A stretch of DNA of 64,000 bases, taken from the IMG/VR virus record IMGVR_UViG_2870083564_000004, positions 34,943 through 98,942 of that record. One strand, 5' to 3'. This DNA is from a virus (Duplodnaviria > Heunggongvirae > Uroviricota > Caudoviricetes). A program made the translations under genes and the position numbers. Numbering within the stretch: position 1 is the stretch's first letter; every line of letters starts with the position of its first letter. This document shows, piece by piece, positions 1 to 64,000 of the stretch. A model generated the notes under the pieces. The model saw only the letters and a list, made by a program, of their open reading frames with translations. It had not been told where the DNA came from and did not search any database.

Positions 1-60
1 AGCGCGTTCTTTGCGACTTGTCACGAAACGAAGGATGGCTGGAAGCCGGTCGAAGCGGGT

Positions 61-624
61 GTGGGGGTGATGTATCGGGTTCATCTGCGAAAACTGAAGT
101 CCCCCTTCGACAACTACATACCGCTTGGGCCGCAGCGCCTACCTCGACCAAGTGAACAGTGCGCGTGGGTCACCGCGCTTCCATTTTGTCATTCGTTCGA
201 GGGATGGCCGGGTGTCGAATTATTGCCGTTCGAGCACGATCGGCATGTCGGCCAGCACTTCTTGGAAATGTTCGAAGGTGGCGGGCGGTTGTTTCCGCCG
301 GACCCGCTGGCCGACGTTGCCGCTGAAATTCTGGCTTGCGGCGAAATCCCGAGCGACATCGTTGAGGCTGCACTAGAGTCGTATGCAAAATACCGCTACG
401 GAATAATTTCCGAGCATCTACCGGCTTTGCGCAAGGAGATTTCGGCACTCGCGAATCTAGTTGAATACCGACGACTGCTGACGGAGCAGCGGATTGCCCC
501 TCTTCTAGCGGACCCAAATTGGGTTGAGCAGATGCTTGGAGCGGTAACGGCGAAAGCAGTCGCGGTAAGCCGTGTGAAAATTTCACCGTCTGATTCAGCC
601 TCGGAAGCTGACTCGGCCACTTGA
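61..624 (+). CDS. hypothetical protein (possibly 5'-truncated by window)
   Basis: 187-aa ORF from the six-frame track with GTG start; no motif I recognise. Lies outside the inferred prophage. Confidence 0.3.
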   Translation: MGVMYRVHLRKLKSPFDNYIPLGPQRLPRPSEQCAWVTALPFCHSFEGWPGVELLPFEHDRHVGQHFLEMFEGGGRLFPPDPLADVAAEILACGEIPSDIVEAALESYAKYRYGIISEHLPALRKEISALANLVEYRRLLTEQRIAPLLADPNWVEQMLGAVTAKAVAVSRVKISPSDSASEADSAT

Positions 625-976
625 TACTTCAAGTCTACAAGCCATCGTTATGATCAAAAAATCGATGCGTCGAACCGCTGCGACTATTGGCGCCGTAGCG
701 ACGGCGTTTTCTGCCACCATGTGGCACGTCTCAGCGAAGGCGAGCATCGCGGCTTCAACCTTACCGGCAACCGCAGACAAGGCAATCCGGTCGCTTCAAA
801 CCCTTTCGTTGCAAGAGAATCTTTGGGCGGCACAGGGAGCGGTTGTCGCTGGAATCCTGTTCGCCGTCGCTATTTTTCTTGAGGACGATTGATTTGGAAG
901 TCCCCGCGTCGTGAGCTATCGCGCTCTTAACATTCGTGGCTGATACCTGCCAGCACGCTCCTGATCATTCTGCCGA

Positions 977-1552
977 ATGCCAATCAATCTTAATCCCACA
1001 CCGCAGGACAGGGCCGCGATGCAAGCCATCGAGAACTTGGTGAATGCAAAAAAGCTCAGCGACCTGAGGAAGATTTGCAGGCGGGCGGTGATTACTGAAG
1101 CAGCCTTCGCCGACTTCATCATGGCTTGCGATTCGGGACTGCTGCGCCCTTGGATACACCACATTTCGTATCGGGATTTCCTGCCGAACTGGCGGTGGAC
1201 CGACGATGACGCGAAGAAAGTCGGGGACATGGACAACGGCCCGTTGACCGAGATGCAAACGAAGGCGATGCGCAAGTGGTATCAGCTTCTCGAAGAGCGC
1301 AGGTATCTCGTCGGACACATCTTCTATCTACCGGATCACTCGAACTGGCAATTCTTCTATTTCGACAATCGCGACGTGTGGCAGCACAAAAATCACTTCA
1401 AGGGTGGACCACACATGCACCTTATCAACCATCTGTGGCCGAACAAGACAGCGGAATCGGTCTGGAATGAATTCAGGGACGGCAATCCCGACATGAAGGG
1501 TGCCGAGCACATACGGTTCGATCGTCCGTATCAACGGCCCCCGCAGTTATGA
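977..1552 (+). CDS. hypothetical protein
   Basis: 191-aa ORF with non-repetitive composition, directly upstream of a CoiA-like gene on the same strand. Confidence 0.4.
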   Translation: MPINLNPTPQDRAAMQAIENLVNAKKLSDLRKICRRAVITEAAFADFIMACDSGLLRPWIHHISYRDFLPNWRWTDDDAKKVGDMDNGPLTEMQTKAMRKWYQLLEERRYLVGHIFYLPDHSNWQFFYFDNRDVWQHKNHFKGGPHMHLINHLWPNKTAESVWNEFRDGNPDMKGAEHIRFDRPYQRPPQL

Positions 1553-1606
1553 AAAGTCCGCTGTCGAGACGCATGTTTCACGAATTAGGCACGAAGGGGG
1601 CGACAG

Positions 1607-2440
1607 GTGCAGTTCGCTATTGTTGAAAATCAGCGCAGCGAGGCGTTTCCGGGCGGCCAAGGTGTTTGCCCGACATGCGGCGCGGCCACCATTGCGAAAT
1701 GTGGCCCGCGCGTCATGCATCATTGGGCGCATGCTAGCCGCCGCGACTGTGATCCGTGGTGGGAGAACGAAACGCCGTGGCATCGAGAGTGGAAAAACCT
1801 ATTTCCAGCGGCTTGCCGAGAAATTTCGCACGTTGCGCCTGACGGCGAAATCCACCGAGCGGACATCAAGACGCCGACAGGCATCGTTGTCGAAATGCAA
1901 CATTCCGCCATGACCGATGTCGAGCGGACTTCCCGCGAAGTGTTCTACCGGAATCTCGTATGGGTCATTGACGGGCGCGGATTCCGGCAGAACTTCGACA
2001 TTTACCACGCGCTGCCGGACCCGGCGTCGGAGTTGGCGCGCGATCTGGTTTGGGCGAAAGCACGGCGAGGGTTGCGGGGTGCAGCTGGCGGGATGTTTTT
2101 TAGACTAACCGAGTGCCACGTACACAATCCGAACGCTACCAAGGCGGACTTGGGCGACGGTTTGCATCGAGTTCACTGGATAGATGAAATCGAAGAGGAG
2201 CTAGGGCGCGTGTATAGCGGGCACCATCAATACGATTGGGTTCGACCACGCGGCACTTGGCTTGATGCCGCATGCCCGGTCTACATCGATTTTGGCGAGG
2301 ATTGGCTTGCACAACTCACGACGTATGACGAATCGGGGCTGCGCTGCATACGGTATGTCGCAAAGAGGAAATTCGTGCACGATGCCATGGTCGAGACCGA
2401 TGCCCGCGCTATCGCAACGCGTTTCTATCCGATCCGTTAG
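1607..2440 (+). CDS. CoiA-like competence/nuclease family protein
   Basis: N-terminal zinc ribbon (CPTCG...C), an HHWAH motif and an E-M-Q-H-S motif that resembles the CoiA EIQxS core. Call is from memory of the family only. Confidence 0.4.
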   Translation: MQFAIVENQRSEAFPGGQGVCPTCGAATIAKCGPRVMHHWAHASRRDCDPWWENETPWHREWKNLFPAACREISHVAPDGEIHRADIKTPTGIVVEMQHSAMTDVERTSREVFYRNLVWVIDGRGFRQNFDIYHALPDPASELARDLVWAKARRGLRGAAGGMFFRLTECHVHNPNATKADLGDGLHRVHWIDEIEEELGRVYSGHHQYDWVRPRGTWLDAACPVYIDFGEDWLAQLTTYDESGLRCIRYVAKRKFVHDAMVETDARAIATRFYPIR

Positions 2441-2595
2441 GCGCTTGCAGGCGTGACATGCCGAGCGACGCATGTTGACGGCTGCGCAAGGCGCAGAAGT
2501 CAAAGCCAAGCGAGCGGCGAGCGGCGGGCGCGACGGCTCCGTCTTAATACGGAAGCCATTGCCATCGGCGGCTCATAAATAATGAGGTAGATCGA

Positions 2596-3243
2596 ATGGA
2601 TACAGACTTGCAGTTGTTGATGGCCGAGGCGCGACGCTCCGCTATCGAAAGGGCCGAAAAAGAATACAAGCTGCAATGTGATGTCTTTGATTCTGCCGAC
2701 CGGAAGGCACAGGGAACGACAACTATTGCTGGGGCATTGCTGGCTGCTGACTTAGGCTTTGTCGCCAAGCTTACAGATACACCGAGCGCTCTAGCAATCG
2801 TTATCCTGCTTTTGATCACTGGCGCCCTCGGGTGTAGCGTCCTTTCGGCGCTGTGGGCGCTGTATGCGCGTGATTCACACGTTCCTGCGACCGGTGGCGA
2901 ATGTGAGTCAGGTTACTTGAAGTTGATCTCACAGGCTTCCATTGGCAATTTTGCGACTGCGGAAATCGAATTGCTGGACTTCATCATCGATAAGCTGAAC
3001 AAGGCGAACGAGTCAGTGACGAAGGTCGCGGCTACTAAAGCAAACTGGGTTCATCGCTCACAGCAGGCTCTTATCTTGGCTGCGGCAGCAACCATAGTTC
3101 TTACGACGGGTTTGATTTTCGATCCGAAGCTGCTGACCCTTGCCACAACGGTTCAGGTAACGCCAGCCTCTGGGTCTCACGCTTCAACTAACGCTGCTGT
3201 GTCGGCTCTGGTGGCTCCGCTCCGGCCGGGTCTCTCGCGGTGA
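2596..3243 (+). CDS. membrane protein, unknown function
   Basis: 215 aa with at least two strongly hydrophobic helices (IVILLLITGALGCSVLSALWAL, ILAAAATIVLTTGLIF). GC is lower than the surroundings. Confidence 0.4.
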   Translation: MDTDLQLLMAEARRSAIERAEKEYKLQCDVFDSADRKAQGTTTIAGALLAADLGFVAKLTDTPSALAIVILLLITGALGCSVLSALWALYARDSHVPATGGECESGYLKLISQASIGNFATAEIELLDFIIDKLNKANESVTKVAATKANWVHRSQQALILAAAATIVLTTGLIFDPKLLTLATTVQVTPASGSHASTNAAVSALVAPLRPGLSR

Positions 3244-3328
3244 AGCCCGTTTGCCAATGCGAACCGCTCAGCGTCCACAGACTCCCTAAAGCCTTCGTAT
3301 GGAGTCGACGGAGATTGCCAACCGAACT

Positions 3329-3799
3329 TTACAGGTCTGCGATCGGAGACAGTTTTTCGGTCGCGACGAATTGAGCAAGACGGGTGCGAGCCGTCGCGAT
3401 CAGATGGGCTGGTACATTCGTCAACTGTCGATCGTGCATCAGCAGGATGTGCTCGACAGCGGTGCGACCACTGGAGGGAATTTCAAAGGCCCCGGTTTTC
3501 TTCGCGGCAACCGCACATTCGACCACTGCGGTTTCGGCGACCCGGAACTGTTCTAGGTCGTGACGACCTACTGTCGCCTCATGGATGAAGTAGGCGACGT
3601 AGATCGTCTGAAATATCTTGCTGACGGCATCGGTGGTACCGTTATTGCCGCTCTGCAATGAGGCAAGGGCAAGGTGATGTTCCAGTGACTTTTTGCGGAC
3701 TATGGCCGCTGGTAGGGGCAGCAACATGTCCTTGGTCATCGGTGCCTTGCTTCGGCGGGTTGAGGATTTCGGGCGGGGCTTCATAGCTATCGTGAGCAA
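3329..3799 (-). CDS. hypothetical protein
   Basis: 156-aa ORF; no confident family assignment. Confidence 0.3.
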   Translation of the reverse strand: MLTIAMKPRPKSSTRRSKAPMTKDMLLPLPAAIVRKKSLEHHLALASLQSGNNGTTDAVSKIFQTIYVAYFIHEATVGRHDLEQFRVAETAVVECAVAAKKTGAFEIPSSGRTAVEHILLMHDRQLTNVPAHLIATARTRLAQFVATEKLSPIADL

Positions 3800-3960
3800 G
3801 GGCGGTGCGTCTTACCTTTATGGTCGAACAAGATCAACTTTAACAACGGGACACGTTGGCTTGGTGTCCGAGCGCTGCCGCGTTCAGAGGGAGAGCGAAA
3901 ATCGGCGAAGGGGCGAATTCGCGTCTGATGATGGGGTGCATGATGGGTCAAAAAACAAAA

Positions 3961-3995
3961 AGCCCCGCAGATCATTGATTTTGCGGGGCTTTTTC
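3961..3995. terminator. bidirectional intrinsic-terminator-like hairpin
   Basis: The sequence aaaaaacaaaa-AGCCCCGC-loop-GCGGGGCT-ttttt has a GC stem flanked by A/T runs on both strands. Confidence 0.5.
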
Positions 3996-4003
3996 GATAT
4001 TTC

Positions 4004-4045
4004 TGGCGGAGAGAGGGGGATTCGAACCCCCGAGGGCCATCTGAA
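4004..4045 (-). other. tRNA 3'-end fragment (tRNA-Ser-like T-arm, acceptor and CCA); candidate prophage att-site copy
   Basis: The minus strand reads ...GGGGGTTCGAATCCCCCTCTCTCCGCCA, a T-stem-loop plus 7-nt acceptor 3' strand, G discriminator and CCA. No complementary 5' acceptor (GGAGAGA) or D-arm lies upstream, so this is a fragment and not a gene. Confidence 0.5.
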
Positions 4046-4251
4046 AATTAAGGGTTCGCGGGCGGTGCGATCCCAATTCCTGTCATTGTTCGCCATCCCG
4101 ATCTCAGCCTTCGCCGCTCGAATACCAGCGTCTACTGCCACTTCACAGTAACGACACGGCGCACTTCACGCTCACTCCGAACATCGAGTTCTTGCCCATT
4201 GATTGTTGGCGCCACAAAAAACTGAAGCCCCGTCTTTACGGGGCTTCTAGA

Positions 4252-4695
4252 CTACCTGCCGCTTGCGCCAGGTTTAGGCGGAGTTCGTACAGTCTTCCCG
4301 ATGACAAACACTGAAACCAGGCTAACAAGTGTTGCGCCGCCAATTCCAACTGCCGCCCAATCATGGCCCATGACCGCAAGTAACGCGGCAATACCGAGCC
4401 CAATTACGCCGATAACGAATCCGGACAGAATGCCCGCCATGCGCTCAACAAATCGGAAAGTATTGACCCGGTGCGCCTCCGACCGGCGAAATTCGCCTTC
4501 GACGCGCGCCTGCTCAAATACCCATTCGACCTTATCAGGAGCAATTTCCTTCAGGCGCTCGATCTGCGCCATCGGAAGGAGGGGCGCGTCAGTTTCGTGA
4601 TGCGATACAGTGAGACTCCGGTCTTTATCCTTCACCTGTGCCGTTGTTTGTCGCCCCATTTTTTCCCGTGAGACAGTAGTAAGACTGCCGTTCAA
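4252..4695 (-). CDS. membrane protein (DUF2335-like)
   Basis: Conserved-looking N-terminal segment (LPMAQIERLKEIAPDKVEWVF) followed by two TM helices, with a hairpin/T-run terminator just downstream. Confidence 0.4.
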   Translation of the reverse strand: MNGSLTTVSREKMGRQTTAQVKDKDRSLTVSHHETDAPLLPMAQIERLKEIAPDKVEWVFEQARVEGEFRRSEAHRVNTFRFVERMAGILSGFVIGVIGLGIAALLAVMGHDWAAVGIGGATLVSLVSVFVIGKTVRTPPKPGASGR

Positions 4696-5139
4696 CGCGC
4701 GCCATTACGCGCCGCATATCTGCCCCGGCAGCCTCAAAGTCTCTCGCTTGGTCGCCTCTGCGGGGGATTTCGTATTGTGGAAAACTACCAAATGCGTTCA
4801 GCGACAAACCCATGCCAGCCAAGGCTTCGAGCAAGTGCTTCATTGCTTTCTCCAATCGGTCGACAGGAAGCCCCAAGCTAGGCGCACAAGCGCCTCTCAA
4901 ACATATGACAAAAAGCTAGGGGGTGCTTGCATTGTACCCTCGAAACTAAAACCGCGTACTTGACAAGGCAAAAAAACTCCAATCAAGTTCAATTATCGGC
5001 AGCAGACGCCTGAACTCAAGATAGGGGCGGCACGAATGTATAAAAACGGATGCGACAAATTGACGCACCGAGCGCCGTTCCGCGCCCGAAAAGAACCCGG
5101 AACCATTTTCCGTAAGCCTCACCTCGCCTTGAGGTCCGA

Positions 5140-5829
5140 TCATTCCTTGAGGCGTGCTCCTGAGTCAAGGTCGGCGACCATCCCGTCAGCGGAATAGAGT
5201 TGCAACATCGCGCGAGCGGCCTCGACGTTCGACGTCGTGAGCCATTCTCCCCAATCGTCCGGCCGAAGTATGACGATCGACCGCTTTTCGTCGCCCGGCT
5301 TGTGCATGCGCGACATGATGGCATGCCCTTCGGCATTCACCGTGATCATCGACATCGCGTGCGATTCGTTCCCGTCCGTGCCCGTCAACGTGCGCCAGAT
5401 CCCCGCGACGCAGTAGGGCCGCCAGCCCGTCAGGCCGATTCGATGCCAGACGTTTCGGCCGGTCTCGTAGCACGGCTCGTAAATCCATCGCACCGGAATC
5501 AGGCAGCGGCGACCTGCGCGCCACGCCGGCCCGTATAGCGGCGATCGCCCAAGATTGTCATCGCGCACGTTCATCGTGCTACGCATGATCGGCGGCTTCT
5601 TGCCCTCCTCTTTCGCCTTCTCGATGTTCGCCTTCTGCAAGGCGCGCGGCCAGTAGCCGAACCCAGCGAGAATCGCCTCGACGCGCCCATTGACCATCGC
5701 CACGGTGGGCGCGAGATAGTCCGGGTAAATCTCAGGCTCCCAAGGCGTTCTCTTCCATAGGTCGATTAGGCCAAGCCGTAGCTCGCTGATCCCCGGATCT
5801 TCGTCCGGCGCGCGGTAATTGGTGCACAC
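5140..5829 (-). CDS. SOS response-associated peptidase (SRAP/YedK, DUF159)
   Basis: The GTG start gives M-C-T-N-Y with the catalytic Cys at position 2. SRAP-like blocks are present (RRCLIPVRWIYE, MITVNAEGHAIMSRMH, RPDDWGEWL). The track ORF extends 15 codons further upstream. Confidence 0.6.
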   Translation of the reverse strand: MCTNYRAPDEDPGISELRLGLIDLWKRTPWEPEIYPDYLAPTVAMVNGRVEAILAGFGYWPRALQKANIEKAKEEGKKPPIMRSTMNVRDDNLGRSPLYGPAWRAGRRCLIPVRWIYEPCYETGRNVWHRIGLTGWRPYCVAGIWRTLTGTDGNESHAMSMITVNAEGHAIMSRMHKPGDEKRSIVILRPDDWGEWLTTSNVEAARAMLQLYSADGMVADLDSGARLKE

Positions 5830-5880
5830 GGCGGCACCTCTTTTCAGGGGATGGATCACTTCATCATAGTCCAAGATATA

Positions 5881-5896
5881 CTGTATAAAATTACAG
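5881..5896. promoter_or_regulatory. LexA (SOS) box CTGTATAAAATTACAG
   Basis: Perfect CTGT-N8-ACAG with an AT-rich spacer, in the 85-bp gap between the divergent SRAP gene and ORF 5915. Confidence 0.5.
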
Positions 5897-5914
5897 GCCT
5901 TCCCGTATTACGAA

Positions 5915-6556
5915 ATGATCCTGCCACCGTTCAATCCACCCAAGCTACCCGAGATGACTGAGTGGTGGACGCGCTGCACATATGCGGACGTCCAGCGTCT
6001 GATTCTCGAAGTTCAGCACCAGCGCCTCACTTTGTGGGAGCTTCGCAGCTGCATTGCCGATGCGTCGCGGCGGGTACGCGCGATCGACCCATCGTTGCTT
6101 GAGTATGGCGCGCCGCTACGGAGGCTCGGCTACATCGTCGACAAGGAAATTGGTCGTGCCGCCCCGTTCGCTCGCATGCGGGAACCGGTCGCGCCGTTTT
6201 CCGACGAGTGGCGTGCACGGCAAGAAATCAGGTCAAAGCGCTGGGAGTCGCCGGACGACACGCCACCCGGCGCATCTCCGAAATCAATCCCAGAGTTTCA
6301 GCGGGTAACGTGGGAAGAATTGCGCGAGAAATGGCGTTTCGAGGAAGGCAAGAATGTCGGCCGGCACACGCTCGAGCAACGCATGGCGCTCGAGATCGCG
6401 TATTTGCGAAGCCACATTGTCGGAAAGTCGCGAAAGCTCGTCGATGCAGCCCGGGTTGAAGCAGAGAAAAGCGGTGTGGAGTTGTTCGCGCTAGACCATC
6501 TGAAACGCCTTCTCGAAGTCGAGCGCGACGAAGAGGCGTTCTACCGCATCACGTAG
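5915..6556 (+). CDS. hypothetical protein
   Basis: 213-aa ORF with ATG start, divergent from the SRAP gene across the LexA box. Confidence 0.4.
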   Translation: MILPPFNPPKLPEMTEWWTRCTYADVQRLILEVQHQRLTLWELRSCIADASRRVRAIDPSLLEYGAPLRRLGYIVDKEIGRAAPFARMREPVAPFSDEWRARQEIRSKRWESPDDTPPGASPKSIPEFQRVTWEELREKWRFEEGKNVGRHTLEQRMALEIAYLRSHIVGKSRKLVDAARVEAEKSGVELFALDHLKRLLEVERDEEAFYRIT

Positions 6557-6690
6557 CAGGGACGATACGATGAACGACCAGGGCTCACTCGATGAGATGC
6601 AAAGGCCAGCTTGACTGCGGCGAACACCACTCTCGCCGGCTTCCGTACTGCCCACCAAAAACGGAAGCGGCGTGGCGAACTGCCGACGCG

Positions 6691-7809
6691 TCAAACTGGA
6701 TCGCCACTATCGATCGGAATCGAGCCTTTGGGCAAACGTGGCGTTTTGAGGACCGCAGCTTTCGCACTGAGCAATTCGTCGTCGCCCACCTCGAAGCGGC
6801 GCAGCCACGCTGCCGTTGATTCGCGCGTGTTGTAGACCGGCGCGCCGGCGTTGACCGTGCCGCGCTGAAGAATGTCCATGCTTTCCGCTCGCACACGCCG
6901 CAGTGCCTTATCGAGGACGACGTAGGCTGGTGGCAAGAACGGGGGTTGCTCCTCGCGCTCAGAGAGCCCCGACTCAGGCAACACGCCCGCACGGATGATA
7001 ACGCCGGCACCATAATCACCAATGGCAAACCAATTCGGGGGAAGTTCCGACGTCAGCGCGCGAACGCCGCCGACAGTGTCCAACATGGGCTTGCCGATAG
7101 CTGTCAGCCAATTGACGGATTTAATTTTGCCCTTCAGATCGCGGGCTGAAGTCGATCCGGGGTCGCCGACATCGAGCCCCGGCATAATTTGCGCGATCCA
7201 GTATTCCGTCGCCTCATTCTCGTGAGGAGCGGTCGGGGAAAGGTTGACGGCGAAGCCCGCCTGACCTTGAACGGCATCTAAGCGGCGCGCAGCATCAAAG
7301 AACAGTTTTGCGAAGGCATCGGGGTTCTCTTGGACAGCCACAACCGGCCATGAGAACGCTAGGGAGTTGAGACCGCGGTTGCCCATCTTCTCTTGCCACT
7401 GGCGCTGACCCACGACCTCGAATCTCCAAAAACTTGCGTCCGAAGCTTGCTCCCCGCCAACGTAGCAGAAGTCGAAACGATCCTCAGGACCGAGCTTACT
7501 GGCGGCGGCACGCAGAGGCTTGGCCCGCGCGAACGCCTGCGCCACCTTCCCGTTACTCCATAGGAACGTCAATTTGCATTCGGGTACAGCACAGTAGTCG
7601 TCGAAACAGTCGGCAACCGCCGCGCGGACGGCGGGATCGAATGCACGCTCAAAATAAAGCGACGCGCGCACGACGACGGCCGCTCCGATTCCACCGGTTG
7701 CGTAGCGAGGTTCCAAAAGACCATTGGGCACCAGCGCTTTGCCCTGATTGGCCTTCGCCCATTCGAGAAAATTCTGATCCATATTCGCGTCGATGCTAGG
7801 AAGGCTCAA
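6691..7809 (-). CDS. putative immunity protein for the upstream nuclease toxin
   Basis: 372-aa ORF that starts (TTG) directly after the toxin stop codon. Its position matches toxin/immunity pairs; the Imm-family assignment is not certain. Confidence 0.4.
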   Translation of the reverse strand: MSLPSIDANMDQNFLEWAKANQGKALVPNGLLEPRYATGGIGAAVVVRASLYFERAFDPAVRAAVADCFDDYCAVPECKLTFLWSNGKVAQAFARAKPLRAAASKLGPEDRFDFCYVGGEQASDASFWRFEVVGQRQWQEKMGNRGLNSLAFSWPVVAVQENPDAFAKLFFDAARRLDAVQGQAGFAVNLSPTAPHENEATEYWIAQIMPGLDVGDPGSTSARDLKGKIKSVNWLTAIGKPMLDTVGGVRALTSELPPNWFAIGDYGAGVIIRAGVLPESGLSEREEQPPFLPPAYVVLDKALRRVRAESMDILQRGTVNAGAPVYNTRESTAAWLRRFEVGDDELLSAKAAVLKTPRLPKGSIPIDSGDPV

Positions 7810-8544
7810 TTATGGAACGACTATGGGGGGCGGCGGCAACGGCAAGCCACCCATGCCAGGCGGGATAGCAGGACTGCGGTTAAGTAGCTGACGCAGGGAA
7901 CGCCCGAGTTCGGAGAGCGCCTCAGAAACCGCTCGGAGCGGACTTTCATTGGCGTCATCGTCGGAGCAGTCACAGTCGCCGGGGCCCATAGTCGCAACCT
8001 TTTCGGGCGAACCCGCAATCCGTGCGTAGTCGTCCTCTTGCTCGCGATCCCTTTCTTGAGGCGGGAATTTAATCTCCACCACGCTCTTGATGTTGTCCTG
8101 AGTTGGCGGCAGAGATCCGTCCTTGACAATCACCACGTCGGGGCGCCGAACAGCACCGGCGCCCGCGGGATACGCATCTTTCCCGCCAGGCCAGTATTTT
8201 TGAATCCAGCCTGGCAAGTAAGGGTGCGGCTCCAAGGGAGACGCGGAGCGCATGATCGGCGACGGAGGGATCTGCGTCATGTCGTAGTTGACTTCCGACT
8301 TGTACGGGCTCTTCCACCCCATAGACCGATCCACGTCGCGCAGGTTGCGCGAAACGCACTGCTGCTTGAGGCTTTGGCGCGATGCACCAGTGTCTGGCTC
8401 TCGACTGCATACACAAACGGCCTTGCAGATGACCTTTTTATCGACCGGGTCGGGCGTAGCGGGCCGAAGACGCACGGGCGTCGTTTCGCCCTTCGGCGAC
8501 ATGCCACCTTGACCGGAGTTGGCTCCGTAGGCACGACCACTCAT
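7810..8544 (-). CDS. putative PD-(D/E)xK-fold nuclease toxin (PAAR-associated effector)
   Basis: Contains RRPDVVIVKDGS...VVEIKFPP, a D...(E/D)xK arrangement. Its ATG overlaps the PAAR stop as ATGA, which indicates translational coupling. The track ORF allows a longer N-terminus up to 8622. Confidence 0.45.
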   Translation of the reverse strand: MSGRAYGANSGQGGMSPKGETTPVRLRPATPDPVDKKVICKAVCVCSREPDTGASRQSLKQQCVSRNLRDVDRSMGWKSPYKSEVNYDMTQIPPSPIMRSASPLEPHPYLPGWIQKYWPGGKDAYPAGAGAVRRPDVVIVKDGSLPPTQDNIKSVVEIKFPPQERDREQEDDYARIAGSPEKVATMGPGDCDCSDDDANESPLRAVSEALSELGRSLRQLLNRSPAIPPGMGGLPLPPPPIVVP

Positions 8545-9101
8545 AAAACACCGCCTTCGCCGGGCCCCTGAGTCGACTCGGCTGAAAATTGCAACGATCC
8601 AGCCGTGTTTGCCTCGTGCCACTGCGTGTAGCCGTCGGCGTCGGTCTGGCCAGATATTGTCCGGCCGTCCGCTGTTTGCAGAACGTAGGGATGGTTCGCG
8701 ATCGGTTTTCCAGTCGTCTCGTCAAATACCTGGAAGCGCCCACGGTATAGATTGTCCGGCCCTCGTGGCATCGACTGCGGAACGACGCTCTTCCCACCGC
8801 CGATCGAATTGCCGCCAGCGGCCCCTGATGTAGGGGCCACCGTGGCGAAGCCTTGCGACGCGATAAGCGTTGCCCCACACGCGGTCTTGTCTCCGTCTGT
8901 AGCAATCGGCCTGTCACCAAACGTCATGTTCAACTCGCGCTTTACGCTGACGATCGGGTAAATCCCACCACATCGCGGACACGTCACCATGTCGCCAAGC
9001 AATGCGATTGCCCTTCCATGAACCGTGTTGGCGACATTACAGCCGACCACACGCCCCCCATGCGTGGTCGTGTCTCCCTCGCAAATAAACGCAAACCCCA
9101 T
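8541..9101 (-). CDS. PAAR-domain protein
   Basis: N-terminal FICEGDTTTHGGRVVGC...GDMVTCPRCGG matches the PAAR repeat logic (GDxTxHGG ... GDMxxCP). Confidence 0.6.
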   Translation of the reverse strand: MGFAFICEGDTTTHGGRVVGCNVANTVHGRAIALLGDMVTCPRCGGIYPIVSVKRELNMTFGDRPIATDGDKTACGATLIASQGFATVAPTSGAAGGNSIGGGKSVVPQSMPRGPDNLYRGRFQVFDETTGKPIANHPYVLQTADGRTISGQTDADGYTQWHEANTAGSLQFSAESTQGPGEGGVL

Positions 9102-9282
9102 GTCGAAGTCTCCACAAGGAAATTTTCGGTGGAATGTAGCACGGGGGAAATTGCCGGAACCACCCTGTCAGACATGACAGGAATCCAAATCCGTAATTCC
9201 GCGAACACCGGAATTGGATCAAAACAATGCACCCGATTTTGGATGCAAAGCCCCGGTCGAGCGACCGGGGCAACTGAACGAA

Positions 9283-10161
9283 CTATTTCTTTTCCGGCTC
9301 GATCCCCCAGCACTGCCCCGCTCGCTCATACTCAGGAATTGCCTCGGGATTATGTTTGCACTTGTCAATAGTATCGAGCGCCGTATGGTAATTGATCACG
9401 AGCGGATCGACGATGCGGCTGATCTGCTCGTCTTGCGCTGACTGGTCCGGAGTGGAACAGTCATCGCCCATGTGCCCGGGATTCGACTGATAGACTCCGC
9501 CGACCGTCAAGAACGATACCGCTCCACTACGAGATGCAGAGTTGATCGCCCCGTACAGTGCCCGTGACGCGGTCGGATATCGGCGCTCATGAGCAAAACC
9601 CGCCGCGTCGATGAACCGCTCGACCCGCTCCGGCTGGCATGACACGATGGGCAAAACAGCATGCACAACGCGCCCTTTCAGATACTCGCGCGCGCCGTAC
9701 ACAGCGAGATCTTGCTTGAACTGATCGACCGCTGCCTGCTTCTCGGGTGTGTCGATGTAGCCCGTCATGTCGTCGAACTCGAAATTCATCAACACCCATT
9801 CGCTGACGTTGATATTCGCGTTGAATACCTCGTCGTGCGTAGGACCAACGCCGCCGTTCTCCGCCATCACCAGTTGATGCAATGCAGTTCCGTCGACGAC
9901 GCCGGGATACACGCCGATATCGGCACCGCGCGCCTTAAACGCGTTCTGTAGCGCATCGATAGTTGCTTGCGTACTCGACACGACTCCACCGCCCGTCGTC
10001 GACGCAGCTGCAGCCATCACACGAGCGGAATGCGCCGCGACGATCGGTGCCCCTGAATACGTCAACTTGATCGCTGGACTGGACGCTGTCGGCCCGTCGT
10101 TCCCGCCCCCACACGCTACCAGCGTCGCCGCCACCACTACCGCAATGATCGTTTTCTTCAT
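9283..10161 (-). CDS. lipoprotein, unknown function
   Basis: Signal peptide plus lipobox (LVAC) at the N-terminus, and a hairpin terminator immediately downstream. Confidence 0.5.
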   Translation of the reverse strand: MKKTIIAVVVAATLVACGGGNDGPTASSPAIKLTYSGAPIVAAHSARVMAAAASTTGGGVVSSTQATIDALQNAFKARGADIGVYPGVVDGTALHQLVMAENGGVGPTHDEVFNANINVSEWVLMNFEFDDMTGYIDTPEKQAAVDQFKQDLAVYGAREYLKGRVVHAVLPIVSCQPERVERFIDAAGFAHERRYPTASRALYGAINSASRSGAVSFLTVGGVYQSNPGHMGDDCSTPDQSAQDEQISRIVDPLVINYHTALDTIDKCKHNPEAIPEYERAGQCWGIEPEKK

Positions 10162-10269
10162 TTTGATCTCAGGTTCTTATTGATATTCCATGCCCCGCGG
10201 ACGAAATATTACACAACAATTACGAAACCCTTCCGCAGACATAGACGAGCAACGCGCGCAGCCAATCGA

Positions 10270-11058
10270 TCAGAACAGCCCGACTGGCTGCGCCGCATCG
10301 TCCCAGCTGAAAATGATCAGCTCGCGGCGCTCGACGCCCTTCCCGCCGCCTATCGTGTACTGAATCGGCACACTCTCGATATGGAAGCCGGCGAACACGC
10401 GCCGGATCTCGGGATGGTCGTTGAGGCTGACGATCGCCCGCCCCTTGATCGACCGCAGCCGCTCGGCCATCTTCTCGTATTCCGCGAACGGAAACGCAAC
10501 GCCGTAGCCTTCGGTCTCGAAATACGGCGGGTCGAGGTAGAACAGCGTGTGCGGCCGATCGTAGCGATCGATGCAGGTCGCCCAATCAAGCCGCTCGATG
10601 TACGCGTTCGCGAGGCGAATATGCGCCGCCGATAGCTCCTCCTCGATGCGCAACAGGTTGAGGCCGGGCACCGACGTTGTCGCCGTTCCGAACGTCTGCC
10701 CTTCGAGCTTGCCGCCAAAGCAACTTTTCTGAAGGTAGTAGAAGCGTGCCGCGCGCTGGATATCGGTGAGGGTTTCCGGGGCCATGTGCTTGAGCCATTC
10801 GAACACCTGCCGGCTCGTCAGCGCCCATTTGAACTGACGCACGAACTCTTCGAGATGGTGCTGAACAACGCGATACAGGTTCACCAGCTCGCCGTTGATA
10901 TCGTTGATCACCTCGACCTTGGCCGGCGGTCGCATGAAGTACAGCGCCGCCCCGCCCGCGAACACCTCGACGTAGCAGTCGTGCTTCGGAAAGCGCGGGA
11001 TGATGTGATCCGCGAGACGACGCTTGCCGCCGATCCAAGGGATGATGGGATTTGCCAT
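10270..11058 (-). CDS. Dam-like N6-adenine DNA methyltransferase (D12 class)
   Basis: Starts MANPIIPWIGGKRR and has FAGGAAL (motif I) and LDPPY (motif IV). The track ORF has a 62-codon Arg-rich upstream extension. Confidence 0.75.
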   Translation of the reverse strand: MANPIIPWIGGKRRLADHIIPRFPKHDCYVEVFAGGAALYFMRPPAKVEVINDINGELVNLYRVVQHHLEEFVRQFKWALTSRQVFEWLKHMAPETLTDIQRAARFYYLQKSCFGGKLEGQTFGTATTSVPGLNLLRIEEELSAAHIRLANAYIERLDWATCIDRYDRPHTLFYLDPPYFETEGYGVAFPFAEYEKMAERLRSIKGRAIVSLNDHPEIRRVFAGFHIESVPIQYTIGGGKGVERRELIIFSWDDAAQPVGLF

Positions 11059-11201
11059 TGTGAAAGCCGTTTTTAAACTTGATGTAGAATCCGGCCCGCC
11101 TACGTAGGTAAGCAGGGCCTTGGCCTCTTTCACTGGCGCTATCAGTGGAAAGGCGGCCGGCATGCGTGTTCCCGCACGCACGCCGGCCGCCCTGTTTCTC
11201 G

Positions 11202-11747
11202 TTACTTCCGCGCGCAGTCCGGCGTCTCGGGCCGCACCGCGCATACATAGCCCTGTAGGGCCGTCAGTTTGTCGATCTCGCGCTGATCGTCGCCGGCGAC
11301 GCCGAAAACGCGTTCCGCAACCGCTGCGTCGACGTCTGCGTAGGTGGCGGCACCATCGCCCATGCCGGCGGCGCTGGAAGCGCCGGGCACGCCGTCGCGA
11401 CCGGCTGCCGTGCAGTTTCGGACGGCGACGCGCAGCCGCTCAGTGCCAGCGGCAAGAGCAGCCCGCAGGCTGCGATTCTCTGCTTCATGCTCGTTCCTCT
11501 CCTTCGTGGTTCGTTGGTCGACGGCGGCCACCGCCGACGCGGCGGCATCGTGCGCGGCGATCGCCCGCTGCTCGGCGTCGAGCGCGGCACGCGAGATCGC
11601 GCCCAACGCTTCGGCGTGCCGTTGCGCGGCGCGAGCGCGCGCGGCCTGCTCATCGGCAAGCCGACGTACGCCGACCAGGTGATCGACGCCAGCGCCGGCC
11701 GCCATGCCAAGCAGCGCGGCCATCAGATAGGGTGTTGCTTTCGGCAT
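11202..11747 (-). CDS. Rz-like i-spanin
   Basis: N-terminal TM (YLMAALLGMAAGAGV) followed by an Ala/Arg-rich coiled coil. The start overlaps the endolysin stop as TGATG. Confidence 0.55.
   Translation of the reverse strand: MPKATPYLMAALLGMAAGAGVDHLVGVRRLADEQAARARAAQRHAEALGAISRAALDAEQRAIAAHDAAASAVAAVDQRTTKERNEHEAENRSLRAALAAGTERLRVAVRNCTAAGRDGVPGASSAAGMGDGAATYADVDAAVAERVFGVAGDDQREIDKLTALQGYVCAVRPETPDCARK
11264..11488 (-). CDS. Rz1-like o-spanin lipoprotein (embedded in Rz, +1 frame)
   Basis: MKQRIAACGLLLPLALSGC lipobox followed by a Pro-rich sequence, lying wholly inside the Rz ORF. Confidence 0.5.
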   Translation of the reverse strand: MKQRIAACGLLLPLALSGCASPSETARQPVATACPALPAPPAWAMVPPPTQTSTQRLRNAFSASPATISARSTN

Positions 11748-12238
11748 CACAGCCCCCGTTCGCAAATTGCGCGCTCCGTAGCGCGGCGTTTCACGAGACC
11801 CGGCAGCACTCGACCGCCGGCAGTCACCCACTGCGGCCGACCGTTGTCCGACTCGTTGATCGCGCGGCACGCGCCCCGCCAGTCGCCAGAATTGAACCGC
11901 CTCGCGGTTGTGCTTCCGCAGTAGGCTCGCGGCCCGATGTTGTAGGCGAAGCTCACTGCAGCCGCGAGCTGATATGTGCGCCCCCTCAAGCCTGGCGTGC
12001 ACGTCAGCACCGGCTTCGCGTGCTCAATGAGCCGTTGCTCGAGCCGAGCGCGGCATTCATCACGCGTGAAGCGCTGGCCGACGTACACGTCTTTCGTATC
12101 GCCATTGCACGCCGTGATGATGCCGATCGGGTCTGGTCGTGCGACGAGGACCTCGCCCTCAAATGCAGGGACGATAGAAAGCAAAAGGGCCGCTGTCGCG
12201 GCCCCTACCAATCCAATCAGCGTCTTCTTCTCAGCCAT
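11747..12238 (-). CDS. SAR endolysin (GH24 / T4-type lysozyme)
   Basis: N-terminal signal-anchor-release helix (LIGLVGAATAALLLSIV) followed by FEGEVLVARPDPIGIITACNGDTK with the catalytic E/D/T. Confidence 0.7.
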   Translation of the reverse strand: MAEKKTLIGLVGAATAALLLSIVPAFEGEVLVARPDPIGIITACNGDTKDVYVGQRFTRDECRARLEQRLIEHAKPVLTCTPGLRGRTYQLAAAVSFAYNIGPRAYCGSTTARRFNSGDWRGACRAINESDNGRPQWVTAGGRVLPGLVKRRATERAICERGL

Positions 12239-12443
12239 CGTGATGCTCCAGTTCACGCAGGCGTGCGGCCAGTTCGACTTGCTCTCGACGGTCCTTGCGC
12301 CGTGCGAAGTAAAAATTCAAACCGAAAGTCGCGATCGCCGTGAGAATACCGACGATGACGCCGATATCGGTCAACGTAAGCGACGACGCGACCGACGCTA
12401 TGCTTCCCGCATAGCTCACGGCTTCCGTAGGACTAGCTCGCAT
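12231..12443 (-). CDS. class II (pin)holin
   Basis: 70 aa with two TM helices and a charged C-terminus (FARRKDRREQ). Resembles phage 21 S21 pinholin, the type paired with SAR endolysins. Confidence 0.55.
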   Translation of the reverse strand: MRASPTEAVSYAGSIASVASSLTLTDIGVIVGILTAIATFGLNFYFARRKDRREQVELAARLRELEHHDG

Positions 12444-12485
12444 CCACTCCTCGCAGAAATGAAAAAGCCGCCCAAAGGCGGCGCA

Positions 12486-13220
12486 TTAAATGATCCCGGT
12501 TCCGTCCAACACCATGAATCGATAGTGCCAACATTCGCGAAACGTTGCGACATTGGGATGTCGGCCGCCGTTGTATAGCAGCGTCCCCCAAGATACGTTG
12601 CCGCCGCTCACCCGCACGGCGCTTATCTCAAGGATGTCCCACAGCCGCTGATTGCTGTTCGACGATCCCCAAATGAAATGCGCAGGCCACATTCCCGAAA
12701 TCAACACCGGACGACCATACGATCGCTGCTGCCATTGAGGACTCGGAGCACCCTCCACCGTCCAGCCCGTTCCATTCATGTAGACATCCTGAATCACGTC
12801 GAGCACACGGTAAAACGGCGTCAACGCATCTGCAATCAATTGACTGCGCTCGTTGAACACCTGCAGTCCGAATCCCCGGTCCGCCGGCGGGACGTTGGAA
12901 AACACAAAGAAGCGCACGGTGGCCTGAGTTTCGGTAATGAAGCGCACCGTGTAGGTCCGCCCGTCGTTGCTATAGGCGTCCCAAATCGATATCCCCACTC
13001 CCGGGTCTGCGGAGAACGCATATAGCGGAACTTCGGCAGAGAATGTGAACGAGCACACCCAAAATTGCCCTTCGTAGGGAATATTTTTGTCATTCCTGAC
13101 CGTCTCAATACGAATCAGTTGCGATATCGCCACCATCGACTGAACGAGTTGATAGTTCGGCGTCGAACCGTCGATCTGAAACACGCCCCCTTCCGTAAAG
13201 GCTTGGAATCTGCCATCCAT
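12486..13220 (-). CDS. hypothetical protein downstream of J
   Basis: 244-aa ORF with clean, non-Arg-rich composition. Confidence 0.45.
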   Translation of the reverse strand: MDGRFQAFTEGGVFQIDGSTPNYQLVQSMVAISQLIRIETVRNDKNIPYEGQFWVCSFTFSAEVPLYAFSADPGVGISIWDAYSNDGRTYTVRFITETQATVRFFVFSNVPPADRGFGLQVFNERSQLIADALTPFYRVLDVIQDVYMNGTGWTVEGAPSPQWQQRSYGRPVLISGMWPAHFIWGSSNSNQRLWDILEISAVRVSGGNVSWGTLLYNGGRHPNVATFRECWHYRFMVLDGTGII

Positions 13221-13528
13221 CAGAAAACCCCGTAGACGAGCCAGCCCGGCACCGGCGTTCGATTACTGGTATTGCCGTCGCGGCTAAACCACCATCGCAC
13301 CCCACCCGCATTGATTTCCACGTTGGGCACCGGGGCGTTCATCGAAATGTGCCGGAACAACCAATCGGGCATGAATGCCCAGAACGGTTCCCCACGCGAA
13401 AGATCTGCCGCCGCGCTGCCGTCCAAGCCCTCTTGAATACGCTGCATTCCAACGATCCGGCCACAGCGTGTCGTTCCGTCGAGCATGAGGCGCCCCGCTC
13501 CGTCCCAAATCCACAATCCCGCATCCAT
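13220..13528 (-). CDS. hypothetical protein
   Basis: Internal start MDAGLWIW, directly after the J stop. Confidence 0.35.
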   Translation of the reverse strand: MDAGLWIWDGAGRLMLDGTTRCGRIVGMQRIQEGLDGSAAADLSRGEPFWAFMPDWLFRHISMNAPVPNVEINAGGVRWWFSRDGNTSNRTPVPGWLVYGVF

Positions 13529-13530
13529 GC

Positions 13531-16500
13531 TCACCACATCCCCATTCGCACGCGGAGCACGCCGTTGCCGTCGTACACCCGCACTCCGTTTCCGTCGATA
13601 ACCGTCCGAATGCCGCTTCCGTTCACGGAGTTGATTTCCATCCAACCGGACTTGTCCCATCGCCAGCCTTGCCGCCCCGCGATGTAGTCGTCGGACTGGA
13701 TGTAGCTGCCGATCATCGCGTTCGTGATCCAGCCCGCACCGATCAGCGCCTGCCGCAAAAACACCTGCCCGCCTTGCACCACGAACGGCACGCCGATCAC
13801 GCCCCCCGAATTCGGATCGATCACCGCAAACCGACTCGCCGACACCAGCACCTGTGATTCGACAACACCGTTGTTGTTGTCGACGCCCACACCAATTCCC
13901 GCGATGTACGTGCGCCCATCCGCCGTGATCTGCGTCTTGATCTGATACGACGCCGCGACGCGCCCGTTCAGATCGGCGTAGGACTGCGCCACGGTTTGCA
14001 CCGCAGCCGCGTTGTCGTTCACCTGCGCCTGCACGGTCGTGATGTCCTGCGCCATCGCACGATCGGCTTCAACACGCGCGATCGTCTCTTTCTGCACCGC
14101 GGCGTTCAACAAATGCGAGCTCGAGCGCATCTGTGCCGCGACCGTGTCGACCTTCTTCGCGACCGCCATGTCGCCCTCTGAAATCGCCGACTGCAACGAC
14201 CACACGCCCGCATTGAGTGTCTCGTCGCCAGCGTAAATCGTCGCATCGCCCGCCATCGGCGGGGTAATCAGGTCAATCGGCGCGCGCAGATCCGTGCCGA
14301 GCGCCGACTTCCCGATCTGACCGGCGAAATACTTCTCGTAGTCGCTTTGATCCGTGCTCGGCTGCCCCTGCACGCCCGGTCCCTTCGCCGGGAACCACGG
14401 CCCGACGTTGCCGGACGTGTCGACCAGGCGCGCCCAGAAATAAAACACCTGTCCGACCGCGAGCCCCTGATACGACGTCGACGCCTGCGGGAACGCGAAA
14501 TCCGAGAACTTGATCGCGTCATCGCGGCTCGGCGTGCGGCTGTACCAGATCTCCGTACGCTGCGTGTCGCCGGCGGACCCGTCGCCCGGGAACGCCCACT
14601 TCAGGTAGATCCCATATACGATGCCCGTCGCGGTCAGCGACACCACTGACGGCGGCGGAGTGGTCTTCCCCGTGAGCACCGTATCGACGCCGTACGCCGG
14701 AATCGACGTCACGCCGAGCGCATTCTCCGCTCGCACGCGTGCGAGGTACTTCCCCTGATAGATACCCGGTACCTCGACCTGCAGGCCGCCCGTCGACGGT
14801 ACCCGGACCCACTCGCCGTTGTCCTTCCGCCATTCCACGAGGTAGCTCGTCGCGTGATTCGCTGCGTCCCACGCGATCACCATCGTCGTCTTCGAGATGC
14901 CCTGATCGACCACCGAGTATGTCGAGAGGCGGACGTTCGACGGCGGCGGCTGCACCGACGGCGGAACGATCGTGATCGGCCGTTGCTGGATCTGCGCGCC
15001 GTCGTCGATTGCCGCGTACTTCCCCGGCTCGTACTGCGTCGCGTTGATCGTATAAACGATCTGGCCGTCGTCGTCGCTCTCCTGCACGCTCACCACGCGA
15101 TACTGCTGCGCCGCGAGCTCGTTGCTCTCGACCATCCACACAGCGCCCGGCACCGGATCGGCATCGAAGCGCGCGGCGAGCGTCACCGTGTCACCGTTGA
15201 CGGCCCTCACCACCCGCGCCTGCGCAATGCCCGACGGCAGAATCGCCGTGAAGCGATCGCCGGCCGCGATGGTCGGCGCCTTGTCGAGCGTGATCGTCTC
15301 GCCGGCTGCGGCGCGGATACGCCCGCCGATCCGGCGGCCGGCCTTCTTCGGATCGGCAACCGCGATCACCTGTCCCGGCGCACAAAGCGTCCCGTCGAGT
15401 CCGACCTGAAACGACACTGTCCCGGTCTCGTACCGCGACGTCAGCAGCAGCCAGCGCCCGAGGCGGTGCGCCTGCGCCTGCGACGTGCAGCCGAACGCCG
15501 TGACCTCTGTTTTGATGACGCCATACCGCGCGATCCCGTCGTCGTCCTGCACGGCTTCGACAGCCTGCTTGTACTGGTTCGTCGGATCGTTGTAGCTGAC
15601 GAGCGCGACCGTGTAACGCGTCTTTCGCTCGCTACCGACGTACTTGAATGAGCCGCCGACGACGTTCGCAGCCGTGTACAGGTAGACTGGATCGGACGGC
15701 ATATCGGCCGACGCGACGACCGACCCGGCGCCCCAGTACGAAATGCCGCGAAACACGCTTGCGATGTCCTGCACCACCTTGAACGCGTCCGCGCGCGTCT
15801 GAATCACGCAGTTGCAGGTAAAGCGCGGCTCCTTGCCGCCCTTCCCATCCGACACCAGCTCGTCGCAGTGGCGCGCGATTTCGTACAGTGCCCACTTGTC
15901 GACCATCGATGCATCAACGCGATCGCCCAACCCGTAGCGCTTGTTCAGCAGCAGGTCGTAATAGACCCAAGCCGGATTGTTCGTCCACGCCATCTTGAAC
16001 GTGCCGTCCCACGTGCCCGAATACGTCCGCGTCTCAGGGTCGTAGTTTGTCGGGACGCGGATAATCAGCCCCCGCACGTGATACGAGCGCACCGGCACGC
16101 TCGAGAACGAGCGCGCGTCGAACGTCATGCCGACCAGCGCCGTCATCGGATAGCGGAGCTTCCGATCGATGATCTCGGTGATCGCTTCGATGTTGATCAC
16201 GTCAGCGATCGTCGCCGTGTGCGCGTTCGGCGTGATGCGACGCACGCGAACCAGCCAGCCGTTTTTCGCGCGCGGCAGCTCAATGCGATGCGAGCGCTCG
16301 TAGAGCGACGTCGTCTTACCGTCGAACGCGCCGGCCAGCACTTGCGCATACGACCCGCCGTCGACCGACAGATCAATTGCGTAGTCGACGCGATAGCCTG
16401 TGACATTGCCGTTCGACGTGTCCTGACGCTGTAACGCGGGCACGCCGAAACGCACACGCACCGCGGTCAACTGCGTATTCTGGATCTGCCGCACCCACGG

Positions 16501-16839
16501 CGCGTCGGACGTCAGTGGCACGCCGACGCCGGCCTCGCGCTCGACGGCCGGAAAGCCCGGGATATAGTCCTGATCCTGCGTGCCGGTTCGCACGTCGACG
16601 GTGTAGCTCTGGAAATTCAGTGAGCCGTCCGCGTTCTGGATCGGCGTGCCGTCGAGATAGACCGACTGCAAGCCGTTCACCAAGCCCACGACCGGCCCCT
16701 CCGAGATCACATCGAGCACCTTCGCGCGTGCGATCGAATGCAGGCTGTCGGGCGATTCGCTGCCACTACCGCCGCCACCGCTTCCCTTCGCCCCGTAGAT
16801 CCGCTTAAACCCGCCTTCAGCATGGAGCTTCTTCAAACC
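13531..16839 (-). CDS. host specificity / tail tip protein J
   Basis: N-terminus (VLDVISEGPVVGLVNGLQSVYLDG) matches the lambda J N-terminus, with fibronectin-like repeats; about 1100 aa. TTG start behind GGAGGA, overlapping the I stop. Confidence 0.8.
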   Translation of the reverse strand, partial: GLKKLHAEGGFKRIYGAKGSGGGGSGSESPDSLHSIARAKVLDVISEGPVVGLVNGLQSVYLDGTPIQNADGSLNFQSYTVDVRTGTQDQDYIPGFPAVEREAGVGVPLTSDAPWVRQIQNTQLTAVRVRFGVPALQRQDTSNGNVTGYRVDYAIDLSVDGGSYAQVLAGAFDGKTTSLYERSHRIELPRAKNGWLVRVRRITPNAHTATIADVINIEAITEIIDRKLRYPMTALVGMTFDARSFSSVPVRSYHVRGLIIRVPTNYDPETRTYSGTWDGTFKMAWTNNPAWVYYDLLLNKRYGLGDRVDASMVDKWALYEIARHCDELVSDGKGGKEPRFTCNCVIQTRADAFKVVQDIASVFRGISYWGAGSVVASADMPSDPVYLYTAANVVGGSFKYVGSERKTRYTVALVSYNDPTNQYKQAVEAVQDDDGIARYGVIKTEVTAFGCTSQAQAHRLGRWLLLTSRYETGTVSFQVGLDGTLCAPGQVIAVADPKKAGRRIGGRIRAAAGETITLDKAPTIAAGDRFTAILPSGIAQARVVRAVNGDTVTLAARFDADPVPGAVWMVESNELAAQQYRVVSVQESDDDGQIVYTINATQYEPGKYAAIDDGAQIQQRPITIVPPSVQPPPSNVRLSTYSVVDQGISKTTMVIAWDAANHATSYLVEWRKDNGEWVRVPSTGGLQVEVPGIYQGKYLARVRAENALGVTSIPAYGVDTVLTGKTTPPPSVVSLTATGIVYGIYLKWAFPGDGSAGDTQRTEIWYSRTPSRDDAIKFSDFAFPQASTSYQGLAVGQVFYFWARLVDTSGNVGPWFPAKGPGVQGQPSTDQSDYEKYFAGQIGKSALGTDLRAPIDLITPPMAGDATIYAGDETLNAGVWSLQSAISEGDMAVAKKVDTVAAQMRSSSHLLNAAVQKETIARVEADRAMAQDITTVQAQVNDNAAAVQTVAQSYADLNGRVAASYQIKTQITADGRTYIAGIGVGVDNNNGVVESQVLVSASRFAVIDPNSGGVIGVPFVVQGGQVFLRQALIGAGWITNAMIGSYIQSDDYIAGRQGWRWDKSGWMEINSVNGSGIRTVIDGNGVRVYDGNGVLRVRMGMW

Positions 16840-17417
16840 TGATCCTCCGCATAGATTCCGGAACTGACCACCTTCGAGCCGACGATCATTTCCCCAATAA
16901 CGAGCGGCACCGGCTCGCCCTGTGCGGCGCTGTTCACGGGTCCGTTGAAGTAGTACGACGAGCCGTTGTTGGCCGCGCCCGCGAGGCCGGCCTGTTGCGG
17001 ACTCAGCATCTGCACAATGCCGCCCAGCGCCATCGACGCACCGAGCCCCATCAGCGACGCGCCCCACGGCTGCGCGAAACCGAACGTCGCGATCGCACCG
17101 ACTGCAACGAGTGCCGCGCCGAAGATCGTATTGAAGAGCCCGCCGCGCTTGCTGCCGACGATTACCGGCGCAATGCGAATTTCGTCGCGCCCCACCGGGT
17201 GCTCGAGCTCGTCCTCGTCGAGATTGCGCCTGCCGTTGAACACGGCGAACGTCAGGCCGACGTCGCGCGCCGACGTCAGGAACACGCGGAAGCCGGGAAT
17301 CAGCACGGACAACGCGCGCACCGCCTCCGCGGTCGACGAAACCGCCAGACGATGAACTCTTCCGAAACGCCCACCGAGCACCCCATACAACTTTATCGTG
17401 CGAAGCGTCTCGCTCAC
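16833..17417 (-). CDS. tail assembly protein I
   Basis: Lambda gpI-like; position between K and J; GTG start forms a GTGA overlap with the K stop. Confidence 0.65.
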   Translation of the reverse strand: MSETLRTIKLYGVLGGRFGRVHRLAVSSTAEAVRALSVLIPGFRVFLTSARDVGLTFAVFNGRRNLDEDELEHPVGRDEIRIAPVIVGSKRGGLFNTIFGAALVAVGAIATFGFAQPWGASLMGLGASMALGGIVQMLSPQQAGLAGAANNGSSYYFNGPVNSAAQGEPVPLVIGEMIVGSKVVSSGIYAEDQV

Positions 17418-18166
17418 TTCCGATCTCCCACATAGCGCAGTACCGTCGTGCAGCAGTCGGCCCACATCCCGCCCCATACCGCGCGCGCGGACAAACGCCC
17501 GTGCATGTGGTGCAGAAACTGCCCGTCGCCGAGATACACGCCCGCGTGATTCGGCACGTCGTTCTTGCTGCGGATCTGCATCAGCAACACGTCACCGACC
17601 TGCAACGTCACGCCACGGCCGACATCAAGGAAACCGGCGTCCTGATAGTGGTTGAGGTAGAGATTCGACCTGCCATCGTTCCACCAATCGTCCTCGCGCT
17701 CGAAATCGGGTAACGCGACGCCGCGCTCGCCGAGATACCAGTCGCGCACGATCGCGTAGCAGTCGTGCACGCCATGTACGAACTGCCGGCCCACCAATCG
17801 CGCGACGTAGCCGTCTGGCTCGAACGCGCACCAGTCGTCGACGCCGATCGAGCCGTCGGCCTGCACGCCGAGCGACACGATCACCCATTTCGCGATGCCG
17901 CTGCGCTCGCACATCGTGCGATCCGCGTCGCTCGGCTGCGCCGACGCTCCCGGATGCGAATGCACCAGCGCGACAATCTCGCCCATGTCTTCGGCCGCTG
18001 CGTAGTCCTCCGCGGCGAGCGCGAATTGGTCGGTTGGTGCGGCAGCGAGGTTGCGGCAGCGTACGTACATCTCCCCGCTCTCGGTCTTCACGACGAGCCC
18101 ACAGCACTCGCGCGGATACTCGTCGAGCGCATGCGCCTCAATCGCCTTCTTGATCTGTTCGTCCAT
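17414..18166 (-). CDS. tail assembly protein K (JAMM/MPN + NlpC/P60)
   Basis: ALVHSHPGASAQPSDAD (JAMM motif) and VHGVHDCY (NlpC/P60 Cys-His). Confidence 0.75.
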   Translation of the reverse strand: MDEQIKKAIEAHALDEYPRECCGLVVKTESGEMYVRCRNLAAAPTDQFALAAEDYAAAEDMGEIVALVHSHPGASAQPSDADRTMCERSGIAKWVIVSLGVQADGSIGVDDWCAFEPDGYVARLVGRQFVHGVHDCYAIVRDWYLGERGVALPDFEREDDWWNDGRSNLYLNHYQDAGFLDVGRGVTLQVGDVLLMQIRSKNDVPNHAGVYLGDGQFLHHMHGRLSARAVWGGMWADCCTTVLRYVGDRK

Positions 18167-18215
18167 AAAAAAACCCGCCGTGCGGCGGGTCCTCATATCG
18201 AAATTGATTCGTGCG

Positions 18216-18899
18216 TCATGCCATCGTGTCGCACAGGAAGCCGTCGAACGGCAACGGGTTGTTCACGCCGAATCGACGTTCACAACCGCTGATCTTCCTG
18301 CTGCATCGATCGAGCGCCGGATCGCTCACGGGGTTGTCGTCCTTGTCAAAGCACGCCGCCCCTGTATACCCGCATTCGGCGCTGCGATATTCACATTGAC
18401 AGATCGAAATAATCTGCCGTTTCGGCAATTGCTGGCCACCGAAGTCGAGCGGCGACGAGAGCGTGAATTCAACGTGCAAACCCGGCTGCTCGTCGCTCTT
18501 CTGTTCGATCCGCCACTGCTGCGTCGGCATTTCTTCGTTCGGGTCCGCCGTCGGATTGCCGGCCGGGAAATTCACGGCGTCGAGGTAGCGCGCGAGTGTT
18601 CGGCGCCGAAACACTTTCGCGCCGACGAGATCGCCAAGCGCAACGCATAGCGCCGATATCGTTCCATTGATGTCGCCCACCCGCAGCGTCGGCGATGGCT
18701 GCTGCGCGTCGGATGTCTGCTCGAAGCCGGTGGCCTGAATCGGCCACGACCTGTACTCGCGCCCCTGCCATACGATCGACGTAGACTGAAGATGCCGATG
18801 AAAGCGCAGCGCGTCGGCGCCAATTTCCGTGCAGTCGACTTCGAAAAACTCAATCAGACGACCCGGCTCGAGTTGCTGGATGTCAGCCGTGATGCTCAC
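18216..18899 (-). CDS. minor tail protein L
   Basis: Lambda gpL-like, with a C-terminal Cys cluster (CQCEYRSAECGYTGAAC). Confidence 0.7.
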   Translation of the reverse strand: MSITADIQQLEPGRLIEFFEVDCTEIGADALRFHRHLQSTSIVWQGREYRSWPIQATGFEQTSDAQQPSPTLRVGDINGTISALCVALGDLVGAKVFRRRTLARYLDAVNFPAGNPTADPNEEMPTQQWRIEQKSDEQPGLHVEFTLSSPLDFGGQQLPKRQIISICQCEYRSAECGYTGAACFDKDDNPVSDPALDRCSRKISGCERRFGVNNPLPFDGFLCDTMA

Positions 18900-20284
18900 T
18901 TCGCCGCCTCCAGTTTCTCAATCCGTCTGAGCGCGTCCTGTAACGCCGCATCCGTCTCAATCAATCCGGCCAACAGCACGCCGACGGCATTCGTGTAACG
19001 GAAGGTCAGCGACGGGCGCCCGTTTGGCGGCCCGCTCTCACCAAAGATTTCCTTGCCGCTCTCGTCGTACTGACGCACGATGAAATCGCCGTCCTCATCG
19101 ATCTCCGGCCCCTCGCCGAGCAGCTCCGGGAAGTCCCACCACTCGTTCGCGATGACGCCCGCCTGTCGCCCTGCCTCCGGGCTGCTCTTTGGCAGATACG
19201 TCACCCCCCGCTTACCGCGCAGCCGCGCCATCACGTTCTCAAGCGTCCGGATATCGGATTTGAAAGCACGGTCGGACGCCTGATTGAAGTTCGATGCGGT
19301 CAACACGCCGAATGTCGTGGCGTTGTAGTTGACGCACTGCAACTCGGCGACCGAGGTGTTGTTGGAGATCCGAAGCTGCGCGCCGACGGTGTTGTTCAGC
19401 CCGGAAAATCCGAGGTAGCTGAGGCCGCCCATTCCGTTCAGGTACAGCGACGCTTGCGTATGAAGCCCTGTTGCACCGACGGCGATTTCCTGCGCCTGCG
19501 TGAACGTCTTCTTCGTCCCGACGTATTGCGGCGTGTCGAGCGTCATCGGTTGCGCAAGATTGCCGCTGTGCCAGAGATAGCCGAGGTATTTGCCGTCAAC
19601 CGTTGCCCCAAGCTGGCCGGCCGTCTTCTTCCCCCAGTCGAATCGGAGGGCGCTCCCCTTGGCGCATACCGTGACAACCTCGTCGTTGACGCGAAACGTA
19701 TGGTCGTTGAGTAGGTATTGGTACGATCCCCCTGCGTCCGGAGACCACCAACCCACCGACCCACTATTCCCGTAGAAATAGCCGGGCATCTTGCCGAGGT
19801 ACAAATGGCCTTCGTCGCTCGATTGCCCGGCCCGGATATCTCCACCTACAGTGAGATTTCCGCTGATAACTTCATCCGGCATCATCTTGCCGCGCTCAGC
19901 GGCGTGCCAGATCTTCACGCCGTCGGAGACGTACTTCACCCAGTCGCCGGTATTCAGCGACGTTAGCTGTGACATGTCGCCTGCCTGCAGTTTGATCGAT
20001 ACCTTCTGCTGCACGTTGAACAGGTGGATGCACGAATTCGGCCTCACAGACGCCGCGAGCGGCATACCGATTACCTTGCCTGCATCAGCCATCCACAGCC
20101 CATATCGCTTTCCGACGTCTTCGGGCCTGAGATCCGCGCTGTCGTTCAGAAATCCGAGATCGAGCGGGGTCGAACGCTCGACCACGTCGAAATTCTCGTT
20201 CGTCTTGATGTGCGCGACACGATTGTTGTCGCCGCCGCTTCCGCCGGGCGGCTCGCCCAAGATGATTTTTTGAAGAACCGACAT
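18896..20284 (-). CDS. tail fiber protein with C-terminal intramolecular chaperone (peptidase S74-like)
   Basis: C-terminus (SDRAFKSDIRTLENV...GVIANEWWDFPELL...RRIEKLEAAK) matches the self-cleaving chaperone domain. Start is at the internal MSVLQKIIL. Confidence 0.6.
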   Translation of the reverse strand: MSVLQKIILGEPPGGSGGDNNRVAHIKTNENFDVVERSTPLDLGFLNDSADLRPEDVGKRYGLWMADAGKVIGMPLAASVRPNSCIHLFNVQQKVSIKLQAGDMSQLTSLNTGDWVKYVSDGVKIWHAAERGKMMPDEVISGNLTVGGDIRAGQSSDEGHLYLGKMPGYFYGNSGSVGWWSPDAGGSYQYLLNDHTFRVNDEVVTVCAKGSALRFDWGKKTAGQLGATVDGKYLGYLWHSGNLAQPMTLDTPQYVGTKKTFTQAQEIAVGATGLHTQASLYLNGMGGLSYLGFSGLNNTVGAQLRISNNTSVAELQCVNYNATTFGVLTASNFNQASDRAFKSDIRTLENVMARLRGKRGVTYLPKSSPEAGRQAGVIANEWWDFPELLGEGPEIDEDGDFIVRQYDESGKEIFGESGPPNGRPSLTFRYTNAVGVLLAGLIETDAALQDALRRIEKLEAAK

Positions 20285-20292
20285 CTGATCTC

Positions 20293-20631
20293 CTACGCAG
20301 AAAACGTCTGTTCGAACTGCGCCGTCATCGTGTACGCGGCGCCGTTCTTGATCGGCTCGGAGTACTTCTCGCAGACGAACAACCCGCGCGCGCGAAGCGG
20401 CGGGGTCCAATAGAACGACTCCGCGCCCGCATGCCGATCGAGGAAATCGATAATTTCCGAGATCTTCGCCGCATTGCCGACAAACCGCAGGTTGAATGTC
20501 GACTCGCGATTGTTCAGGCCGTCCGCGGCCCGCTGCGTGTAGCCGTCGCCGAACTGGGCTTTGCGTACGCGCAACGTCGTATCGCCGCCGTGCCCCTGCA
20601 CCGTCGACGGCCATTCGAATGTGTCTTTCAT
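20293..20631 (-). CDS. minor tail protein M
   Basis: MKDTFEWP... resembles lambda gpM; the start directly follows the tape-measure stop. Confidence 0.6.
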   Translation of the reverse strand: MKDTFEWPSTVQGHGGDTTLRVRKAQFGDGYTQRAADGLNNRESTFNLRFVGNAAKISEIIDFLDRHAGAESFYWTPPLRARGLFVCEKYSEPIKNGAAYTMTAQFEQTFSA

Positions 20632-23600
20632 CCTGCCATCCCGTTTTGCGCTCTCCACAAGGTTCCGCCCTGCCGGCGTTCCCGTTGTATGAGCTCGCGT
20701 ATCATCTGTTCCAGTCTCTTTCGGAACTCGCCAACCGCAATTAGGCTCGCAGGGTTCGACGATCCGCCCTCGATCGAAACTGGCGCGCTGACCGAGATCC
20801 CGCCGTCGCGCGCCGGCGAATCCCCTTCTCCCGCGCTCCCGCCAACGAGCCCACCCGCGGCGAATCGCGCGAAGCCGGATCGTCCGCCCGCGTTCAATCG
20901 TTCGAGGTGTGCGCGCACGCCCGGCTGCGACACCACCGCGGCGCGGACCACGAACTCTCCGTTCGATAGCTGCGCCGGGATGCTGTCGCTCGTAGACGTT
21001 CCCGGCCCCCACACCGCACCGCCCGTCGCGAGATGAAAGCCGTACACGTTCGAACCGACAGCCGCGCTTGCGGCGCCACCAAGCGCGCCAACAGCATCGG
21101 AAACACCGCCAAAACCCAACGCGGAGCCGATCGTCCCGAACACCTGAGACATCGCCGCGCGCGCCGAAAACCGCGCAAGATCGGCGATCATGCTGTCGAC
21201 CAGCCCGCGGAAATTGAGCTTGCCCGACGTCGCGAACGACACGAGCGCATCCTCGGCATTGCGGAACGAACTCGTCAGCGCGTCCTCGGCCAACTGCGCA
21301 GCGTTCTGCGCCGATTCCTGATAAACCGCCAGTGCCCGCTTCACGCCAACGCGCCAGTCCGCCTGCAACGCGAGCCGCTGCTCGAGATACCCGCGCTCGC
21401 GCGCGACCTGCTCCGCCTCGGCCGTGTTGATGCGCTCGATCTCGGCGAGGTACTCGGGCGACCCGAGCGTGCCGTCTTTTCGCGCGCCCTTCGTCAATTC
21501 GTCCCGCCGACGGCGAAACTCGTCGCTCACACGATTGACCGCCTGATTCAGCTCGCGCGCGTTGTCACCCATCGACATTGCCGCAAGCTCGCGCTTCACG
21601 TCACGCTGACGTTCTGCCGCGTAGTCGCCGAGCTCCGCGTCGATCTGGGCGCTGCGCTCCTTCAGCTTGTTGATCGCGTCTCGATAGCGCACCTCCTTTT
21701 CCAACTGCGCCGCTTGCTCGTACATTCCGCGAATCGCCTGCTGATCACGAAGCAGGCTCTTGTCGTCGTCCGACAGCTTCTTGCGCTTGCCGCGTAGATC
21801 CGTCACCTTCTGATCGAACGCGAGGAGATCCTTTTGCGACTGCGTCAGCTTGTCGGTTGCAACCGCCTCGACGCGCAGTTGCGCAATCCGCTGCCGGATG
21901 TTGTCGAGCATGCGCTCGCTTTCCAGCGAATGAACACCGCCGGCCTTCGTGGCGCGAGCCGCGGCAGCGTTAGTTGAGACACGCGACGTCTGCGCAGCCG
22001 CAGACGCGACCGTCTCGTCGAAAGCCTGTTGCCCGCGCGCGGCTGCCGCGGCGCGTGCCGCGTCGGCATTGAAGCCGAATTTCTCGAATTTCTTGCTCGA
22101 CAGGTCGGCCTGGAACTCCTCAAGCGCCTTCGCGACCACCATCTGCTGATTCATCAGCGCGAGCTCGCGCGTCAGATTGTCGATGTTGGTTCGCGCCCCA
22201 GCCGCAGCCTTCGCGTCCTTGTCGGCGATCGCCTTTTCGAGGGACTTGTACGCATCCGCCCGTCCGGCGACGAGGCCAGCCATACGGGCCTGCGCGTCAT
22301 TTGCGCCCTTTGTCCGCGCTTCGTACTCGGCCTTCTGGCGGGCCGTCATACCGATGACGTCGGATTCCTCCCTGAGCTTGTGGACGTATTTCTCCCAAGC
22401 CTCCGATGCCATGCCGCCGGCAAAGAAGTTGCTTTCCTCCGCAAGCAAGCGAATTCCTGCAGCCGCATCGCGTCCGGATGCCCCCATCGCAGAAAGGGCC
22501 TCGGAGTTTTTCCGTGCCGCCCCTTCTGCCTTGTCGATCGCTTCGGCTGCGGAAATCAGAGACTCGCGAAGCTCAGCTCCACCGCCGGACGCCTTCACAA
22601 ATTCATCGATAAGCCCCAGCCGGGTTTTCGATTTCTCGACAACACTGTCGGTCGATGCCTCGACCGCGCGAAGAGACACGTTGAATTTGTCGACCGCTTC
22701 CTGCGCTTCCGGCGAGATGACAGCTATCCCGCCGTCCATTGACGCCGGCATAACCGCCTGCGTCGCCTTGAAAGCAAGCGTCTGATAGCCCGCCGCGGCA
22801 TCGGTATTTGCGCGCCGCCCAACCTTTTCAACACGAAGCCGCTCAGATTCCTGTAACAGTGGCGTCAGTTGCCGATATTTGTCGATGATCTGATCGAGCG
22901 GTGCCTGCATGTCGATCAGGCTCGACGTCGCACTGCTCGCGTTGTCGCGGAACAGCAACCAGTTCGCGGCGGCGCCGAGCGCGACCGAGCCCACGGTCGC
23001 CAGAATCCCCGGCAAGCCGCCGACTGCCGCCAGCAAGCCCGAGCCGACCGAGCGCATCATCGTGCCCGTACGCGCGAGCGCCGTCTGCGCCGTCGCCGCG
23101 CTTTCGGTCGCCGTCTTCAGCCCCGCCGCGCTCGCGGTCGCCGCGCGTTCTGCCCGCTCGCGAGCCTGCGTGGCAAGCGCAACATCGCGCTCGGCTTGCG
23201 CGAGGCCGCGATCCGTCTCGGCCAGCGACGCCGTATAACGCGCTTTGTCGATCGTGCCTTGCTTCGCCGCCGCCTCAAGCGCCGTCCGTCGCTGCTGCGC
23301 GAGCGCGAGCGACGCCTCGGCGCGCTCGAGTTCCTGCTGCGCGGCGGCGGTCTCGCGAGCGATGATCGCCGCATAGGGCATGCCCACGATGCGCGCGCCG
23401 ATTTCCTGACTGCTGGCAACGTTCGCACGCGCCGTCGCGACGTGCGCTTGCGCCGCCGCCTCGACGGCACGCGCTTCGGCAAGCTTCGCTTCGGTGTACT
23501 TGATCGAACCGGCCGTCAACGCCGACTGCATCGCGAGGCTTTCGCGCATCGCGCGCATGCCCGCGAGTTCGGCCTGTGCTGCCGCCTCCGCTGCCTGCGC

Positions 23601-24692
23601 GTTTTGAAGCTTCGCCGCAGCAGCAGCTCGATCGCCCTGCGCTTTGGCGAGCGCCGCCTGCGCCGCCTCATGCTGCTTGATCGTCTCCTCGACGAGCGCT
23701 CGCCGGGCGCCGACCCACGCTGTCGCCGCCTGTGTCGCCGCGACTGCGGATTGCCCGAAGTACACGGCGATCCGCCCGGCCGCGAGCGATACGCCGAGCT
23801 TCACGATACCGTCGAGGTGATCCGCGACGTACGTGATCCCCTCCGCAAGCCTCGCGCTCGCGCCCGTCGCTTGATCCGACTCGCCGATATACTTGACGAT
23901 CTCCGTCTGCAGGCGCGTCATCGTCTGCCCGACCGTCGCCTGCATTTTCTCGAACAGCGCATCCGTGCCGCCCGCCGCGCGCTTCAGCGCCTCGACGAGA
24001 TTACCGACGGTCAGCTTTCCCTCTTCGGCCATCGACTTGAGCTGCGCCGAACTCTTGCCCATGCCGCGCGCGATAGCATCCGCGACGCCCGGCAACTCTT
24101 CGAGCACGCTATTCAGATCCTGACCGCGCAACTGCCCCGCCGCGAATGCTTGCCCAAGCTGCACGAGCCCCATGCGGGCAGTATCTGCCGAGACACCCGA
24201 CAACGCGACCGCCTTGCTGATCGTGGTGACAAGCGGGCCGACCTGTTTGATAGACAACCCGAGATGCGACGCGTTGTTCGCGATCCGCTGATACAGCTCG
24301 GCCGTCGCGTCGAGCGGCTGCCGAGTATCGCGCGCGATGCGCAGCACATCGTTCTGCGCGACCGCGAAATCGATCTGATCCCGCGTGACGATCCGGAGCC
24401 GGTTGCTCAAGTTCGTCCACTCGTCGGCGTACTCGATCAACTGATGCACGCCGAACGCTGCCGCGGCGGCTTGCGCGTATTCACGGATCGAGCCGCGTGC
24501 CGCGTCGAGCGCGCGCACCGTGACCTGCACACTCGCCGCATTCGAAGCAAATGCCGCGTCTGCCGTGCGCCCGCCGTCGCGCACTGCATTGAAATACGAG
24601 CCGGCCGTCGACGAGAGACCGCGCATGCGGCGGTCGTATTCGGTCGTATTCGCCGTGACGCTGACGATCAGCTCGCGAAGGCTCGTTGCCAT
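20628..24692 (-). CDS. tail tape measure protein
   Basis: 1354 aa, Ala/Gln-rich coiled coil, placed between the G/T chaperones and M. Confidence 0.8.
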   Translation of the reverse strand: MATSLRELIVSVTANTTEYDRRMRGLSSTAGSYFNAVRDGGRTADAAFASNAASVQVTVRALDAARGSIREYAQAAAAAFGVHQLIEYADEWTNLSNRLRIVTRDQIDFAVAQNDVLRIARDTRQPLDATAELYQRIANNASHLGLSIKQVGPLVTTISKAVALSGVSADTARMGLVQLGQAFAAGQLRGQDLNSVLEELPGVADAIARGMGKSSAQLKSMAEEGKLTVGNLVEALKRAAGGTDALFEKMQATVGQTMTRLQTEIVKYIGESDQATGASARLAEGITYVADHLDGIVKLGVSLAAGRIAVYFGQSAVAATQAATAWVGARRALVEETIKQHEAAQAALAKAQGDRAAAAAKLQNAQAAEAAAQAELAGMRAMRESLAMQSALTAGSIKYTEAKLAEARAVEAAAQAHVATARANVASSQEIGARIVGMPYAAIIARETAAAQQELERAEASLALAQQRRTALEAAAKQGTIDKARYTASLAETDRGLAQAERDVALATQARERAERAATASAAGLKTATESAATAQTALARTGTMMRSVGSGLLAAVGGLPGILATVGSVALGAAANWLLFRDNASSATSSLIDMQAPLDQIIDKYRQLTPLLQESERLRVEKVGRRANTDAAAGYQTLAFKATQAVMPASMDGGIAVISPEAQEAVDKFNVSLRAVEASTDSVVEKSKTRLGLIDEFVKASGGGAELRESLISAAEAIDKAEGAARKNSEALSAMGASGRDAAAGIRLLAEESNFFAGGMASEAWEKYVHKLREESDVIGMTARQKAEYEARTKGANDAQARMAGLVAGRADAYKSLEKAIADKDAKAAAGARTNIDNLTRELALMNQQMVVAKALEEFQADLSSKKFEKFGFNADAARAAAAARGQQAFDETVASAAAQTSRVSTNAAAARATKAGGVHSLESERMLDNIRQRIAQLRVEAVATDKLTQSQKDLLAFDQKVTDLRGKRKKLSDDDKSLLRDQQAIRGMYEQAAQLEKEVRYRDAINKLKERSAQIDAELGDYAAERQRDVKRELAAMSMGDNARELNQAVNRVSDEFRRRRDELTKGARKDGTLGSPEYLAEIERINTAEAEQVARERGYLEQRLALQADWRVGVKRALAVYQESAQNAAQLAEDALTSSFRNAEDALVSFATSGKLNFRGLVDSMIADLARFSARAAMSQVFGTIGSALGFGGVSDAVGALGGAASAAVGSNVYGFHLATGGAVWGPGTSTSDSIPAQLSNGEFVVRAAVVSQPGVRAHLERLNAGGRSGFARFAAGGLVGGSAGEGDSPARDGGISVSAPVSIEGGSSNPASLIAVGEFRKRLEQMIRELIQRERRQGGTLWRAQNGMAG

Positions 24693-24705
24693 AGTGTTTT
24701 CTCGC

Positions 24706-24984
24706 CTACTTTGCCATGCGCATCAGGGCGGCTTGAAACGAATCACCGCCCCCTTCCTCTGCCGTCGCGTGCTCACCGGACCATTTCGGCATCATGTCCG
24801 ACACCTTGACCTTGGCACCCTGCGACTGAAACGCCGCCGCCGCGATCATCGCCGCATGCAGATCCGCACGATCGTCTGCAACCGGCGATTCCGCGTCGAA
24901 CCCGATCCAGAGACTCAGCTCGGCAGACGACATCTGCTCGCGCAGCTCGGCCAACGTCTTGCCGAGCCGCAGCGCGAGCGACAT
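24706..24984 (-). CDS. tail assembly chaperone T segment (expressed as G-T fusion and/or separately)
   Basis: Lies in the -1 frame relative to G; the ATG overlaps the G stop (TGATG). Confidence 0.5.
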   Translation of the reverse strand: MSLALRLGKTLAELREQMSSAELSLWIGFDAESPVADDRADLHAAMIAAAAFQSQGAKVKVSDMMPKWSGEHATAEEGGGDSFQAALMRMAK

Positions 24985-25454
24985 CAGGAAGCGGAGGCCT
25001 GGGGTTCGGCGGAAGGCTTTTTTGCGTCTTCAACCGGATCGACGTCGAGCTTGCCGAATTCGAGCGCCTTCACGACAATGCGGTTGTGCACGGGGCCGAA
25101 CGCCGTCGCGACTGCGGTCGCGTCGCCGTCCGAGAACAGCCGTCGCCAGCCGTCCAGCGTTTCACCGAACACGACGCGAACGAACAGTCGCGCATTCGCC
25201 TGCATGTGCGCGTCGTCGCTTGCGCGCGTGAACTTCTCGCGAACAGCCATCTCGTCGTCGCCCTCCGTCACCCCGGCGATGTCCCGAAGCGCTTCGATCC
25301 AGAACATGCGGTCGCCGACGGTCGGCTCGCGCACAGCGATCCTTTCGTTGTTCCATTCCGGTACGCTCATCAGTTCGTGCCGCCAACCGATCAGCGGGTT
25401 CAGCACCGCCGCGCGCAAATTCGCGACGCCTTGGTTTTCGCTTTCCATGCTCAT
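24984..25454 (-). CDS. tail assembly chaperone G
   Basis: Position between the major tail protein and the tape measure; acidic, about 156 aa. Confidence 0.55.
   Translation of the reverse strand: MSMESENQGVANLRAAVLNPLIGWRHELMSVPEWNNERIAVREPTVGDRMFWIEALRDIAGVTEGDDEMAVREKFTRASDDAHMQANARLFVRVVFGETLDGWRRLFSDGDATAVATAFGPVHNRIVVKALEFGKLDVDPVEDAKKPSAEPQASAS
25017..25023 (-). promoter_or_regulatory. -1 programmed ribosomal frameshift slippery heptamer A_AAA_AAG (G to G-T fusion)
   Basis: The G frame reads gcA AAA AAG 12 codons before its stop. A -1 slip here enters the T frame. Confidence 0.55.
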
Positions 25455-25474
25455 CTCCTATCTGCGTTTCGGAA

Positions 25475-25930
25475 TTACGCCGCCGGCGGCGGCACGAGCT
25501 TCGGCGCGCCGCTCACGCGAACGCTGTACGTCGCCGAGATCAGCCCATTGACCGACGCCGCCCACGTGTACTGACGCACCATGCCGGCGAACAGAAACTG
25601 CGATTTGTCGGCGAACGTGACGCGGAACACGTGCTTTTCGCCCGTCGCACGCGCGGCACGCAGAATGTTCTGCCCTTCGTCGCTCGACTGGTAATTGCCG
25701 TCGACCGAGAATTCGCCCGGATCGGGCAAGCCGAGCTCGGATTCCTTTTCGTCGCTCGCGAACGTCGTCGCGTCGATTTCTTCCGACTGCCCGCCCTGCC
25801 ACTGGATCTGTTTGCCCGTCGCGCTCAGATCGACGAACACCAGATCGGCCGCGTCGAGATCGGTCGACGCCAATTTCGAGACCTCCACCTTGGTCCCCTG
25901 TGCCTTGGTGCGCTTGCTCTTGTCAGCCAT
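25475..25930 (-). CDS. major tail (tube) protein
   Basis: 151 aa; the position and composition are those of a siphovirus major tail protein. Confidence 0.55.
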   Translation of the reverse strand: MADKSKRTKAQGTKVEVSKLASTDLDAADLVFVDLSATGKQIQWQGGQSEEIDATTFASDEKESELGLPDPGEFSVDGNYQSSDEGQNILRAARATGEKHVFRVTFADKSQFLFAGMVRQYTWAASVNGLISATYSVRVSGAPKLVPPPAA

Positions 25931-25993
25931 AAGCCCCTCACAAATGAAAAAAGGCCCGCGCGCGGCGGGCCAAAAGAACCGTCGTGTCGTCGG

Positions 25994-26341
25994 TCAGAAC
26001 GCGACCGACAGTTCCAAGCTGATACGGAACAATCCCGTGTCCGCCAAGTAGTCGTCCGGCAATTCATCGACGCCGCCGACTGAAAACTGATCCTGCACCG
26101 ACATCGCGCGATCGACCGCCAAGTCGGCAAGCCGATCGGCGTCAGTGAACGTCGGCGCGTAGCAGTCGACCTGAAAGGAACCCGAGCGACCACCCGTCGG
26201 CCCGAAGAGCGACATGTCGAGCTCACCATGTACGCGCGTCACGACGAAGTACGGCGCCTGCGCTTTCGGCGGTGCGACGCCGATATATCCCTTCGCGCCG
26301 CCTATGCCCTGTAGGGCGTCACGGATAACGATCGTGCTCAC
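25994..26341 (-). CDS. tail terminator / tail completion protein (DUF3168-like)
   Basis: Position and size only (115 aa). Confidence 0.4.
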   Translation of the reverse strand: MSTIVIRDALQGIGGAKGYIGVAPPKAQAPYFVVTRVHGELDMSLFGPTGGRSGSFQVDCYAPTFTDADRLADLAVDRAMSVQDQFSVGGVDELPDDYLADTGLFRISLELSVAF

Positions 26342-26760
26342 CGCCGCCCTCCGAGCGCACGATCGATCGCGTGCGCCAGCTCAGTGCGAATCGCTCCTTC
26401 GGCGTCCGCGATCGACGCATCGAACGCCGGCCGCATAAACGGCTGTGCCTTCATGTACTGCGTGCCGAACTCGTCGAAGCGCCAGTAAAACGCGTTGTTC
26501 GGCGAATCGGCCTTGCCCTTCGTCCGGACACGCACGCCTGCGGTCGCCAAGCCCGAAGCGTCTTTCTGTCGAAGTGCGGCCGAGACGATGTTTCGGCGCA
26601 GCTTCCCGGTTTTCTTCGGTGCGCGCTTACGCGCCTCGTCGCGGATGATGGCTGCACCCGCGAGCGTCGCTTTCCGCAACGCAGCGCGCGACTGCGATTT
26701 CGCGAGCCGTTCGAAGTCGACCCGAAGGTCGTTCAAGCCAACGATCTGCACACTAGACAT
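26338..26760 (-). CDS. HK97 gp10-family head-tail joining protein
   Basis: VGLNDLRVDFERL ... YWRFDEFGTQYMKAQPFMRPAF. Confidence 0.55.
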   Translation of the reverse strand: MSSVQIVGLNDLRVDFERLAKSQSRAALRKATLAGAAIIRDEARKRAPKKTGKLRRNIVSAALRQKDASGLATAGVRVRTKGKADSPNNAFYWRFDEFGTQYMKAQPFMRPAFDASIADAEGAIRTELAHAIDRALGGRR

Positions 26761-27079
26761 ACTTTTCTCCCACCTTCACCGACAGGTCGAGATACCCGCG
26801 TTTGCGCGAGGGCAGTACCGCCGTGATGTCGTAGAGCCTGCCGTCGTAGCGGACACGCATCTGTTCGTCGATGCCAGCCCGACAGCGAATGCGCATGCTC
26901 GCGACCGTTGCCCCGCGAACCGCACCGGAAATGACATGTTCTTTTCCGTTCAGGAAACGCACATCGGCCCACGGTCGCGCATGCACGACCCATGCCCCCG
27001 GAATCGGCTCATCGTTCTCATTCATCTCACCGCTCGGCCGCTCGATGACGATCCGCTCCTTCAATTTCCCAGCTTCCAT
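26753..27079 (-). CDS. head-tail adaptor / head closure protein
   Basis: Internal start MEAGKLKERIVIERP; the PWADVRFLNGKE...YDITAV pattern matches the SPP1 gp16-like family. Confidence 0.45.
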   Translation of the reverse strand: MEAGKLKERIVIERPSGEMNENDEPIPGAWVVHARPWADVRFLNGKEHVISGAVRGATVASMRIRCRAGIDEQMRVRYDGRLYDITAVLPSRKRGYLDLSVKVGEKYV

Positions 27080-27645
27080 CAGAACCTCGGCGGAACAGTG
27101 ATCGGATTGAGCAGGACGTCCGCATATCCGCCCGGCATGTCTCCTATGGGCTGCCCCTCCGAGAAGATCTCTCGATGGTCGTAGGCCCATGCGGCCGCGA
27201 GCAGCATCCAAGATCGCACCGACGGATATCGCGCAAGGTCGACGCCTGCCTGGTACGTGATCGTCACGGCGCGCGCGAAAGGCCAACGCGCTTGCCCCGA
27301 AGGAACAAGAAGCGTCTCTCGCCCCAACTGAACAAGCTCGAAGGCGTCGGTGCCGAGCGTCGTTGTCGCTCCGGACGCATCGCGGATCTCAACGCTGTCG
27401 ACACCGATAACCTGCCCGACGGACAATGGGAACTCGCTCGGCGGAAATGCCGGCAGGCGCTCCACGTAGCGCGCCTTGCGTATCGCGGCGCCGGACTTGC
27501 TCTCGGCCGCTTGCCGCGCGCCGGGGATCACGATTCGCTCGACGAAATCCCGTTCATCGTTGTCATCGATGCGGCACTGAAAAGCGACATCCTCGAACGT
27601 TAGCGGCTCCGCGTCGTCCAGATATTCGACGAGAACAGCAGCCAT
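27079..27645 (-). CDS. head-tail connector protein (gp6-like)
   Basis: MAAVLVEYLDDAEPLTFEDVAFQCRIDDNDE is the typical gp6-like N-terminus. Confidence 0.5.
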   Translation of the reverse strand: MAAVLVEYLDDAEPLTFEDVAFQCRIDDNDERDFVERIVIPGARQAAESKSGAAIRKARYVERLPAFPPSEFPLSVGQVIGVDSVEIRDASGATTTLGTDAFELVQLGRETLLVPSGQARWPFARAVTITYQAGVDLARYPSVRSWMLLAAAWAYDHREIFSEGQPIGDMPGGYADVLLNPITVPPRF

Positions 27646-27651
27646 ACCGCG

Positions 27652-27837
27652 TTACCCCTTCGCTGCGATGGGCTTGGCGCTTTCACCCTTCGTCGGCGCT
27701 TTCGCGCCCTTCGCATCCGCCTCGTGAGTCGCGGCAATCTCGGCGTCGACAAGTTTGTCCGCGTACTCGTCGTCGAACCCTGCGATGTCGCCGGGCGTGT
27801 ACTTCCCGTAATGCCGCTCGATCCTGATCACTTTCAT
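27652..27837 (-). CDS. small head-associated protein
   Basis: 61 aa, between the capsid and connector genes. Confidence 0.3.
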   Translation of the reverse strand: MKVIRIERHYGKYTPGDIAGFDDEYADKLVDAEIAATHEADAKGAKAPTKGESAKPIAAKG

Positions 27838-27896
27838 GCTTTTCTCCGATACGCGGCCCGCTCACGAATGAACCGGCCGCGCGGTTACAGCGTCGC

Positions 27897-29204
27897 TTAC
27901 GCGCCCCACGCCACGCCAGCCAGCACCGCGATCGACTCGACGTGACGCGGGCCGAAATCGTTCTTCGCGATCACGCGGATCAGCGTCTGATCGCGCTGGA
28001 AAGCGCTCACCACGTTGCCATCGGCGTCCTTGTAGGTGGCTTCCTTGCTGTAGTCGATCTCCAGCGTTTCATCCTCGCCGATGAAGACGTCGCCGAAGTC
28101 GGTGAAGTAGATCTCCGACTCCTTGCCGGATTCACCGAGATTGATCGGCACTTGCGTCGTTTTCCCAACCGGGTAGCCCTTCAGCATGCCGTTGGCGAGT
28201 TCCGGATAGACCTTGTTGCCGTTCCCGTCGCGCAGGCCCTCAAGGTAGCGGAACGTGCGCGGGGCCATGATCCAGCCGGGCTGCGTCAGATTGGCGTCGG
28301 CGTTTTCGAGCGCGAGAATGGCCTTACCGAGATCCGTCTCGATCTTCTGCAGCGTCGAACCGTCGCTTGCCTTGAGGACGTTGCCGTCGAGCGCCCAGAA
28401 GCGCAGGCCCTTCGGCGTATTTGCCGTACCGTCGTCGCGGATGAATGCCTTGTCCTCGCGTGCGCCAATTGCAGCGGTAAGGTCGCCGACCACGATCTGA
28501 TCGACGTTCGGATTCACGCCGGCATACTTGATGAGATCGTTCGCGATCGGCACCAGCGCGGCCATCTTCTTCGCCGTCAGTTTCAGGTCGCCGAACTGTT
28601 GCTGCGTCGTCGGGATATCAGTGTCGGCGCCGATGTAGCCGACGATCGCGCCGCCCTTCAGGCGCGGGATGGTGATGTTGCCGTTCGATAGCGGCAGCGT
28701 ACGCGCGCCGAGCTTGCGAACGACGGACTTCGGACGCAGCAGTTCGATGACCTCGCTCGACAGGTTCTCTGGCACCAGGACGCCGCCCGCGCCCGGCGAA
28801 AGGGTGTTAAGCGACATCGCGACTTCCTCGCCGAAACCGCGCTCGATCGCCAGTTTCGCCGCGAGCTGCGCGTCGCCGCGCGCCGCCGCGAGTGCGCGCA
28901 CCATGCGCGCCATCTTCGCGCCCTTCACTTCCGGCGCCTTCGGCTGTGCATGCACGGCCGCGGCGGCCGGTGCTGCGACGGCGGCCGGATTCGGGCCGAC
29001 CGGAACGGCTGCCGCAGCGGCCATGCGTTCGGCGGCTTCCGCGCGCTCGATCTGGGCGGTCAGTTCGTTGAACTTCGAGCTGAGTTGGTTGAATTCGGTC
29101 TGTTGCTCGACCGACAGCGCCGTGCCGCTCACCTCGATCTGTGCCAGCGCTTGCACCCGCTGATTGATGGCTGCGCGTTCGCGGCGAAGTTCATTGACGT
29201 TCAC
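27897..29204 (-). CDS. major capsid protein, HK97 family
   Basis: 435 aa with an N-terminal coiled-coil scaffold-like segment and the HK97 fold signature region. Confidence 0.85.
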   Translation of the reverse strand: MNVNELRRERAAINQRVQALAQIEVSGTALSVEQQTEFNQLSSKFNELTAQIERAEAAERMAAAAAVPVGPNPAAVAAPAAAAVHAQPKAPEVKGAKMARMVRALAAARGDAQLAAKLAIERGFGEEVAMSLNTLSPGAGGVLVPENLSSEVIELLRPKSVVRKLGARTLPLSNGNITIPRLKGGAIVGYIGADTDIPTTQQQFGDLKLTAKKMAALVPIANDLIKYAGVNPNVDQIVVGDLTAAIGAREDKAFIRDDGTANTPKGLRFWALDGNVLKASDGSTLQKIETDLGKAILALENADANLTQPGWIMAPRTFRYLEGLRDGNGNKVYPELANGMLKGYPVGKTTQVPINLGESGKESEIYFTDFGDVFIGEDETLEIDYSKEATYKDADGNVVSAFQRDQTLIRVIAKNDFGPRHVESIAVLAGVAWGA

Positions 29205-29306
29205 TACTCTTCTCCAAAAAAAATGCCGCCCAAAGGCGGCAGTGCTTGACTGAGACGCGAACGCGCTCCAGTGTTGAATGACGAAAATCCGATTTCTGAC
29301 GACTGG

Positions 29307-30275
29307 TTACATCATGGCCTGCATGTCCATCGCGGCCGCGCGAGCCGAAACGCTACGGCGCGTATTCGCACCTTGACGATCGGCTCGTGAGGCGCGGACT
29401 TCGGCAGCGATGCGGTTGATCGCTGCTTGTGGCGTCTCGACGCTATCCGCGAGTCCAGCATCAACGCCTTTCTGACCGAAGAAGATTCCCGCCTGCGTGT
29501 CCTTTACCGCTTGCGTGCTCAAACCACGAAAATTAGCGATTGCGTCGACGAACTGCTTGTAGCTGTTTTGCACCATGCTCGTCAGGAATGTCAGCGACTG
29601 GTCGCTCAGCGGCTCATGCGGCGTGAGATCGTTCTTGTGATCTCCGGCAAACACCGACGTCACCTTGATCCCATGCTGCTCATCCCGCTTCGAGACGTCG
29701 AGATGGTTGGCGATCACTCCGATCGATCCGACGCCTGAAGTACGGCTGACGATCACCTGCGATGCCGCAGCGGCAATCAGATAGCCGCCCGAGAAGGCCG
29801 AAAAGTTGACGATCGCCGTGATCGGCTTCACCAGCGACGCGGCGCGGATGTCGTCCGCCAGCTCGAAGGCACCAGTCGCGCTCCCACCGTTGCTGTCGAT
29901 GTCGAGAACAATGTGTTCGACGGCCGGGTCTGCGATAGCCTGATTCACGGAAGTGCGCAGACCCTCGTAGCTGGTCATCGGCTCGCACGGGCTCATGTGT
30001 GCGGATCGCGATACCAGGATTCCCGACACCGGAATGATGTCCATGCCGGTATCGGCGACCAGAGCGCGCCGGCGCTCCGACGCCGCAGCCATCTGCGCGC
30101 CGCTGCCGAATTCGTCGTCGTCCATGATCTTCGGCTGCGCGCCGTTCACGGTCAGATTGACGATGTTCAGATTGAGCGCGTGATTCGCCCATTGCACGGC
30201 GAGCGACATAATCGGGTCCGTGACGAGTTGCGGCTGATTGAAAATCAGACTTGCCAGTCTGAGGTGCGGTTTCAA
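29307..30275 (-). CDS. prohead protease (S49/ClpP-like)
   Basis: ClpP/S49 peptidase-like core (FSAFSGGYLIAAAA...GSIGVI). Confidence 0.75.
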   Translation of the reverse strand: MKPHLRLASLIFNQPQLVTDPIMSLAVQWANHALNLNIVNLTVNGAQPKIMDDDEFGSGAQMAAASERRRALVADTGMDIIPVSGILVSRSAHMSPCEPMTSYEGLRTSVNQAIADPAVEHIVLDIDSNGGSATGAFELADDIRAASLVKPITAIVNFSAFSGGYLIAAAASQVIVSRTSGVGSIGVIANHLDVSKRDEQHGIKVTSVFAGDHKNDLTPHEPLSDQSLTFLTSMVQNSYKQFVDAIANFRGLSTQAVKDTQAGIFFGQKGVDAGLADSVETPQAAINRIAAEVRASRADRQGANTRRSVSARAAAMDMQAMM

Positions 30276-31531
30276 GATAGGATTCTCCCAATTTCGTCGA
30301 TTGCCGCTTTCGTCGGCTCAGACTTCGCGACGGGAAGTTGCTGCGGCTTCGAGGCATCAACCATGTTCATCGGGCTCAGGTAGATGTCGCCACCCTTGAC
30401 CGGCGGCATGTTTTCCAACCGCCGGATGTCATTGATCGACAGCCAGCCCCACTGGCGCCCGACCGCATACGCGGCGTAGCGCGACGCCTGATCGCCTCTC
30501 AGCAGCCCGGAAAGGTTGTATTCGATGAAATACTGTTTTCGTTCGGAAGGCAGTAGCAGATCACGCGTCTTCGCCTGCTCATGCCGCTTGACCCACGGCA
30601 ACAGCGTGTAGATGACGAACTGGAGCGACTGGTGCTCGATGTTGCTGAACGTGGCTCGCTCTAGCTCGTTCACCATATGAGCCGGGATCTTGTAGATCCG
30701 CGCGATGTCGAGCGCCGAGAGGCGCAATGCATCAATCAGCGCTGCGTCGACGTTCGTCATCGACAGCGGCTTAAAGGTCATGCCTTCCTGCAACAGCGCG
30801 ACCTTCTTCGCGTTACCTGATCCGCCGAACTTCGAATTCCAGCCGTCCGTGATTCGATCCACGCTGGCCTGATCCTTGAGCGCCGGACTGTCCTTCGGAC
30901 GTTCGATCACACCCGACAGCGCCGTGCCATTCATAAATGACTTCCCGGCATATTGCTGGATCGCCTGCGCATGCCCGATCGCATTCGCATGGAGCAGGAC
31001 CGGCGATAGCCCCGTGTAGCCATTGATCGACGTCCAGCGAACGTGATGGACCAGCCGTCTCGGCATCGGCTCAGATCCGTAGACCCGATAGACCGGCATC
31101 AGGTCCGGGCCTTTCATGACTGTCACTGCCTCGTTATCCAGCGGATACAACCCTTGAATGACTCCGCCCTGATCGCGATCAATGAAGCTGTAGCTGTTGC
31201 CGCGAAGTCCGACGGCTACCTGCGACTGCTCCTGATACTCGAACGGCGTCTGCCACGGGTTCGGCTGGTACTTCAGGATCGAATACAGAGGGTGATCGGT
31301 CGCTGGCTTTCTGTCGTCGCCGGAACGCTCATACAGCTCAATCGGTAACTGCGCGATGCTCTCCGAAAGCAGCGTGACGCAGTTTTGCAGGACCGTCAGC
31401 GACAGTGCACTTGCCGGAGTCACGACCTGCCCGGCGTCCGATCGCGAGCTACCAAGCAGCGCCGACACCCACCCACCGGCCCCCATCTGCGTCTGACCGA
31501 GGTTGGTCAGCAATTGCCTACTGAAGAACAT
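30272..31531 (-). CDS. portal protein (HK97 family)
   Basis: 419 aa, placed between terminase and protease, with a portal-like conserved core. Confidence 0.85.
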   Translation of the reverse strand: MFFSRQLLTNLGQTQMGAGGWVSALLGSSRSDAGQVVTPASALSLTVLQNCVTLLSESIAQLPIELYERSGDDRKPATDHPLYSILKYQPNPWQTPFEYQEQSQVAVGLRGNSYSFIDRDQGGVIQGLYPLDNEAVTVMKGPDLMPVYRVYGSEPMPRRLVHHVRWTSINGYTGLSPVLLHANAIGHAQAIQQYAGKSFMNGTALSGVIERPKDSPALKDQASVDRITDGWNSKFGGSGNAKKVALLQEGMTFKPLSMTNVDAALIDALRLSALDIARIYKIPAHMVNELERATFSNIEHQSLQFVIYTLLPWVKRHEQAKTRDLLLPSERKQYFIEYNLSGLLRGDQASRYAAYAVGRQWGWLSINDIRRLENMPPVKGGDIYLSPMNMVDASKPQQLPVAKSEPTKAAIDEIGRILS

Positions 31532-31535
31532 GGGG

Positions 31536-31721
31536 CTACTCCTTCAGCTGACCGGCACGCACAGCGCGAGCCGACGCCAGATCCGCCAAAAATGCCCACA
31601 ACAGCAGCAGGACACCCGCAACGATGAGCCCGATCGGCAGGCTGATCAGCAAGACGCCCGCCACCAGCAGCGCAAACCCGAGCAGGCCGGCCACCCAGGC
31701 CGCAATGCCAATTGAATTCAA
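31536..31721 (-). CDS. small membrane protein
   Basis: 61 aa with two hydrophobic helices, between terminase and portal. Confidence 0.3.
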
Positions 31722-33439
31722 ACACCAACTCCTTGATCGTAGATCGACTCGGCATCAACGCGATCCGCCAGCATTGCGCGCCCCACCGCCATGATGAGCG
31801 CCACAGCGCCGTCGATTTTGTTGTCGTTGCCCTGTTTGATCGGTCGCACCACGTCGTCATTTCCCGGCAGGTTCTTGCCGATGACGTTGCTCACGCACCA
31901 CGTCATGATCGGGTTTCCGTCGTGATGGAACCGACCCGCCGTAATCGCTGCCTCGACCTCCTTCATCGGGTCCGACATGTTCGTGTAGTTCTGCACGATC
32001 GTGACCGGCGTCAGTCCTTCATCCTCGAGCTGGTGGGACAGGTTCGTTGCGCCGTGCGGGTCGAGCGGAGTGCATTGCACCGGGCACAACCGGTTCGCAT
32101 CTTTCGCCTCCTCCAGAATGTCGCGATAGTCGATCTCCGCACCGTCCGTTTCGAGTAGAAAGCCCTGATTGACCCACGCCTGATACCGCTCCGCCATACG
32201 CCGATTCTCGGTGTTGCGAACGGTGTCTTCTGGCACCCAGAATCGCGGTGCGACGCAGAAGTAATGCCGGCGCCCCTCGATGTCGCGCCAGAAAAGGCGG
32301 GCCATGCTGTTCAAGTCGAGCTTGCGCGCCATGTCGAGCGCGAGCACGCAGTCTCGCCCCGCGAACTGCTCAAGCGTCAGCGTGCGGTCTTCACACGCTT
32401 TCCAGTCTTCGAGATTGAAGTAGCCCGCCTTTGCCGACGTCCAGACGTTCAAGTGCTTCGTCTTGAACGTGTTCGTGAAGCGCGCTGACTTGATCGCGCG
32501 CTGCTGCTGGCTTTCCAGATACTCCTGGTAGACTGAGATTCCGATGTTCGGATTGGCTTTCGCCAGCACGCGCGGATCGGTCCAATCGTCCCCTTCGTCT
32601 ATCGTCCAGATCCAGCCGAAAAGCTCGTCGTCGGGCACTGTCCCTTCGAGCATTTCGATCACCTGTCGGCGCTTGTCGAAGCACGGTCCCTCGATGTTCG
32701 CGCCCGCGGTCGTGATGATGAACATGAGCGGCTGTTGACGCGCGCCCATGCCAGTCAACATCGTTTCGTATAGAGCGGCGCTGTCGTGTTCGTGATACTC
32801 GTCCACGATCGCACACGACGGCGACGCGCCATCGCCCGGGTTGCCGATGATCGGCTCGAACCGGCTGCCGTCGGCCGGCTTGTTCATGTTCGAGGCATTC
32901 ACCTCAATTCCCGCTGACTCGATCAGCATGGGTGAGCGCTTGACCATCAACTGTGCTGGGCGGAAAACCTCCCACGCCTGCTTTTCGGTCGTCGCCCCCG
33001 CATACACCTCCGCACCGAACTCGTCGTCGAGGACGAACATGCCGATGCCGACCCCCGCTGCGATCACCGATTTGCCGTTCTTTCTTGGGACCTCCCAGTA
33101 GCTTTCTCGAAACCGGCGCTTGCCGGTGCGCTTGTTGAGCCATCCGAAGGTCGCCATCAGGCCGAACTTCTGCCAAGGCTCCAGCGTTACCAGTTGCCCC
33201 TTGAACGCCCACTCGCCCTTCGTGTGCGGCAGCAGTTCAATGAGTGCGAGCTTTCGCTCGGCCGCCTCCGAATCGAACTTCCATCGGAAATCCTTCTTGC
33301 GGCTCGCCGCAAGGTCGTCAAGGTGGCGCTTGCACGCAAGTTGCACATACCGGCAAGCGGGGCGCTCGCCACGAACGACGTCTCGCGCGAACTTGAGCCC
33401 CTGCTCTACGCGCGGGAAATTCGTCGCCATGTCTTCCAA
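31718..33439 (-). CDS. terminase large subunit
   Basis: 573 aa with a Walker A-like ATPase N-domain and an RNaseH-like nuclease C-domain (DEYH...). Confidence 0.9.
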
Positions 33440-33925
33440 TCATTTGCCGAGCAGCTTCGCGAAAGGGTTGTCGGGTGTTTTCGGCTTTGCGCCGACCAGG
33501 CGCTGCCGGCTCGCTGGGTCGAGCCCCAGCATTGCGCCGAAGCTCGCCATTTGCGCTGCTGCTTCCTTCACAACGGTCGCGGCCGGATTCTTCATCGGAC
33601 TGCCTTGGGAGCTGTCGACGACAGGGCCGTTGCGAGTCAAATCAACCTGGGCGGCTCGCCAATTGCCGTAGGCCGAACAGAAGATTTCGACGATGTGTAG
33701 GTCGGTCTCTTGCAGAATTTTCTGCTCACACAAGCGCGGAACGACACGCTCCCACATGTCCCGCGCCTCGCCGGCAATCCAGCCCGGCGGCTCGATGTTC
33801 GTGACCAAGCCGAAATCTGGCTCGTCCTTATTCAGCGCGCGTTTGCCGGGATTTCCCGCCGCGATTTTCCGTGCCGTCGGCTTGGGTTTTCTGCCCCGGC
33901 CCGGCACTGTCGCAATACCCCCCAC
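33440..33925 (-). CDS. terminase small subunit (P27 family)
   Basis: KIAAGNPGKRALNKDEPDF...; typical P27-family small terminase. Confidence 0.7.
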   Translation of the reverse strand: MGGIATVPGRGRKPKPTARKIAAGNPGKRALNKDEPDFGLVTNIEPPGWIAGEARDMWERVVPRLCEQKILQETDLHIVEIFCSAYGNWRAAQVDLTRNGPVVDSSQGSPMKNPAATVVKEAAAQMASFGAMLGLDPASRQRLVGAKPKTPDNPFAKLLGK

Positions 33926-34073
33926 TGGCCAACTCCTGAATATTTAATTTCGCGGGCGTGAAAATTCGACGAAGCGGGCGGTCCCGAAGGCGATGCCTCT
34001 CAGACTTTTTCACCCCCCCTCCCCGCCCGGTACATTCGCCGGGCGGGCAACGACGGGCGCAGCCGCCACCACG

Positions 34074-34430
34074 TCACCGCAACCGCTCGCGCGCCGTTTT
34101 CGCCGCGTGACAGTCACGGCAGATCGCTTGCAGGTTCTCGTCGCGGTCTGTCCCGCCGCGCGCCTTCGAGATAACGTGATCGACAGCAGTTGCCGGCGTC
34201 ACGCGCCCGGCTTGCAGGCAGGGCTGACACAGGCCGCTGTCGCGACGCAAGATGCGCTGCCTGATCTTGTCCCACGCGGTTCCGTATCCCCGCGCATGGC
34301 GATTGCCGCGCACCGCGTCGGGCTTCCACTTCACCGCCTCATGAGTGTGCTGCTCGCAGTACGACTTGCCGTCCGCAACGAGCGCGCCGCATCCTCGGTG
34401 CTTGCAGGGCTTCATCGGTCGTCGTGCCAT
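34074..34430 (-). CDS. HNH endonuclease
   Basis: Paired CxxC motifs, H-N-H (DHVISKARGG...NLQAICRDCH), placed next to the terminase. Confidence 0.8.
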   Translation of the reverse strand: MARRPMKPCKHRGCGALVADGKSYCEQHTHEAVKWKPDAVRGNRHARGYGTAWDKIRQRILRRDSGLCQPCLQAGRVTPATAVDHVISKARGGTDRDENLQAICRDCHAAKTARERLR

Positions 34431-34455
34431 CTCGCCAAAATCTCGCTAACTTTGT

Positions 34456-34484
34456 TTGCATTTTTGTTAGCACTTTGCTAACAT
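34456..34484 (+). promoter_or_regulatory. toxin-antitoxin promoter/operator (TTGCAT-N17-TAACAT with GTTAGC-N5-GCTAAC palindrome over the -10)
   Basis: Lies directly upstream of the toxin ATG. A third GCTAAC copy sits about 20 bp further upstream. Confidence 0.45.
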
Positions 34485-34490
34485 GCGTTT

Positions 34491-34748
34491 ATGCACTCAA
34501 TCGAATTCACCAAACAAGCCGCCCAAGCCCTCAAGGCAATGCCGCGCAACATTTCGGCGACGATTCGGGCAAAGATCGATGCACTGGCAGTTGACCCCTA
34601 CGCACCGAATCCGAACGCGAAGAAGTTAGCGGGCCAGCCCGGCTACCGGCTCCGAGTTGGCGATTGGCGTGTGTTGTACGAAATCGAAGATGGCCGCGTC
34701 GTGATCGTTGTGCTGGCCGTCAAACCCCGTGGAGGTGCCTACAAATGA
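34491..34748 (+). CDS. type II toxin, RelE/ParE family
   Basis: 85 aa with ...GYRLRVGDWRVLYEIEDGRVVIVVLAVKPR, the RelE/ParE C-terminal signature. Confidence 0.75.
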   Translation: MHSIEFTKQAAQALKAMPRNISATIRAKIDALAVDPYAPNPNAKKLAGQPGYRLRVGDWRVLYEIEDGRVVIVVLAVKPRGGAYK

Positions 34749-35131
34749 CCGAAGTTCAATTTATCGAGCAGGACGGCCACCGGGCCTTTGCCGTGGTCCC
34801 CATCGAACTGTGGGACCGCGTGAAGGACCTAATCGAAGATCTCGAAGATGAAGCGCTCTACGCGCAGGCCAAGGCAAACGACGACGGCCGCCGCATCCCG
34901 GCCGCTGTGCTCGATGCTGAACTGGCGGGCGATCACCCTGTTCGAGCTTGGCGCAATCATCTGCGCATGACGCAAGATGCGCTCGCCGCAGCAGCCGGCA
35001 TCAGCAAACCGTATCTCAGCCAGATCGAAACCCGGCAGCGCGTCGGCACTACCGACGTGCTGTCTAAGATCGCCAGCGCACTTGCAGTGCCCGTCGACGA
35101 CTTGATCGAGCCGCCGCCCGCACAGTCGTAA
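34745..35131 (+). CDS. antitoxin, XRE-family HTH (HigA-like, toxin-first operon)
   Basis: ATGA overlap with the toxin. C-terminal HTH (MTQDALAAAAGISKPYLSQIE). Confidence 0.7.
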   Translation: MTEVQFIEQDGHRAFAVVPIELWDRVKDLIEDLEDEALYAQAKANDDGRRIPAAVLDAELAGDHPVRAWRNHLRMTQDALAAAAGISKPYLSQIETRQRVGTTDVLSKIASALAVPVDDLIEPPPAQS

Positions 35132-35397
35132 CGCAATGTCGCTCGTCTCGTCGGCCTGCGTAATGCAGTCGCATGAACGCGATGACCGCCACAGCCGCAC
35201 GCACCCAGTGCGGACGACGGCGAAACATCAGAACGGCCATAGCAACTCCGGGCGCGGAAATGAAAAAGCCCCGCGCGGCGAACCGGCGGGGCTTCTCGCA
35301 TGCAACTTGTGCAGCGTGGTGAAAATCATATACTGCTGTAACAGGAGCGTCAAGTAGGTATGTGGCACGCCCACGCGGTTCAGCGGAGAACTGGGGA

Positions 35398-35922
35398 ATG
35401 GCGGCGAACGCGAAGGTCAGCAACGAAAAGAAGAACCTCAACCGGCTGGCAGGCGAGTTTCTGGTCGCCTCACGCCTGACTCAGCGTGGCTACATGGTGG
35501 CACTGCAATGGGGTACGACTATCGGCTACGACGTTCTCGTGTTCGACAAGAGCGGCAACTCGGCCTTCCTTGAAATCAAATCGTCCGCGTCAAACTCTCG
35601 CCGCTGGCTGCTCCAACAGAAATACGCGAACCCGCGCGCGGACAAAATACCAGCGAACCGCCGATTTGTTTGCTGTGTGGATCTGGCAATCAAGGGCAAA
35701 GAGCCGGATGTCTACGTGTTCCCCGCAACGGTCGTAGCGGATGGGTTGCACTACTTCTTCGCCAGCAAATTCCCAAACAGCCCCAGTTATCACTTGTCAC
35801 TCGACTTCAAGCCGCAATACCGCACGAAGGAGGATGGGGTGCTGACGGTCGGGCAACACATCGAGGCCGAGACATTCTTGGAAAACTATGCCGTGATCGG
35901 AATCGAGACCGTCACGGGATAG
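35398..35922 (+). CDS. stand-alone PD-(D/E)xK-like nuclease-fold protein, unknown function
   Basis: AGEFLVASRL...GYDVLVFDKSGNSAFLEIKSS gives an E, D and ExK pattern. Confidence 0.4.
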   Translation: MAANAKVSNEKKNLNRLAGEFLVASRLTQRGYMVALQWGTTIGYDVLVFDKSGNSAFLEIKSSASNSRRWLLQQKYANPRADKIPANRRFVCCVDLAIKGKEPDVYVFPATVVADGLHYFFASKFPNSPSYHLSLDFKPQYRTKEDGVLTVGQHIEAETFLENYAVIGIETVTG

Positions 35923-36072
35923 AACGCCACCGGACAACCGGATGCCCTGACATTTCACTCGACTCACTCGCGATTCGCTGTCGGTCCCGATAGTCACGAA
36001 CGCCGATATCGACCATGAACGGTCAATCGACTTCTTGATGGGAATCGTCGACATACGAGTGGCCGATACCTC

Positions 36073-36080
36073 GACAGGCC
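36073..36080. repeat. target-site duplication GACAGGCC (left copy)
   Basis: Identical 8-mer abuts both IS66 ends; the other copy is at 38552-38559. Confidence 0.7.
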
Positions 36081-36115
36081 GTAAGCGACCAGCCAACCCG
36101 TCTTGACGAGCGAGT

Positions 36116-37690
36116 TTAAGCGGCAGTCGAGAGAGGTTGCCAACGATGCGGCAGTAGCGCGTCGATGTCGTTGGCCTTGTGGGTCGGCAAGCGTGTGAGG
36201 ACGTCCTTCAGATAGGCGAGCGGATCGAGCCCGTTCAGTTGCGCCGATCGAATCAAGCTCATGATGGCGGCCGCGCGCTGACCCGCACGCAGTGATCCGG
36301 CGAACAACCAATTGGACCGACCGACTGCCCACGGTCGGATCTGGTTTTCGACCCAGTTGTTGTCGATCGGCACATTGCCGTCATCGAGATAGCGCGTGAG
36401 TGCGTCCCATCGTTTCAGGCTGTAGTCCAGCGCCTTCGCAATCGCCGAGCCGTCCGCAACGAGTTTGCGCTGCGCCATCAACCATTCATAGAGGGCGTCG
36501 CACACCGGCTTGGCCCGACGCTGTCGAAGCCGCTGCCGTTCGTCGACATCCAGTGCTGCGGCCTCGCGTTCGATGTCGTAGAGCGCGGTAAAGAACGGCA
36601 GGGCCTGCCCCGCAACATGGCTGCTGTGGTTGGCATGCAATTCAAAGAACTTGCGTCGAGCATGGGCCGCGCATCCGATCTCGGTGATGCCGTGCTGGAA
36701 CGAGGCCTTGTACCCGCTGTAGTCGTCGCATACCAGTTTGCCGTGCCAGCCCGTCAGGAACGTGCGAGCGTGCGCACCGGCGCGGCTCTCGGCGAAGTCG
36801 TAGACCACCGCGCGCAGTTCGCTGAACTGAGTCGACGTATACGCCCACAGGTATGCCCGGTGCGTTTTGCCCTTGCCGGGACTGAGCATTTGCACCGGCG
36901 TCTCGTCGGCGTGCAACACCGCCTGTTGCCGGATGGCCTGGCCGAGTGCGTCGACCAACGGCTGCAACTGCACGCCACACCGGCCCACCCAGGCACCCAG
37001 CGTGGATCTCGGGATGGCCAGTCCCGCACGACCAAAGATCTGTTCCTGGCGATACAGGGGCAGGTGGTCGCCGTACTTGGCGACCAGCACCTGCGCGAGC
37101 AACCTGGCGGTGGGCATGCCCTTGTCGATCACATGCGGTGGAACCGGCGCTTGGATCAGCGTCTCGCACGCTTTGCACACCCACTTGCCGCGGATGTGCC
37201 GTTCCACCGTAAACACACCCGGCGTGTAGTCCAGCTTCTCGCTCACGTCCTCGCCGATCCGTATGCGTTCGCAACCGCACTGGCACGTTGTGCTGTCCGG
37301 TTCGTGATGGACGTCGGTGCGTGGCAGTTGCGGCGGCAGTGGTGCCCGTTTCGGCTGCTCGCGTTGCCGTTCAGCTCGCGTCGGCTCAAGTTGCTCAAGC
37401 TCCATCTCGATGGCAACCAAGTCGCCATCGATCGCCTCGTCGAGCAGGTTCATCTGCTCGCTGTTGAGCTGTTCGCTGCGCCGGCCGAACTGCTGGCGCT
37501 TGAGGATCGAGATCTCATGGGTAAGCTGGTCGATGCGGGTCTGCTTGTAGCGGAGTTCCCGATCTCGTTCACTGGCTTCCCGCTCCTTCTCGTGGATCGC
37601 CTGGTCCTTCGACTGGACCTCTGCAATCAGTTGCGCAGTCAGGGCGCGCAACTGCTCCGGGGTGAGTGCGTCGAGGTCAGCGGGATTCAT
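36116..37690 (-). CDS. tnpC: IS66 transposase TnpC
   Basis: 524 aa with N-terminal coiled coil/Leu zipper, a CxxC zinc motif and a DDE core typical of IS66 TnpC. Confidence 0.85.
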   Translation of the reverse strand: MNPADLDALTPEQLRALTAQLIAEVQSKDQAIHEKEREASERDRELRYKQTRIDQLTHEISILKRQQFGRRSEQLNSEQMNLLDEAIDGDLVAIEMELEQLEPTRAERQREQPKRAPLPPQLPRTDVHHEPDSTTCQCGCERIRIGEDVSEKLDYTPGVFTVERHIRGKWVCKACETLIQAPVPPHVIDKGMPTARLLAQVLVAKYGDHLPLYRQEQIFGRAGLAIPRSTLGAWVGRCGVQLQPLVDALGQAIRQQAVLHADETPVQMLSPGKGKTHRAYLWAYTSTQFSELRAVVYDFAESRAGAHARTFLTGWHGKLVCDDYSGYKASFQHGITEIGCAAHARRKFFELHANHSSHVAGQALPFFTALYDIEREAAALDVDERQRLRQRRAKPVCDALYEWLMAQRKLVADGSAIAKALDYSLKRWDALTRYLDDGNVPIDNNWVENQIRPWAVGRSNWLFAGSLRAGQRAAAIMSLIRSAQLNGLDPLAYLKDVLTRLPTHKANDIDALLPHRWQPLSTAA

Positions 37691-37753
37691 GCAGGCCAGT
37701 CTGCCAGAACGCTGTAGGCGGTGGAAGCTGAACTGTTTACGCCTCCGTCGTAC

Positions 37754-38092
37754 TCAGACGACACGGATCACGCCACTCCCGCCAATGCGTTGCCACGGCA
37801 GGCCCAGCACCAGGCCGGCCAGTTGTTCGTGCGTCAGTTCATGCTGCTTCGGTTCGCTGCCGGCGTGCGGCCAGGCAAATTGCCCCTGATTCAGACGTCG
37901 TGCTGCCAACCAAATGCCGATCCCGTCGTGGATCAGGACCTTCATGCGGTTGGCGCGGCGATTGGCGAACAGATAAGCATGGTGTGGGTGCGCGGCACCG
38001 AATACCTTGACCACGCGCGCCAAGGCCGTGTCGAAACCGGCACGCATGTCCAGCGGATCGGTCGCCAGCCAGATCTCGTCGACGCGGATCAC
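37754..38092 (-). CDS. tnpB: IS66 TnpB (Orf2)
   Basis: IRVDEIWLATDPLDMRAGFDTALARVV...; GTG start overlaps the TnpA stop (GTGA). Confidence 0.8.
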   Translation of the reverse strand: MIRVDEIWLATDPLDMRAGFDTALARVVKVFGAAHPHHAYLFANRRANRMKVLIHDGIGIWLAARRLNQGQFAWPHAGSEPKQHELTHEQLAGLVLGLPWQRIGGSGVIRVV

Positions 38093-38472
38093 CGCATCCA
38101 CTCGCGCAGCCAGGCGGCACACTGGGCGGCTTCGGACACGGGCCAACTGACCGTGATCGACTGATCGCCCCGGCGCACCTCGATGCGGATCTCTGCCGAG
38201 TGCGGACTCGGCGCTCCCAATGGCACCGACACAAAGGCTGGCAGCGACGGTGGCGTGGCCGGTGGACGACCCAGCGGTCTCTTGGGAAGTCGCCCCTCCG
38301 CCTGATCGATCCAGCGCCGCAGCAGATTCGCGTTGAGCCGGTGTTCCAGCGCGACCGCAGCAACCGATACGCCGATTCCCTGGCACGCAGCTACCACCTG
38401 CGCCTTGAACTCCTCGCTGTACCGTTGCCGGCGACGACGCTCGGGGAGTGCTTCCGATTCGATAGTGTTCAC
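38089..38472 (-). CDS. tnpA: IS66 TnpA (Orf1)
   Basis: 127 aa, HTH-like (YSEEFKAQVVAAC), first ORF of IS66. Confidence 0.75.
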   Translation of the reverse strand: MNTIESEALPERRRRQRYSEEFKAQVVAACQGIGVSVAAVALEHRLNANLLRRWIDQAEGRLPKRPLGRPPATPPSLPAFVSVPLGAPSPHSAEIRIEVRRGDQSITVSWPVSEAAQCAAWLREWMR

Positions 38473-38551
38473 GTGTCCGCTTATTCGTTAGGTGGACACG
38501 ATACTCCCAAGAGCTTTACCCCAACTCAAGACGGGTTGCCCGGCCGCTTAC

Positions 38552-38559
38552 GACAGGCC
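38552..38559. repeat. target-site duplication GACAGGCC (right copy)
   Basis: See left copy. Confidence 0.7.
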
Positions 38560-38564
38560 GAGCT

Positions 38565-39371
38565 ATGTATCTACTGTATTGCGATGAGACGAACTTTCAG
38601 AAGCTCTCGGGTGACTTCTTCGTCTACGGAGGAATCGTTATTGATGGCGCGAAGGCAGGCATGCTTGCTGACACACTTTCAAAGATTCGAAAGTCCTATG
38701 GCGTGCCGAACGAGTTCTTAGTGAAGTTCAACCCTGGGCCGCAGCATCTATCCCATATGGATTTCATCGGCCTGAAACAGGCTTATATTGCTGCCGCCGC
38801 CGAGAACGATGTCTTGTTGCTCGTGAACCTTTTGCTACATGACATCGCAAAATCATCTGACGATGCGAGACGATTCGGGATCAATACGCTTTGCTACCAC
38901 TTCGATTGCTACCTGCACAGACCAAAAGCACCGGGACTTGTTTTGATTGATCGCTTCAACGACAAGAAACTAGACGATCAATTGAAGGAGAAAGCGGCGG
39001 TTGGTTTAACCGGGCCCATTGCCTATTCTGGTGAGAAAACGCTAAAGTACATAATCGGCTATCACCTCTCGTCCATCGGACAGTCGCACTTCTGTAGCTT
39101 GGTAGATGTCGTAATTGGATCGCTTCGGTTCGCTATTAACGCCTTCACGCAGGGCAAGGAAGAGCACATGGACTCGGCTGGCGCGATCTTGAATCAGCTG
39201 TCCCCCTTGTTCTTCCGCGAAGGCAAGCCACCTGGCAATACGAAGGCAGTCGACCTGATCAGCTTCTGGTTCAGTCCGGCGAAAGTAAGTGTGGCCAAGT
39301 ACCGTGAGAAATACTTGGCCTTGCGCGACTTCTTGCAGGCTCAAGGCATCGAGATTGAGCAGGTCTTGTAG
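38565..39371 (+). CDS. DUF3800-like protein, unknown function
   Basis: N-terminus MYLLYCDETNF resembles the DUF3800 (YIDESG) start. GC is low for the region. The IS66 right end lies 13 bp upstream of its ATG. Confidence 0.45.
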   Translation: MYLLYCDETNFQKLSGDFFVYGGIVIDGAKAGMLADTLSKIRKSYGVPNEFLVKFNPGPQHLSHMDFIGLKQAYIAAAAENDVLLLVNLLLHDIAKSSDDARRFGINTLCYHFDCYLHRPKAPGLVLIDRFNDKKLDDQLKEKAAVGLTGPIAYSGEKTLKYIIGYHLSSIGQSHFCSLVDVVIGSLRFAINAFTQGKEEHMDSAGAILNQLSPLFFREGKPPGNTKAVDLISFWFSPAKVSVAKYREKYLALRDFLQAQGIEIEQVL

Positions 39372-39798
39372 ATCAAATATGGGTATCCCCGCACGCATAG
39401 ATCGCAAGGCGGCATGGCCTTCGCGCCTCGCAGCCCTCTCCGAGAACGTCACGCCGTGGCGATACGACGGCAACGTTCTGGCTACGGATCTTTGACTTTG
39501 AGTGACTCCAATGGGGTGGATCAAATATCGTTTGTGGATCGATCTTCGCCGCTCGGAAGTCTAACAGGGGTCGGAACCTTCGTACGAAGACCGCGGCCGG
39601 AAGCGGCCAAGAACCGCCATTGAAAGATAGAATTTGACCAGCAGTGCTTTCTGTTTGCGGACATTCGTGCTGACCGCGTAGATGACCGCTGCAGGGGCGA
39701 GCGGGCACCACTCCAAGAGTGGGCGGCTTACCCCACCTTGGCAAGAGGAACCTTTCCGCTAAACTCTGCGGACCAACATCTCACAACGAGGGACGCAC

Positions 39799-41370
39799 AT
39801 GGCAGGGGCCCACAAGATCACACCGTCAAACCCACGACTTTCGTCGCTGCTCACCGACGTGGCGAGGGGGAACATCAAGATTCCCGTCTTCCAGCGTGAG
39901 TACGTCTGGGATGACGAGCAGATCATGAGCTTGCTCGACTCGATCTACCGAGGTTTCCCAGTTGGTTCGCTGCTACTTTGGTCCACCAAGGAGGCGCTCG
40001 AGCATGAGCGCAACGTAGGAGGCTTCGAGCTGCCGAAGACGCCGGAGGATTTCCCGGTCAACTATGTCCTCGACGGTCAGCAGCGTCTGACCACGCTCTA
40101 CGGTGTTTTCAACTCGGACGCGAAGACATCTGACCCGGAGCTGGCCGACCGGTTCAGCGTGTGCTTCGTGCCTTCCACCGAGGAGTTCATCCACTACGCT
40201 GAGGCTGATCCGAAAAGTTCGATCAACCTTCGTGTCATTCTCGACACGACGAAGCTCCTTCCCGAGATAACGCGCTTCGACGACGACATGAAGACGGTGA
40301 TTGCAAACCTCACCGAGCGCTTCAAGGACTACGAGTTCCCGGTCGTTACCATCAGGGATCGCACCAACCAAGAGGTCTGTCGCGTCTTCCAGCGCATCAA
40401 CTCGTCAGGGACGAGCCTCAGCACGCTCGAACTGCTTGCGGCCTGGACGTGGTCGGATCAGTTTGATCTCAGGAAGGAAATCGAGGGGGTTCTCGACAAG
40501 CTCGCGGACAAAGGGTACGACCAGCTTGATGAGGGGTTGCTCCTGCGCAGCCTCGCGGCTGTGGTGCTGAACAGTATCGACGCCGATGCTTTAGTCGATT
40601 TGCCGCCGGAGAACTTGATCGACGGCATGCTGCGTTTGAAGCAGGCAATCTACGCCACCGTGGATTTTCTGGAGAAGGAACTGCACATCAAGAACGTGGT
40701 CTTCATCCCGTTTCCAATCATGTTCGTTCCGCTTGTGAAATTCTTTTCCCTGACGCTGAAGCCTAACGCAGCACAACTGGCGGGACTCAAGCGCTGGTTC
40801 TGGTTTGTTGCCTTCACGCAGCGCTACAAGGCGGGTACCAATGTCGCTGTCATGGAAGATATCCGCGCGATGCACGACCTGGCGAACGGTGATCCGGTAT
40901 TCGACGCGATCGATGCTGAGGTTTCGCCCAGCCTCTTCATGAAGACGTGGCGGATCAATTCGACCGCGGCCAAGGCCACGATTTGTCTCCTTGCGCAGTA
41001 CGCGCCACGCAGCTTCCTTTCGAACAGTTTGGTAGACCTGAGCACGGCCATGTCCGCGTACAACGCGCGCGAGTTCCACCACGTCTATCCGAAGGCATTT
41101 CTGAACTCCCAGGGTATCAAGTTCAGCGAGTCCAACATCATCGCCAACGTCTGCTTCCTAAATCAGGCCGACAACCGCGCGATCAGCGACTCGTCACCCG
41201 CGGACTACATGCCCAAAATCGACACCGCGCGTCGCCCCTCGATTGCTGCTTCGTCACTGCTTCCGGTCGCCGCGATGGACGGTTCGATGACCTACGCTGA
41301 CTTCATCCAGATGCGCGCAGAGATGTTGGCAGTAGCCGCGCGCAAGCTCATCAAGACTGCGGCGGTTTGA
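39799..41370 (+). CDS. GmrSD-family type IV restriction endonuclease-like protein (DUF262 + DUF1524)
   Basis: N-terminal PVFQREYVW and DGQQRLT (DUF262 ParB-like NTPase), and C-terminal REFHHVYPKA...N (DUF1524 His-Me finger). Confidence 0.7.
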   Translation: MAGAHKITPSNPRLSSLLTDVARGNIKIPVFQREYVWDDEQIMSLLDSIYRGFPVGSLLLWSTKEALEHERNVGGFELPKTPEDFPVNYVLDGQQRLTTLYGVFNSDAKTSDPELADRFSVCFVPSTEEFIHYAEADPKSSINLRVILDTTKLLPEITRFDDDMKTVIANLTERFKDYEFPVVTIRDRTNQEVCRVFQRINSSGTSLSTLELLAAWTWSDQFDLRKEIEGVLDKLADKGYDQLDEGLLLRSLAAVVLNSIDADALVDLPPENLIDGMLRLKQAIYATVDFLEKELHIKNVVFIPFPIMFVPLVKFFSLTLKPNAAQLAGLKRWFWFVAFTQRYKAGTNVAVMEDIRAMHDLANGDPVFDAIDAEVSPSLFMKTWRINSTAAKATICLLAQYAPRSFLSNSLVDLSTAMSAYNAREFHHVYPKAFLNSQGIKFSESNIIANVCFLNQADNRAISDSSPADYMPKIDTARRPSIAASSLLPVAAMDGSMTYADFIQMRAEMLAVAARKLIKTAAV

Positions 41371-41681
41371 AGTCCGTCATTCGCCTGTTGCGGGGTTATC
41401 TCGCCGCGCTTGCGCGGGGGAGGCCCACGCTACTCGACGGACTTCCATCAACGCCGCGTCAGAGTTCGCGACAGCTATCGGCAGTAGAGCGACCGCAGAT
41501 GAGGTGGTAGGTGAAGGACTGCAATCGCAAGCAGAAATTGCCCAACGAAACCCGAATGGCTGTAATGGGTCGGTAACGGTCGAAACACGATTCACTACTC
41601 TTGAAGTGACGCTGACCGCAGCGGCCTCCTGCGCAACACTGGCACTGAAACGTCGCATCGGCGGCCCACCGAAAGCGCGTT

Positions 41682-42341
41682 TCACGCGGATTCCGCTATA
41701 CCGCTTATCAGCCCTGTCTCTTCAAAATATGCCGTAAGCCGCCCCACCGCTAGCGCCTCCACTTCTCGCAAGCGCTGCTCAATCTTTTGATATGCGCGCT
41801 TGTACGTCATATGGCTCGCGCCGAAGCTGCGTTCGAGGTCGCGGAAGCTGATCGTCGCCCGCGCGTGATTCGCATACAGCCGAGCGAGCAGGCAGTCGAG
41901 CGCGAGATTCGATATGCCGGGGAACGACGGCTGCAGCCAACGCGAAAGGCTCTGGATCGCTTCCGCACGCTCGGCGAGGAAGTAGTAGCGCTTCACGCCA
42001 TCGCCGTCCCGCGTGTCCCCCATTTGCCCAAAACGCGCGATCACCGCCCATCGCTCGACGTACATCAGCTTCGTGCGGACCGCGCTCACCACGGCGGCAC
42101 ATTGCGCCCGCACTTCCGCCATGTCCAGCCCGCTGAAATTCACGGTCGATTCGGCGGCCGAGCCGGTCAATTGCCCGAGCCACTTGCGCTGATCTTCCGA
42201 CAGTTCGGGCTCGAGCTCCATCGCCCGAATGAGCGCCGTTCGGAGCACGTTCTTCGCGCGTGGCTCGCTCGCCAGAATCAGAAACGACACGTGCAGCGCT
42301 TGGCGAGTGCTGTCGAAAATGAAATCCATCTGTTGTCTCAT
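41682..42341 (-). CDS. putative transcription regulator (C-terminal sigma-70 region-4-like HTH); candidate late-gene activator
   Basis: ISFRDLERSFGASHMTYKRAYQKIEQRL resembles a region-4/LuxR-type HTH. Its position is that expected for Q-like regulators. Confidence 0.3.
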   Translation of the reverse strand: MRQQMDFIFDSTRQALHVSFLILASEPRAKNVLRTALIRAMELEPELSEDQRKWLGQLTGSAAESTVNFSGLDMAEVRAQCAAVVSAVRTKLMYVERWAVIARFGQMGDTRDGDGVKRYYFLAERAEAIQSLSRWLQPSFPGISNLALDCLLARLYANHARATISFRDLERSFGASHMTYKRAYQKIEQRLREVEALAVGRLTAYFEETGLISGIAESA

Positions 42342-42598
42342 GGAAGAACGCGGAAAGGAATGCCCCAGTACATCAGCCAGTTGATCAGGACGGTGCGTAT
42401 CTCCTCGCTGCGCGGAAACCGCATTTCGATTTGTCCGTCTTCGAGCTCGGCGCCTTCGAGCGGGCAGCCGGGAAAGGCAATGAAGCGAGCGCCGGACGCC
42501 GCTTCATTGCGACGCACCGCCATCTTTGCCACGGGCTCCGCAATCTCACCCAAGTCGAAGTAGAGATAGGCGCTCAAGACATCCCCCGCACGTCCCAT
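42338..42598 (-). CDS. hypothetical protein
   Basis: 86-aa ORF in operon register. Confidence 0.3.
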   Translation of the reverse strand: MGRAGDVLSAYLYFDLGEIAEPVAKMAVRRNEAASGARFIAFPGCPLEGAELEDGQIEMRFPRSEEIRTVLINWLMYWGIPFRVLP

Positions 42599-42906
42599 GC
42601 GCTATCTCCGCTCTTGATGAATGCGCCGAGCACGCGCGAGTGCCGATTGCGATGCACGTATGCCTTCGTCCGGAAGACGCCCGGCTCCACCCACCGACCG
42701 TCGCACTGCGGGATGCGCGATCGGTACATCTCGGGAATAAACGCATCCACCTCGACGGCCGCGACCAACTGGCGCTTAACGGTTGCGATTCGAGCGATTC
42801 GAAATACTGTCGCGTCGATCTCACGCTTCCGCTCACAGACGATAATTCCGCCACGTCCGCGATGTCTCGGCACGCTATACGAGCCGTCGGGAATCTCAAC
42901 CCACAT
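42574..42906 (-). CDS. hypothetical protein
   Basis: Internal start MWVEIPDG shortly after the YbcO-like stop. Confidence 0.3.
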   Translation of the reverse strand: MWVEIPDGSYSVPRHRGRGGIIVCERKREIDATVFRIARIATVKRQLVAAVEVDAFIPEMYRSRIPQCDGRWVEPGVFRTKAYVHRNRHSRVLGAFIKSGDSAWDVRGMS

Positions 42907-42914
42907 CCTTACTG

Positions 42915-43331
42915 TCAATCTGCATCTCCCATCTTTCGAGCCCGTACCGGCTCCCATTCCATATATGCCCGGTCCCATGTTGCGACCTTCGTCACACGTG
43001 CCGCCGGGCCAAAGTCAAGCCAGTAATGGCAAGGCCCACATCCGGGCACGGTGTACTCGTGCTTTGCCTTGATACCGGCGCCCTTCCCATGCTTCGACTG
43101 GTTCGAGTGACAATCAACGACCGATTCATGCGACCACCCGACCGAGCAGCAGACGCCCGGCACGCGCAGATAGCATTCCTCGCCACGGCAGGCCGCCAAA
43201 TACTCTGAGCCCTCGGCGACCGTCGGCCGCTTGATCCGCGCCACGATCGCCTTCTGCCTCTTCAGCGTCACCGTTCGCGTCAGGCTGCTGAACGGCGAAT
43301 GCGGCTTCCGCTTGAATCCCGTTCGCTTCAT
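42915..43331 (-). CDS. YbcO-like nin-region protein (DUF1364)
   Basis: CRGEECYLRVPGVCC...HSNQSKHGKG matches the YbcO CQVRIPGVCN...H pattern. Confidence 0.55.
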   Translation of the reverse strand: MKRTGFKRKPHSPFSSLTRTVTLKRQKAIVARIKRPTVAEGSEYLAACRGEECYLRVPGVCCSVGWSHESVVDCHSNQSKHGKGAGIKAKHEYTVPGCGPCHYWLDFGPAARVTKVATWDRAYMEWEPVRARKMGDAD

Positions 43332-43702
43332 TGGCGCCGATCGCGTTGCGCAACGACCACGCAGGAACGAATCATCTTGTCCATGGCGAATGCCGCGTGC
43401 GCGATCGCCGCGTTGCGCTCTCGATGCTGTTCGGCTGCTCGCTTCAAAAAGCGCTCTTGCGGAGACTCGGTCGGCGGCGGAAGTTCCTTGAGCGCGCAGC
43501 GGTACGTAACGGGCCGCGAACCTTCGATCCGTTCAACGTACGTCTTGCCGAGGAGGTTTCGTATGCGTCCCTTCACCGTATCGGTGGTCATCGATGCTTC
43601 GTATCCGATCTGCTCGATCGTCAGCCCGCGGCGGCCTGCCTTCCGCTTCAAGCAATCACAGATCAGCCAGTTACCCGTGCTCAAGCTCACCGTCTTCTTC
43701 AC
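43328..43702 (-). CDS. putative winged-helix DNA-binding protein
   Basis: LTIEQIGYEASMTTDTVKGRIRNL is HTH-like; 124 aa. Confidence 0.3.
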   Translation of the reverse strand: MKKTVSLSTGNWLICDCLKRKAGRRGLTIEQIGYEASMTTDTVKGRIRNLLGKTYVERIEGSRPVTYRCALKELPPPTESPQERFLKRAAEQHRERNAAIAHAAFAMDKMIRSCVVVAQRDRRQ

Positions 43703-44250
43703 TCGACCTCCTGAATCGTGATGCCGTGCTCTCGGAGCATCAGCTTTCGTTTAATGACGTAGTCTTTGTTCTTCCGTGTCACCGCTGACTTCACGTCTTC
43801 AACCACAAACTCCCCCTCCGAATTGCGATAGGTAAAGTCGGCGACGTACTCGACCGCTCGCTCGATCGAACCGTCGGAGCGCTGCTGACGCGCGATCAGT
43901 TCAAACGCCACCTGACGCCGAAGACCGCTGATCAGCCCGACGTCTTGTTGCTTGATCAGCTCGAACCATCGCGAGCGCTCGCGCTTGCTGTCGAACTTGA
44001 TGCCGTCGTGCTCGCACTTGGTGTTGCGGTACTTCGAGCGCTTCGCCGTCATTACCGGCGTGAACAGCGGCCGGTCGAGGTCGCCGGACGCGATTTCGTC
44101 GAACTCAGAGTTCGGCTGCTTGCCCGTGCGGCGCGCCAGCTCGCGCTCGGCGAAGCTTCGGCCAATGGTCCGCTCGTCACGCACGCGTGCCGTGCCAACC
44201 ATCGCCGTTCCCTCGGGGACAACGAGCGGCCAAGAGGTGCGCTTCGTCAC
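43699..44250 (-). CDS. DUF1064 phage protein
   Basis: KYRNTKCEHDGIKFDSKRERSRWFEL...YVADFTY. GTG start overlaps the upstream stop. Confidence 0.55.
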   Translation of the reverse strand: MTKRTSWPLVVPEGTAMVGTARVRDERTIGRSFAERELARRTGKQPNSEFDEIASGDLDRPLFTPVMTAKRSKYRNTKCEHDGIKFDSKRERSRWFELIKQQDVGLISGLRRQVAFELIARQQRSDGSIERAVEYVADFTYRNSEGEFVVEDVKSAVTRKNKDYVIKRKLMLREHGITIQEVE

Positions 44251-45239
44251 GTCGCCTCCTGATCTCGCGGGATGTCGTTGAAGTACCGGTACAACTGCTC
44301 GTATGTCTCATTCCCGAAGCGGGCGGCCTCGCGCAGCATTTCCTCCATCGCCTCGCCGGGGCCGGCCGCCTTGACGACGCGCGCCTTGAAGCGCATGAAC
44401 ACTTCGCCGTCGCGCTGCTCGATACCGAGTTGCTTACCGCGGTCAGTGACGCCTTGTGCGCTCTTGTGCCAATCGGAAGGAACGTCCTGCCCGCTCGTCG
44501 CCGTGCCGTCCGGCTTCACCGGGAACAGCCCCGTCCAGCCGCGTAGCACCGCTTCGTCGATGCAGTCCGCCGGGGCATGCCCAAGCTCTCTCAGCTTCTC
44601 GAGGCGGCGCAGCGACACCTTCGCCGCCGGGCGCGTCCACGGCGCCGACTTCTCCGACGCCTTCGCCTCGCGGTGCTCGCACCAGTCGAGCCACGCGTCA
44701 ACGGGCAACCACTCGGGCAGTTCGATCGATCGCAGCTCGCCATGCAACGCAACTCGCGGCGCACGCCGCGCGGGTTGATGGTTCTCTGATGGTTCTATGA
44801 CGGTTCCTGATGATTCGGGTGCAAAAGCTTTGCACCCTTTAGTGCTGTGATTTGCACCCTTTATGTCGCCAGTTGCACCCTTTACGTCGTCGTTTGCACC
44901 CTTTCCATTGGGTGCATTTTTTGCACCCTTTGAACCCGACGAAATGGGCGCAAGTTCTGCACCGTTTATCCAGTCCGGATTGATTCGGTATTCGCGCGTG
45001 TTCCCACGCCCGCCCTTCGATTCGCTCACGAGAATCAGCCAGCCGGACTGCTGCATCCGGCGAAGCTGGTACTGCACCGCACGCGGCGATTGGCGCGTCT
45101 TCGCAGCCAGCTTGTCGACGCTCGGATAGATGTGTGTGCCGTCGTCGTGCGAATGGTCCGCGAGTGCCAGCGCGAGAATCATCTCGCCGCCGCCCTCGGG
45201 ATAGCGCTCGAACACCGCGCTCATAACCTTGACGCTCAT
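44247..45239 (-). CDS. replication initiator protein (lambda O-like architecture with internal iterons)
   Basis: N-terminal winged-helix domain (MSVKVMSAVFERYPEGG...QYQLRRMQQSGWL). The central linker (KGAKNAPNGKGANDDVKGATGDIKGANHSTKG) is encoded by the iteron array. RBS GGAG upstream. Confidence 0.6.
   Translation of the reverse strand: MSVKVMSAVFERYPEGGGEMILALALADHSHDDGTHIYPSVDKLAAKTRQSPRAVQYQLRRMQQSGWLILVSESKGGRGNTREYRINPDWINGAELAPISSGSKGAKNAPNGKGANDDVKGATGDIKGANHSTKGCKAFAPESSGTVIEPSENHQPARRAPRVALHGELRSIELPEWLPVDAWLDWCEHREAKASEKSAPWTRPAAKVSLRRLEKLRELGHAPADCIDEAVLRGWTGLFPVKPDGTATSGQDVPSDWHKSAQGVTDRGKQLGIEQRDGEVFMRFKARVVKAAGPGEAMEEMLREAARFGNETYEQLYRYFNDIPRDQEAT
44815..44935. repeat. iteron array (5 copies of TGCACCCTTT at 21-22-bp spacing plus GGGTGCAAAAGCTTTGCACCC palindrome); candidate origin of replication
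   Basis: Copies at about 44831, 44853, 44874, 44895 and 44922, with an inverted copy forming a perfect palindrome at about 44817-44838. Confidence 0.6.
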
Positions 45240-45392
45240 AGGCTCCTCAGTGCCCGCACGGCAGCTCGCCGCGAGCGTCAGTCTTTGCGCCACACGACAA
45301 ACACATGCGCTCGCTAGCCACGCGAGCCGTTACTGCGTCGGGCGTCATTTCGCCGGCGTGCGCCGGGCCTGCTTCTTGGACGTCGGCCGGAT

Positions 45393-45653
45393 TCAAGACG
45401 TCCTCCCGAGAGTCAAGCGATAGGCGCTCGGCTGGCCGGGCCGGCGCGTAACGCGCAGCACGCCGGCTTCCTCCAATGCGCGGAGGGCGGACGACACCGT
45501 GACGCGCGTAACGCTCGCAAACTCGGCAATGTCGTCGATTGACGGATCGCAATTCCCCTTCTCATCGGCCAACCGCGCCAGAAAGATCAGGATCACCTTG
45601 GCCGTCGGCGGGAGCTGCTCGCGCATAGCGCGGTTGAGGTACTCGAAACTCAT
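45393..45653 (-). CDS. helix-turn-helix DNA-binding protein (replication-region)
   Basis: IDDIAEFASVTRVTVSSALRALEEAG is a winged-helix HTH. ATGA overlap with the ParB-like stop. Confidence 0.5.
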   Translation of the reverse strand: MSFEYLNRAMREQLPPTAKVILIFLARLADEKGNCDPSIDDIAEFASVTRVTVSSALRALEEAGVLRVTRRPGQPSAYRLTLGRTS

Positions 45654-46471
45654 TCGGCGGCCTCCTGTGCGCTTTCCGCGTCATCGATGCCGAGCACCCA
45701 CCGCAGCGCCGCCAAGCGCTCGCCCGTCGCCTCCGTGAGCGCCGCCTCGATCTGCTTACGCGAGCGCACGCGTGCCGCCGTACCGCCGAGCACGGCCTTC
45801 TGCGCACGCGAACGCGCGTGCCCTTCCTTGCCTTCCGCCGCGTCGATCAGCGCCTGAACCTTCGCGCGTTGCTCGTCCGGAGGCAGCTTCGCGAGCTTCA
45901 GCGCGTGCGACACCGTGATCTGTTCCGCTTCGACGGCGTCGCGCACCGCCATGCAGCAGTCGAGCAACTTCAACGCGGCACGCACAGTCGGCACCTCGAC
46001 ACCGAACGCGACAGCGATTGCGTCCTCGGTATGGCCGACGTCGAGCATGCGGGCCATCTTCTCGGCCCGGTTGATCGGCGAGTCCTCTTCGCGGATCTCG
46101 TTCGTGCTGACCATCATTCCGACGAACGACTTGTCGCTGTCGCGCATGACGCGTTTCGGGATCGCCGGGATCGTGATCGGCTCTTCGCCGGTCTCGATCA
46201 GCAGGCGATTCAGTTCGCGCGCGTTGATCACGCGGCGGCGGCCGTCGATCACGAGGTTCTCGCCCGTCTCCGGGTCTTTGTAGAAGAGCACCGGCTCGAG
46301 CACGCCTTGCGCGCGGTAGTTCCGAACCGTCTTCGAGTTCGGCGCCTGATGTACGCGGCGGTCGTACAGCGGATGCTTCGGGTCCGTGACGAGCGTCAGC
46401 TTGTCCGGGTCCATCGAAAGGACGTTGCCCTTGCCTGATGCCCCGTAGACATCGATCGAGTTCTTTGCCAT
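45650..46471 (-). CDS. ParB-like nuclease domain protein
   Basis: VLFYKDPETGENLVIDGRRRVINARE is the ParB/Srx N-domain. Confidence 0.7.
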   Translation of the reverse strand: MAKNSIDVYGASGKGNVLSMDPDKLTLVTDPKHPLYDRRVHQAPNSKTVRNYRAQGVLEPVLFYKDPETGENLVIDGRRRVINARELNRLLIETGEEPITIPAIPKRVMRDSDKSFVGMMVSTNEIREEDSPINRAEKMARMLDVGHTEDAIAVAFGVEVPTVRAALKLLDCCMAVRDAVEAEQITVSHALKLAKLPPDEQRAKVQALIDAAEGKEGHARSRAQKAVLGGTAARVRSRKQIEAALTEATGERLAALRWVLGIDDAESAQEAAE

Positions 46472-46500
46472 CTCTGGTCCTCGCTAACTTGTGTGCGCAT

Positions 46501-47592
46501 TCAAGCGCTTTCGAAAATGAATGCTGGCTGCCGCAGACGATCGCGCTGCAGCAGCTCGTAATCGGGGTTGAGTTCGCAGCCGACGAATCGGCGACCAAGG
46601 CGCTGCGCAACCTGCCCGGTCGTGCCGCTGCCGAAGAATGGGTCGAAGACGACGTCGCCCGGTCGGCTGCCGGCCAGCACGCACGGCTCGACAAGCGCCT
46701 CCGGAAAAGTCGCAAAATGTGCAGCCGCATATGGTTGTGTGGCGATCGTCCAGACGCTGCGCTTCGTCCGCGTCTGCGCCATCGACTCGTCAGAATTGAC
46801 CCGCTGCGAGAAGTCGACGAGCCCGGCTTTCGTTCGGTGCTCATATGCGCCGTCGTGATACGCGGCCGTACCTTTGTACGCCTTGTTGCCAGGCAAGTTC
46901 GATCGACGACCCTTCTCACGACCTTCGCGGTGAAATGAGCCATGCGCGCCGGCGCCGGTATCCCAGCCGTCCGGCATCTTGGACGCATCGGGATTCCACG
47001 CAGACGGCTCGCGGATCGCCTCATGATCGAAGTAGTACCGCTCGCTCTTGCTGAGCAGGAACAGGTACTCGTGCGCCTTCGTGCAACGATCCCGCACGCT
47101 CTCGGGCATCGGGTTCGGCTTGTGCCAGATGATGTCCTGCCGGAGATACCAGCCGGCGTCCTGAAGCGCGAACGCGAGTCGCCACGGCTGCCCCATCAGG
47201 TCTTTCACCTTCAGGCCATCGACGCCCGCCTTCCGGTTGCTCAGGCAGACGTTCTCTTTCGCGCGAGTGCGTCCGGCGAACAGTTCGCCGCGCATTGGCG
47301 TTTGTCCGCCTGACGACGCGTAACTGTCACCCATGTTCAGCCAGAGCGTGCCGTCGTCGACGAGCAGCTCGCGCGCGAGGTCGAACACCTCGACGAGCGT
47401 GTCAATGAACTCACGCAGCGTCGGCTCGCTGCCGATCTCGCGATGCTTGTCCGGATGGCCGTCCGGTAGATACGAGCGGAGGCCCCAGTACGGCGGCGAC
47501 GTAACGATCGTCTGCACCTTCACGCCGTCGGCAATCATTGCGCGCATGAGGTCGCGACAGTCGCCGCGGTGGGATTTGTCGAGCCAGCTCAT
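46501..47592 (-). CDS. DNA methyltransferase, beta-class (N6A or N4C)
   Basis: TSPPY (motif IV) near the N-terminus and [11 protein letters not shown] (motif I) at the C-terminus. Confidence 0.75.
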
Positions 47593-48821
47593 CCGATCAC
47601 CCCTCGACACGCTTCAATCCACGCGACCGCCGCTTCCGCGTTGATCGCGTTGCCGTAGGCGCGCAGTCGTCCCACTCGCGCGGGAGCCCCATGAGCCAGC
47701 GGCTGTGTGCCGGGTTCAACTGGCCGCCACTTTCCATCCCGGCAGAGGAGCCAGTCAGCATCTCGCCAGAAGCCGTTAGTCGGGCCGGCTGGCTCGATTC
47801 GCTCGAAGCCGTCAGGTAGGCCATCGCCGCTAGATCCGCTCCGTGCGAGCGCATCGCTTCGCGAATGCCGCCTTCCGTTGACCGCACGCCCTTGTCCGCG
47901 AGTGCCGCTGTCGGTGTCGGCCAACCCGCGAATTGCGCCACGTGATTCAGGCTCACCGCGACCTTGCGGCCGTCTGGTGTCTTGCCTGTCGAACTCAGCC
48001 CCTCGAACGATTGCGAGCCCATCGCGTTGCCCACCGTCGGGGTCGGCCACCCGGCAAGTTGAACTTGGTGATCGAGCGTCGTCACCGATTGCCCGCACGA
48101 CAGGCCCACTTTCCTCGCAAGCGCTTGCTCCGGCGTGCCGCCCGGTGCCGAGGCGTTCGGCGTGCCCCATCCGGCTAGCCAAGCCACTCGACCGAGCAGC
48201 GCGTTCAGCGGCACGTTCGCGCATTCCGCGCCGTCCTTGTGATCGCGCGTGGTTGGCGTAGGCCATCCAGTACGCGCGATCCCGGATGTGCGGAGCACCG
48301 ACGCCCGCAGACGGGAACGGGACACACCCATAGGCGTAGTCCAAGGCTTCCACGTCAGCTTGAACAAGGTCGATCCAAGGGTCGACAGCCGAGCTCGCAA
48401 CCTGCTCTCCAAGGATGATTGCAGGGCGGCGCTCGCCGATGAGCCAGTACCACGCAGGCCAGAGATGCCGCTCGTCATCAAACCCAAGTCCTTTGCCTGC
48501 CGCGCTGAAAGGTTGGCAAGGACAGGAACCGGTCCAAACAGGTCGATCGTCGGGCCATCCGGCGCGACGGAGCGCGTAGGACCAGACGCCGACGCCGGCG
48601 AAGAAATGGCACTGGGTGTAGCCGCGCAGGTCGTCGGGATGCACGTCGCGGATGTCGCGCTCGTCGACGTCGCCAGGCGCAATGTGACCGGCGGCGATGA
48701 GGTTTCGCAGCCATGCGGCGGCGACTGGATCGTGCTCGTTGTAGTAGGCGACACTCAAGCGCTCCCCACTACTCGGCCATACCGCGCAGCCGCGCGGAAA
48801 TATCGAGAAGCACCTGCGCAT
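47589..48821 (-). CDS. DNA cytosine-5 methyltransferase
   Basis: FAGVGV (motif I-like), PCQPFS (motif IV), GEQV (ENV-like) and GNAINAEAA (motif X). The start is uncertain and may overlap the 3' end of the CII-like gene. Confidence 0.6.
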
Positions 48822-49209
48822 GCTTGAAGATTCGGTGATCCACGCGCTCGATCTCGTGCCGCTCGACACGGCCGTCTTCGAGCGTCTTCACGATCTCCTG
48901 TCCGACGTCGCCGTGCGTGGACCACGCCTTGCCCATCAGTTCGACGATCGCGGCGTCGCAGCAGTCCACAGCGCTCGGCAACTTCACGAGCGCATAACCC
49001 CGCGCCGTAGCCCACGCTTCGAGCATCCGATCGTCGTCGGTCACGTCCGTCGCGCGAACCGCGTCAGCGAGCCCGAGGTGATGCGTAGCGTTGTTTGGGT
49101 TCACCTTGTTCCGCAGCACCGCCGCCGACATACCAAGACGCGGCGCGAGCGACTCACTGCCGCCCGGGTAATCGTGAACAACCGCGTATGCGGCGTCGAT
49201 GATGTTCAT
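48769..49209 (-). CDS. CII-like regulator (Phage_CP76 family)
   Basis: AAYAVVHDYPGGSESLAPRLGMSAAVLRNKVNPNNATHHL. Confidence 0.6.
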   Translation of the reverse strand: MNIIDAAYAVVHDYPGGSESLAPRLGMSAAVLRNKVNPNNATHHLGLADAVRATDVTDDDRMLEAWATARGYALVKLPSAVDCCDAAIVELMGKAWSTHGDVGQEIVKTLEDGRVERHEIERVDHRIFKHAQVLLDISARLRGMAE

Positions 49210-49392
49210 TCAATCCTCATCTGAACGTTGTTCGTCACGGTAAGGACTACTAAAGTGTGTCCCTATGACGTGAACGAAATTTCAACTTCCTCGACCACGC
49301 CATGCAGGCGCGATCTACTGCATTGGGCGAGGGTCCCGGACTTTCGTCTTAGAATTGGCAGCTCTCAAACAACCACTTCTCTACGGGCCCTC

Positions 49393-49629
49393 ATGGAAGT
49401 TCCAAACCACGAACTCGAAATTCTTGCTAACCGCGTCCTCATTCAAACGATCATTGCGGCACTCGAAGTGGCGCATCCCGGCTCCGAGGCAACGATCAAA
49501 CGGCTAATTGAGAAATTCACTCAGGTCGACGGCCTAGACCTATTGAGCGAAAAGATTGCCGAGATTGCTTTGCGGGTCGTCTCTAACGAGCCCGAGAAAC
49601 CAACTCTGACGCTCGTAAAGTCCGACTAA
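49393..49629 (+). CDS. hypothetical protein
   Basis: 78-aa ORF with lower GC, antisense to the cro-to-cII transcription direction. Confidence 0.25.
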   Translation: MEVPNHELEILANRVLIQTIIAALEVAHPGSEATIKRLIEKFTQVDGLDLLSEKIAEIALRVVSNEPEKPTLTLVKSD

Positions 49630-49790
49630 GCTTTTTGGTCAATGCGGCGATGTCCGGCTCGCGTTCCGCACGATGTGCTTCGATCGCCGGCCGGATCAGC
49701 CACAGGACGAAACGCGCGTACATGCGCTTCATGAAATCTCCTTTTGTTGAGCACTCGCCATCTGATTGCCATCCATAGGATATCGTTAAC

Positions 49791-50120
49791 TTGAATAAGA
49801 TAAAACCGGCACCGCTCACGCAGCACGACCTCGATCACCACCGCCTCAGAATCCAGGTCCTCGCCCTACAGCAAATCGTCTTGCGATTACTCGTCCAACG
49901 ATCGTTCGAGGAAGTCGACGGCGATCCGAAGGAAACGCGCGAGCTCGCGCCCTTGCGCCTACGTGAAGCGCTTCAAGGGCTAGAGCCGGAACCCGGTACC
50001 TCGGAATGGCATCCAGCCGAAGCGGCCGCGTTCGACGACGAACACCGCGAAGTGCTTGCCGACCTGCACAAGCACCTTGAGGTCGTGCTCGCCGACCTGA
50101 TTCCGACGGAAGAAGACTGA
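49791..50120 (+). CDS. hypothetical protein
   Basis: 109 aa, acidic, convergent with the Cro-like gene. Confidence 0.3.
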   Translation: MNKIKPAPLTQHDLDHHRLRIQVLALQQIVLRLLVQRSFEEVDGDPKETRELAPLRLREALQGLEPEPGTSEWHPAEAAAFDDEHREVLADLHKHLEVVLADLIPTEED

Positions 50121-50126
50121 GCGGCA

Positions 50127-50369
50127 TCACGCCGTTGTCTCCTTCTGTTGGGTGAGTTCCGGCCAGATCAGGTGCCAATCCTTTGGCCGTAGATCGCGCC
50201 GGGTTACGTCACCACTCGTGAGCCGTTCAATCGCGACGCAATGACGAACAGGCACCCCGAGTCGCTTCCATTGGCTGACCGCAGCCTTCGTCACGCCGAG
50301 GCAGGTAGCTAATGCAGCGGCCGAGCCAGCAATGGCCGCAGCGCGGGCGATGGGTGAGGTTTTGTCCAT
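50127..50369 (-). CDS. Cro-like HTH regulator (YdaS/Cro family)
   Basis: 80 aa (LGVTKAAVSQWKRLG); divergent from the CI-like gene across an 81-bp AT-rich gap. Confidence 0.55.
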   Translation of the reverse strand: MDKTSPIARAAAIAGSAAALATCLGVTKAAVSQWKRLGVPVRHCVAIERLTSGDVTRRDLRPKDWHLIWPELTQQKETTA

Positions 50370-50450
50370 GGTGAAAGTATAGAAATTTTAAACACCAGAA
50401 GTCAAGCAATACAACACCCAACTAGTTAAGGTTTTCTTTACTCTCTAACC

Positions 50451-50840
50451 ATGAACCTTGCGCAGTGGCTAAAAATTTCCCGGGAAAAAGCGGGACTCAC
50501 CCTCGAAGAGATCGGCGACGTCGTTAGCCGATCAAAGGGGGCAATTTCTCAGTGGGAAAACGGGAAGACAGAGCCGAGCTATTGGCAGGTGTTGGCCATC
50601 TATGAGCGGACCAATCGTGCCGTCGATCTGCCGACTCTTGCTGACGCGCCGGTCGAAGTGGGATTGAGCATCAGCGATGCATGGCTCGCCAAGCTCAGCC
50701 CGAGCGCACGATCTCTGATCGACGCAGTCGCCGTGGCAGACCAAAGAAGCGTATCCCCGGCCGCCCTCGAAGCAATCGCAACTTTGCTTAAATCAATTCC
50801 CGGGGGAGATCCCGAGGACGGTGAACAGCTGCGTCTGTAG
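50451..50840 (+). CDS. CI-like repressor, XRE HTH, no S24 peptidase domain
   Basis: LTLEEIGDVVSRSKGAISQWENGK HTH; 129 aa. No Ser/Lys autocleavage motifs are present. Confidence 0.65.
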   Translation: MNLAQWLKISREKAGLTLEEIGDVVSRSKGAISQWENGKTEPSYWQVLAIYERTNRAVDLPTLADAPVEVGLSISDAWLAKLSPSARSLIDAVAVADQRSVSPAALEAIATLLKSIPGGDPEDGEQLRL

Positions 50841-51129
50841 ACTCGCGTGAGTCGACCATCGAGCCATGAATCGGCTCAAGCTGAGCGTCGTCTGCCAGCA
50901 TATTGTTACCGATTCCCAATCGGCGCCTATTTTTTGTGAGTGTGATCCCGGGCTCGCCAAGAAGGGTTATCGTCCATTCTGTGGACTTGTGAATCCTGCC
51001 AACCAGTACGATACGCCCCACTAGGGCTGGGTTCCACGCAGAAACCACCCTTGCCAGATCCCCCGGCCTGCAGCGCAGGCGCGCCGTCGATTCTTTGTTC
51101 ATTACCGCCCTCTTTATTATTTTCGCCAC
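50788..51129 (-). CDS. hypothetical protein (convergently overlaps the 3' end of the CI-like gene)
   Basis: Composition looks coding (not Arg-rich), but the overlap makes it uncertain. Confidence 0.25.
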   Translation of the reverse strand: MAKIIKRAVMNKESTARLRCRPGDLARVVSAWNPALVGRIVLVGRIHKSTEWTITLLGEPGITLTKNRRRLGIGNNMLADDAQLEPIHGSMVDSRESTDAAVHRPRDLPRELI

Positions 51130-51132
51130 AAA

Positions 51133-51150
51133 ACTGTATGAATATACAGT
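51133..51150. promoter_or_regulatory. LexA/SOS box aCTGTATGAATATACAGt (18/20 to the E. coli consensus)
   Basis: CTGT-N8-ACAG with complementary flanks, sitting at the left edge of the AT-rich island. TATAAT is about 45 bp downstream. Confidence 0.55.
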
Positions 51151-51217
51151 ATTCTGCCAAGGTCAAAGTGGCCTATCAATGACAATTCTGACAGGATATA
51201 ATGGGGCCATATCAAAG

Positions 51218-51367
51218 ATGAATCATCATCACCAAGGGAAATCTATCCCCATTGATGCGCATCACCAATATAGGGCATGGATACAATTTGTCAGTCATGT
51301 CACCCGTGCAGCCGAACAAACTAAGCGCGCAAAAGATGCGGTCGGCATGCGCCAAGAGCGCTATTGA
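51218..51367 (+). CDS. small His-rich ORF (MNHHHQGK...), candidate antirepressor-like peptide
   Basis: 49 codons between the SOS box and the 301-aa gene, with a weak RBS. Confidence 0.2.
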   Translation: MNHHHQGKSIPIDAHHQYRAWIQFVSHVTRAAEQTKRAKDAVGMRQERY

Positions 51368-51400
51368 GAACTACAACCACAATCCGGGGGATGTAAACTG

Positions 51401-52306
51401 ATGGACATGAGTGAATTTCGCATTACCTACGACGGGCCAGCCCTCGAGACGTCTGAAATGGACGTCCGCGAACTCGCGCCCGCTCTCATTGCAATTGGCG
51501 ACCTGCTGGAAGCGGCCACCAAGTCCCTTTGTGGCGACCAAGTCAAATCACAGGTAAATGTCCGTGGCAGTTTCAAGACTGGAAGTTTCGGTATCGACTT
51601 CAATCTCGTCACATCATTTGTCAGCAGGATGCGAGAGCTATTTGCCGGAAACGAGGCAACGGCGATCGCAAACGCACTAGCTATTCTCGGAGCAATCGGG
51701 TTTGCAGCGGAAAAGGGCGGTCGCGGCCTCTTTTCAGTTTTAAAGTGGCTACGCGGTCGCCCCATTGAGCGCGTCCAGGTTCAAGACAATAGTGCAATCC
51801 TGTATGTAGAAGGTGACATGCTTGAGATCGAACTCAGCGTGCTCACCCTACTACGCGACGTATCCGTACGCGAGGCAACGGCCCGCGTGCTGTCTCCGCT
51901 TTCCAGAGAAGGCATTATGATCTTCTCCGCCGGCTCGGACTCCGACATTGTGGAAACCGTTACAGACGATGAGATCGGTTGGTTTCATGCGCCCGAGCAG
52001 CAGGATATTCTGCTTGTTGATGAAACTCGCAAGATGGCCTTCTCAATCGTCTCTCTGGCATTCAAAGATGACAATAAGTGGCGCCTGTACGACGGTGCGG
52101 CAACGATTCATGCGTCAATCACCGATGCCGACTTTCTCAAACGTGTTGACAGCAATCAAATCAGCTTTGCAAAAGGAGACGTTCTGGTCTGTAGCGTCCG
52201 CGTCAAGCAATGGCAAACACCATCTGGTGCAAAAACAGATTACGAAGTGACTGAAGTTCTCGAACATCGCACAGCTGCCCGGCAGATCCAGCTTCCAGGC
52301 CTCTAA
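51401..52306 (+). CDS. hypothetical 301-aa protein (AT-rich island gene 1)
   Basis: Clean ORF with GGGGGA RBS; one internal hydrophobic segment; no motif I recognise. Followed by an intrinsic terminator. Confidence 0.5.
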   Translation: MDMSEFRITYDGPALETSEMDVRELAPALIAIGDLLEAATKSLCGDQVKSQVNVRGSFKTGSFGIDFNLVTSFVSRMRELFAGNEATAIANALAILGAIGFAAEKGGRGLFSVLKWLRGRPIERVQVQDNSAILYVEGDMLEIELSVLTLLRDVSVREATARVLSPLSREGIMIFSAGSDSDIVETVTDDEIGWFHAPEQQDILLVDETRKMAFSIVSLAFKDDNKWRLYDGAATIHASITDADFLKRVDSNQISFAKGDVLVCSVRVKQWQTPSGAKTDYEVTEVLEHRTAARQIQLPGL

Positions 52307-52308
52307 TT

Positions 52309-52336
52309 GCCCCGCCCCGCGCGGGGCTTTTCATTG
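52309..52336 (+). terminator. intrinsic terminator
   Basis: GCCCCGC-GCGGGGC followed by TTTTCATT. Confidence 0.5.
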
Positions 52337-52604
52337 CCGGCCCCGCTCGAACGTCTCCCTCCAGAACGTTGCACCCACTGACGTCAGCAGCGCACTCTCG
52401 TCGTCTCAGGCGGCGCCACGCCTCCGATAGCCAGTTGTCAAATCCAGCGCGGCCATCGTCCGGTCGGCGGACGCCCTTCCCTCAACATTCGACCACTCGA
52501 AGATCGTGATCACTCCGTGTGACGTCATGGTTGGCGCTCCCCCTGTTGATTTCAACTTACACAAAGCTGCGCAGAACATTTCATATTGATAAAATTGATA
52601 TGCC

Positions 52605-53234
52605 ATGCGTGATACGGTACTGCAATGTCAGCATGGGCAAACCGCCACGGAGCAGATATTGTTAAGAAACTTAAAATTTACATTACTCACAATTTCATCA
52701 ATTATATTAATAATCATACTGCTTGGAGTATACAAAACAGCAAGAATTTCCCAGGAGAGACGAACGGAACGCAGCTTGATCCAAGTTTCCCTGCTTTTGG
52801 AGGCATCGCTCAAATCGGATCGAACAAAGAAACCGGAGGACTACGCGAGATTTGGCGACTTGAGACCTATGAACCATGTCCAAGAAGAACATTCAGACGG
52901 ACCATTCTCGCCCTTCGAAAGCAGAGAATTAGCAGATATTGCAAATATCTACAAGGAAAGTGTGACGCGCATCGTCGAGCTCATAGACAAGAAAAGCACA
53001 CTCGAAAGCCAAATTCGCGACGCTCGCTGGTATAAATCGGATGACTGGTATCAAAAAATTGAAGATGCGCGCCATGAGCTTGCATCTTTATCAATCGATT
53101 TAATTAGATCATTGCGAGATGCCCGATCGGCAGGCCTCGATGCTAGCAAGCACCTAAATGAATTCTATTTCCCTGCTACCGAAATAGACCTTGGCATCAT
53201 TCGCTACAGTTCCCTGACCTATTCCACAGAGTAA
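52605..53234 (+). CDS. single-pass membrane protein with coiled coil (AT-rich island gene 2)
   Basis: N-terminal TM (FTLLTISSIILIIILLGVY), then a charged helical region. About 38% GC. Confidence 0.45.
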   Translation: MRDTVLQCQHGQTATEQILLRNLKFTLLTISSIILIIILLGVYKTARISQERRTERSLIQVSLLLEASLKSDRTKKPEDYARFGDLRPMNHVQEEHSDGPFSPFESRELADIANIYKESVTRIVELIDKKSTLESQIRDARWYKSDDWYQKIEDARHELASLSIDLIRSLRDARSAGLDASKHLNEFYFPATEIDLGIIRYSSLTYSTE

Positions 53235-53341
53235 GGACCTTCCGCGCGAATGCGCGCCACCCCGCGGCTGGAGCCTCCCTGAGAAGGGGGTTCCCCGCGA
53301 AATAATCGGGCTTGCCCGCCCTCCCCGCCGATCCGAAGAAT

Positions 53342-53368
53342 CAGCCCGCTTCCCCGCGGGCTTTTTTG
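53342..53368 (+). terminator. intrinsic terminator
   Basis: CAGCCCGC-ttcc-GCGGGCT followed by TTTTTTG. Confidence 0.55.
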
Positions 53369-53465
53369 CGTCCGTTCGACGTGGCGGACATCCCTCCTCT
53401 GTCTATGTGTACGGCGCGTCCATCCCGAGGTTACGAATTTCTATACTGGGCAAGTATATCTTTGC

Positions 53466-53495
53466 TTGACTTTTGATGTTCAGCTTTTCTATACT
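53466..53495 (+). promoter_or_regulatory. near-consensus sigma-70 promoter TTGACT-N18-TATACT
   Basis: Lies in an AT-rich tract with no ORF downstream for about 650 bp. Confidence 0.5.
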
Positions 53496-53502
53496 TTATC
53501 TC

Positions 53503-54170
53503 ACCGCAGCACGGATCGCTGCGCCACCGCTCCGGCGGATCGATCTTTAACAACCTAAGGTAAGCCGGGACCGCAGTATTGGGAGCAACCGGCCGGGGCG
53601 ATCTAGCCTCGTGAATCAGGGCAGACGAACCGCGCTAGGCCGATGTTGGCTACCGGACAGAAATCTGAATGAACCTGATACAAGACAGCCACTAGAAAAG
53701 CGCCCGATGGCTTTGTAATCGGCGCAAACCTCGCGCGCCCCGGAGCCGGCACGGCCGGATGTAGCCGGGCGCGCGAGTGGAAGCAGATTCATGGAGCCGG
53801 AATGCGCAGGCTGATGCGCGACCAGCATAGTCGCTGGAATCCCAAAGCCGGAGATCAGCGCCGGCCCGGCTCCATGAATCTGTTTCGGAATTGCGCCCGG
53901 GTAGATGGACAGCCAACTCCATCGGTGAGCGCGACTCGCCAGCCCTGCGAGTGATAAACGAAGTGGGCCGGGTGCCGTGAGTTGGGCGATGGCAAGCTAC
54001 CCGACGGCCGCGCAGACGGTCACATGCCAAAGTGACGCCGGATGACGTAACCGGCACCTCCGACTGCGCTGATCGAATGGCATTGATCTCTCAGTGCCGT
54101 TCCTTGAGCGTTGTATTGATTTCGGATTACTAAATTATGAAGAGAAACAGCGCAATCGCGAATCTTCAAA
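53503..54170 (+). ncRNA. candidate structured non-coding RNA (unknown class)
   Basis: No + strand ORF of 60 aa or more over about 850 bp. Begins after a consensus promoter. GC-rich core with long-range inverted repeats (CAGATTCATGGAGCCGG ... CCGGCTCCATGAATCTG). The only - strand ORFs are Arg-rich artefacts. Confidence 0.3.
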
Positions 54171-54180
54171 AGGAGATCCA

Positions 54181-54408
54181 GTGGAATCGAATCGGAAGAT
54201 CCCAACCGTGTCGGTCGAGTGGTTGGAGAACGCGGCAGCTGATCTCGAGGTGAGCGCAAACGCGAGCCGCGAGACTTGGGCCCTGCTCGGCCTATCCCAT
54301 CGGTACAGCGAGAACATCGGCCGCGCTCACGCTATGCGACACGCGGCGCGCATGAAGCTCGACTACGACCGACGCATGTTCCTGCGTACGGTCGGGCTCA
54401 AGGTCTAG
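54181..54408 (+). CDS. small protein (75 aa)
   Basis: GTG start 5 nt after a perfect AAGGAG. The same frame is open from 54094 (GTG, no SD). Confidence 0.3.
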   Translation: MESNRKIPTVSVEWLENAAADLEVSANASRETWALLGLSHRYSENIGRAHAMRHAARMKLDYDRRMFLRTVGLKV

Positions 54409-54913
54409 GAATTCGATCATGAGCCAACCCGCAAAGAACCTGCTCGAGCTGCGCCGCATGCCTCGCGGCGCGCTCGTCGAACACCTGCTGCGCGAGATCG
54501 CGCTGAATCTGATCGCCCCCGGCGTCGCCGCAGCAACGGTCTAGTTACTCAACTGCCTCGACGGCAACTCGACATCATCCAACGAGGATTGATCATGGAG
54601 CAATCACGCATCAGGGAGTATGTGAAAGGCTGGAACGACGCAGCTCTCGGCCGCGAGCCGCGGTCGAAGACGATTGGCTATCGGCTTGGCTATGCGGATG
54701 CACGCAGAGGCTGACGTTGGCCACAGTCAAGATCTGGATCAAAGCAGCCGCAGCGGTAATCATCTTCCTAGTTTGGAATGCTTACGATGATCATCGCGAT
54801 CAGCAACTACAGCGAGCATCGTTTCGGCGGGTAGCCTGATGTATTACCGATGAATCGCCGCATGGCTTGCCGAGCACGCGGCCACTCGAAACAGCCGAGA
54901 GCAGATTGGTCGA

Positions 54914-55192
54914 TTACCTGCCGGCAGCCTTCTTTACCGCGGCCTTCTTTACTGCGGCCTTTTTTACTGCTCGTTTTCTCGTCGGAGCATGTCCGTTCAT
55001 ATAGTCAATGAACGCCTGAAGACTCATCTTTACGCCGTTTCTGCGCTTCGTCTTCCCTGCACACCAGATGACGGATGATTTGGTGACAATCAGATCTCCG
55101 AGAAAATTATCGGTGTTATTGCGAATCTCAAGCTCAATACCATTGTTCTTGAGTTCAATCTCAGCAGAGAGATCCTTCACTTTAACTTTCAT
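54914..55192 (-). CDS. small protein with Lys/Ala-rich histone-H1-like tail (possible nucleoid-associated/DNA-binding)
   Basis: C-terminus KRAVKKAAVKKAAVKKAAGR; AT-rich gene. Confidence 0.4.
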   Translation of the reverse strand: MKVKVKDLSAEIELKNNGIELEIRNNTDNFLGDLIVTKSSVIWCAGKTKRRNGVKMSLQAFIDYMNGHAPTRKRAVKKAAVKKAAVKKAAGR

Positions 55193-55400
55193 TTTCGCCC
55201 CCGGATCTTACTTATTCGCCACATGGCGCTTCGAATCATAGTGCACCCGCACACTATAACAATAGGTTTTCTACTTACCCTGTAGCCACGCAAATTCCGG
55301 TGTTCCGGGCGCGTGGCTTTTTTGTGGCAGTCGCAAGCCACACGCCGTAGTTCCCCGCTCGCCGCGCGCGGGTTCTCCTCTCGGATAAGCGCGGCCTTTC

Positions 55401-55436
55401 GGCGGGGCGGCCCGTATGTGCGCCCCGCCGTTTTTT
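55401..55436 (+). terminator. intrinsic terminator
   Basis: GGCGGGGCGG-loop-CGCCCCGCC followed by GTTTTTT. A second hairpin/T6 lies at about 55283-55320. Confidence 0.5.
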
Positions 55437-55628
55437 ACCGGAGATACCCATCAAAACCGCTTCGAAATTCGTTGTCGCGGCCGTGCTGTTTCTGGTGCTG
55501 CTGTCGATCGTGACTCCATGGCTGGTGAATCAGGACAGCAGCATCACCCTGCTCGCCGTGCCGTTCGCGTGGCTGGCGTATGCCGCCGCTTTCGTGAAAT
55601 TTCTTCCCCCTCATATCAAGGAGAACAA

Positions 55629-56441
55629 GTGAAACGCCTGCTTCTGATTTTGCTACTCGCGCCCGTGATGTTCCTCGTGACCGGTTGCGACAACGTCCCT
55701 GCCGGCTATGTCGGCGTGAAGGTGCAACGCTACGGCGACGACCGCGGCGTCAACGTCGAGGTGAAGGGTCCCGGTCGCTACTTCAACGGGCCGAACGTCG
55801 ACATATTCCTGTTCCCGACGTTCACGCAGTCCTACGTGTGGGACAAGGCGGGCAAGTCCGACGAGTCGTTCACCTTCCAGACGATTGAAGGTCTGTCGGT
55901 CAACACCGACATCGGCGTCAGCTACGCGATCCCCCGAGAGAACGCCCCGAAGGTGTTCCAGAAGTACCGACGCGGCGTCGACGAAATCACGGGCGTCTAT
56001 CTGCGCGCGATCGTGCGCGACGCATTGAATCTCGCCGGCGCATCGATGGCTGTCGAGGACGTCTACGGCAAGGGCAAGGCGGCACTACAGCAGCGCGTCG
56101 AGGACGAGGTCAAGGCAAACGCCGCGAAGGTCGGGATCAGCGTCGAGAAGGTCTACTTCGTGAACCAGATGCGCCTCCCCGAACAAGTCATGAACTCGAT
56201 CAACGGGAAGATCGCCGCGACGCAGATCGCGCAGCAGAAAGAGAACGAACTGCGCGCCGCCGAGGCCGACGCGGCGAAGCAGGTCGCGATCGCCAAGGGC
56301 GAGGCCGAAGCGCTGGAGGTGAAAGCAAAAGCACTGCGCGAGAACGGCCAGATCCTGCAACAGATGGCGATCGAAAAGTGGGACGGCAAGCTTCCCCAGT
56401 ACATGGGCGCGAACAGCGTCCCGTTCGTCCAGATCAAGTAA
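55629..56441 (+). CDS. SPFH/band-7 domain lipoprotein
   Basis: GTG start after AAGGAG; lipobox LVTGC; prohibitin-like core with C-terminal coiled coil. The track ORF starts upstream at 55416. Confidence 0.7.
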   Translation: MKRLLLILLLAPVMFLVTGCDNVPAGYVGVKVQRYGDDRGVNVEVKGPGRYFNGPNVDIFLFPTFTQSYVWDKAGKSDESFTFQTIEGLSVNTDIGVSYAIPRENAPKVFQKYRRGVDEITGVYLRAIVRDALNLAGASMAVEDVYGKGKAALQQRVEDEVKANAAKVGISVEKVYFVNQMRLPEQVMNSINGKIAATQIAQQKENELRAAEADAAKQVAIAKGEAEALEVKAKALRENGQILQQMAIEKWDGKLPQYMGANSVPFVQIK

Positions 56442-56701
56442 CGAAGTTCTGAGCCTGCGCCCGGGCTCTCCCCCTCGGATATGGGCGGCCTTTAAGGGTG
56501 GCCAGTTCGGCACCCTCTTTTTCCCCGCGGAGATTCAAGAGCGGACGCTCGGCGGTGGCGGTTGGGCTCCGTCACTCCGTTCACTCCATGCAACGCTGCC
56601 TTATGCGAGCGCTGAGTGTCCGCCCTTGAACCCCCGCTTTGCTGGCGCCTGTATGGGCCAGCATCTTTTCGAATTCCAATGATGCGCATGAGGGCCAAGC
56701 C

Positions 56702-57409
56702 ATGAAAGAACTGCAACAAGTCGTTTCCACTGCCTTCGCGAACATCGTCGCGGCCGGCGCGATCGAGAAAGCGATCGAAGAAAAGTTGGCGAAGACGATC
56801 ACCTCGGTCATCGACGAGGAACTCCGCCCGTACTCGACATTCGGTGAGCAGTTGAAGGAACACGTCAAAACCGCGCTGCAAGTCGATTTTCATAACCTCG
56901 GGCTGCCCGGATATAACGACCTCATTCTCAAGATCGTTCGGCAACAGGTTGACGCGCAATTGAACGCAACGATCACAACGCAGATCGAGCAGCAGATGAA
57001 GGAACTGCTCGCGCCCGCTCCGGCCGAGATCAAGCTTTCGCAACTCGTCGAGGAGTTCATCAAGGACGAGCACACCGACCGGCAATACCGCTCGTGCTCT
57101 TGCGACGAGTCGGATCGCATCACGCTGATTGTTCGCGAAGCGAGCATCATCAGTTCGGAGTTCTACCACATCTACTTGGACAAGGAGCACGGCACCGAAT
57201 ACTACAAGTGCCCGTATCAGATCGACATCCACGACGGCCGCGTATACAGCGTGCAGATCGATCAAAAAGACCCGAGCAAGGCACTCTTCGTCGGCCCCAT
57301 GCATGGCTTCAAGCGCCGCCTGTTCCAGCTCTACGCCGCCGGCACGAAGCTGATCATCGACGGTGACGAGAACAGCATCAATACCTACTACCCGGGTCGT
57401 GACTACTGA
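56702..57409 (+). CDS. hypothetical protein
   Basis: 235 aa, internal start MKELQQ after GAGGG; follows the SPFH gene. Confidence 0.45.
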   Translation: MKELQQVVSTAFANIVAAGAIEKAIEEKLAKTITSVIDEELRPYSTFGEQLKEHVKTALQVDFHNLGLPGYNDLILKIVRQQVDAQLNATITTQIEQQMKELLAPAPAEIKLSQLVEEFIKDEHTDRQYRSCSCDESDRITLIVREASIISSEFYHIYLDKEHGTEYYKCPYQIDIHDGRVYSVQIDQKDPSKALFVGPMHGFKRRLFQLYAAGTKLIIDGDENSINTYYPGRDY

Positions 57410-57423
57410 ACCGCGAGGCGGAC

Positions 57424-58869
57424 ATGACGAACGAAACGAACGAAGAGAAGAGCCGCGCTGATGCGATGACGGACGAACGACGCATGGCACTCGGATCGCT
57501 CATTACCGAGTGGTTCGGAAAGCAAGATGACGGCGGCCGACTGCTCGCCGCGTTCGACTACTGCGATTCGCGCGCTATCGACCTTCTGATCGACGAGGCG
57601 ATCGCGCCTGCCATCGCGGATGCAGTTCAAGTCGCGCGCGCCGCATCCCCCGTCGAGCAGCACGAAGCAGCGCCGGCCGACGTGAACCAGCTTCTCGAAG
57701 CCGCCGCACTCGGGCTGGAACGAGCCGGGATGCTCGACTGCATGCGCATCGTGCGGGGCATGAAACCCGGCTACCCCAAGCAACGCGCACCGGCCGCCCC
57801 GCTCGAAGGCACGGGCAATGGGGCGGATGGATTTACCTACGCGACCAAGCAGGCAACCGCATGCGCAGCCTGCGGCGAGCACAAGCACACGCCATTGCGA
57901 ATCGACTGGATGGGCGGCTACGTCTGCCTGACGTGCATCGATCGCGAGCTGGTATCCCGCGCCCCTCGCACTGAGGTGGCGGGAGCGGTGCCGCAACCCA
58001 TCGGGCCGCATGACGTGACCACCAGCGCGGGAGGACGAGGCTACATCGCCGAGTTCTTCGCGAAGCGCCTTTGCCGACACGACTTCGGCCGCTATATCGA
58101 CGAACGGCTCGCCGCAGATTTTGCGTGCGCACTGGCGAAGTATCTGATGGAGCACGACACCTCTCCCTCCGTAGATGCAGCAGCAGCGCCGGCAGACCAT
58201 ATTTCCCGAACGGGAAAATTGGTGGACGCGGCAGCGCGGGACGATGAGCGCGCGGACGCGCTGCAAGACATGGCATTCGCACACGGCTTGCAGCTTGGCT
58301 GGCAGTTCGGTTCGAACGATGCGCGCGCAGATTACGAAGCTGCCCTTAAGGCGCGCGACGGATACGTCAAGGTGCTTCGAGATACCCGCGCGGCAGCGTC
58401 GCAGCCCGCAGCGGAGCTGACGCCGCGCGAGATCTCTGCGCTGCGCGAACTGAAGAAGCTCGGTGAACATCGGTACTTCGCCATTCGCTCCGCAATCGCC
58501 GAAGCATGGCCTATCGTCGAGCGGCTTACCAGCCGCACCCCGCCCGCGCAATCCGCAGCGGCAGCGGGGCAAGAGGCGGTGGCGTGGGTCCGCAAGCATC
58601 CGGACACGGGAGAACTCTCGGGCGATTGGCTCTGGAATGACGTGATCGAGCAGTGCCGTAAGGACTCGGGAGTTTGGTTCCCGCTGGGCTTTCTCACCGC
58701 CCCGCCCGCGCAGGTCGCCACTCGGCAGGGGCTGACGGATGAGCAGATCATCGAGTGCGCCGGGAAATATCGAATCGACCACTACGGCGATTATTCGCGA
58801 AACGCGTCTGAGCACACGCGTGATTTACTCGCGTTCGCCCACGCCCTTCTCGACGGAGCCAAGCAATGA
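57424..58869 (+). CDS. hypothetical protein (481 aa)
   Basis: Clean ORF in the early-left operon; contains a CxxC...CxxC pair (CAACGEHKH...CLTC). Confidence 0.5.
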   Translation: MTNETNEEKSRADAMTDERRMALGSLITEWFGKQDDGGRLLAAFDYCDSRAIDLLIDEAIAPAIADAVQVARAASPVEQHEAAPADVNQLLEAAALGLERAGMLDCMRIVRGMKPGYPKQRAPAAPLEGTGNGADGFTYATKQATACAACGEHKHTPLRIDWMGGYVCLTCIDRELVSRAPRTEVAGAVPQPIGPHDVTTSAGGRGYIAEFFAKRLCRHDFGRYIDERLAADFACALAKYLMEHDTSPSVDAAAAPADHISRTGKLVDAAARDDERADALQDMAFAHGLQLGWQFGSNDARADYEAALKARDGYVKVLRDTRAAASQPAAELTPREISALRELKKLGEHRYFAIRSAIAEAWPIVERLTSRTPPAQSAAAAGQEAVAWVRKHPDTGELSGDWLWNDVIEQCRKDSGVWFPLGFLTAPPAQVATRQGLTDEQIIECAGKYRIDHYGDYSRNASEHTRDLLAFAHALLDGAKQ

Positions 58870-59016
58870 GTTCGTGGGCTGCATTTTGGTTGTGCTGCGC
58901 GGTGTTTATCGCCTGCGATACCTACCTCTATGCCAAGGGGCACGACACGTTCCTGTGGCAGCACAAAACCGCCGAAGAAAAACAAATTCAAAAACACCAA
59001 GCAGAAGGAACCAACC

Positions 59017-59256
59017 ATGGCTAAGACGCAACTTGGAATCGCGCGCAGCAGAGTGCATCCGAATTGGAAAATGCGCCCCCATCCGTGGGTGGACATGAAC
59101 ACGCTCAAGCCGAAGTACAGCGTGCAGGCTTACGAGCCGGATCTGAAGAAGTGGGCGCACGTCTACAACGGCGAAACGAATATGGCTTTTTTCTTCGAGT
59201 CCACTGAAGCGGCGGCTTCATTTATCAAGGAATTGCAGGGAGCCAATCAGTCATGA
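59017..59256 (+). CDS. hypothetical small protein
   Basis: MAKTQLGIARS...; 79 aa. Confidence 0.35.
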   Translation: MAKTQLGIARSRVHPNWKMRPHPWVDMNTLKPKYSVQAYEPDLKKWAHVYNGETNMAFFFESTEAAASFIKELQGANQS

Positions 59257-59513
59257 ACTGCAACTGCATCGGTGAGATCGAGAAGAAGCTCGCCAAGCGA
59301 TATACCGAAGAACTCGGCGCGGACGCAACGGCAGATTGCCAGTCTTCAGGGTTTGCAATGAGCGTCAACTCGGTCCGTGTGATCCACCAAACCGAATTCA
59401 AGATTGTGGCTCAGGCGAAAGGCTTCACGCGCGGAAAGCTCGTTCCAGTGCTGTCGAGCTACTGCCCGTTTTGCGGAAAGCCGACTGCCGAGGAAGGAGC
59501 CAAGCATGAATAA
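59253..59513 (+). CDS. hypothetical zinc-ribbon-like protein
   Basis: CNC...C and CPFCG pairs; 86 aa. Confidence 0.35.
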   Translation: MNCNCIGEIEKKLAKRYTEELGADATADCQSSGFAMSVNSVRVIHQTEFKIVAQAKGFTRGKLVPVLSSYCPFCGKPTAEEGAKHE

Positions 59514-59862
59514 GACGCTGACGGAGGTGCAGATCAACCGGCGCTGGGTCGAGATCTTGATCGAGACCTTGAGCCTTGAAAAGCCCACTACGATCGGGCC
59601 TAACGACGCATCGTGTTTCGTGAACGCGCTTCGCGGAATTCTCGCCGCTCAGCAGCCGGAGCCGCGCGCCGAGGTGACGAACGACGACAAGGTGTGCGCC
59701 GAACGGTATCGGTGGTTGCGCGAGCGAGCGTGGTACGTCGATGCAGCGACGTACGCGCTCGAGCTTCGCGAGCGCTGGCGCAACGGCGATGAGCCGCCCC
59801 CTGATACAGACGATGTCGAATGCGCGCTCGACGCCGCCCGCACCCAAGGGAGCCAATCGTGA
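59506..59862 (+). CDS. hypothetical protein
   Basis: MNKTLTEVQINRRW...; 118 aa. Confidence 0.35.
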   Translation: MNKTLTEVQINRRWVEILIETLSLEKPTTIGPNDASCFVNALRGILAAQQPEPRAEVTNDDKVCAERYRWLRERAWYVDAATYALELRERWRNGDEPPPDTDDVECALDAARTQGSQS

Positions 59863-60382
59863 GCGCGATTATCAGCCACTGCTGCGGCTACCGCTATCGA
59901 CTCGAGCGTGAGGTCGCGCCGGCCGGATTCGTAGTCGCGTTCTTCGGCGTGAATCCATCACGCGCCGACGCGATCGTGCGCGACCAGACCGACTTGAAAT
60001 GGACGGGATTCGCGGCTCGCTGGGTGCGCGGAAGTACATCGCCGGCAATCCGTTCGCGTGGCGCTCTCGGAACGTGCACGACCTGATCGCCGTCGTCGAT
60101 CCGGTCGGACCGGAGAACGACGAGCATCTCGCGCAGATCATCGCGGACGCCGACCTTCTCGTGCCCTGCTGGGGCGACCGCGGGAAGCTGCCGAGACGCA
60201 TACGCCCGCGCCTCGACGCGCTCGCCGAAATGCTCCTCTCGTCCGGCAAGCCCGTGAAGGTGTTCGGCCTGACGTCGAAGGGCGACCCAAAGCACCCGCT
60301 GATGCTTGGATACGACACGCAGTTGATCGATTGGAACTGCGCGCCGAGACGATCGGAAGATATTAAAGATCCTCGACCGTGA
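59859..60382 (+). pseudogene. DUF1643 family gene interrupted by a 1-nt frameshift in a G-run
   Basis: N-terminal part (AIISHCCGYRYRLER...VNPSRADA...DQTD) is in frame 0. The C-terminal part (GNPFAWRSRNVHDL...PVGPENDEHL...WGDRG) is in frame +2. The join maps to tGGGtg at about 60020-60030, where one extra G would restore the frame. Confidence 0.5.
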
Positions 60383-60632
60383 CGATCGTGATTGGATTGC
60401 GCCCAACCTTCGCAGCGGCTGCCGCAAGAATCCTATCCTTACCCCGCTCAAACGCGGTGAGAGGGTCCGAAATTTGCCCTCCAGCGTCGTCCGGAAACCG
60501 ATCTTCCAAGGCCACGCGAGTTACCACGCAATGGTGTTTGGTTCCATCGACAGTCAGCCAAAAATGTACATCGTGGTCTATGACGGCCGGCCGTTTGCCG
60601 GGAGTCAGGTCGAAGGCCATGACAACCTCCAC
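60363..60632 (-). CDS. DUF1488-like protein
   Basis: 89 aa (HFWLTVDGTKHHCVVTRVALEDRF). Confidence 0.4.
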   Translation of the reverse strand: MEVVMAFDLTPGKRPAVIDHDVHFWLTVDGTKHHCVVTRVALEDRFPDDAGGQISDPLTAFERGKDRILAAAAAKVGRNPITIVTVEDL

Positions 60633-60655
60633 ATCGAGCGATGAGGCTTCGTAGT

Positions 60656-61318
60656 ATGACCGAATGTCCGATCCTTTTCAGCGGCCCGATGGTACGCGCC
60701 ATCCTCGACGGCCGAAAGACCCAAACGCGGCGCATCGTGAAGTGCCAACCACCTGATGACGTCGCACCAATCACCGTCGCGCGTTACAACCCGACGATCA
60801 TCGATCGGCACGGCGAGCAAGCGCCCGGCCTCGAGATCTTCGGCGCGTTCAGCGACGACGGTGAATGGGGATGCAAGTCGCCGTTCGGAGAGCCCGGCGA
60901 CCGGCTATGGGTGCGCGAAACGCACCTGAACTGGTGGAAACTCAATGAGGCGAATCCCGACGGCCCGCGCGAGTTTTCTCACGTCGCAGCATACGCGGCC
61001 GATGGATATGGGCTGCAGCCCGGCGAGAAGTGGATTCCGTCGATCCACATGCTGCGCGCTGCCTCGCGCATCACGCTCAAGATCACCGACGTGCGCGTCG
61101 AGCGGTTGCAGGACATCAGCGAGGTCGACGCAATTTCAGAGGGCATCGATAAGACTGCTGCGGGCTTCTGGAGCACGTACGGTCAGTGCGACGTCGATGG
61201 CACATACTCGCCCCGACTTTCTTACCAGTGCCTATGGAACAGCCTCAACGCCGCGCGCGGCTTCGGGTGGGATGCCAATCCGTGGGTGTGGGTCGTCGAG
61301 TTCGCGAAGTCGGTCTAA
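60656..61318 (+). CDS. ASCH-domain-like phage protein
   Basis: CPILFSGPMVRAILDGRKTQTRR N-terminal signature. Confidence 0.4.
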   Translation: MTECPILFSGPMVRAILDGRKTQTRRIVKCQPPDDVAPITVARYNPTIIDRHGEQAPGLEIFGAFSDDGEWGCKSPFGEPGDRLWVRETHLNWWKLNEANPDGPREFSHVAAYAADGYGLQPGEKWIPSIHMLRAASRITLKITDVRVERLQDISEVDAISEGIDKTAAGFWSTYGQCDVDGTYSPRLSYQCLWNSLNAARGFGWDANPWVWVVEFAKSV

Positions 61319-61320
61319 CG

Positions 61321-61650
61321 CTAGAGATCGCCTTCGTCGATCTGAATCACGAAGGGGTCAGGCACATCAACAGGGCCCAGCGGGTCGTACCGAACCATAC
61401 GCAATGCGACGATCTCACGTATACGCCTTTCGATTCTCGCCTGTTCCGTCGCATTGCCAGTTTCATGACGGTTGATCGCGTCAACATCGATCACGATTAC
61501 CATCGGCGCATTGCGCCGCAGCGCATCGTCTCGACCTGCAACCTGCCACCTAACGATAACGTGATTGCTTCGACTCCCTTCCAGAAACTCCACGTCCGAT
61601 GGAAAGTCGTCATGCAGTATGAAATCCAACCACTCCGACTCGCGAGACAT
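61321..61650 (-). CDS. hypothetical protein
   Basis: 109-aa acidic ORF. Confidence 0.3.
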   Translation of the reverse strand: MSRESEWLDFILHDDFPSDVEFLEGSRSNHVIVRWQVAGRDDALRRNAPMVIVIDVDAINRHETGNATEQARIERRIREIVALRMVRYDPLGPVDVPDPFVIQIDEGDL

Positions 61651-61698
61651 GTCGACCTCCTCGAAGAGGGATGGCTCAATCGTAGCAAAATGTTTGAA

Positions 61699-61941
61699 TC
61701 ATGAAAGTGAATTATCGATGCGTCGCCGCGCCTCGTCCCGTCGGTATTCGATCGCCAGCTCACGCGTAATCGTTTTGCCGGCCGGTAGCATGCGAATCGG
61801 CGCCTCGAGAAACAGCACCTCGCCATCGCGTGTGCGAACAATCGACATGCCGACCAGCACGCGCGGGCCGAGTGCGTCGCCTTCGCGCTCCGTCGCCTCT
61901 ATTTCTACGTTGTAGCCGCGGTATGTGGACCGTTCAAGCAT
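61699..61941 (-). CDS. small hypothetical protein (paralogue of 61951-62160)
   Basis: Shared RGY(N/H)V...E(R)(E/D)G pattern with its neighbour. Confidence 0.3.
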   Translation of the reverse strand: MLERSTYRGYNVEIEATEREGDALGPRVLVGMSIVRTRDGEVLFLEAPIRMLPAGKTITRELAIEYRRDEARRRIDNSLS

Positions 61942-61950
61942 GGCGCTCGC

Positions 61951-62160
61951 TCAACCGTTACGCGCGAGCCACTCGACGGAGAACGACCGCGCCCGCTCGA
62001 CCGCCGCCTCTTCCGTTTCGTACGTCCCGAGCGTCTTGAACGATGCTTCCGGGTTGTAGCCCATGTAGGTGAACGTCACCTGTGCGGCGAACTGACCGTC
62101 CTCGGTCACGCGCGGCGTGCAGTCGACGTGATAGCCGCGCATCGTGAATAAATGCTTCAT
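61951..62160 (-). CDS. small hypothetical protein (paralogue of 61699-61941)
   Basis: See neighbour. Confidence 0.3.
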   Translation of the reverse strand: MKHLFTMRGYHVDCTPRVTEDGQFAAQVTFTYMGYNPEASFKTLGTYETEEAAVERARSFSVEWLARNG

Positions 62161-62241
62161 TTGAATCAGATCATGAAACGAACCGGGGCAATCGTAGCAC
62201 TCCCGGGTTTCATGAGTCTGACGGCGCGACGCGCGCGGGGG

Positions 62242-62478
62242 TCAGTGCTGGATTGAATTCACCGCGAGCCACACGCGGGACTCGGCATCGCCCGTCAAGA
62301 CGCGTGCAAACGCTGCACCGCACGCCGAGCACTCGTAGTGCTCTTCTCGACATTCGCCTTGGAACACGCCTGCGCCGACCATCACGAGATGCGCCGGCTT
62401 CACAGTCGACGGTTGCCCGTGCAGTTCGGCGCACTCGGCACACAGCTTGATCGTCTCGAACTCCACCACTATCCCCAT
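62242..62478 (-). CDS. small zinc-ribbon-like protein
   Basis: CAEC...CSAC pairs; 78 aa from the internal start MGIVVEF. Confidence 0.3.
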   Translation of the reverse strand: MGIVVEFETIKLCAECAELHGQPSTVKPAHLVMVGAGVFQGECREEHYECSACGAAFARVLTGDAESRVWLAVNSIQH

Positions 62479-62627
62479 AAGTTTTGAAATCGAAATGCAA
62501 GGAATCCTAGCATGAGCAACAGCATGAAAACCGCCTGCTATCACGTGAAGCGGCAGCGCGCCACGCAGCCACTGAGACCTCGTCAATTCGACGGCCGTTC
62601 GCGAATCAGATTTCGTGAGACACGCCA

Positions 62628-62921
62628 ATGATCGCGGCCTTCGCATCCCGGTATGTCACCGTGCTCAAGTTCTGTGACATGACCGGCTATACGGAAGACG
62701 CGGTGAAATCCAAACGCCGCGATGGTGTGTGGCTAGAAGGACAACTGTGGATTAAGGCGCCGGACGGGCGCATTTTGATTGATATCGAGGGGTATGAAAG
62801 ATGGGTAGAAACGGCACGGGTGTCCGCGCCATTAGTGGCAGTTCGATCGAAGTCACCTTCACCTATAAGGGCGTCCGTTGTCGCGAGCGCATCCGCCTCG
62901 AGCCCACGCCCGCTAACCTAA
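62628..62921 (+). CDS. xis: excisionase-like protein (DUF1233-type)
   Basis: YVTVLKFCDMTGYTEDAVKSKRRDGVWLEGQLWIKAPDGRILIDIEGYERW. The reading frame runs 121 nt into the integrase start. Confidence 0.45.
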   Translation: MIAAFASRYVTVLKFCDMTGYTEDAVKSKRRDGVWLEGQLWIKAPDGRILIDIEGYERWVETARVSAPLVAVRSKSPSPIRASVVASASASSPRPLT

Positions 62922-64000
62922 AAGCGGCTGCCAATTTTCTCGGTGCGGTTCGCACCGCCATCGCAAACGGAACTTTCGACTACCGAGTTTCCTTCCCGGA
63001 GTCAAAACGGATAGCGCAGTTCGTCGAGCGGCAAGGCGATGCCCTGATGGTCGGAGCGTTCCTAGACACGTGGCTTGAACGGCAGGAAAACGTTCTAGCG
63101 GCCAGCACGATCGAGGGTTACAAAAAAATCATCAAGGGGACTCTGAAACCTGCGTTCGGCCATCTTGTAATGTCGGACGTGCGTCGCTCCCACGTACGCG
63201 AATGGGCTTCGAAGCAGAAATTCGGCAATAAACGGATGACCAACGTGCTGTCGGTTTTCCGTGCGGCGCTCGCCGAGGCCGTGCAAGACGAGATCGTCGA
63301 GACAAACGTTCTGTACGGGTGGACGTATCAGCGAAACGACGCCCCGGGCCGAGACGACGATGTCGATCCCTTCACCGCGGAGGAACAGGCTGCGATTCTC
63401 GGCGCGATGGTCGGGCAAGAAAAAAATCTGTTCCAGTTTGCGTTTTGGACTGGCCTGCGGACATCCGAGTTGATCGCCCTTCAGTGGAGCGACGTTGATT
63501 GGGAACGCGGAATCGTTCGCGTGCAACGGGCACGGACGCGAGCTGCTCGCGTCGCTAAGAAGGTCGAGGACACGAAAACGCGCGGCAGCCGCCGCAACGT
63601 AAAGTTGCTTGAGCCCGCACTCGCCGCCCTTAACGACCAAAAACGATTCTCTTCGCTTCTCGGTGGCTCGATCTTCCTGAATCCTCGAACCGGCGAAGCG
63701 TGGAGCGGCGACAACGTGATCTGGCTAGCGTGGAACCGCGCCATTGAAAAATCGGCAGCGCGCTACCGTCGCCCTTACCAGACGCGGCACACCTACGCGA
63801 GTATGATGCTGTCGGCTGGCGAACCGCCGATGTGGGTCGCTAGCCAGATGGGCCATATCAGCCTAAAGATGATCGAGCAACGATACGGCCGATGGATCAA
63901 GGACGCGGCGCCCGATGCCGGAAGACGAGCTGAAGCCTTATTCGGCGGCGCTGTCGCGCGCGCTCGAAGGGCGACTGACGGGTCGGGGGGAAACGACTGA
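62801..64000 (+). CDS. int: tyrosine integrase with N-terminal arm-binding domain
   Basis: N-terminal RAISGSSIEVTFTYKGVRCRERI...GTFDY arm-binding domain (DUF3596-like), and a C-terminal catalytic domain with R...HxxR...Y (RHTYASMM...GH). The stop falls at the window end. Confidence 0.85.
   Translation: MGRNGTGVRAISGSSIEVTFTYKGVRCRERIRLEPTPANLKAAANFLGAVRTAIANGTFDYRVSFPESKRIAQFVERQGDALMVGAFLDTWLERQENVLAASTIEGYKKIIKGTLKPAFGHLVMSDVRRSHVREWASKQKFGNKRMTNVLSVFRAALAEAVQDEIVETNVLYGWTYQRNDAPGRDDDVDPFTAEEQAAILGAMVGQEKNLFQFAFWTGLRTSELIALQWSDVDWERGIVRVQRARTRAARVAKKVEDTKTRGSRRNVKLLEPALAALNDQKRFSSLLGGSIFLNPRTGEAWSGDNVIWLAWNRAIEKSAARYRRPYQTRHTYASMMLSAGEPPMWVASQMGHISLKMIEQRYGRWIKDAAPDAGRRAEALFGGAVARARRATDGSGGND

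Follow-up and report, generated by a model that had tools for sequence, protein, structure and literature searches.

A PAAR-TseV-TsiV module as probable type VI secretion cargo of a phi1026b-like siphoprophage

Prophage context and gene order

The window, i.e. the whole stretch of 64,000 nucleotides analysed here, is classed from its sequence as a siphoprophage of the phi1026b/phiE125/phiBt-TXDOH type from the B. pseudomallei group, in agreement with an earlier note on this DNA that had spoken of a siphovirus and a prophage. The following features were assigned:

1-4004: host or island DNA
4005-4040, minus strand: 3' fragment of a tRNA-Ser gene (…GGTTCGAATCCCCCTCTCTCCGCCA), an attachment-site copy and prophage boundary
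5140-5874, minus strand: SRAP-family protein (PF02586, E 1.5e-18), in the counterpart region of phi1026b gp31/gp32
5915-6556, plus strand: gp31-like protein (phrog_17852)
6691-7782, minus strand: TsiV (DUF3396) immunity protein, 363 aa (PF11876, PDB 7DRG and gene calls of 363 aa)
7810-8544, minus strand: TseV-type VRR-Nuc / PD-(D/E)xK nuclease toxin, 244 aa
8137-8139, 8074-8076 and 8068-8070, minus strand: predicted catalytic residues D136, E157 and K159 of the toxin, together with E84
8541-8544, minus strand: ATGA overlap of PAAR stop (TGA 8541-8543) and toxin start (ATG 8542-8544)
8541-9101, minus strand: PAAR-TTR spike-tip/adaptor protein, 186 aa (PF05488 match)
8859-9080, minus strand: PAAR cone, approximately residues 8-81 of this protein, followed by a Gly-rich linker
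8607-8810, minus strand: its C-terminal beta-sandwich, TTR/Ig-like, approximately residues 98-165
9283-10161, minus strand: gp27-like lipoprotein, 292 aa, lipobox LVAC (phrog_8011, function unknown)
10270-11058, minus strand: Dam-type N6-adenine methyltransferase, 262 aa (PF02086, E 1.2e-25, and phi1026b annotation)
62801-64000, plus strand: tyrosine integrase with Arm-DNA-bind_2 and Phage_integrase domains, at the other prophage end

Homology to phiBt-TXDOH ends at position 4004, and the annotation of this phage gives the 3' end of tRNA-Ser-GGA for its attP. On the integrase side the match to this phage runs to position 64000, approximately 110 bp short of its attP. An exact repeat search gave no second att copy, as the window stops at position 64000, just short of the other prophage end; with ARAGORN and Rfam, neither an intact tRNA nor any RNA family was detected there. 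The complete tRNA and the other att copy lie just beyond the window. The three-gene cassette is located 2.6 kb from the att fragment with three to four genes (gp31-like, SRAP and small ORFs) between tsiV and the fragment, so that its former placing at the prophage end has to be corrected. The phage-late side of the cargo region is recognised by Dam, upstream of which lysis genes are found. The former description as cargo next to the lysis and Dam genes holds as far as cargo is concerned but not for direct adjacency, as the lipoprotein gene (9283-10161) intervenes. This lipoprotein is phage-specific, being absent from 80 non-phage loci, and stands outside the conserved three-gene module.

The same genes are found at the same place in phi1026b (gp28-gp30), phiE125 (gp29-gp31), phi644-2, PhiBP82.1, phiBtTUL1a and phiBt-TXDOH, and the order lysis - [Dam] - lipoprotein - PAAR - VRR-NUC - DUF3396 - gp31 - SRAP - attP - int is common to the phi1026b-type phages and the window. 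At the DNA level the cassette is 97% identical to gp28-30 of phi1026b and to phiE125, and 88-92% identical to phiBt-TXDOH and phiBtTUL1a; RefSeq already labels the genes of phi1026b-type phages as PAAR, VRR-NUC and DUF3396. Differences concern the integration site, which is tRNA-Ser as for phiBt-TXDOH and tRNA-Pro for phi1026b, the region from SRAP to att, which is unlike that of phi1026b, and an IS66 insertion that sets the window prophage apart from the phi1026b-type phages. A GmrSD-like gene is found at another place in the prophage, and the flank contains a PycTM-like gene. No T6SS genes were detected within the 64-kb window; B. pseudomallei has T6SSs. The GC content of 0.595-0.61 over positions 6001-9000 compares with 0.58-0.70 for the rest of the prophage without a clear break, and the cassette therefore lacks the base composition distinct from the phage backbone that is one mark of a moron.

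The three proteins of the cassette

All three ORFs are present on the minus strand at the coordinates reported before. The assignment of 8541-9101 as a PAAR-domain protein was borne out by PF05488 (PAAR_motif), which was matched over its full length (positions 1-70 of 70) with 75.6 bits, far above the cutoff of 27, and E 3.5e-21. The protein shows the conical beta-structure of the c1882 / T4 gp5.4 type as well as the TTR-like C-terminal extension of the PAAR2-cluster type; Pfam returned nothing useful for the C-terminal region alone. H14, C41, C44 and C75, candidate residues for a His/Cys metal site at the apex of the cone, are invariant across 25 homologues in the sequence alignment.

The middle ORF had been described as PD-(D/E)xK-like, and it indeed carries the signature E84 ... 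RRPD136VVIV ... VVE157IK159, with E84, D136, E157 and K159 kept in 99-100% of 120 toxin homologues. It most probably belongs to the VRR-Nuc/TseV family. The match of the window toxin to VRR_NUC (PF08774) was just under the gathering score (E 6e-4, 20.3 bits compared to 23.8), and 19 of 20 aligned homologues matched the same profile at E values up to 0.01 (best E 2.7e-9). The protein shows the hallmarks of a restriction-endonuclease-like fold, and its gene lies directly upstream of the DUF3396/TsiV gene as is typical of tseV. The structure model is of moderate confidence (pLDDT 68) and gave nothing better than E 0.9 when compared with the PDB by Foldseek. Similarly, the PDB sequences yielded no match with either a profile of 20 toxin homologues or the single toxin sequence, Pfam gave nothing useful for the N-terminal region of the toxin, and NCBIfam had no match for any of nine proteins. 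The Tox-REase and Imm families, searches for which had been recommended earlier, were the wrong ones for this cassette, whose matches are to VRR_NUC and TsiV.

The third protein matched PF11876 over the complete profile (positions 1-271 of 271) with 216.6 bits against a cutoff of 25 and E 5.3e-64, and the crystal structure of P. aeruginosa PA0821 (PDB 7DRG) nearly end to end (E 5e-58 over residues 28-337), with query residue 28 aligned to PA0821 residue 30. It is named 'type VI immunity family protein' by NCBI (WP_085504470.1). Homologues with housekeeping functions, which would have spoken against the cassette, were not what was found, the downstream gene belonging to the dedicated TsiV immunity family. 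The ORF of 372 aa noted directly after the toxin stop does exist as the maximal ORF, which shares the toxin frame and opens with TTG at 7809. The start of the gene, however, is most likely the ATG at 7782, 27 nt downstream of this TTG, since this start is used by RefSeq and other gene calls and fits the 362-aa PA0821 residue for residue; this leads to a protein of 363 aa and a 27-nt spacer between the toxin stop and the tsiV start.

Order and distribution of the module

The overlap of PAAR stop and toxin ATG can be read directly from the sequence ('...GTT TTA TGA' / 'ATG AGT GGT'), as reported, and a 4-nt ATGA or GTGA overlap was also observed in 58 of the 70 homologous loci with both genes and likewise in phages Mana and KL3. 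In about 70 of 80 chromosomal loci from beta- and gammaproteobacteria (Burkholderia, Paraburkholderia, Massilia, Duganella, Pseudomonas, Acinetobacter, Xanthomonas and others), the genes for PAAR, toxin and TsiV form a co-linear series, and tsiV is located downstream of the nuclease gene in most of the 80. No vgrG was detected beside the module among the nine largest upstream ORFs tested in related loci (TonB receptor, glycine dehydrogenase, primase, type I restriction subunit and similar), nor is there a conserved fourth gene upstream of PAAR, as 11 candidate ORFs showed no similarity to each other or to the gp27-like lipoprotein. With the order PAAR, nuclease, immunity on a single strand and the overlap of the first two genes, the module is, by gene content and order, of the P. 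aeruginosa 'PAAR2 cluster' (PAAR-TseV-TsiV) type. The arrangement of a T6SS PAAR effector-immunity cassette proposed before was thus recovered both in the protein families and in the gene order of about 70 loci.

Apart from the phi1026b-like siphoviruses, the module was found in the unrelated P2-like phages phiE12-2, KL3, Mana, Menos and Carl1 and, outside phages, in islands of B. pseudomallei and B. thailandensis. Presence in unrelated phages (siphoviruses and P2-like myoviruses) and in non-phage loci is as expected for a moron. From its occurrence in about 70 chromosomal loci and in unrelated P2-like phages it follows that the cassette is mobile cargo and not tail hardware.

We also considered that the cassette might be a hitchhiking or decaying remnant without present function in this prophage. 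Orphan T6SS modules are often gained and lost, with losses exceeding gains for P. aeruginosa tseV (PMC11751169), the IS66 insertion might indicate that the prophage itself is degenerating, and the window toxin stays just below the Pfam threshold. Against this stand three intact ORFs with conserved catalytic and Zn-ligand-type residues, the presence of the module in 16 of 16 phi1026b-like phage records found, relatives of the cassette proteins at 90% identity on hundreds of B. pseudomallei-group contigs, and strong expression of the orthologues in a phi1026b lysogen (PMC2920897). In addition, comparison with phiBt-TXDOH led to dN/dS values of 0.042-0.058 for all three genes at dS 0.35-0.52, compared to 0.145 for the endolysin; the cassette is under strong purifying selection and at least as constrained as the endolysin. 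Such ratios of 0.04-0.06 across phage lineages argue against decay, and we regard a remnant as very unlikely.

Expression in lysogens and the position of PAAR

RNA-seq data are available for phi1026b in strain DD503, a prophage other than that of the window with 97%-identical genes, where phi1026bp28-31 reached 78,000-199,000 RPKM in the lysogen compared to 1,000-5,000 for structural genes (PMC2920897). The highest value, 199,000 RPKM, belongs to phi1026bp28, the orthologue of the gp27-like lipoprotein, which is co-expressed with the cassette (PMC2920897). Scans of positions 4000-12500 for sigma-70 promoters and terminators gave counts near the shuffle expectation and thus carry no information for a genome of such high GC content.

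The expression data also bear on whether PAAR may be the structural tip of the phage's own tail, with the nuclease being injected along with the phage genome. Homologues in Mana and PK23 are indeed annotated in GenBank as 'baseplate spike protein' or 'baseplate protein', and P2-like Ralstonia phages have short genes that encode PAAR alone. The phage discussed here, however, is a siphovirus of the lambda-like kind whose tail tip is J-type, and its PAAR gene lies apart from the tail module, near att and downstream of the lysis and Dam genes. Moreover, the orthologue is on in lysogens while the tail genes are silent (PMC2920897), the PAAR-toxin-immunity unit is found in many loci without phage genes, and an immunity gene is needed only where sister cells are targets. 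A role in the tail is therefore highly improbable, and the original reading as cargo instead of tail component agrees with the lysogen expression, the unrelated P2-like phages and the approximately 70 non-phage loci.

Relation to known effector modules

As for its function, the cassette is probably a moron, i.e. cargo for lysogenic conversion, with which a phi1026b/phiE125-like temperate siphovirus carries an orphan effector module of the PAAR2 cluster type for type VI secretion. The closest known arrangement is the P. aeruginosa PAAR2 cluster (PAAR2-TseV PA0822-TsiV PA0821; Wang et al., 2021, FEBS J, as cited in PMC13366799 and PMC11751169), which shares with the window a separate PAAR, a VRR-Nuc protein of approximately 240 aa and a DUF3396 protein in the same order, as well as the nature of an orphan island without vgrG that is mobile and variably present. 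A Pseudomonas homologue of 241 aa, other than PA0822, is 48% identical to the window toxin. The P. aeruginosa cluster is chromosomal and assigned to the H2-T6SS, whereas the window copy resides on a phage; tseV of P. aeruginosa, located in a PAAR island, has been classed among the accessory effectors of the H2-T6SS (PMC11751169).

A DUF3396 immunity protein is also paired with a VRR-Nuc PD-(D/E)xK effector in TseV2/TseV3-TsiV of Salmonella bongori (Hespanhol et al., 2022). Experiments established TseV2 and TseV3 as structure-specific nucleases that depend on Mn2+, are delivered by the T6SS, lead to double-strand breaks and are neutralised by DUF3396 proteins (PMC9635880). In these effectors a PAAR-like domain (DUF4150) is fused to the toxin N-terminus and the genes are next to vgrG; the window differs by a separate PAAR protein with a TTR-like domain and by the stop/start overlap. 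For the subfamily with separate PAAR and a TseV of approximately 240 aa, no experimental demonstration of T6SS delivery was found in the literature, the FEBS J 2021 paper being represented there by the papers citing it, and the P. aeruginosa protein was 'suggested' as an effector from its position according to Hespanhol et al. (PMC9635880).

Within Burkholderia, similar modules are the PAAR2 cluster of the B. gladioli P2-like phages AB4 and Mana (BMC Genomics 2026, PMC13366799) and a PAAR-nuclease-immunity island common to B. glumae and B. pseudomallei (PLoS One 2025, PMC12755741), and for both an arming of the host's endogenous T6SS by the module has been proposed explicitly (PMC13366799; PMC12755741). 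AB4 and Mana are Peduoviridae, the island is non-phage, and the proteins have diverged (59% identity for PAAR, 36% for TsiV); the two papers do not discuss phi1026b-type siphoviruses and make their proposal without experimental evidence. The reading of the cassette is accordingly supported as correct but already known, with proteins named by RefSeq and the T6SS-cargo proposal published for related Burkholderia elements in 2025-2026. As a discovery it adds little, the genes having been in GenBank since 2002-2004 under what are now the right RefSeq names, with the hypothesis in print for sister elements.

An intracellular role was weighed against T6SS cargo, in which nuclease and TsiV form a toxin-antitoxin-like, anti-phage or superinfection-exclusion pair, infection frees a fork-cutting nuclease, and PAAR is a passenger. 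TsiV matched the PADLOC phage-defence candidate family PDC-M20B (E 8.8e-15), defence-type cargo surrounds the cassette (Dam and the GmrSD-like gene in the prophage, the PycTM-like gene in the flank), and the B. pseudomallei island copy adjoins AbiEii and a DNA methylase. Furthermore, Ronning et al. took the cassette as a restriction-modification moron (PMC2920897), and the DUF3396 protein of phage Mana was named 'antitoxin' by its annotators. Nevertheless, the PAAR and toxin genes stand in line in about 70 of the 80 loci, which span two proteobacterial classes, and overlap in 58 of 70; this conservation counts against an intracellular system because such a system needs no spike-tip protein. 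Toxin and PAAR match no PADLOC model, and the PDC families are candidates by defence-island association, where orphan T6SS effector-immunity pairs gather too. As the characterised TseV/TsiV pairs are T6SS-delivered (PMC9635880), we judge an intracellular role to be unlikely.

Proposed mechanism and significance

As T6SS cargo, the cassette would be transcribed in the lysogen independently of the repressed structural genes, as observed for the 97%-identical phi1026b orthologues. PAAR and toxin would be made in linked amounts if the ATGA overlap couples their translation, and an antibacterial T6SS of the host would shoot the loaded spike into adjacent cells. Once in the cytoplasm of the target, TseV, as a Mn2+/Mg2+-dependent PD-(D/E)xK (VRR-Nuc) enzyme, may cut branched or fork DNA and thereby cause double-strand breaks, a step taken from S. 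bongori TseV2/TseV3 for which the E…D…ExK catalytic residues are intact here. TsiV would bind TseV and so protect the lysogen and its sisters, judging from its homology to PA0821 and TsiV3. Lysogeny would thus provide weapon and antidote together, and lysogens could kill non-lysogenic kin and competitors on contact. All elements of the original interpretation that could be tested are supported. We would go further only tentatively, at slightly less than even chances, and suggest that a ready-to-fire T6SS nuclease and its antidote are spread through the B. pseudomallei complex by temperate phages of two unrelated morphotypes (phi1026b-like siphoviruses and P2-like myoviruses), that lysogens kill non-lysogenic kin by contact, and that the prophage is selected as a 'greenbeard' independent of lysis.

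If functional, the module would allow lysogeny by a common phage of the B. pseudomallei group to shift the winners of contact-dependent fights among strains of a select-agent pathogen and of its relatives in soil, and the phage would gain a means to favour its own carriers. It would also offer a clean test case for phage-mediated spread of T6SS weapons that is tractable at BSL-2 with B. thailandensis and phiE125 or phiBt-TXDOH. The sole characterised precedent found for such spread is V. cholerae Aux3 (PAAR2-TseH-TsiH; Santoriello et al., 2020, PMC7721734), likewise a trio of PAAR adaptor, effector and immunity protein by an integrase and att, on a prophage-like element that moves by site-specific recombination (PMC7721734). 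The effector of Aux3 is a peptidoglycan hydrolase and that of the window a predicted nuclease. From Aux3 no tailed particles were recovered (PMC7721734), whereas the close relatives of the window prophage are GenBank phages with Burkholderia propagation hosts; the GenBank source of phiBt-TXDOH reads 'plaques on B. pseudomallei BP82 lawn'.

A minor observation concerns six near-invariant cysteines (C40, C44, C46, C63, C191 and C193) that flank the nuclease core in the TseV subfamily of the window and find no mention in Hespanhol et al. (PMC9635880). The best structural match of this subfamily is Cas4, and together with the cysteines this could reflect a metal (Zn or Fe-S) 'staple', undescribed for T6SS nucleases.

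Architecture of the cassette

Three successive open reading frames, all on the minus strand, occupy positions 6691-9101 of the window, and this arrangement, which is far beyond chance, was confirmed. It had been read in an earlier note as a PAAR-nuclease-immunity cassette carried as T6SS cargo by a siphovirus prophage.

8541-9101, minus strand: PAAR protein, 186 aa, PF05488 match
7810-8544, minus strand: nuclease toxin, 244 aa, PD-(D/E)xK signature and sub-threshold VRR_NUC match
6691-7782, minus strand: TsiV immunity protein, 363 aa from the probable ATG at 7782

The PAAR assignment was borne out by a match to PF05488 (PAAR_motif, 75.6 bits, E 3.5e-21) covering the entire profile, and the claimed overlap of the PAAR TGA stop with the toxin ATG can be read directly in the sequence as the tetranucleotide ATGA. 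E84, RRPD136VVIV and VVE157IK159 are present in the second ORF, as expected for the proposed PD-(D/E)xK-like protein. An immunity gene does follow, but the 372 aa counted from the toxin stop correspond only to the maximal TTG ORF. The ATG at 7782, 27 nt beyond the TTG, leads to 363 aa, in agreement with independent gene calls and with the 362-aa PA0821, the TsiV of the P. aeruginosa PAAR2 cluster. As toxin and immunity ORFs share one frame, with a single TAA and at once a TTG between them (7807-7812), the immunity ORF seems nine codons longer than probable. Its product aligns over almost its full length with the PA0821 crystal structure (7DRG, E 5e-58).

In the PAAR protein H14, C41, C44 and C75 are invariant, a pattern consistent with a putative PAAR metal site. 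Its model (pLDDT 78) has two domains, a Gly-rich low-confidence linker being followed by a beta-sandwich at residues ~98-165, which agrees with a weak sequence match to the TTR region of VgrG2b (6h56, E 0.039). Since effector loading has been linked to the TTR domains of VgrG1 and VgrG2b (PMC7376260), the TTR-like domain may reasonably be taken to hold the cargo.

The toxin itself narrowly misses the Pfam gathering score for VRR_NUC (20.3 bits, E 6e-4, against 23.8). A search of 5.8 billion proteins led to 330 relatives, nearly all of 225-247 aa, from Burkholderia, Paraburkholderia, Duganella, Massilia, Pseudomonas and others, the majority with a precomputed VRR_NUC match. This profile was matched by 19 of 20 aligned homologues (best E 2.7e-9), and E84, D136, E157 and K159 are kept in 99-100% of 120 homologues. 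The nuclease fold is taken as established, and the toxin very likely belongs to the VRR-Nuc/TseV family, with the window protein alone under the Pfam threshold. An AlphaFold model from the 20-sequence alignment was of moderate confidence (mean pLDDT 68; cores 31-100 and 131-195 at 75-92, both ends disordered), and Foldseek with this model against the PDB gave no significant match. Six cysteines (C40, C44, C46, C63, C191 and C193), each at least 97% conserved among the 120 homologues, are mostly kept at 37-45% identity in homologues from Sorangium, Akkermansiaceae and Methylococcaceae; one Rhodovulum homologue is without part of the pattern. The cysteines and the best structural match, Cas4, jointly suggest a putative metal-binding staple, a lead that is absent from the eLife TseV paper (PMC9635880).

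Prophage setting, selection and expression

The prophage in the window belongs to the B. pseudomallei group and is of the phi1026b/phiE125 type (genus Stanholtvirus, lambda-like siphoviruses). A 2.7-kb region is 97.2% identical to gp27-gp30 of phi1026b, 97.1% to phiE125 and 88-92% to phiBtTUL1a and phiBt-TXDOH, and CP018381.1 (3.29 Mb) encodes identical toxin and immunity proteins, whose NCBI names point to the pseudomallei group.

4005-4040, minus strand: 3' fragment of tRNA-Ser, the att site, from the sequence
5140-5874, minus strand: SRAP (abasic-site-shielding) gene, a short way downstream of the module
9283-10161, minus strand: lipoprotein, 292 aa, lipobox LVAC, phrog_8011, no Pfam match
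62801-64000: tyrosine integrase, at the other prophage end

Homology to phiBt-TXDOH, whose annotated attP is the 3' end of tRNA-Ser-GGA, ends at 4004 and on the other side reaches position 64000, ~110 bp short of that attP. From the att fragment and these limits, the prophage spans ~4040 to just past the window. No intact tRNA was detected in the window by ARAGORN or Rfam; the intact tRNA-Ser gene must lie just past position 64000, next to the integrase. A terminator-like hairpin (~3960-3995) is located beside the tRNA-Ser fragment.

The gene order is tail J, holin, endolysin, Rz/Rz1, Dam, lipoprotein, PAAR, nuclease, TsiV, gp31-like, SRAP, small ORFs and att, with 2.6 kb between cassette and att. 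Lambda-like phages bear non-essential cargo in this region. The cassette had been placed next to the lysis and Dam genes, but the lipoprotein gene intervenes between Dam and the PAAR gene; it is restricted to phi1026b-like phages and missing from non-phage copies of the module. A 407-aa Arg/Pro-rich ORF (11120-12343, plus strand), antisense to Rz/endolysin, was rejected as a typical spurious high-GC ORF.

Compared to phiBt-TXDOH, dN/dS was 0.058 for both PAAR and TsiV and 0.042 for the toxin (dS 0.35-0.52), so that the cassette genes are at least as constrained as the endolysin (0.145). RNA-seq of a phi1026b lysogen gave 199,000, 186,000, 132,500 and 77,624 RPKM for phi1026bp28-31 (lipoprotein, PAAR, VRR-NUC and DUF3396, in order), the lipoprotein orthologue being among the most expressed prophage genes, and 1,000-4,700 RPKM for portal, capsid and tape-measure genes (Ronning et al., PMC2920897). 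These data show for phi1026b that the cassette is expressed in the lysogen independently of the late operon, and the same may hold for its close relative in the window, where a promoter scan of 4000-12500 gave counts close to those of shuffled sequence. A decayed cassette without function is contradicted by both purifying selection and expression.

Distribution and mobility of the module

When one genome per prokaryotic species was scanned, toxin relatives turned up at 80 loci, and at ~70 of these a PAAR homologue lies directly upstream and a TsiV homologue directly downstream. The 4-nt overlap of PAAR stop and toxin start (ATGA/GTGA) recurs in 58 of the 70 loci having both genes, and five Acinetobacter loci have an 8-nt overlap. 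Beyond the three genes no neighbour is conserved: candidate ORFs upstream of PAAR are mutually unrelated and unlike the phage lipoprotein, and the nine largest upstream ORFs tested (among them a TonB receptor, a glycine dehydrogenase, an antiporter, a primase and a type I restriction subunit) include no VgrG. Diverged alleles (toxins 73% and 49% identical) reside in integrase-linked islands of B. pseudomallei and B. thailandensis and keep the 4-nt overlap.

Among 50,697 phage records, 43 had a TsiV match: 16 phi1026b-like siphoviruses, ~25 P2-like Burkholderia phages (phiE12-2 group, KL3, Mana, Menos, Carl1, PK23), one Pseudomonas phage with the TsiV match only (the PAAR search returned no Pseudomonas phage) and an unannotated 4.3-kb 'Bacteriophage sp.' contig from human faeces. 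In Carl1 (L086 2039-4475) the ORF between the PAAR-TTR and DUF3396 genes is shorter (159 aa) and may encode a truncated or variant form of the toxin. P2-like Ralstonia phages carry short PAAR-only genes (~85 aa, without the TTR extension) near the genome start, and these may encode true spike tips.

The ~70 conserved loci, the islands and the phage copies thus indicate an orphan, horizontally mobile module. That two unrelated phage architectures acquired it is a strong argument that it is not a structural part of the siphovirus tail, and the phage-free loci further disfavour such a role. A PAAR protein acting as the phage's own tail tip is also contradicted by morphotype, gene position and expression pattern.

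Proposed function and known systems

The cassette is best explained as an orphan T6SS effector module like the PAAR2 cluster of P. aeruginosa. Domain identities, predicted folds, catalytic residues, gene order, the conserved overlap, mobility and purifying selection were all demonstrated. Several T6SSs, including one that is antibacterial, are established for the B. pseudomallei group (Schwarz et al. 2010). The PAAR cone would top a host VgrG and its TTR-like domain would bear the TseV nuclease; an antibacterial T6SS of the host would then shoot the PAAR-TseV complex into neighbours, where TseV would cleave DNA inside the target cell, while TsiV would shield lysogens. Delivery, cleavage and neutralisation are proposed from family members: S. 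bongori TseV2 and TseV3 are T6SS-delivered, show Mn2+-dependent structure-specific cleavage and are neutralised by DUF3396 proteins (PMC9635880), and P. aeruginosa tseV was placed in the H2-T6SS accessory set (PMC11751169). We infer PAAR-TseV binding, the VgrG and T6SS used for delivery, and a competitive benefit to lysogens.

An intracellular defence or toxin-antitoxin role has some support, as a PADLOC search links TsiV (6691-7782) to the phage-defence candidate family PDC-M20B (E 8.8e-15) and the cassette sits among defence genes. Such a role leaves the near-universal, overlap-linked PAAR gene unexplained, however, and neither toxin nor PAAR protein matched a PADLOC model. The match means either that a T6SS immunity family was misfiled as PDC-M20 or that a second function exists for DUF3396 proteins.

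The earlier note was thus right, its observation being confirmed and its T6SS interpretation supported, yet the genes already carry annotations and the idea had been put forward before. GenBank has contained the genes since the entries for phiE125 (AF447491) and phi1026b (AY453853), RefSeq names them 'PAAR domain-containing', 'VRR-NUC domain-containing' and 'DUF3396 domain-containing' or 'type VI immunity family protein', and phiBt-TXDOH and phiBtTUL1a carry the annotation 'T6SS PAAR-repeat protein'. In 2025 the trio was called T6SS-associated on an island common to B. glumae and B. pseudomallei (PMC12755741), and in 2026 a 'PAAR2 cluster' in the B. gladioli phages AB4 and Mana was proposed to arm the host's own T6SS (PMC13366799). 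The present analysis adds a few minor points: the stop/start overlap is conserved across the family, the PAAR protein has a TTR-like extension and the toxin a six-cysteine signature, purifying selection is strong in phage lineages, and the module occurs in two phage morphotypes. Among characterised phage-like elements, V. cholerae Aux3 (PMC7721734) offers the closest precedent for a PAAR-effector-immunity trio adjoining att and int.

Further cargo and flanks

36116-37690, minus strand: complete IS66-family transposase inside the prophage, E 2e-103
39799-41370, plus strand: 523-aa GmrSD_N (DUF262) protein in a lower-GC prophage stretch
55416-56441, plus strand: Band_7/SPFH (prohibitin-like) protein

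The prophage would be defective if the IS66 insertion interrupts an essential phage gene. The GmrSD_N gene is probably a moron for type IV restriction or defence. Positions 49000-56000 form the GC minimum of the prophage (0.50-0.57 compared to 0.60-0.70 elsewhere), which together with the Band_7/SPFH gene suggests further acquired cargo. A SRAP gene also lies shortly downstream of the module in the unrelated P2-like phage Mana and at an Achromobacter chromosomal locus (L085 15-731; L054 12838-13242), either by chance or perhaps through a loose link to a toxin that damages DNA.

Outside the prophage, 1-4000 resembles another island (e.g. 2596-3243 and 1607-2440, both plus strand). It encodes a membrane protein resembling PycTM (Pfam PF18967; PADLOC PycTM E 7e-6), next to which no cyclase could be recognised, and one protein with a weak CoiA_N match; FRG-domain and HTH genes follow farther out in the source contig.

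What the first reader, a model, noticed from the sequence alone, without database searches (positions are those of the whole stretch)
38565..41370. GmrSD-like type IV restriction enzyme (DUF262+DUF1524) paired with a DUF3800-like gene in a prophage accessory hotspot
ORF 39799-41370 carries both halves of the GmrSD/BrxU/SspE architecture: a ParB-like NTPase domain and a His-Me endonuclease domain. Such enzymes cut modified DNA. The upstream gene 38565-39371 has a DUF3800-like N-terminus and much lower GC. Both sit between the packaging genes and the nin/late-regulator region, a classic lambdoid defence hotspot. Whether DUF3800 is functionally linked to the GmrSD-like gene is unknown.
Basis: partly seen in the sequence, partly recalled or inferred. 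Interest (0 to 1): 0.65.

Follow-up and report, generated by a model that had tools for sequence, protein, structure and literature searches.

The report
Prophage BrxU-like restriction gene, unlinked DUF3800 neighbour
A Burkholderia prophage carries, in a variable accessory slot, a stand-alone BrxU/GmrSD-type restriction enzyme gene and an RNase H2-like DUF3800 gene; comparison with related genomes shows they are separate cassettes that sit side by side by chance, so this is a fairly ordinary new member of a known defence family.

Summary
Both ORFs are real, at the stated coordinates. ORF 39799-41370 has a clear DUF262/GmrSD_N domain. Pfam's DUF1524 model does not hit it, even at E<=10. However, its family profile and a confident AlphaFold model both match BrxU over the whole length, and it carries an intact-looking ββα-Me motif. 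That motif reads H427-H428...N450...N459, not the D-H-N-N of GmrSD and BrxU. It is most likely a stand-alone NTP-dependent type IV (modification-dependent) restriction enzyme. Its best PADLOC model is the untested candidate PDC-M55C.

ORF 38565-39371 is a full-length DUF3800 protein with an RNase H2-like fold, conserved acidic residues and 50% GC.

The site is a variable slot in phi1026b/phiE125-like prophages. The two genes are not a pair. A 99.9%-identical prophage keeps the DUF3800 gene but has an AriA-like ATPase cassette in place of the DUF262 gene. The DUF262 cassette is 89% identical to a B. gladioli chromosomal locus that has no DUF3800. None of 87 DUF262-family loci had a DUF3800 within 4 kb. 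Only 1 of 30 DUF3800 loci had even a distant DUF262.

An IS66 sits 13 nt upstream of the DUF3800 start codon. Verdict: new member of a known kind, modest interest.

The parts
39799..41370 (+). 523-aa stand-alone DUF262 (ParB/Srx-like NTPase) + helical linker + divergent DUF1524-like ββα-Me nuclease. Motifs: Q32-R33, LLDS45-48, DGQQR92-96, F197xxxN201, E425-F-H427-H428-V-Y-P431, N450, N459.
   Evidence: - Pfam GmrSD_N at 2.5e-33; PADLOC PDC-M55C at 6e-71 over the full length.
- Motif conservation.
- BrxU match by family profile and by Foldseek at 3.6e-14.
- AF2 mean pLDDT 90.6, with β426-428 / β451-453 / α456-462.
38565..39371 (+). 268-aa DUF3800 protein with an RNase H2/HII-like fold. Invariant residues include D7, E8, H92, D129, R130, Q173, H175 and D181. 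GC 50.3%.
   Evidence: - Pfam PF12686 at 25.5 bits, cut-off 21.
- Alignment A1.
- AF2 mean pLDDT 85.8.
- GC content.
38552..39609 (+). DUF3800 module as shared with other Stanholtvirus-type prophages: the gene plus 238 nt downstream.
   Evidence: - 99.9% identical to L117 and 93.7% to L007/L008, none of which has the DUF262 gene.
- Internally deleted in phiBt-TXDOH and L119.
39610..41566 (+). The swapped segment of the hotspot. Its core, 39651-41418, is the DUF262 cassette: 148 nt upstream of the gene, the gene itself, and 48 nt downstream.
   Evidence: - The flanks are 99.9% identical to L117, which has a different 2.9-kb insert here.
- 39651-41418 is 89% identical to B. gladioli L004 4437-6200.
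39738..39765 (+). Sigma-70-like promoter match inside the DUF262 cassette. This suggests the gene has its own promoter.
   Evidence: Consensus scan, 9 of 12 matches. It was the only hit in the region, and 0.8 hits are expected by chance, so the evidence is weak.
36081..38551 (-). IS66-family insertion sequence. orfA 38089-38472, TnpB-like orfB within 37754-38164, transposase 36116-37690. Terminal inverted repeats begin GTAAGCG.
   Evidence: - Pfam DDE_Tnp_IS66 at 2.3e-103, TnpB_IS66 at 4.9e-27, HTH_Tnp_1.
- Empty site in L007, L008 and L117.
- Element ends read directly from the sequence.
36073..36080 (.). Left copy of the 8-bp target-site duplication GACAGGCC.
   Evidence: Read directly from the sequence. 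L117 has a single copy at the empty site.
38552..38559 (.). Right copy of the 8-bp target-site duplication GACAGGCC. It ends 5 nt before the DUF3800 ATG.
   Evidence: Read directly from the sequence.

Best explanation
The region is a variable accessory (moron/defence) slot of a phi1026b/phiE125-like Burkholderia prophage. It holds two independent single-gene cassettes and an IS66.

(1) ORF 39799-41370. This encodes a stand-alone BrxU/GmrSD-type enzyme. The N-terminal DUF262 ParB/Srx-like domain would bind and hydrolyse NTP through the LLDS and DGQQR motifs, as in BrxU. This would license the C-terminal ββα-Me (HNH-type) nuclease (H427/H428 on β1, N450, N459 on the helix) to cut incoming DNA that carries a non-host base modification. 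The lysogen would thereby be protected from modified phages or other mobile DNA. Shown here: domain architecture, motif integrity, structural similarity, stand-alone mobility, and residence in defence or mobile-element contexts. Inferred: NTP dependence, modification dependence and the target modification.

(2) ORF 38565-39371. This is a separate DUF3800 RNase H2-like protein with a conserved D-E...D...D set. It is most likely a metal-dependent nuclease acting on RNA or RNA/DNA substrates. It travels alone through variable islands. Its function is inferred only from fold and context.

(3) Relationship. The two genes are adjacent by cassette shuffling, not by functional coupling. The IS66 inserted 13 nt upstream of the DUF3800 ATG probably cuts that gene off from its native promoter.
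For: DUF262 protein:
- PF03235 at 2.5e-33.
- Motifs QR, LLDS, DGQQR and FxxxN are present and invariant or nearly so in the family.
- The family profile hits BrxU 7p9k at both the N-terminal part (4.6e-30) and the nuclease stretch. H427 and H428 align with BrxU D474 and H475.
- 12 of 58 relatives hit PF07510 directly.
- AF2 mean pLDDT 90.6 with a ββα element at 426-462. Foldseek's top three hits are all BrxU, at 3.6e-14.
- BrxU and Eco94GmrSD biochemistry, and the essential D/H/N residues, come from PMC8565348 and PMC4619093.

Independence of the two genes:
- L117 is 99.9% identical in the flanks and in DUF3800, but has an AriA-like ATPase plus a 333-aa gene instead of DUF262, and has no IS66.
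- L007 and L008 have DUF3800 without DUF262.
- The B. gladioli, P. aeruginosa (end of a Pf prophage) and P0002 loci have DUF262 without DUF3800.
- None of 87 loci carrying a clear DUF262-family gene had a DUF3800 match. Only 1 of 30 DUF3800 loci had any DUF262, and that one was distant, at 31 bits.
- The DUF3800 subfamily shares no neighbour gene across 24 genomes.

DUF3800 fold:

Hotspot:
- The slot's contents differ in five related phages, and some of the alternatives hit PADLOC models: AriA, PDC-S49.
Against: - Pfam's DUF1524 model does not hit this protein at all. NCBIfam has no model for it.
- The acidic residue preceding the catalytic His (BrxU D474, Eco94GmrSD D507, both essential) is replaced by His. 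Activity is therefore assumed by analogy with HH-type HNH nucleases such as colicins (my own knowledge), not shown.
- The best PADLOC model belongs to a multi-gene candidate (PDC-M55, gene C) whose partners are absent here. A missing-partner scenario cannot be excluded.
- The prophage backbone itself encodes a C5-cytosine-methylase-like gene and an N6/N4 methylase. A promiscuous 5mC-cutting enzyme like BrxU would be self-harmful if both were expressed together.
- No experimental data exist for any close homologue. A search for the term PDC-M55 found no papers.
Confidence: 0.68

Rival explanations
1. The two genes form a functional two-gene defence system, with the DUF3800 nuclease working together with the DUF262 enzyme. 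This is the possibility the first reader raised.
For: - Same strand, 427 nt apart, both of lower GC than the backbone.
- Both have nuclease-type folds.
- DUF3800 is often linked to defence systems in the literature.
Against: - Different module boundaries and different nearest relatives.
- A near-isogenic prophage keeps DUF3800 and swaps only the DUF262 segment.
- No co-occurrence in 87 DUF262 loci, and only 1 distant case in 30 DUF3800 loci.
- The exact configuration was found on a single genome record.
Confidence: 0.04
2. The DUF262 protein is an orphaned or partner-dependent component, such as gene C of the multi-gene candidate PDC-M55 or an SspE/DndB-like sensor of host DNA modification. 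On its own it would be inactive or would do something other than type IV restriction, for example nicking, DNA binding or plasmid interference.
For: - The best PADLOC hit is PDC-M55C, at 6e-71.
- Weak N-terminal hits to SspE, HEC-05 and Orf5 models.
- The catalytic motif differs from GmrSD (HH instead of DH).
- About 10 of 58 distant relatives lack the HH motif. The scaffold therefore also exists in forms without it.
Against: - No PDC-M55A/B or other PADLOC partners next to it in the window, or in the B. gladioli and P. aeruginosa loci scanned.
- It moves as a 1.8-kb single-gene cassette.
- Close homologues at 64-94% identity all retain HH-N-N.
- The SspE hits cover only residues about 15-101.
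Confidence: 0.2
3. The genes serve the phage's own life cycle (replication, recombination or host takeover) and are not defence genes.
For: They lie next to the replication and nin-like region, which contains other nucleases: YbcO-like, DUF1064 and HNH.
Against: - Both are absent from most related phages: phi1026b, phiE125, vB_PR2b.
- Close homologues sit in non-phage chromosomal islands.
- The DUF3800 gene is internally deleted in the viable phage phiBt-TXDOH.
Confidence: 0.05

Closest known systems
BrxU (Escherichia fergusonii pEFER; PDB 7P9K/7P9M), a GmrSD-family type IV restriction enzyme
   Same: - Single polypeptide of DUF262 + helical linker + C-terminal HNH-type nuclease.
- LFDS-like and DGQQR motifs; xHxxP...N...N nuclease motif.
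- Best sequence-profile and structural match.
- Works as a stand-alone gene.
   Different: - Only 17-18% identity over the structural alignment.
- 523 aa against 587 aa.
- HH instead of DH at the catalytic strand.
- Not detected by Pfam DUF1524.
- Lies in a prophage slot, not a BREX island.
- Target modification unknown.
GmrSD / Eco94GmrSD (glc-hmC-dependent type IV enzymes)
   Same: Domain order and the defining DUF262 motifs QR, DGQQR and FxxxN. Carried on mobile elements.
   Different: - GmrD motifs (E/D)HxxPQ and LGNLxLL are replaced by EFHHxxPK and xANxxxL.
- No direct PF07510 hit.
PADLOC candidate PDC-M55, gene C
   Same: Full-length match: residues 6-521 to model positions 9-537 of 554, E 6e-71. 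This is the closest catalogued family.
   Different: PDC-M55 is a multi-gene, experimentally untested candidate. No A or B partners were found in the loci scanned. No literature was found.
SspE (phosphorothioate-sensing DUF262-DUF1524 nickase)
   Same: DUF262 N-terminal domain.
   Different: - SspE is about 770 aa.
- Matches are limited to residues about 11-104.
- No ssp genes were seen among the neighbours scanned.
DUF3800 proteins of retron type VII-A2, Csx32 (CASK) and TPR-DUF3800 of Cas12a2/a3 loci
   Same: PF12686 membership, N-terminal DE motif, RNase H2-like fold.
   Different: - Here it is a solitary 268-aa protein with no RT, Cas or TPR partner.
- None of the 11 DUF3800-associated RNA motifs is present.
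- It has a Q173...D181 motif and a C-terminal extension.

Membership tests
GmrSD/BrxU family (type IV restriction) | N-terminal DUF262/GmrSD_N domain (PF03235) | tested here: met
   E 2.5e-33, 116 bits against a cut-off of 33.2, residues 15-216.
GmrSD/BrxU family (type IV restriction) | DUF262 motifs QR, (R)LFDS, (I/V)DGQQR and FxxxN | tested here: met
   FQR31-33, LLDS45-48, LDGQQR91-96 and F197-N201 are present. Q32, R33, S48, D92, G93, R96 and N201 are invariant in 58 relatives. The alignment to BrxU shows the motifs correspond. Motif definitions come from PMC4619093 and PMC8565348.
GmrSD/BrxU family (type IV restriction) | C-terminal DUF1524/GmrSD_C domain detected by PF07510 | tested here: not met
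   No hit on the whole protein or on residues 251-523, even at E<=10.
GmrSD/BrxU family (type IV restriction) | C-terminal His-Me (ββα-Me) nuclease homologous to that of BrxU/GmrD | tested here: met
   - 12 of 58 family members hit PF07510, best 8.5e-7.
- Family profile positions 429-525 align to BrxU 474-579.
- Foldseek matches BrxU over the full length at 3.6e-14.
- ββα element at 426-462 in the model.
GmrSD/BrxU family (type IV restriction) | Catalytic (D/E)-H...N...N tetrad | tested here: inconclusive
   His, Asn and Asn are conserved: H428 in 47/58, N450 in 57/58, N459 in 46/58. The acidic position is His (H427, 48/58), with E425 two residues upstream. HH is a known HNH variant (my own knowledge), but it is untested in this family.
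GmrSD/BrxU family (type IV restriction) | NTP-dependent cleavage of modified DNA and a phage-restriction phenotype | not testable with these tools
   Needs biochemistry and plaque assays.
PADLOC PDC-M55 (multi-gene candidate) | Presence of gene C together with its partner genes A and B | tested here: not met
   Gene C matches at 6e-71. None of the neighbours scanned hits a PDC-M55 model: 3 window neighbours, 4 genes flanking the B. gladioli homologue and 2 flanking the P. aeruginosa homologue.
SspE / Dnd-type PT-sensing DUF262 proteins | Full-length similarity to SspE and linkage to ssp/dnd modification genes | tested here: not met
   PADLOC and PDB SspE matches cover only residues about 11-104. 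No ssp/dnd genes among the neighbours scanned. The rest of the host genome could not be examined.
DUF3800 (PF12686) | Pfam match above the gathering score, plus the N-terminal DE and C-terminal Q..D motifs | tested here: met
   25.5 bits against a cut-off of 21, though only profile positions 1-77 of 149 are covered. D7, E8, Q173 and D181 are invariant in 28 relatives.
DUF3800 (PF12686) | RNase H2-like fold | tested here: met
DUF3800 (PF12686) | Association with a DUF3800-I to -XI structured RNA motif (Weinberg 2017) | tested here: not met
   - No Rfam match at E<=1 in 38400-41800.
- None at the gathering score in 16 homologous loci.
- Downstream 241 nt fold z-scores of +0.83 and -0.56.
Hypothetical DUF3800+DUF262 two-gene system | Conserved co-localisation of the two families | tested here: not met
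   No DUF3800 in 87 DUF262 loci, and 1 distant DUF262 in 30 DUF3800 loci. Cassette swap in the near-isogenic L117.

The most novel reading that the evidence does not exclude
The HH-motif, PF07510-invisible clade of DUF262 nucleases (PADLOC PDC-M55C-like) is widespread, with thousands of homologues including one at the end of P. aeruginosa Pf prophages. It might recognise something other than the cytosine modifications cut by GmrSD and BrxU, such as 7-deazaguanine or another hypermodification, or even unmodified foreign DNA. That would let it coexist with the prophage's own C5 and N6/N4 methylases. Separately, the solitary RNase H2-like DUF3800 cassette might itself be a new single-gene defence or counter-defence nuclease.
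Probability: 0.15. Interest if true: 0.55.

Novelty: new member of a known kind. Interest (0 to 1): 0.3.

Why it matters
- It adds a prophage-borne, stand-alone BrxU-like enzyme to the accessory repertoire of phi1026b/phiE125-type phages of the Burkholderia pseudomallei group. This bears on phage host range and on phage-based diagnostics or therapy for these pathogens.
- It shows that standard Pfam annotation under-calls the nuclease half of a large DUF262 clade.
- It gives a clean natural example of cassette exchange at one prophage slot: flanks 99.9% identical, payloads different.
DUF3800 is not coupled to the GmrSD-like gene, so the pair should not be catalogued as a new two-gene system.

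Tried and rejected
- NCBIfam: no model for either protein.
- PHROGs: only unknown-function families.
- Plasmid DNA search: only the IS66 end matched.
- Literature search for 'PDC-M55': no papers.
- Searches for experimental data on the Pf-prophage homologue and on phi1026b/phiE125 methylases found nothing useful.
- I followed the lead that DUF3800 genes come with structured RNAs (PMC5737381). There were no Rfam hits in the window or in 16 homologous loci. nhmmer found no conservation of the downstream 280 nt beyond the closely related prophage. Folding gave no signal on either strand. Lead rejected.
- I looked for a conserved protein partner of this DUF3800 subfamily by all-against-all BLAST of neighbour ORFs in 24 genomes. 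At most 3 loci shared any neighbour. Rejected.
- I looked for PDC-M55 partner genes around three DUF262 contexts and found none.
- Direct PDB sequence search with the DUF3800 protein: no hit.
Full report
**Observation**

Both ORFs are present exactly as reported: 38565-39371 (+, 268 aa) and 39799-41370 (+, 523 aa). Both are real genes. Each has hundreds to thousands of full-length homologues across Proteobacteria and beyond. The DUF3800 ORF has 50.3% GC, against 60.4% for the window and 57.5% for the DUF262 ORF.

**Context**

The window is a phi1026b/phiE125-like (Stanholtvirus) Burkholderia prophage, with 29 phage records at 80-95% identity.
- Left flank: phage HNH (34074-34430), a ParE/HTH toxin-antitoxin pair (34491-35131) and a 186-aa protein of phrog_26985.
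- Right flank: conserved phage genes (phrog_17923, phrog_12352), a YbcO/HNH-like gene, DUF1064, then replication and ParB genes.
- Between these flanks, related phages carry entirely different genes. phi1026b has gp79 plus an 'ATP-binding protein'. vB_PR2b has a 174-aa gene plus a PDC-S49-like 577-aa gene. phiBt-TXDOH has many small genes plus a transposase.

The 'accessory hotspot' description is therefore correct.

**The DUF262 protein**

Pfam gives GmrSD_N at 2.5e-33 but no GmrSD_C/DUF1524, even when the C-terminal half is searched alone at E<=10. NCBIfam has nothing. The best PADLOC model is PDC-M55C over the full length (6e-71). Matches to HEC-05, NsnA, Orf5 and SspE are N-terminal only.

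I aligned 58 relatives, down to 24% identity. The N-terminal motifs defined for GmrS and BrxU are all present and essentially invariant: QR, LFDS-like LLDS, DGQQR and FxxxN. The C-terminus carries the conserved motif E-F/Y-H-H-I/V-F/Y-P-K...N450 (57/58)...D-N459 (46/58)...P-S-x-Y.

Evidence that this C-terminal region is a BrxU-type nuclease:
- A profile of the family hits BrxU (7p9k) in two stretches: 12-338 (4.6e-30) and 429-525 against BrxU 474-579.
- In the second stretch, H427-H428 sit on BrxU D474-H475, the DHIYP nuclease motif.
- 12 of the 58 relatives are detected directly by PF07510, best 8.5e-7.
- An AlphaFold model built on this alignment is confident (mean pLDDT 90.6). It shows β426-428, β451-453 and α456-462, the ββα arrangement expected of a His-Me finger.
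- Foldseek against the PDB returns only BrxU chains as significant hits (3.6e-14, probability 1.00). ParB/Noc and Cas9 follow far behind.

The protein therefore has the GmrSD/BrxU architecture, but it belongs to a divergent clade that Pfam's DUF1524 model misses. In this clade the acidic residue before the catalytic His is itself a His. D474 in BrxU and D507 in Eco94GmrSD are essential. HH is the arrangement found in colicin-type HNH nucleases (my own knowledge), so the motif looks competent, but this is untested. About ten distant relatives lack the HH motif altogether. All close relatives (64-94% identity) keep it.

**The DUF3800 protein**

**Are the two genes linked?**

No. Pairwise DNA comparison splits the region into modules.
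- a) IS66, 36081-38551. It has GTAAGCG inverted repeats and an 8-bp target duplication (GACAGGCC). It is absent, leaving a precise empty site, from L007, L008 and L117.
- b) The DUF3800 module, 38552-39609. It is shared at 99.9% with L117 and at 93.7% with L007/L008. It is present as an internally deleted remnant in phiBt-TXDOH and L119.
- c) Segment 39610-41566. Its core, 39651-41418, is 89% identical to a Burkholderia gladioli chromosomal locus. There the gene sits beside an ApeA-HEPN (PDC-S58-like) gene, with no DUF3800.

L117 is an IMG/VR prophage that is 99.9% identical on both sides. It carries the same DUF3800 gene. In place of segment (c) it has a 2.9-kb insert encoding an AriA-like AAA_21/AAA_15 ATPase and a 333-aa protein.

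Further contexts point the same way:
- A 70%-identical homologue lies at the end of P. aeruginosa Pf filamentous prophages.
- A 93%-identical one lies next to unrelated genes.
- I scanned the six-frame ORFs of all 119 loci fetched to that point with HMMs of both families. None of the 87 loci carrying a clear DUF262-family gene had a DUF3800 match. Only one of the 30 DUF3800 loci, in Bradyrhizobium, had any DUF262, a distant one at 31 bits.
- The DUF3800 subfamily has no conserved neighbour in 24 genomes. It sits in mixed island contexts with a Cap4 nuclease, SymE, integrases, transposases and DUF4145.
- The exact window configuration was found on only one genome record, CP018381.1.

**Leads that failed**

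DUF3800 genes are reported to associate with 11 different structured RNA motifs (PMC5737381). None is detectable here or in 16 homologous loci. The 241 nt conserved downstream of the gene shows no folding signal. No PDC-M55 partner genes were found, and a search for that term found no papers.

**Mechanism (best estimate)**

The 523-aa protein most likely acts as a stand-alone, NTP-driven, modification-dependent endonuclease of the BrxU type. Expressed from its own cassette, it would protect the lysogen against phages with modified DNA. A weak promoter-like site lies at 39738-39765. The prophage also encodes an N6/N4 methylase and a C5-methylase-like gene 5-7 kb away. Its specificity is therefore presumably compatible with those marks, or its expression is separated from theirs in time. 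This is untested.

The DUF3800 protein is probably a metal-dependent RNase H2-like nuclease with an independent, unknown role. In this strain the IS66 leaves only 13 nt of native sequence upstream of its start codon, which probably alters its expression (inference).

**Verdict**

The gene pairing is refuted as a functional unit. This is a new member of a known kind, in a divergent and experimentally unvalidated clade, and of modest interest.

Noticed in passing
window 36081-38551 (target-site duplications at 36073-36080 and 38552-38559): A complete IS66-family element (orfA, TnpB-like orfB, DDE transposase, all on the minus strand). It has GTAAGCG terminal repeats and an 8-bp target duplication, and is inserted 13 nt upstream of the DUF3800 ATG. 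Precise empty sites exist in three related prophages (L007, L008, L117).
   Followed up: yes
L117 5046-7936 (IMGVR_UViG_2547132251_000003), the counterpart of window 39610-41566: A prophage 99.9% identical in the flanks carries an AriA-like AAA_21/AAA_15 ATPase (477 aa) plus an unannotated 333-aa protein where the window has the DUF262 cassette. This is a clean recent cassette swap. All variants diverge immediately after a small GGCCG-GAAG-CGGCC hairpin at window 39595-39608.
   Followed up: partly
window 46501-47610 (-) and 47589-48869 (-): The prophage backbone encodes an N6_N4 DNA methylase (2.8e-50) and a C5-cytosine-methylase-like protein (partial PF00145 match, 4e-9), 5-7 kb from the type IV-like gene. 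This raises the question of self-compatibility.
   Followed up: no
L002 3833-4255 (phiBt-TXDOH) and L119 3987-4409: These phages retain only the first 97 nt of the DUF3800 gene, its last 76 nt and the downstream region. Window 38662-39295 is deleted. The gene is therefore dispensable for a viable phage.
   Followed up: partly
window 34491-35131 and 35362-35922: A ParE-family toxin and HTH antitoxin pair, and a 186-aa phrog_26985 protein with weak NOV_C and PDC-S36 similarity. Together they form the conserved left border of the hotspot in several related phages.
   Followed up: no
L009-L012 6001-7575 (P. aeruginosa): A 70%-identical homologue of the DUF262 protein sits directly at the end of Pf-type filamentous prophages, next to Zot and coat genes, in many P. 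aeruginosa genomes.
   Followed up: no
alignment A2 (P0314, P0326, P0332, P0346, P0348, P0350, P0371, P0374, P0377, P0382): About ten distant full-length relatives have lost the HH motif and the second Asn of the nuclease motif but keep the DUF262 motifs. They are presumably a nuclease-dead sub-clade.
   Followed up: no
window 41419-41566: A 148-bp stretch between the end of the B. gladioli-like cassette and the resumption of the phage backbone. It matches none of the compared loci, and its origin is unknown.
   Followed up: no

What the first reader, a model, noticed from the sequence alone, without database searches (positions are those of the whole stretch)
50451..51370. Repressor lacks an autocleavage domain while a consensus LexA box lies just downstream: inference of antirepressor-mediated SOS induction
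The CI-like protein is 129 aa, with an HTH and a short C-terminal domain but no S24 peptidase Ser/Lys motifs. RecA-stimulated self-cleavage therefore looks unlikely. A LexA box at 51133-51150 (18/20 to TACTGTATATATATACAGTA) sits 290 bp downstream of the repressor stop. It precedes a TATAAT, a 49-codon His-rich ORF and the 301-aa gene. In phages such as coliphage 186 (Tum) and Gifsy-type prophages, non-cleavable repressors are inactivated by LexA-controlled antirepressors. One of these ORFs may play that role. This reading competes with the Rex-like reading in the island finding above.
Basis: inference. Interest (0 to 1): 0.6.

Follow-up and report, generated by a model that had tools for sequence, protein, structure and literature searches.

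The report
LexA-controlled small gene facing phage repressor

Summary
The 129-aa CI-like protein (50451-50840) has only an HTH domain plus a short helical tail. A strong LexA box lies at 51132-51151 and matches the consensus at 17/20, not 18/20. The gene assignment is wrong. The box overlaps the start site of a sigma-70-like promoter that fires leftward into a missed minus-strand ORF (51102-50788, 104 aa). That ORF is convergent with cI and overlaps its 3' end.

In 29 of 30 related loci (Burkholderia, Pandoraea and Paraburkholderia phages and prophages) a homolog of this ORF has TACTGT-N8-ACAGTA about 15-45 nt before its inferred start, less where that start is uncertain. Each of the 29 faces a short (about 114-199 aa, by ORF call) repressor with no S24 peptidase domain.

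The protein models as an SH3/KOW-like beta-barrel. It has no Pfam or NCBIfam family and no similarity to 186 Tum or to the presumed Gifsy-2 antirepressor ORF. I found no published description.

The 301-aa gene is a PADLOC defence candidate (PDC-S42, "LAPAL" family). Elsewhere it occurs without a LexA box. The His-rich ORF is not found next to its homologs.

Best reading: SOS-dependent induction through an antirepressor, a known logic carried by a new protein family and a new gene layout. LexA control of the small ORF is about 0.9 likely; its antirepressor function is about 0.55 and untested.

The parts
50451..50840 (+). CI-like immunity repressor, 129 aa. N-terminal XRE-type HTH, flexible linker, three-helix C-terminal domain; no S24 peptidase domain.
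   Evidence: Pfam HTH_31/HTH_3 only. AF2 model is all-alpha. Homologs are 114-143 aa; nine of ten carry HTH domains only and one has no domain on record. The N-terminus resembles the P22 C2 DNA-binding domain.
50127..50369 (-). Cro-like regulator (YdaS/P22 Cro family), divergent from cI. It heads the leftward early operon that continues to cII (48769-49209).
   Evidence: Pfam YdaS_toxin 2e-19 and P22_Cro 1e-10; cII matches Phage_CP76 at 8e-43.
50788..51102 (-). Missed 104-aa ORF (MNKESTARLRCRPGDLARVV...), convergent with cI and overlapping its last 53 nt. It is the candidate SOS-controlled antirepressor. Predicted SH3/KOW-like beta-barrel core (residues about 11-80) with a disordered tail.
51105..51112 (-). 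Shine-Dalgarno-like GAGGGCGG, just upstream (2 nt) of the ATG of the small ORF.
   Evidence: Read directly from the sequence.
51132..51151 (.). LexA box AACTGTATGAATATACAGTA (core CTGT-N8-ACAG at 51134-51149). It covers roughly +1 to +16 of the leftward promoter.
   Evidence: An equivalent box occurs in 29 of 30 homologous loci. The consensus of those boxes is TACTGTATATATATACAGTA.
51151..51179 (-). Sigma-70-like promoter of the small ORF: -35 TTGATA (51179-51174), 17-nt spacer with TG, -10 CAGAAT (51156-51151). The -10 ends 1 nt before the box.
   Evidence: Promoter scan. The same geometry (at least 8 of 12 hexamer matches, -10 ending 1 nt before CTGT) is found in 23 of 29 loci.
50799..50816 (-). 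Terminator-like hairpin at the end of the small ORF, inside the cI 3' coding region.
   Evidence: consensus match only.
50909..50923 (+). Terminator-like hairpin after cI, lying inside the small ORF. The two transcripts would therefore overlap by about 130 nt.
   Evidence: consensus match only.
51218..51367 (+). 49-codon His-rich ORF with no good Shine-Dalgarno sequence. Not conserved beside homologs of the 301-aa gene; probably a leader region or a chance ORF.
51401..52306 (+). 301-aa moron gene: PADLOC defence candidate PDC-S42, NCBIfam 'LAPAL motif-containing putative phage structural protein', phrog_3243. Not part of the SOS module.
   Evidence: PADLOC 7e-111. NCBIfam NF053583 7e-85. PHROG 3e-68. 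Homolog contexts lack a LexA box. Intrinsic-terminator-like hairpin at 52309-52327.

Best explanation
The window carries a phiE125-like prophage of Burkholderia pseudomallei. Its immunity repressor is a short HTH protein that cannot undergo RecA-stimulated self-cleavage. The only strong LexA site in the prophage lies over the transcription start of a leftward promoter, which drives a 104-aa gene convergent with cI.

Proposed mechanism:
1. In the lysogen, LexA occludes this promoter.
2. DNA damage leads to LexA cleavage and the small beta-barrel protein is made.
3. The protein binds the repressor, most likely its conserved C-terminal helical (oligomerisation) domain rather than the variable DNA-binding domain.
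4. The repressor is released from its operators, so the Cro and early lytic promoters fire.
5. Convergent transcription into the 3' end of cI may also lower cI expression.

Status of each step:
- Shown by sequence and comparison: the repressor lacks S24; the box, promoter, RBS and ORF architecture exists; it is conserved; the gene is always partnered with short repressors.
- Inferred, not tested: LexA binding in vivo, the protein-protein interaction, and the requirement of the gene for induction.

The 49-codon ORF and the 301-aa gene to the right are a separate moron (defence-candidate) cassette.
For: 1. Repressor: HTH only, all-alpha model, 129 aa.
2. Box quality: PWM score 29.8 against a shuffle maximum of 11.8, and no other prophage site above background. 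A weaker host site in the same window lies just upstream of an SRAP gene, a family whose Pfam name links it to the SOS response; that fits this motif being the host's LexA box. CTGT-N8-ACAG is the beta-proteobacterial LexA motif, and the B. pseudomallei lexA and recA boxes look the same (PMC3323433 and its supplement).
3. Geometry: the -10 CAGAAT ends 1 nt before the box, the -35 is TTGATA, and a Shine-Dalgarno-like sequence and ATG follow 22-31 nt after the box core.
4. Conservation: 12 of 12 phage loci and 17 of 18 genome loci with a homolog carry TACTGT-N8-ACAGTA in the same place, although flanking sequence has diverged. 23 of 29 keep the same promoter geometry.
5. Partner: in all 29 loci the gene is convergent with a roughly 114-199-aa putative repressor that overlaps it by 13-85 nt. 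The nine scanned with Pfam lack Peptidase_S24 and none of the 29 has the active-site motif. The module occurs in several phage genera: Stanholtvirus, Magiavirus, Bigmanorsvirus and Pandoraea prophages.
6. Pairing pattern: the small-protein core stays 64-92% identical between loci whose repressor DNA-binding domains are unrelated (3-28% identity). The repressor C-terminal domains fall into two motif classes that track small-protein subtypes. The Mantel correlation is rho 0.59 for core against C-terminal domain and 0.41 for core against N-terminal domain.
7. Inducibility: phages carrying the module (vB_RY3, vB_E253, vB_PR2a, vB_E192a and others) were obtained by mitomycin C treatment (PMC12860723).
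8. Precedent: the logic is established for coliphage 186, N15 and the Gifsy phages (PMC3121763; 186 annotation).
Against: - No experiment of any kind supports the protein's function.
- The covariation with the repressor C-terminal domain is confounded by tight physical linkage, because the two genes overlap. It also has counter-examples: L001 shares its C-terminal domain type with L005 and L014 but its small-ORF type with L010.
- More distant family members (59 IMG/VR loci, and L022) have no LexA box and no repressor partner. They lie among replication and nin-type genes. The fold is therefore not intrinsically an antirepressor fold, and the protein could have another target.
- The SH3/KOW-like fold is generic.
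- There is no sequence similarity to Tum or to the presumed Gifsy-2 GftA ORF.
- The paper cited for mitomycin recovery gives no untreated control in the passages I read.
Confidence: 0.55

Rival explanations
1. The small ORF is truly LexA-regulated, but its protein is not an antirepressor. It would do something else timed to DNA damage, such as a host-directed nin-type function, inhibition of cell division or growth, or modulation of RecA or LexA. Any effect on lysogeny would come from SOS-driven convergent transcription or antisense RNA across the 3' end of cI, or from an unidentified factor.
For: Distant homologs lie in replication and nin regions with no LexA box and no repressor partner. 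The fold is a generic small barrel. The transcripts of cI and the small ORF must overlap by about 130 nt. The covariation with the repressor has exceptions and is confounded by linkage.
Against: The gene pairs invariably with short S24-less repressors across different phage backbones and heteroimmune DNA-binding domains. That pattern is hard to explain if the protein has nothing to do with the repressor. The protein sequence is under clear constraint (286 family representatives), so an RNA-only role is insufficient. These phages still need some link between the SOS response and a non-cleavable repressor, and no other LexA site exists in the prophage.
Confidence: 0.3
2. One reading: the LexA box represses a rightward promoter (TATAAT at 51197), and the 49-codon His-rich ORF or the 301-aa protein is the antirepressor.
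For: Both ORFs lie on the + strand to the right of the box, and a perfect TATAAT lies between them and the box.
Against: - The box lies 47 nt upstream of the TATAAT, beyond any -35 position, and there is no acceptable -35; the promoter scan did not list this site.
- The TATAAT and everything to its right are absent from vB_RY3, which keeps the box and the leftward gene.
- The 301-aa protein is PDC-S42/LAPAL. In 12 other viral contigs it has no CTGT-N8-ACAG box within 2.5 kb, and in several it follows an ORF with an S24-like C-terminal sequence, judged by eye and not scanned. It also occurs in Gram-positive phages, where the LexA motif is different (the motif difference is from general knowledge).
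- The His-rich ORF has no family, no homolog beside those copies and no good Shine-Dalgarno sequence.
Confidence: 0.04
3. The repressor is inactivated by a route that needs no phage-encoded SOS gene, for example host protease degradation, a RecA-dependent mechanism without an S24 domain, or an antirepressor from another prophage. On this view the box and small ORF are incidental to induction.
For: Cross-talk by foreign antirepressors is documented in Salmonella (PMC3121763). Nothing here excludes it experimentally.
Against: No ImmA-type protease or Ant/KilA-type gene was found beside the repressor or among the early genes examined. This view does not explain the strict conservation of the box, small ORF and repressor arrangement.
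Confidence: 0.08

Closest known systems
Coliphage 186 Tum (LexA-controlled promoter p95)
   Same: A non-cleavable CI is inactivated by a phage protein whose promoter is repressed by LexA. In 186 the LexA box overlaps the -10 and the start codon follows about 19 nt after the box. The spacing here is comparable.
   Different: There is no sequence similarity (hhalign probability 0.2%). The model here is a beta-barrel, whereas I recall the Tum C-terminal half as DinI-like; that was not tested here. tum lies at the far end of the 186 genome, not beside and convergent with cI. The 186 repressor is unrelated.
Gifsy-1/-2/-3 antirepressors GfoA, GftA and GfhA (Lemire et al. 2011, PMC3121763)
   Same: Short (about 136-aa) non-cleavable lambdoid repressors are inactivated by small LexA-controlled proteins. 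One antirepressor works on heteroimmune repressors, which parallels one small-protein type being paired here with unrelated DNA-binding domains.
   Different: [quoted passage not shown] There is no similarity to the presumed Gifsy-2 ORF (hhalign probability 0.1%). The repressors are not detectably related beyond the HTH.
N15 AntC, P22 Ant and SPC32H Ant
   Same: Induction or anti-immunity through a protein that binds the repressor. From my own knowledge, N15 and SPC32H are LexA-controlled.
   Different: From my own knowledge they are different, mostly larger, proteins in separate immI-type loci. They were not compared by sequence here.
Lambda CI, P22 C2 and LexA-type S24 self-cleaving repressors
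   Same: An N-terminal HTH of the same superfamily (weak match to the P22 C2 N-terminal domain), and the same genetic position divergent from cro.
   Different: The whole S24 catalytic and dimerisation domain is missing.
Lambda rexAB-type morons beside cI (relevant to the 301-aa gene)
   Same: A prophage accessory or defence-candidate gene placed next to the repressor gene. In other viral contigs PDC-S42 homologs sit directly after an ORF whose C-terminal sequence looks S24-like by eye.
   Different: There is no homology to RexA or RexB. Here the gene is separated from cI by the convergent small ORF and is not co-oriented in an operon with cI.

Membership tests
LexA-controlled antirepressor induction systems (186 Tum / Gifsy / N15 type), as a functional class | The immunity repressor lacks the S24 self-cleavage domain. 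| tested here: met
   HTH only, 129 aa, all-alpha model. The nine partner repressors scanned with Pfam lack S24, and none of the 29 has the active-site motif.
LexA-controlled antirepressor induction systems (functional class) | The candidate gene has a LexA box overlapping its promoter or transcription start. | tested here: met
   The box lies 1 nt downstream of the -10 of a leftward sigma-70-like promoter. It is conserved in 29 of 30 loci, and 23 of 29 keep the same promoter geometry. PWM score 29.8.
LexA-controlled antirepressor induction systems (functional class) | The protein binds the repressor and removes it from its operators; the gene is necessary and sufficient for SOS induction. | not testable with these tools
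   Only indirect support: obligatory pairing with short repressors, and partial covariation with the repressor C-terminal domain.
LexA-controlled antirepressor induction systems (functional class) | The prophage is inducible by DNA damage without repressor cleavage. | not testable with these tools
   Related phages carrying the module were recovered after mitomycin C (PMC12860723). The fate of the repressor is unknown.
Tum family (coliphage 186) | Sequence homology to Tum. | tested here: not met
   hhalign probability 0.2%. The window ORF had no Pfam hit at E <= 0.01 (weakest listed: DUF6093, E 0.03).
Gifsy antirepressor family (GftA/GfoA/GfhA) | Sequence homology, and a location outside the immunity region next to dinI. 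| tested here: not met
   hhalign probability 0.1% to the Gifsy-2 ORF between dinI and the next gene, presumed to be GftA. The gene here is adjacent to and convergent with cI.
S24 self-cleaving repressors (lambda CI / LexA) | A C-terminal Peptidase_S24 domain with a Ser/Lys dyad and an Ala-Gly cleavage site in the linker. | tested here: not met
ImmR/ImmA-type protease-inactivated repressors | An adjacent ImmA-like (COG2856/M78) metalloprotease gene. | tested here: not met
   The neighbours are the Cro-like gene, the small barrel ORF and unknown ORFs. None has a peptidase hit.
PADLOC PDC-S42 / NCBIfam NF053583 'LAPAL' (the 301-aa gene) | A full-length HMM match above the family cut-off. | tested here: met
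   PDLC05015 at 7e-111 over residues 1-299. NF053583 scores 285 bits against a cut-off of 60. phrog_3243 at 3e-68. The function of the family is itself unproven.

The most novel reading that the evidence does not exclude
The 104-aa SH3/KOW-like barrel protein would found a previously undescribed family of SOS-controlled antirepressors specific to Burkholderiaceae temperate phages. Members include phiE125, KS9, Bcep176, phi644-2, Magia, BgManors32 and Pandoraea prophages. The family would have been recruited from a nin-region small-protein family and wired head-to-head against cI. It would then act on two levels: the protein neutralises the conserved C-terminal domain of heteroimmune, non-cleavable repressors, which allows cross-induction in polylysogens, and convergent transcription interferes with cI.
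Probability: 0.45. Interest if true: 0.6.

Novelty: new variant of a known kind. Interest (0 to 1): 0.5.

Why it matters
If the reading is right, it explains how a large group of Burkholderia and Pandoraea temperate phages respond to DNA damage even though their repressors cannot self-cleave. The group includes prophages of the select agent B. pseudomallei and phages considered for therapy against the B. cepacia complex, such as KS9.

It would add a structurally new antirepressor family and a new layout, in which the gene is convergent with and overlaps cI.

It gives a simple handle for engineering. Deleting or de-repressing a single roughly 100-aa gene should lock or trigger induction.

It also predicts antirepressor cross-talk between heteroimmune prophages in polylysogenic Burkholderia, as seen for the Gifsy phages.

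On the practical side, the gene is unannotated or mis-annotated in several reference phage genomes. In phiE125, for example, the annotated gp51 lies across the LexA box.

Tried and rejected
- Plus-strand targets. I tested whether the box could serve the + strand ORFs and rejected it on promoter geometry, lack of conservation and the identity of the 301-aa protein.
- Known families for the small ORF. Pfam, NCBIfam and PADLOC gave nothing for the window ORF beyond a sub-threshold DUF6093 hit at E 0.03. PHROGs matched only distant members, to phrog_2529 of unknown function.
- Known antirepressors. Profile comparison to 186 Tum and to the presumed Gifsy-2 GftA ORF showed no similarity.
- Wider generality. 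I tried to extend the box-repressor association to the wider family in IMG/VR. It failed: only 3 of 62 distinct loci have the box, and those three are Burkholderia-type. The rest sit among replication and nin genes, and their apparent convergent ORFs look spurious.
- A broad alignment (A3) was too diverse for the locus finder.
- Rfam found no RNA family in 48.5-55 kb.
- Literature. Six full-text searches found no description of this gene or of LexA-controlled antirepressors in Burkholderia phages. The KS9 gp41 paper (PMC2812329) is not held. 'hypB', a Burkholderia-specific LexA-regulated hypothetical gene in PMC3323433, appears to be BPSS0003, apparently a chromosomal gene rather than this one.
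- A complex prediction of the small protein with the repressor could not be run with the tools available.
Full report
**Context**

The window is Burkholderia DNA. The small ORF described below is 100% identical to a B. pseudomallei hypothetical protein on a 3.29-Mb contig. The region 48.7-51.2 kb matches phiE125-like Burkholderia siphoviruses at 84-96% identity.

The finding lies in the immunity region of a prophage. The genes there are:
- cII (Phage_CP76) at 48769-49209 (-);
- a Cro/YdaS-like gene at 50127-50369 (-);
- the divergent CI-like gene at 50451-50840 (+).

**Checking the observation**

The CI-like protein is 129 aa. Pfam finds only HTH_31/HTH_3 at residues 3-50. All ten database homologs are 114-143 aa; nine carry HTH domains only and one has no domain on record.

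An AlphaFold model is all-alpha. It shows a confident four-helix HTH at residues 1-55, a low-confidence linker, three helices at 74-114 and a disordered tail. There is no G[DNES]SM (S24 active-site serine) motif, and the only Ala-Gly lies inside the HTH. About 70 residues after the HTH cannot hold an S24 domain. Self-cleavage is therefore excluded as far as sequence can tell.

The LexA box is real.
- CTGTATGAATATACAG lies at 51134-51149. The window holds 4 CTGT-N8-ACAG matches against 0.36 expected.
- The 20-mer at 51132-51151 has 3 mismatches to the consensus, so it is 17/20 rather than the 18/20 claimed. No shuffle came that close.
- A weight matrix trained only on boxes from other loci scores it 29.8. 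The training range is 21-35 and the best of 20 shuffled windows is 11.8.
- The only other site above background (13.7) is at 5879-5898, immediately upstream of a gene with an SRAP domain (Pfam: SOS response-associated peptidase). That fits this motif being the host's LexA box.
- CTGT-N8-ACAG is the accepted LexA motif of most beta- and gamma-proteobacteria. The predicted B. pseudomallei lexA and recA boxes have the same form (PMC3323433 and its supplement).

The TATAAT (51197-51202), the 49-codon His-rich ORF (51218-51367) and the 301-aa ORF (51401-52306) are all present.

The 290-bp "gap" between cI and the box is filled by a minus-strand ORF at 51102-50788. It encodes 104 aa from an ATG that follows a GAGGGCGG Shine-Dalgarno-like sequence. 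It is convergent with cI and overlaps its last 53 nt.

The promoter scan lists a leftward promoter: -35 TTGATA, 17-nt spacer with TG, -10 CAGAAT (51179 to 51151). Its -10 ends 1 nt before the box. The box therefore covers the transcription start of this leftward promoter, which is the classic position for LexA repression.

For a rightward promoter using the TATAAT, the box would lie upstream of the -35 position. No acceptable -35 exists, and the scan did not report such a promoter.

**Comparative test**

tblastn with the 104-aa protein finds homologs in 35 Burkholderia phage records. These include phiE125, Bcep176 (gp21), KS9 (gp40), phi644-2, Magia, BgManors32, Bups phi1 and many vB_ phages. 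In several records the ORF is not annotated.

A genome scan added 18 loci in Burkholderia, Pandoraea and Paraburkholderia. I examined 12 phage loci and all 18 genome loci.
- 29 of 30 have TACTGT-N8-ACAGTA about 15-45 nt before the inferred start (as little as 4 nt where the first in-frame start codon was taken). The consensus of these boxes is exactly TACTGTATATATATACAGTA.
- 23 of 29 keep a sigma-70-like promoter with at least 8 of 12 hexamer matches (TTGAAA/TTGATA, 17-18 nt, TAAACT/CAGAAT). In each the -10 ends 1 nt before CTGT.
- In vB_RY3, homology with the window covers the 5' end of the small ORF, the box and this promoter. It stops at about 51205, before the His-rich ORF.

LexA control of the leftward small ORF is thus well supported. 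I put it at about 0.9.

**The partner gene**

In all 29 loci the small ORF is convergent with a putative repressor ORF of about 114-199 aa (lengths depend on start-codon choice) and overlaps it by 13-85 nt. The nine scanned with Pfam show either HTH_3/HTH_31 or no domain, and never Peptidase_S24. None of the 29 has the catalytic motif.

KS9 gp41, one of these partners, is cited as the experimentally identified KS9 repressor (Lynch et al. 2010, cited in PMC13366799).

The N-terminal DNA-binding domains are highly diverse. The C-terminal roughly 50 residues fall into two motif classes:
- class A: ...LIDAIxxADxAGxPxxxFxLMLRMLP...
- class B: ...GWxxLDxxGRxKVEAFISGLLAQ...

Small-protein subtypes largely follow these classes.

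The small-protein core remains 64-92% identical between loci whose DNA-binding domains are unrelated (3-28% identity). This is the pattern expected if the protein targets the conserved C-terminal domain of heteroimmune repressors. Gifsy antirepressors behave in the same way (PMC3121763).

The Mantel correlation of pairwise identities is 0.59 for core against C-terminal domain and 0.41 for core against N-terminal domain. I treat this as supportive only. The genes overlap physically, so linkage alone produces covariation. There are also exceptions: L001 has the C-terminal domain type of L005 and L014 but the small-ORF type of L010.

**The protein**

There is no Pfam, NCBIfam or PADLOC family for the window ORF. 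Distant members touch phrog_2529, which has no known function.

A profile search of 1.84 billion representatives finds 286 proteins at E of 1e-3 or better, nearly all 80-130 aa. The conserved core is (R/K)C(R/K)PGDLA...G..V.V....W.....G...D..L.P(I/L)R, followed by a variable charged tail.

There is no similarity to 186 Tum (hhalign 0.2%) or to the Gifsy-2 ORF between dinI and the next gene, which I presume is GftA (0.1%).

**A limit on the inference**

Fifty-nine distinct, more distant family members in IMG/VR have neither the box nor a credible repressor partner. They lie beside replication-type and nin-type genes (assigned by eye from the sequences: YdaU/DUF1376-like, NinB-like, HNH). One Burkholderia locus (L022) is also operonic and has no box.

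The barrel family is therefore broader than the SOS module. The LexA-wired clade beside cI looks like a co-option specific to Burkholderiaceae. This keeps open the rival that the protein acts on something other than the repressor.

**The right-hand ORFs**

The 301-aa protein matches three families:
- PADLOC defence candidate PDC-S42 (7e-111, full length);
- NCBIfam NF053583 'LAPAL motif-containing putative phage structural protein';
- phrog_3243.

Its phage homologs are in Listeria, Lactobacillus and Bifidobacterium phages. In 12 IMG/VR contigs with 37-66% identical copies there is no CTGT-N8-ACAG box within 2.5 kb, no His-rich ORF and no barrel gene. In several the copy directly follows an ORF whose C-terminal sequence looks S24-like by eye (I did not scan these).

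It is a moron of the 'gene next to cI' kind, in a variable slot that holds other cargo in related phages. The His-rich ORF has no family hit, no conserved counterpart and no good Shine-Dalgarno sequence.

**Other candidates**

No peptidase or ImmA-like gene flanks cI. Ten early-region ORFs examined gave no Ant, KilA or Bro hit. The PWM finds no other LexA site in the prophage.

**Mechanism proposed**

LexA represses the leftward promoter. DNA damage derepresses it. The barrel protein then binds the repressor's C-terminal helical domain and inactivates it. Convergent transcription across the cI 3' end may add to the effect; terminator-like hairpins at 50816-50799 (-) and 50909-50923 (+) imply overlapping transcripts.

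Related phages carrying the module were obtained by mitomycin C treatment (PMC12860723), which is consistent with SOS inducibility. Everything downstream of "LexA controls this gene" is inference. Overall confidence is 0.55.

**Comparison and novelty**

The logic is that of 186 Tum, N15 AntC and the Gifsy antirepressors. The protein family is unrelated to Tum and to the presumed Gifsy-2 ORF. [quoted passage not shown]

Six literature searches found no description of it. I rate it a new variant of a known kind, of moderate interest (0.5). It is not surprising in principle. It is conserved, unannotated in several reference phages, relevant to B. pseudomallei and B. cepacia complex phages, and directly testable.

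Noticed in passing
window 5879-5898 (box); 5140-5874 (-); 5915-6556 (+): A second LexA-like box (TACTGTATAAAATTACAGGC, PWM 13.7) lies between a gene with an SRAP domain (SOS response-associated peptidase, PF02586) and a divergent 213-aa ORF with no family hit. It is probably a host SOS promoter, and it fits CTGT-N8-ACAG being the host LexA motif.
   Followed up: partly
window 6691-8622 (-): A 270-aa protein with a weak, sub-threshold VRR-NUC domain hit is followed by a TsiV-type 'type VI immunity for VRR-NUC' protein (PF11876, 5e-64). This looks like a T6SS nuclease effector-immunity pair just outside the prophage.
   Followed up: no
window 36116-38386 (-): Two transposase ORFs (phrog_688 at 3e-172; phrog_623) lie inside the prophage. 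An IS element appears to be inserted among the phage genes, so the prophage may be damaged.
   Followed up: no
window 51401-52306 (+); loci L032, L033, L035, L039: The 301-aa gene is PADLOC defence candidate PDC-S42 (LAPAL family). In several unrelated viral contigs its homolog sits immediately downstream of an ORF with an S24-like C-terminal sequence (by eye, not scanned). This recurrent rex-like position supports a prophage-expressed defence or exclusion role.
   Followed up: partly
L002 (phiE125, NC_003309) 8218-8547 (-), box at 8575-8590; also vB_E192a, phiBt-TXDOH, PhiBt-E264.1: The small barrel ORF is not annotated in phiE125 and several other deposited phage genomes. The annotated phiE125 gp51 (L002 8513-8701) lies across the LexA box and promoter, and is probably a mis-call.
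   Followed up: partly
loci L001-L029, repressor C-termini: The short repressors share one of two conserved C-terminal motif classes (A: LIDAIxxADxAGxP...LMLRMLP; B: GWxxLDxxGRxKVEAFISGLLAQ). These are attached to many unrelated DNA-binding domains, which points to a modular immunity-repressor design in Burkholderiaceae phages.
   Followed up: partly
loci L042-L121 (IMG/VR); L022 1977-2273: Distant members of the barrel family (MxCKPGDLAVIV...LRPIR) occur without a LexA box among replication-type and nin-type genes (YdaU/DUF1376-like, NinB-like, HNH; assigned by eye). Their function there is unknown.
   Followed up: partly
window 52605-53234 (+): A 209-aa ORF in the lowest-GC stretch of the window (about 0.50) has a hydrophobic N-terminal segment and only a weak hit to phrog_7263 (unknown function). 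It is probably a second moron gene beside PDC-S42.
   Followed up: no
window 49228-49629 (+) and 49791-50120 (+): Two + strand ORFs (133 aa, phrog_29103; and 109 aa with no family) lie between cro and cII, against the direction of the early operon. Counterparts are annotated in vB_RY3 and vB_PR2a. Their role is unknown.
   Followed up: no
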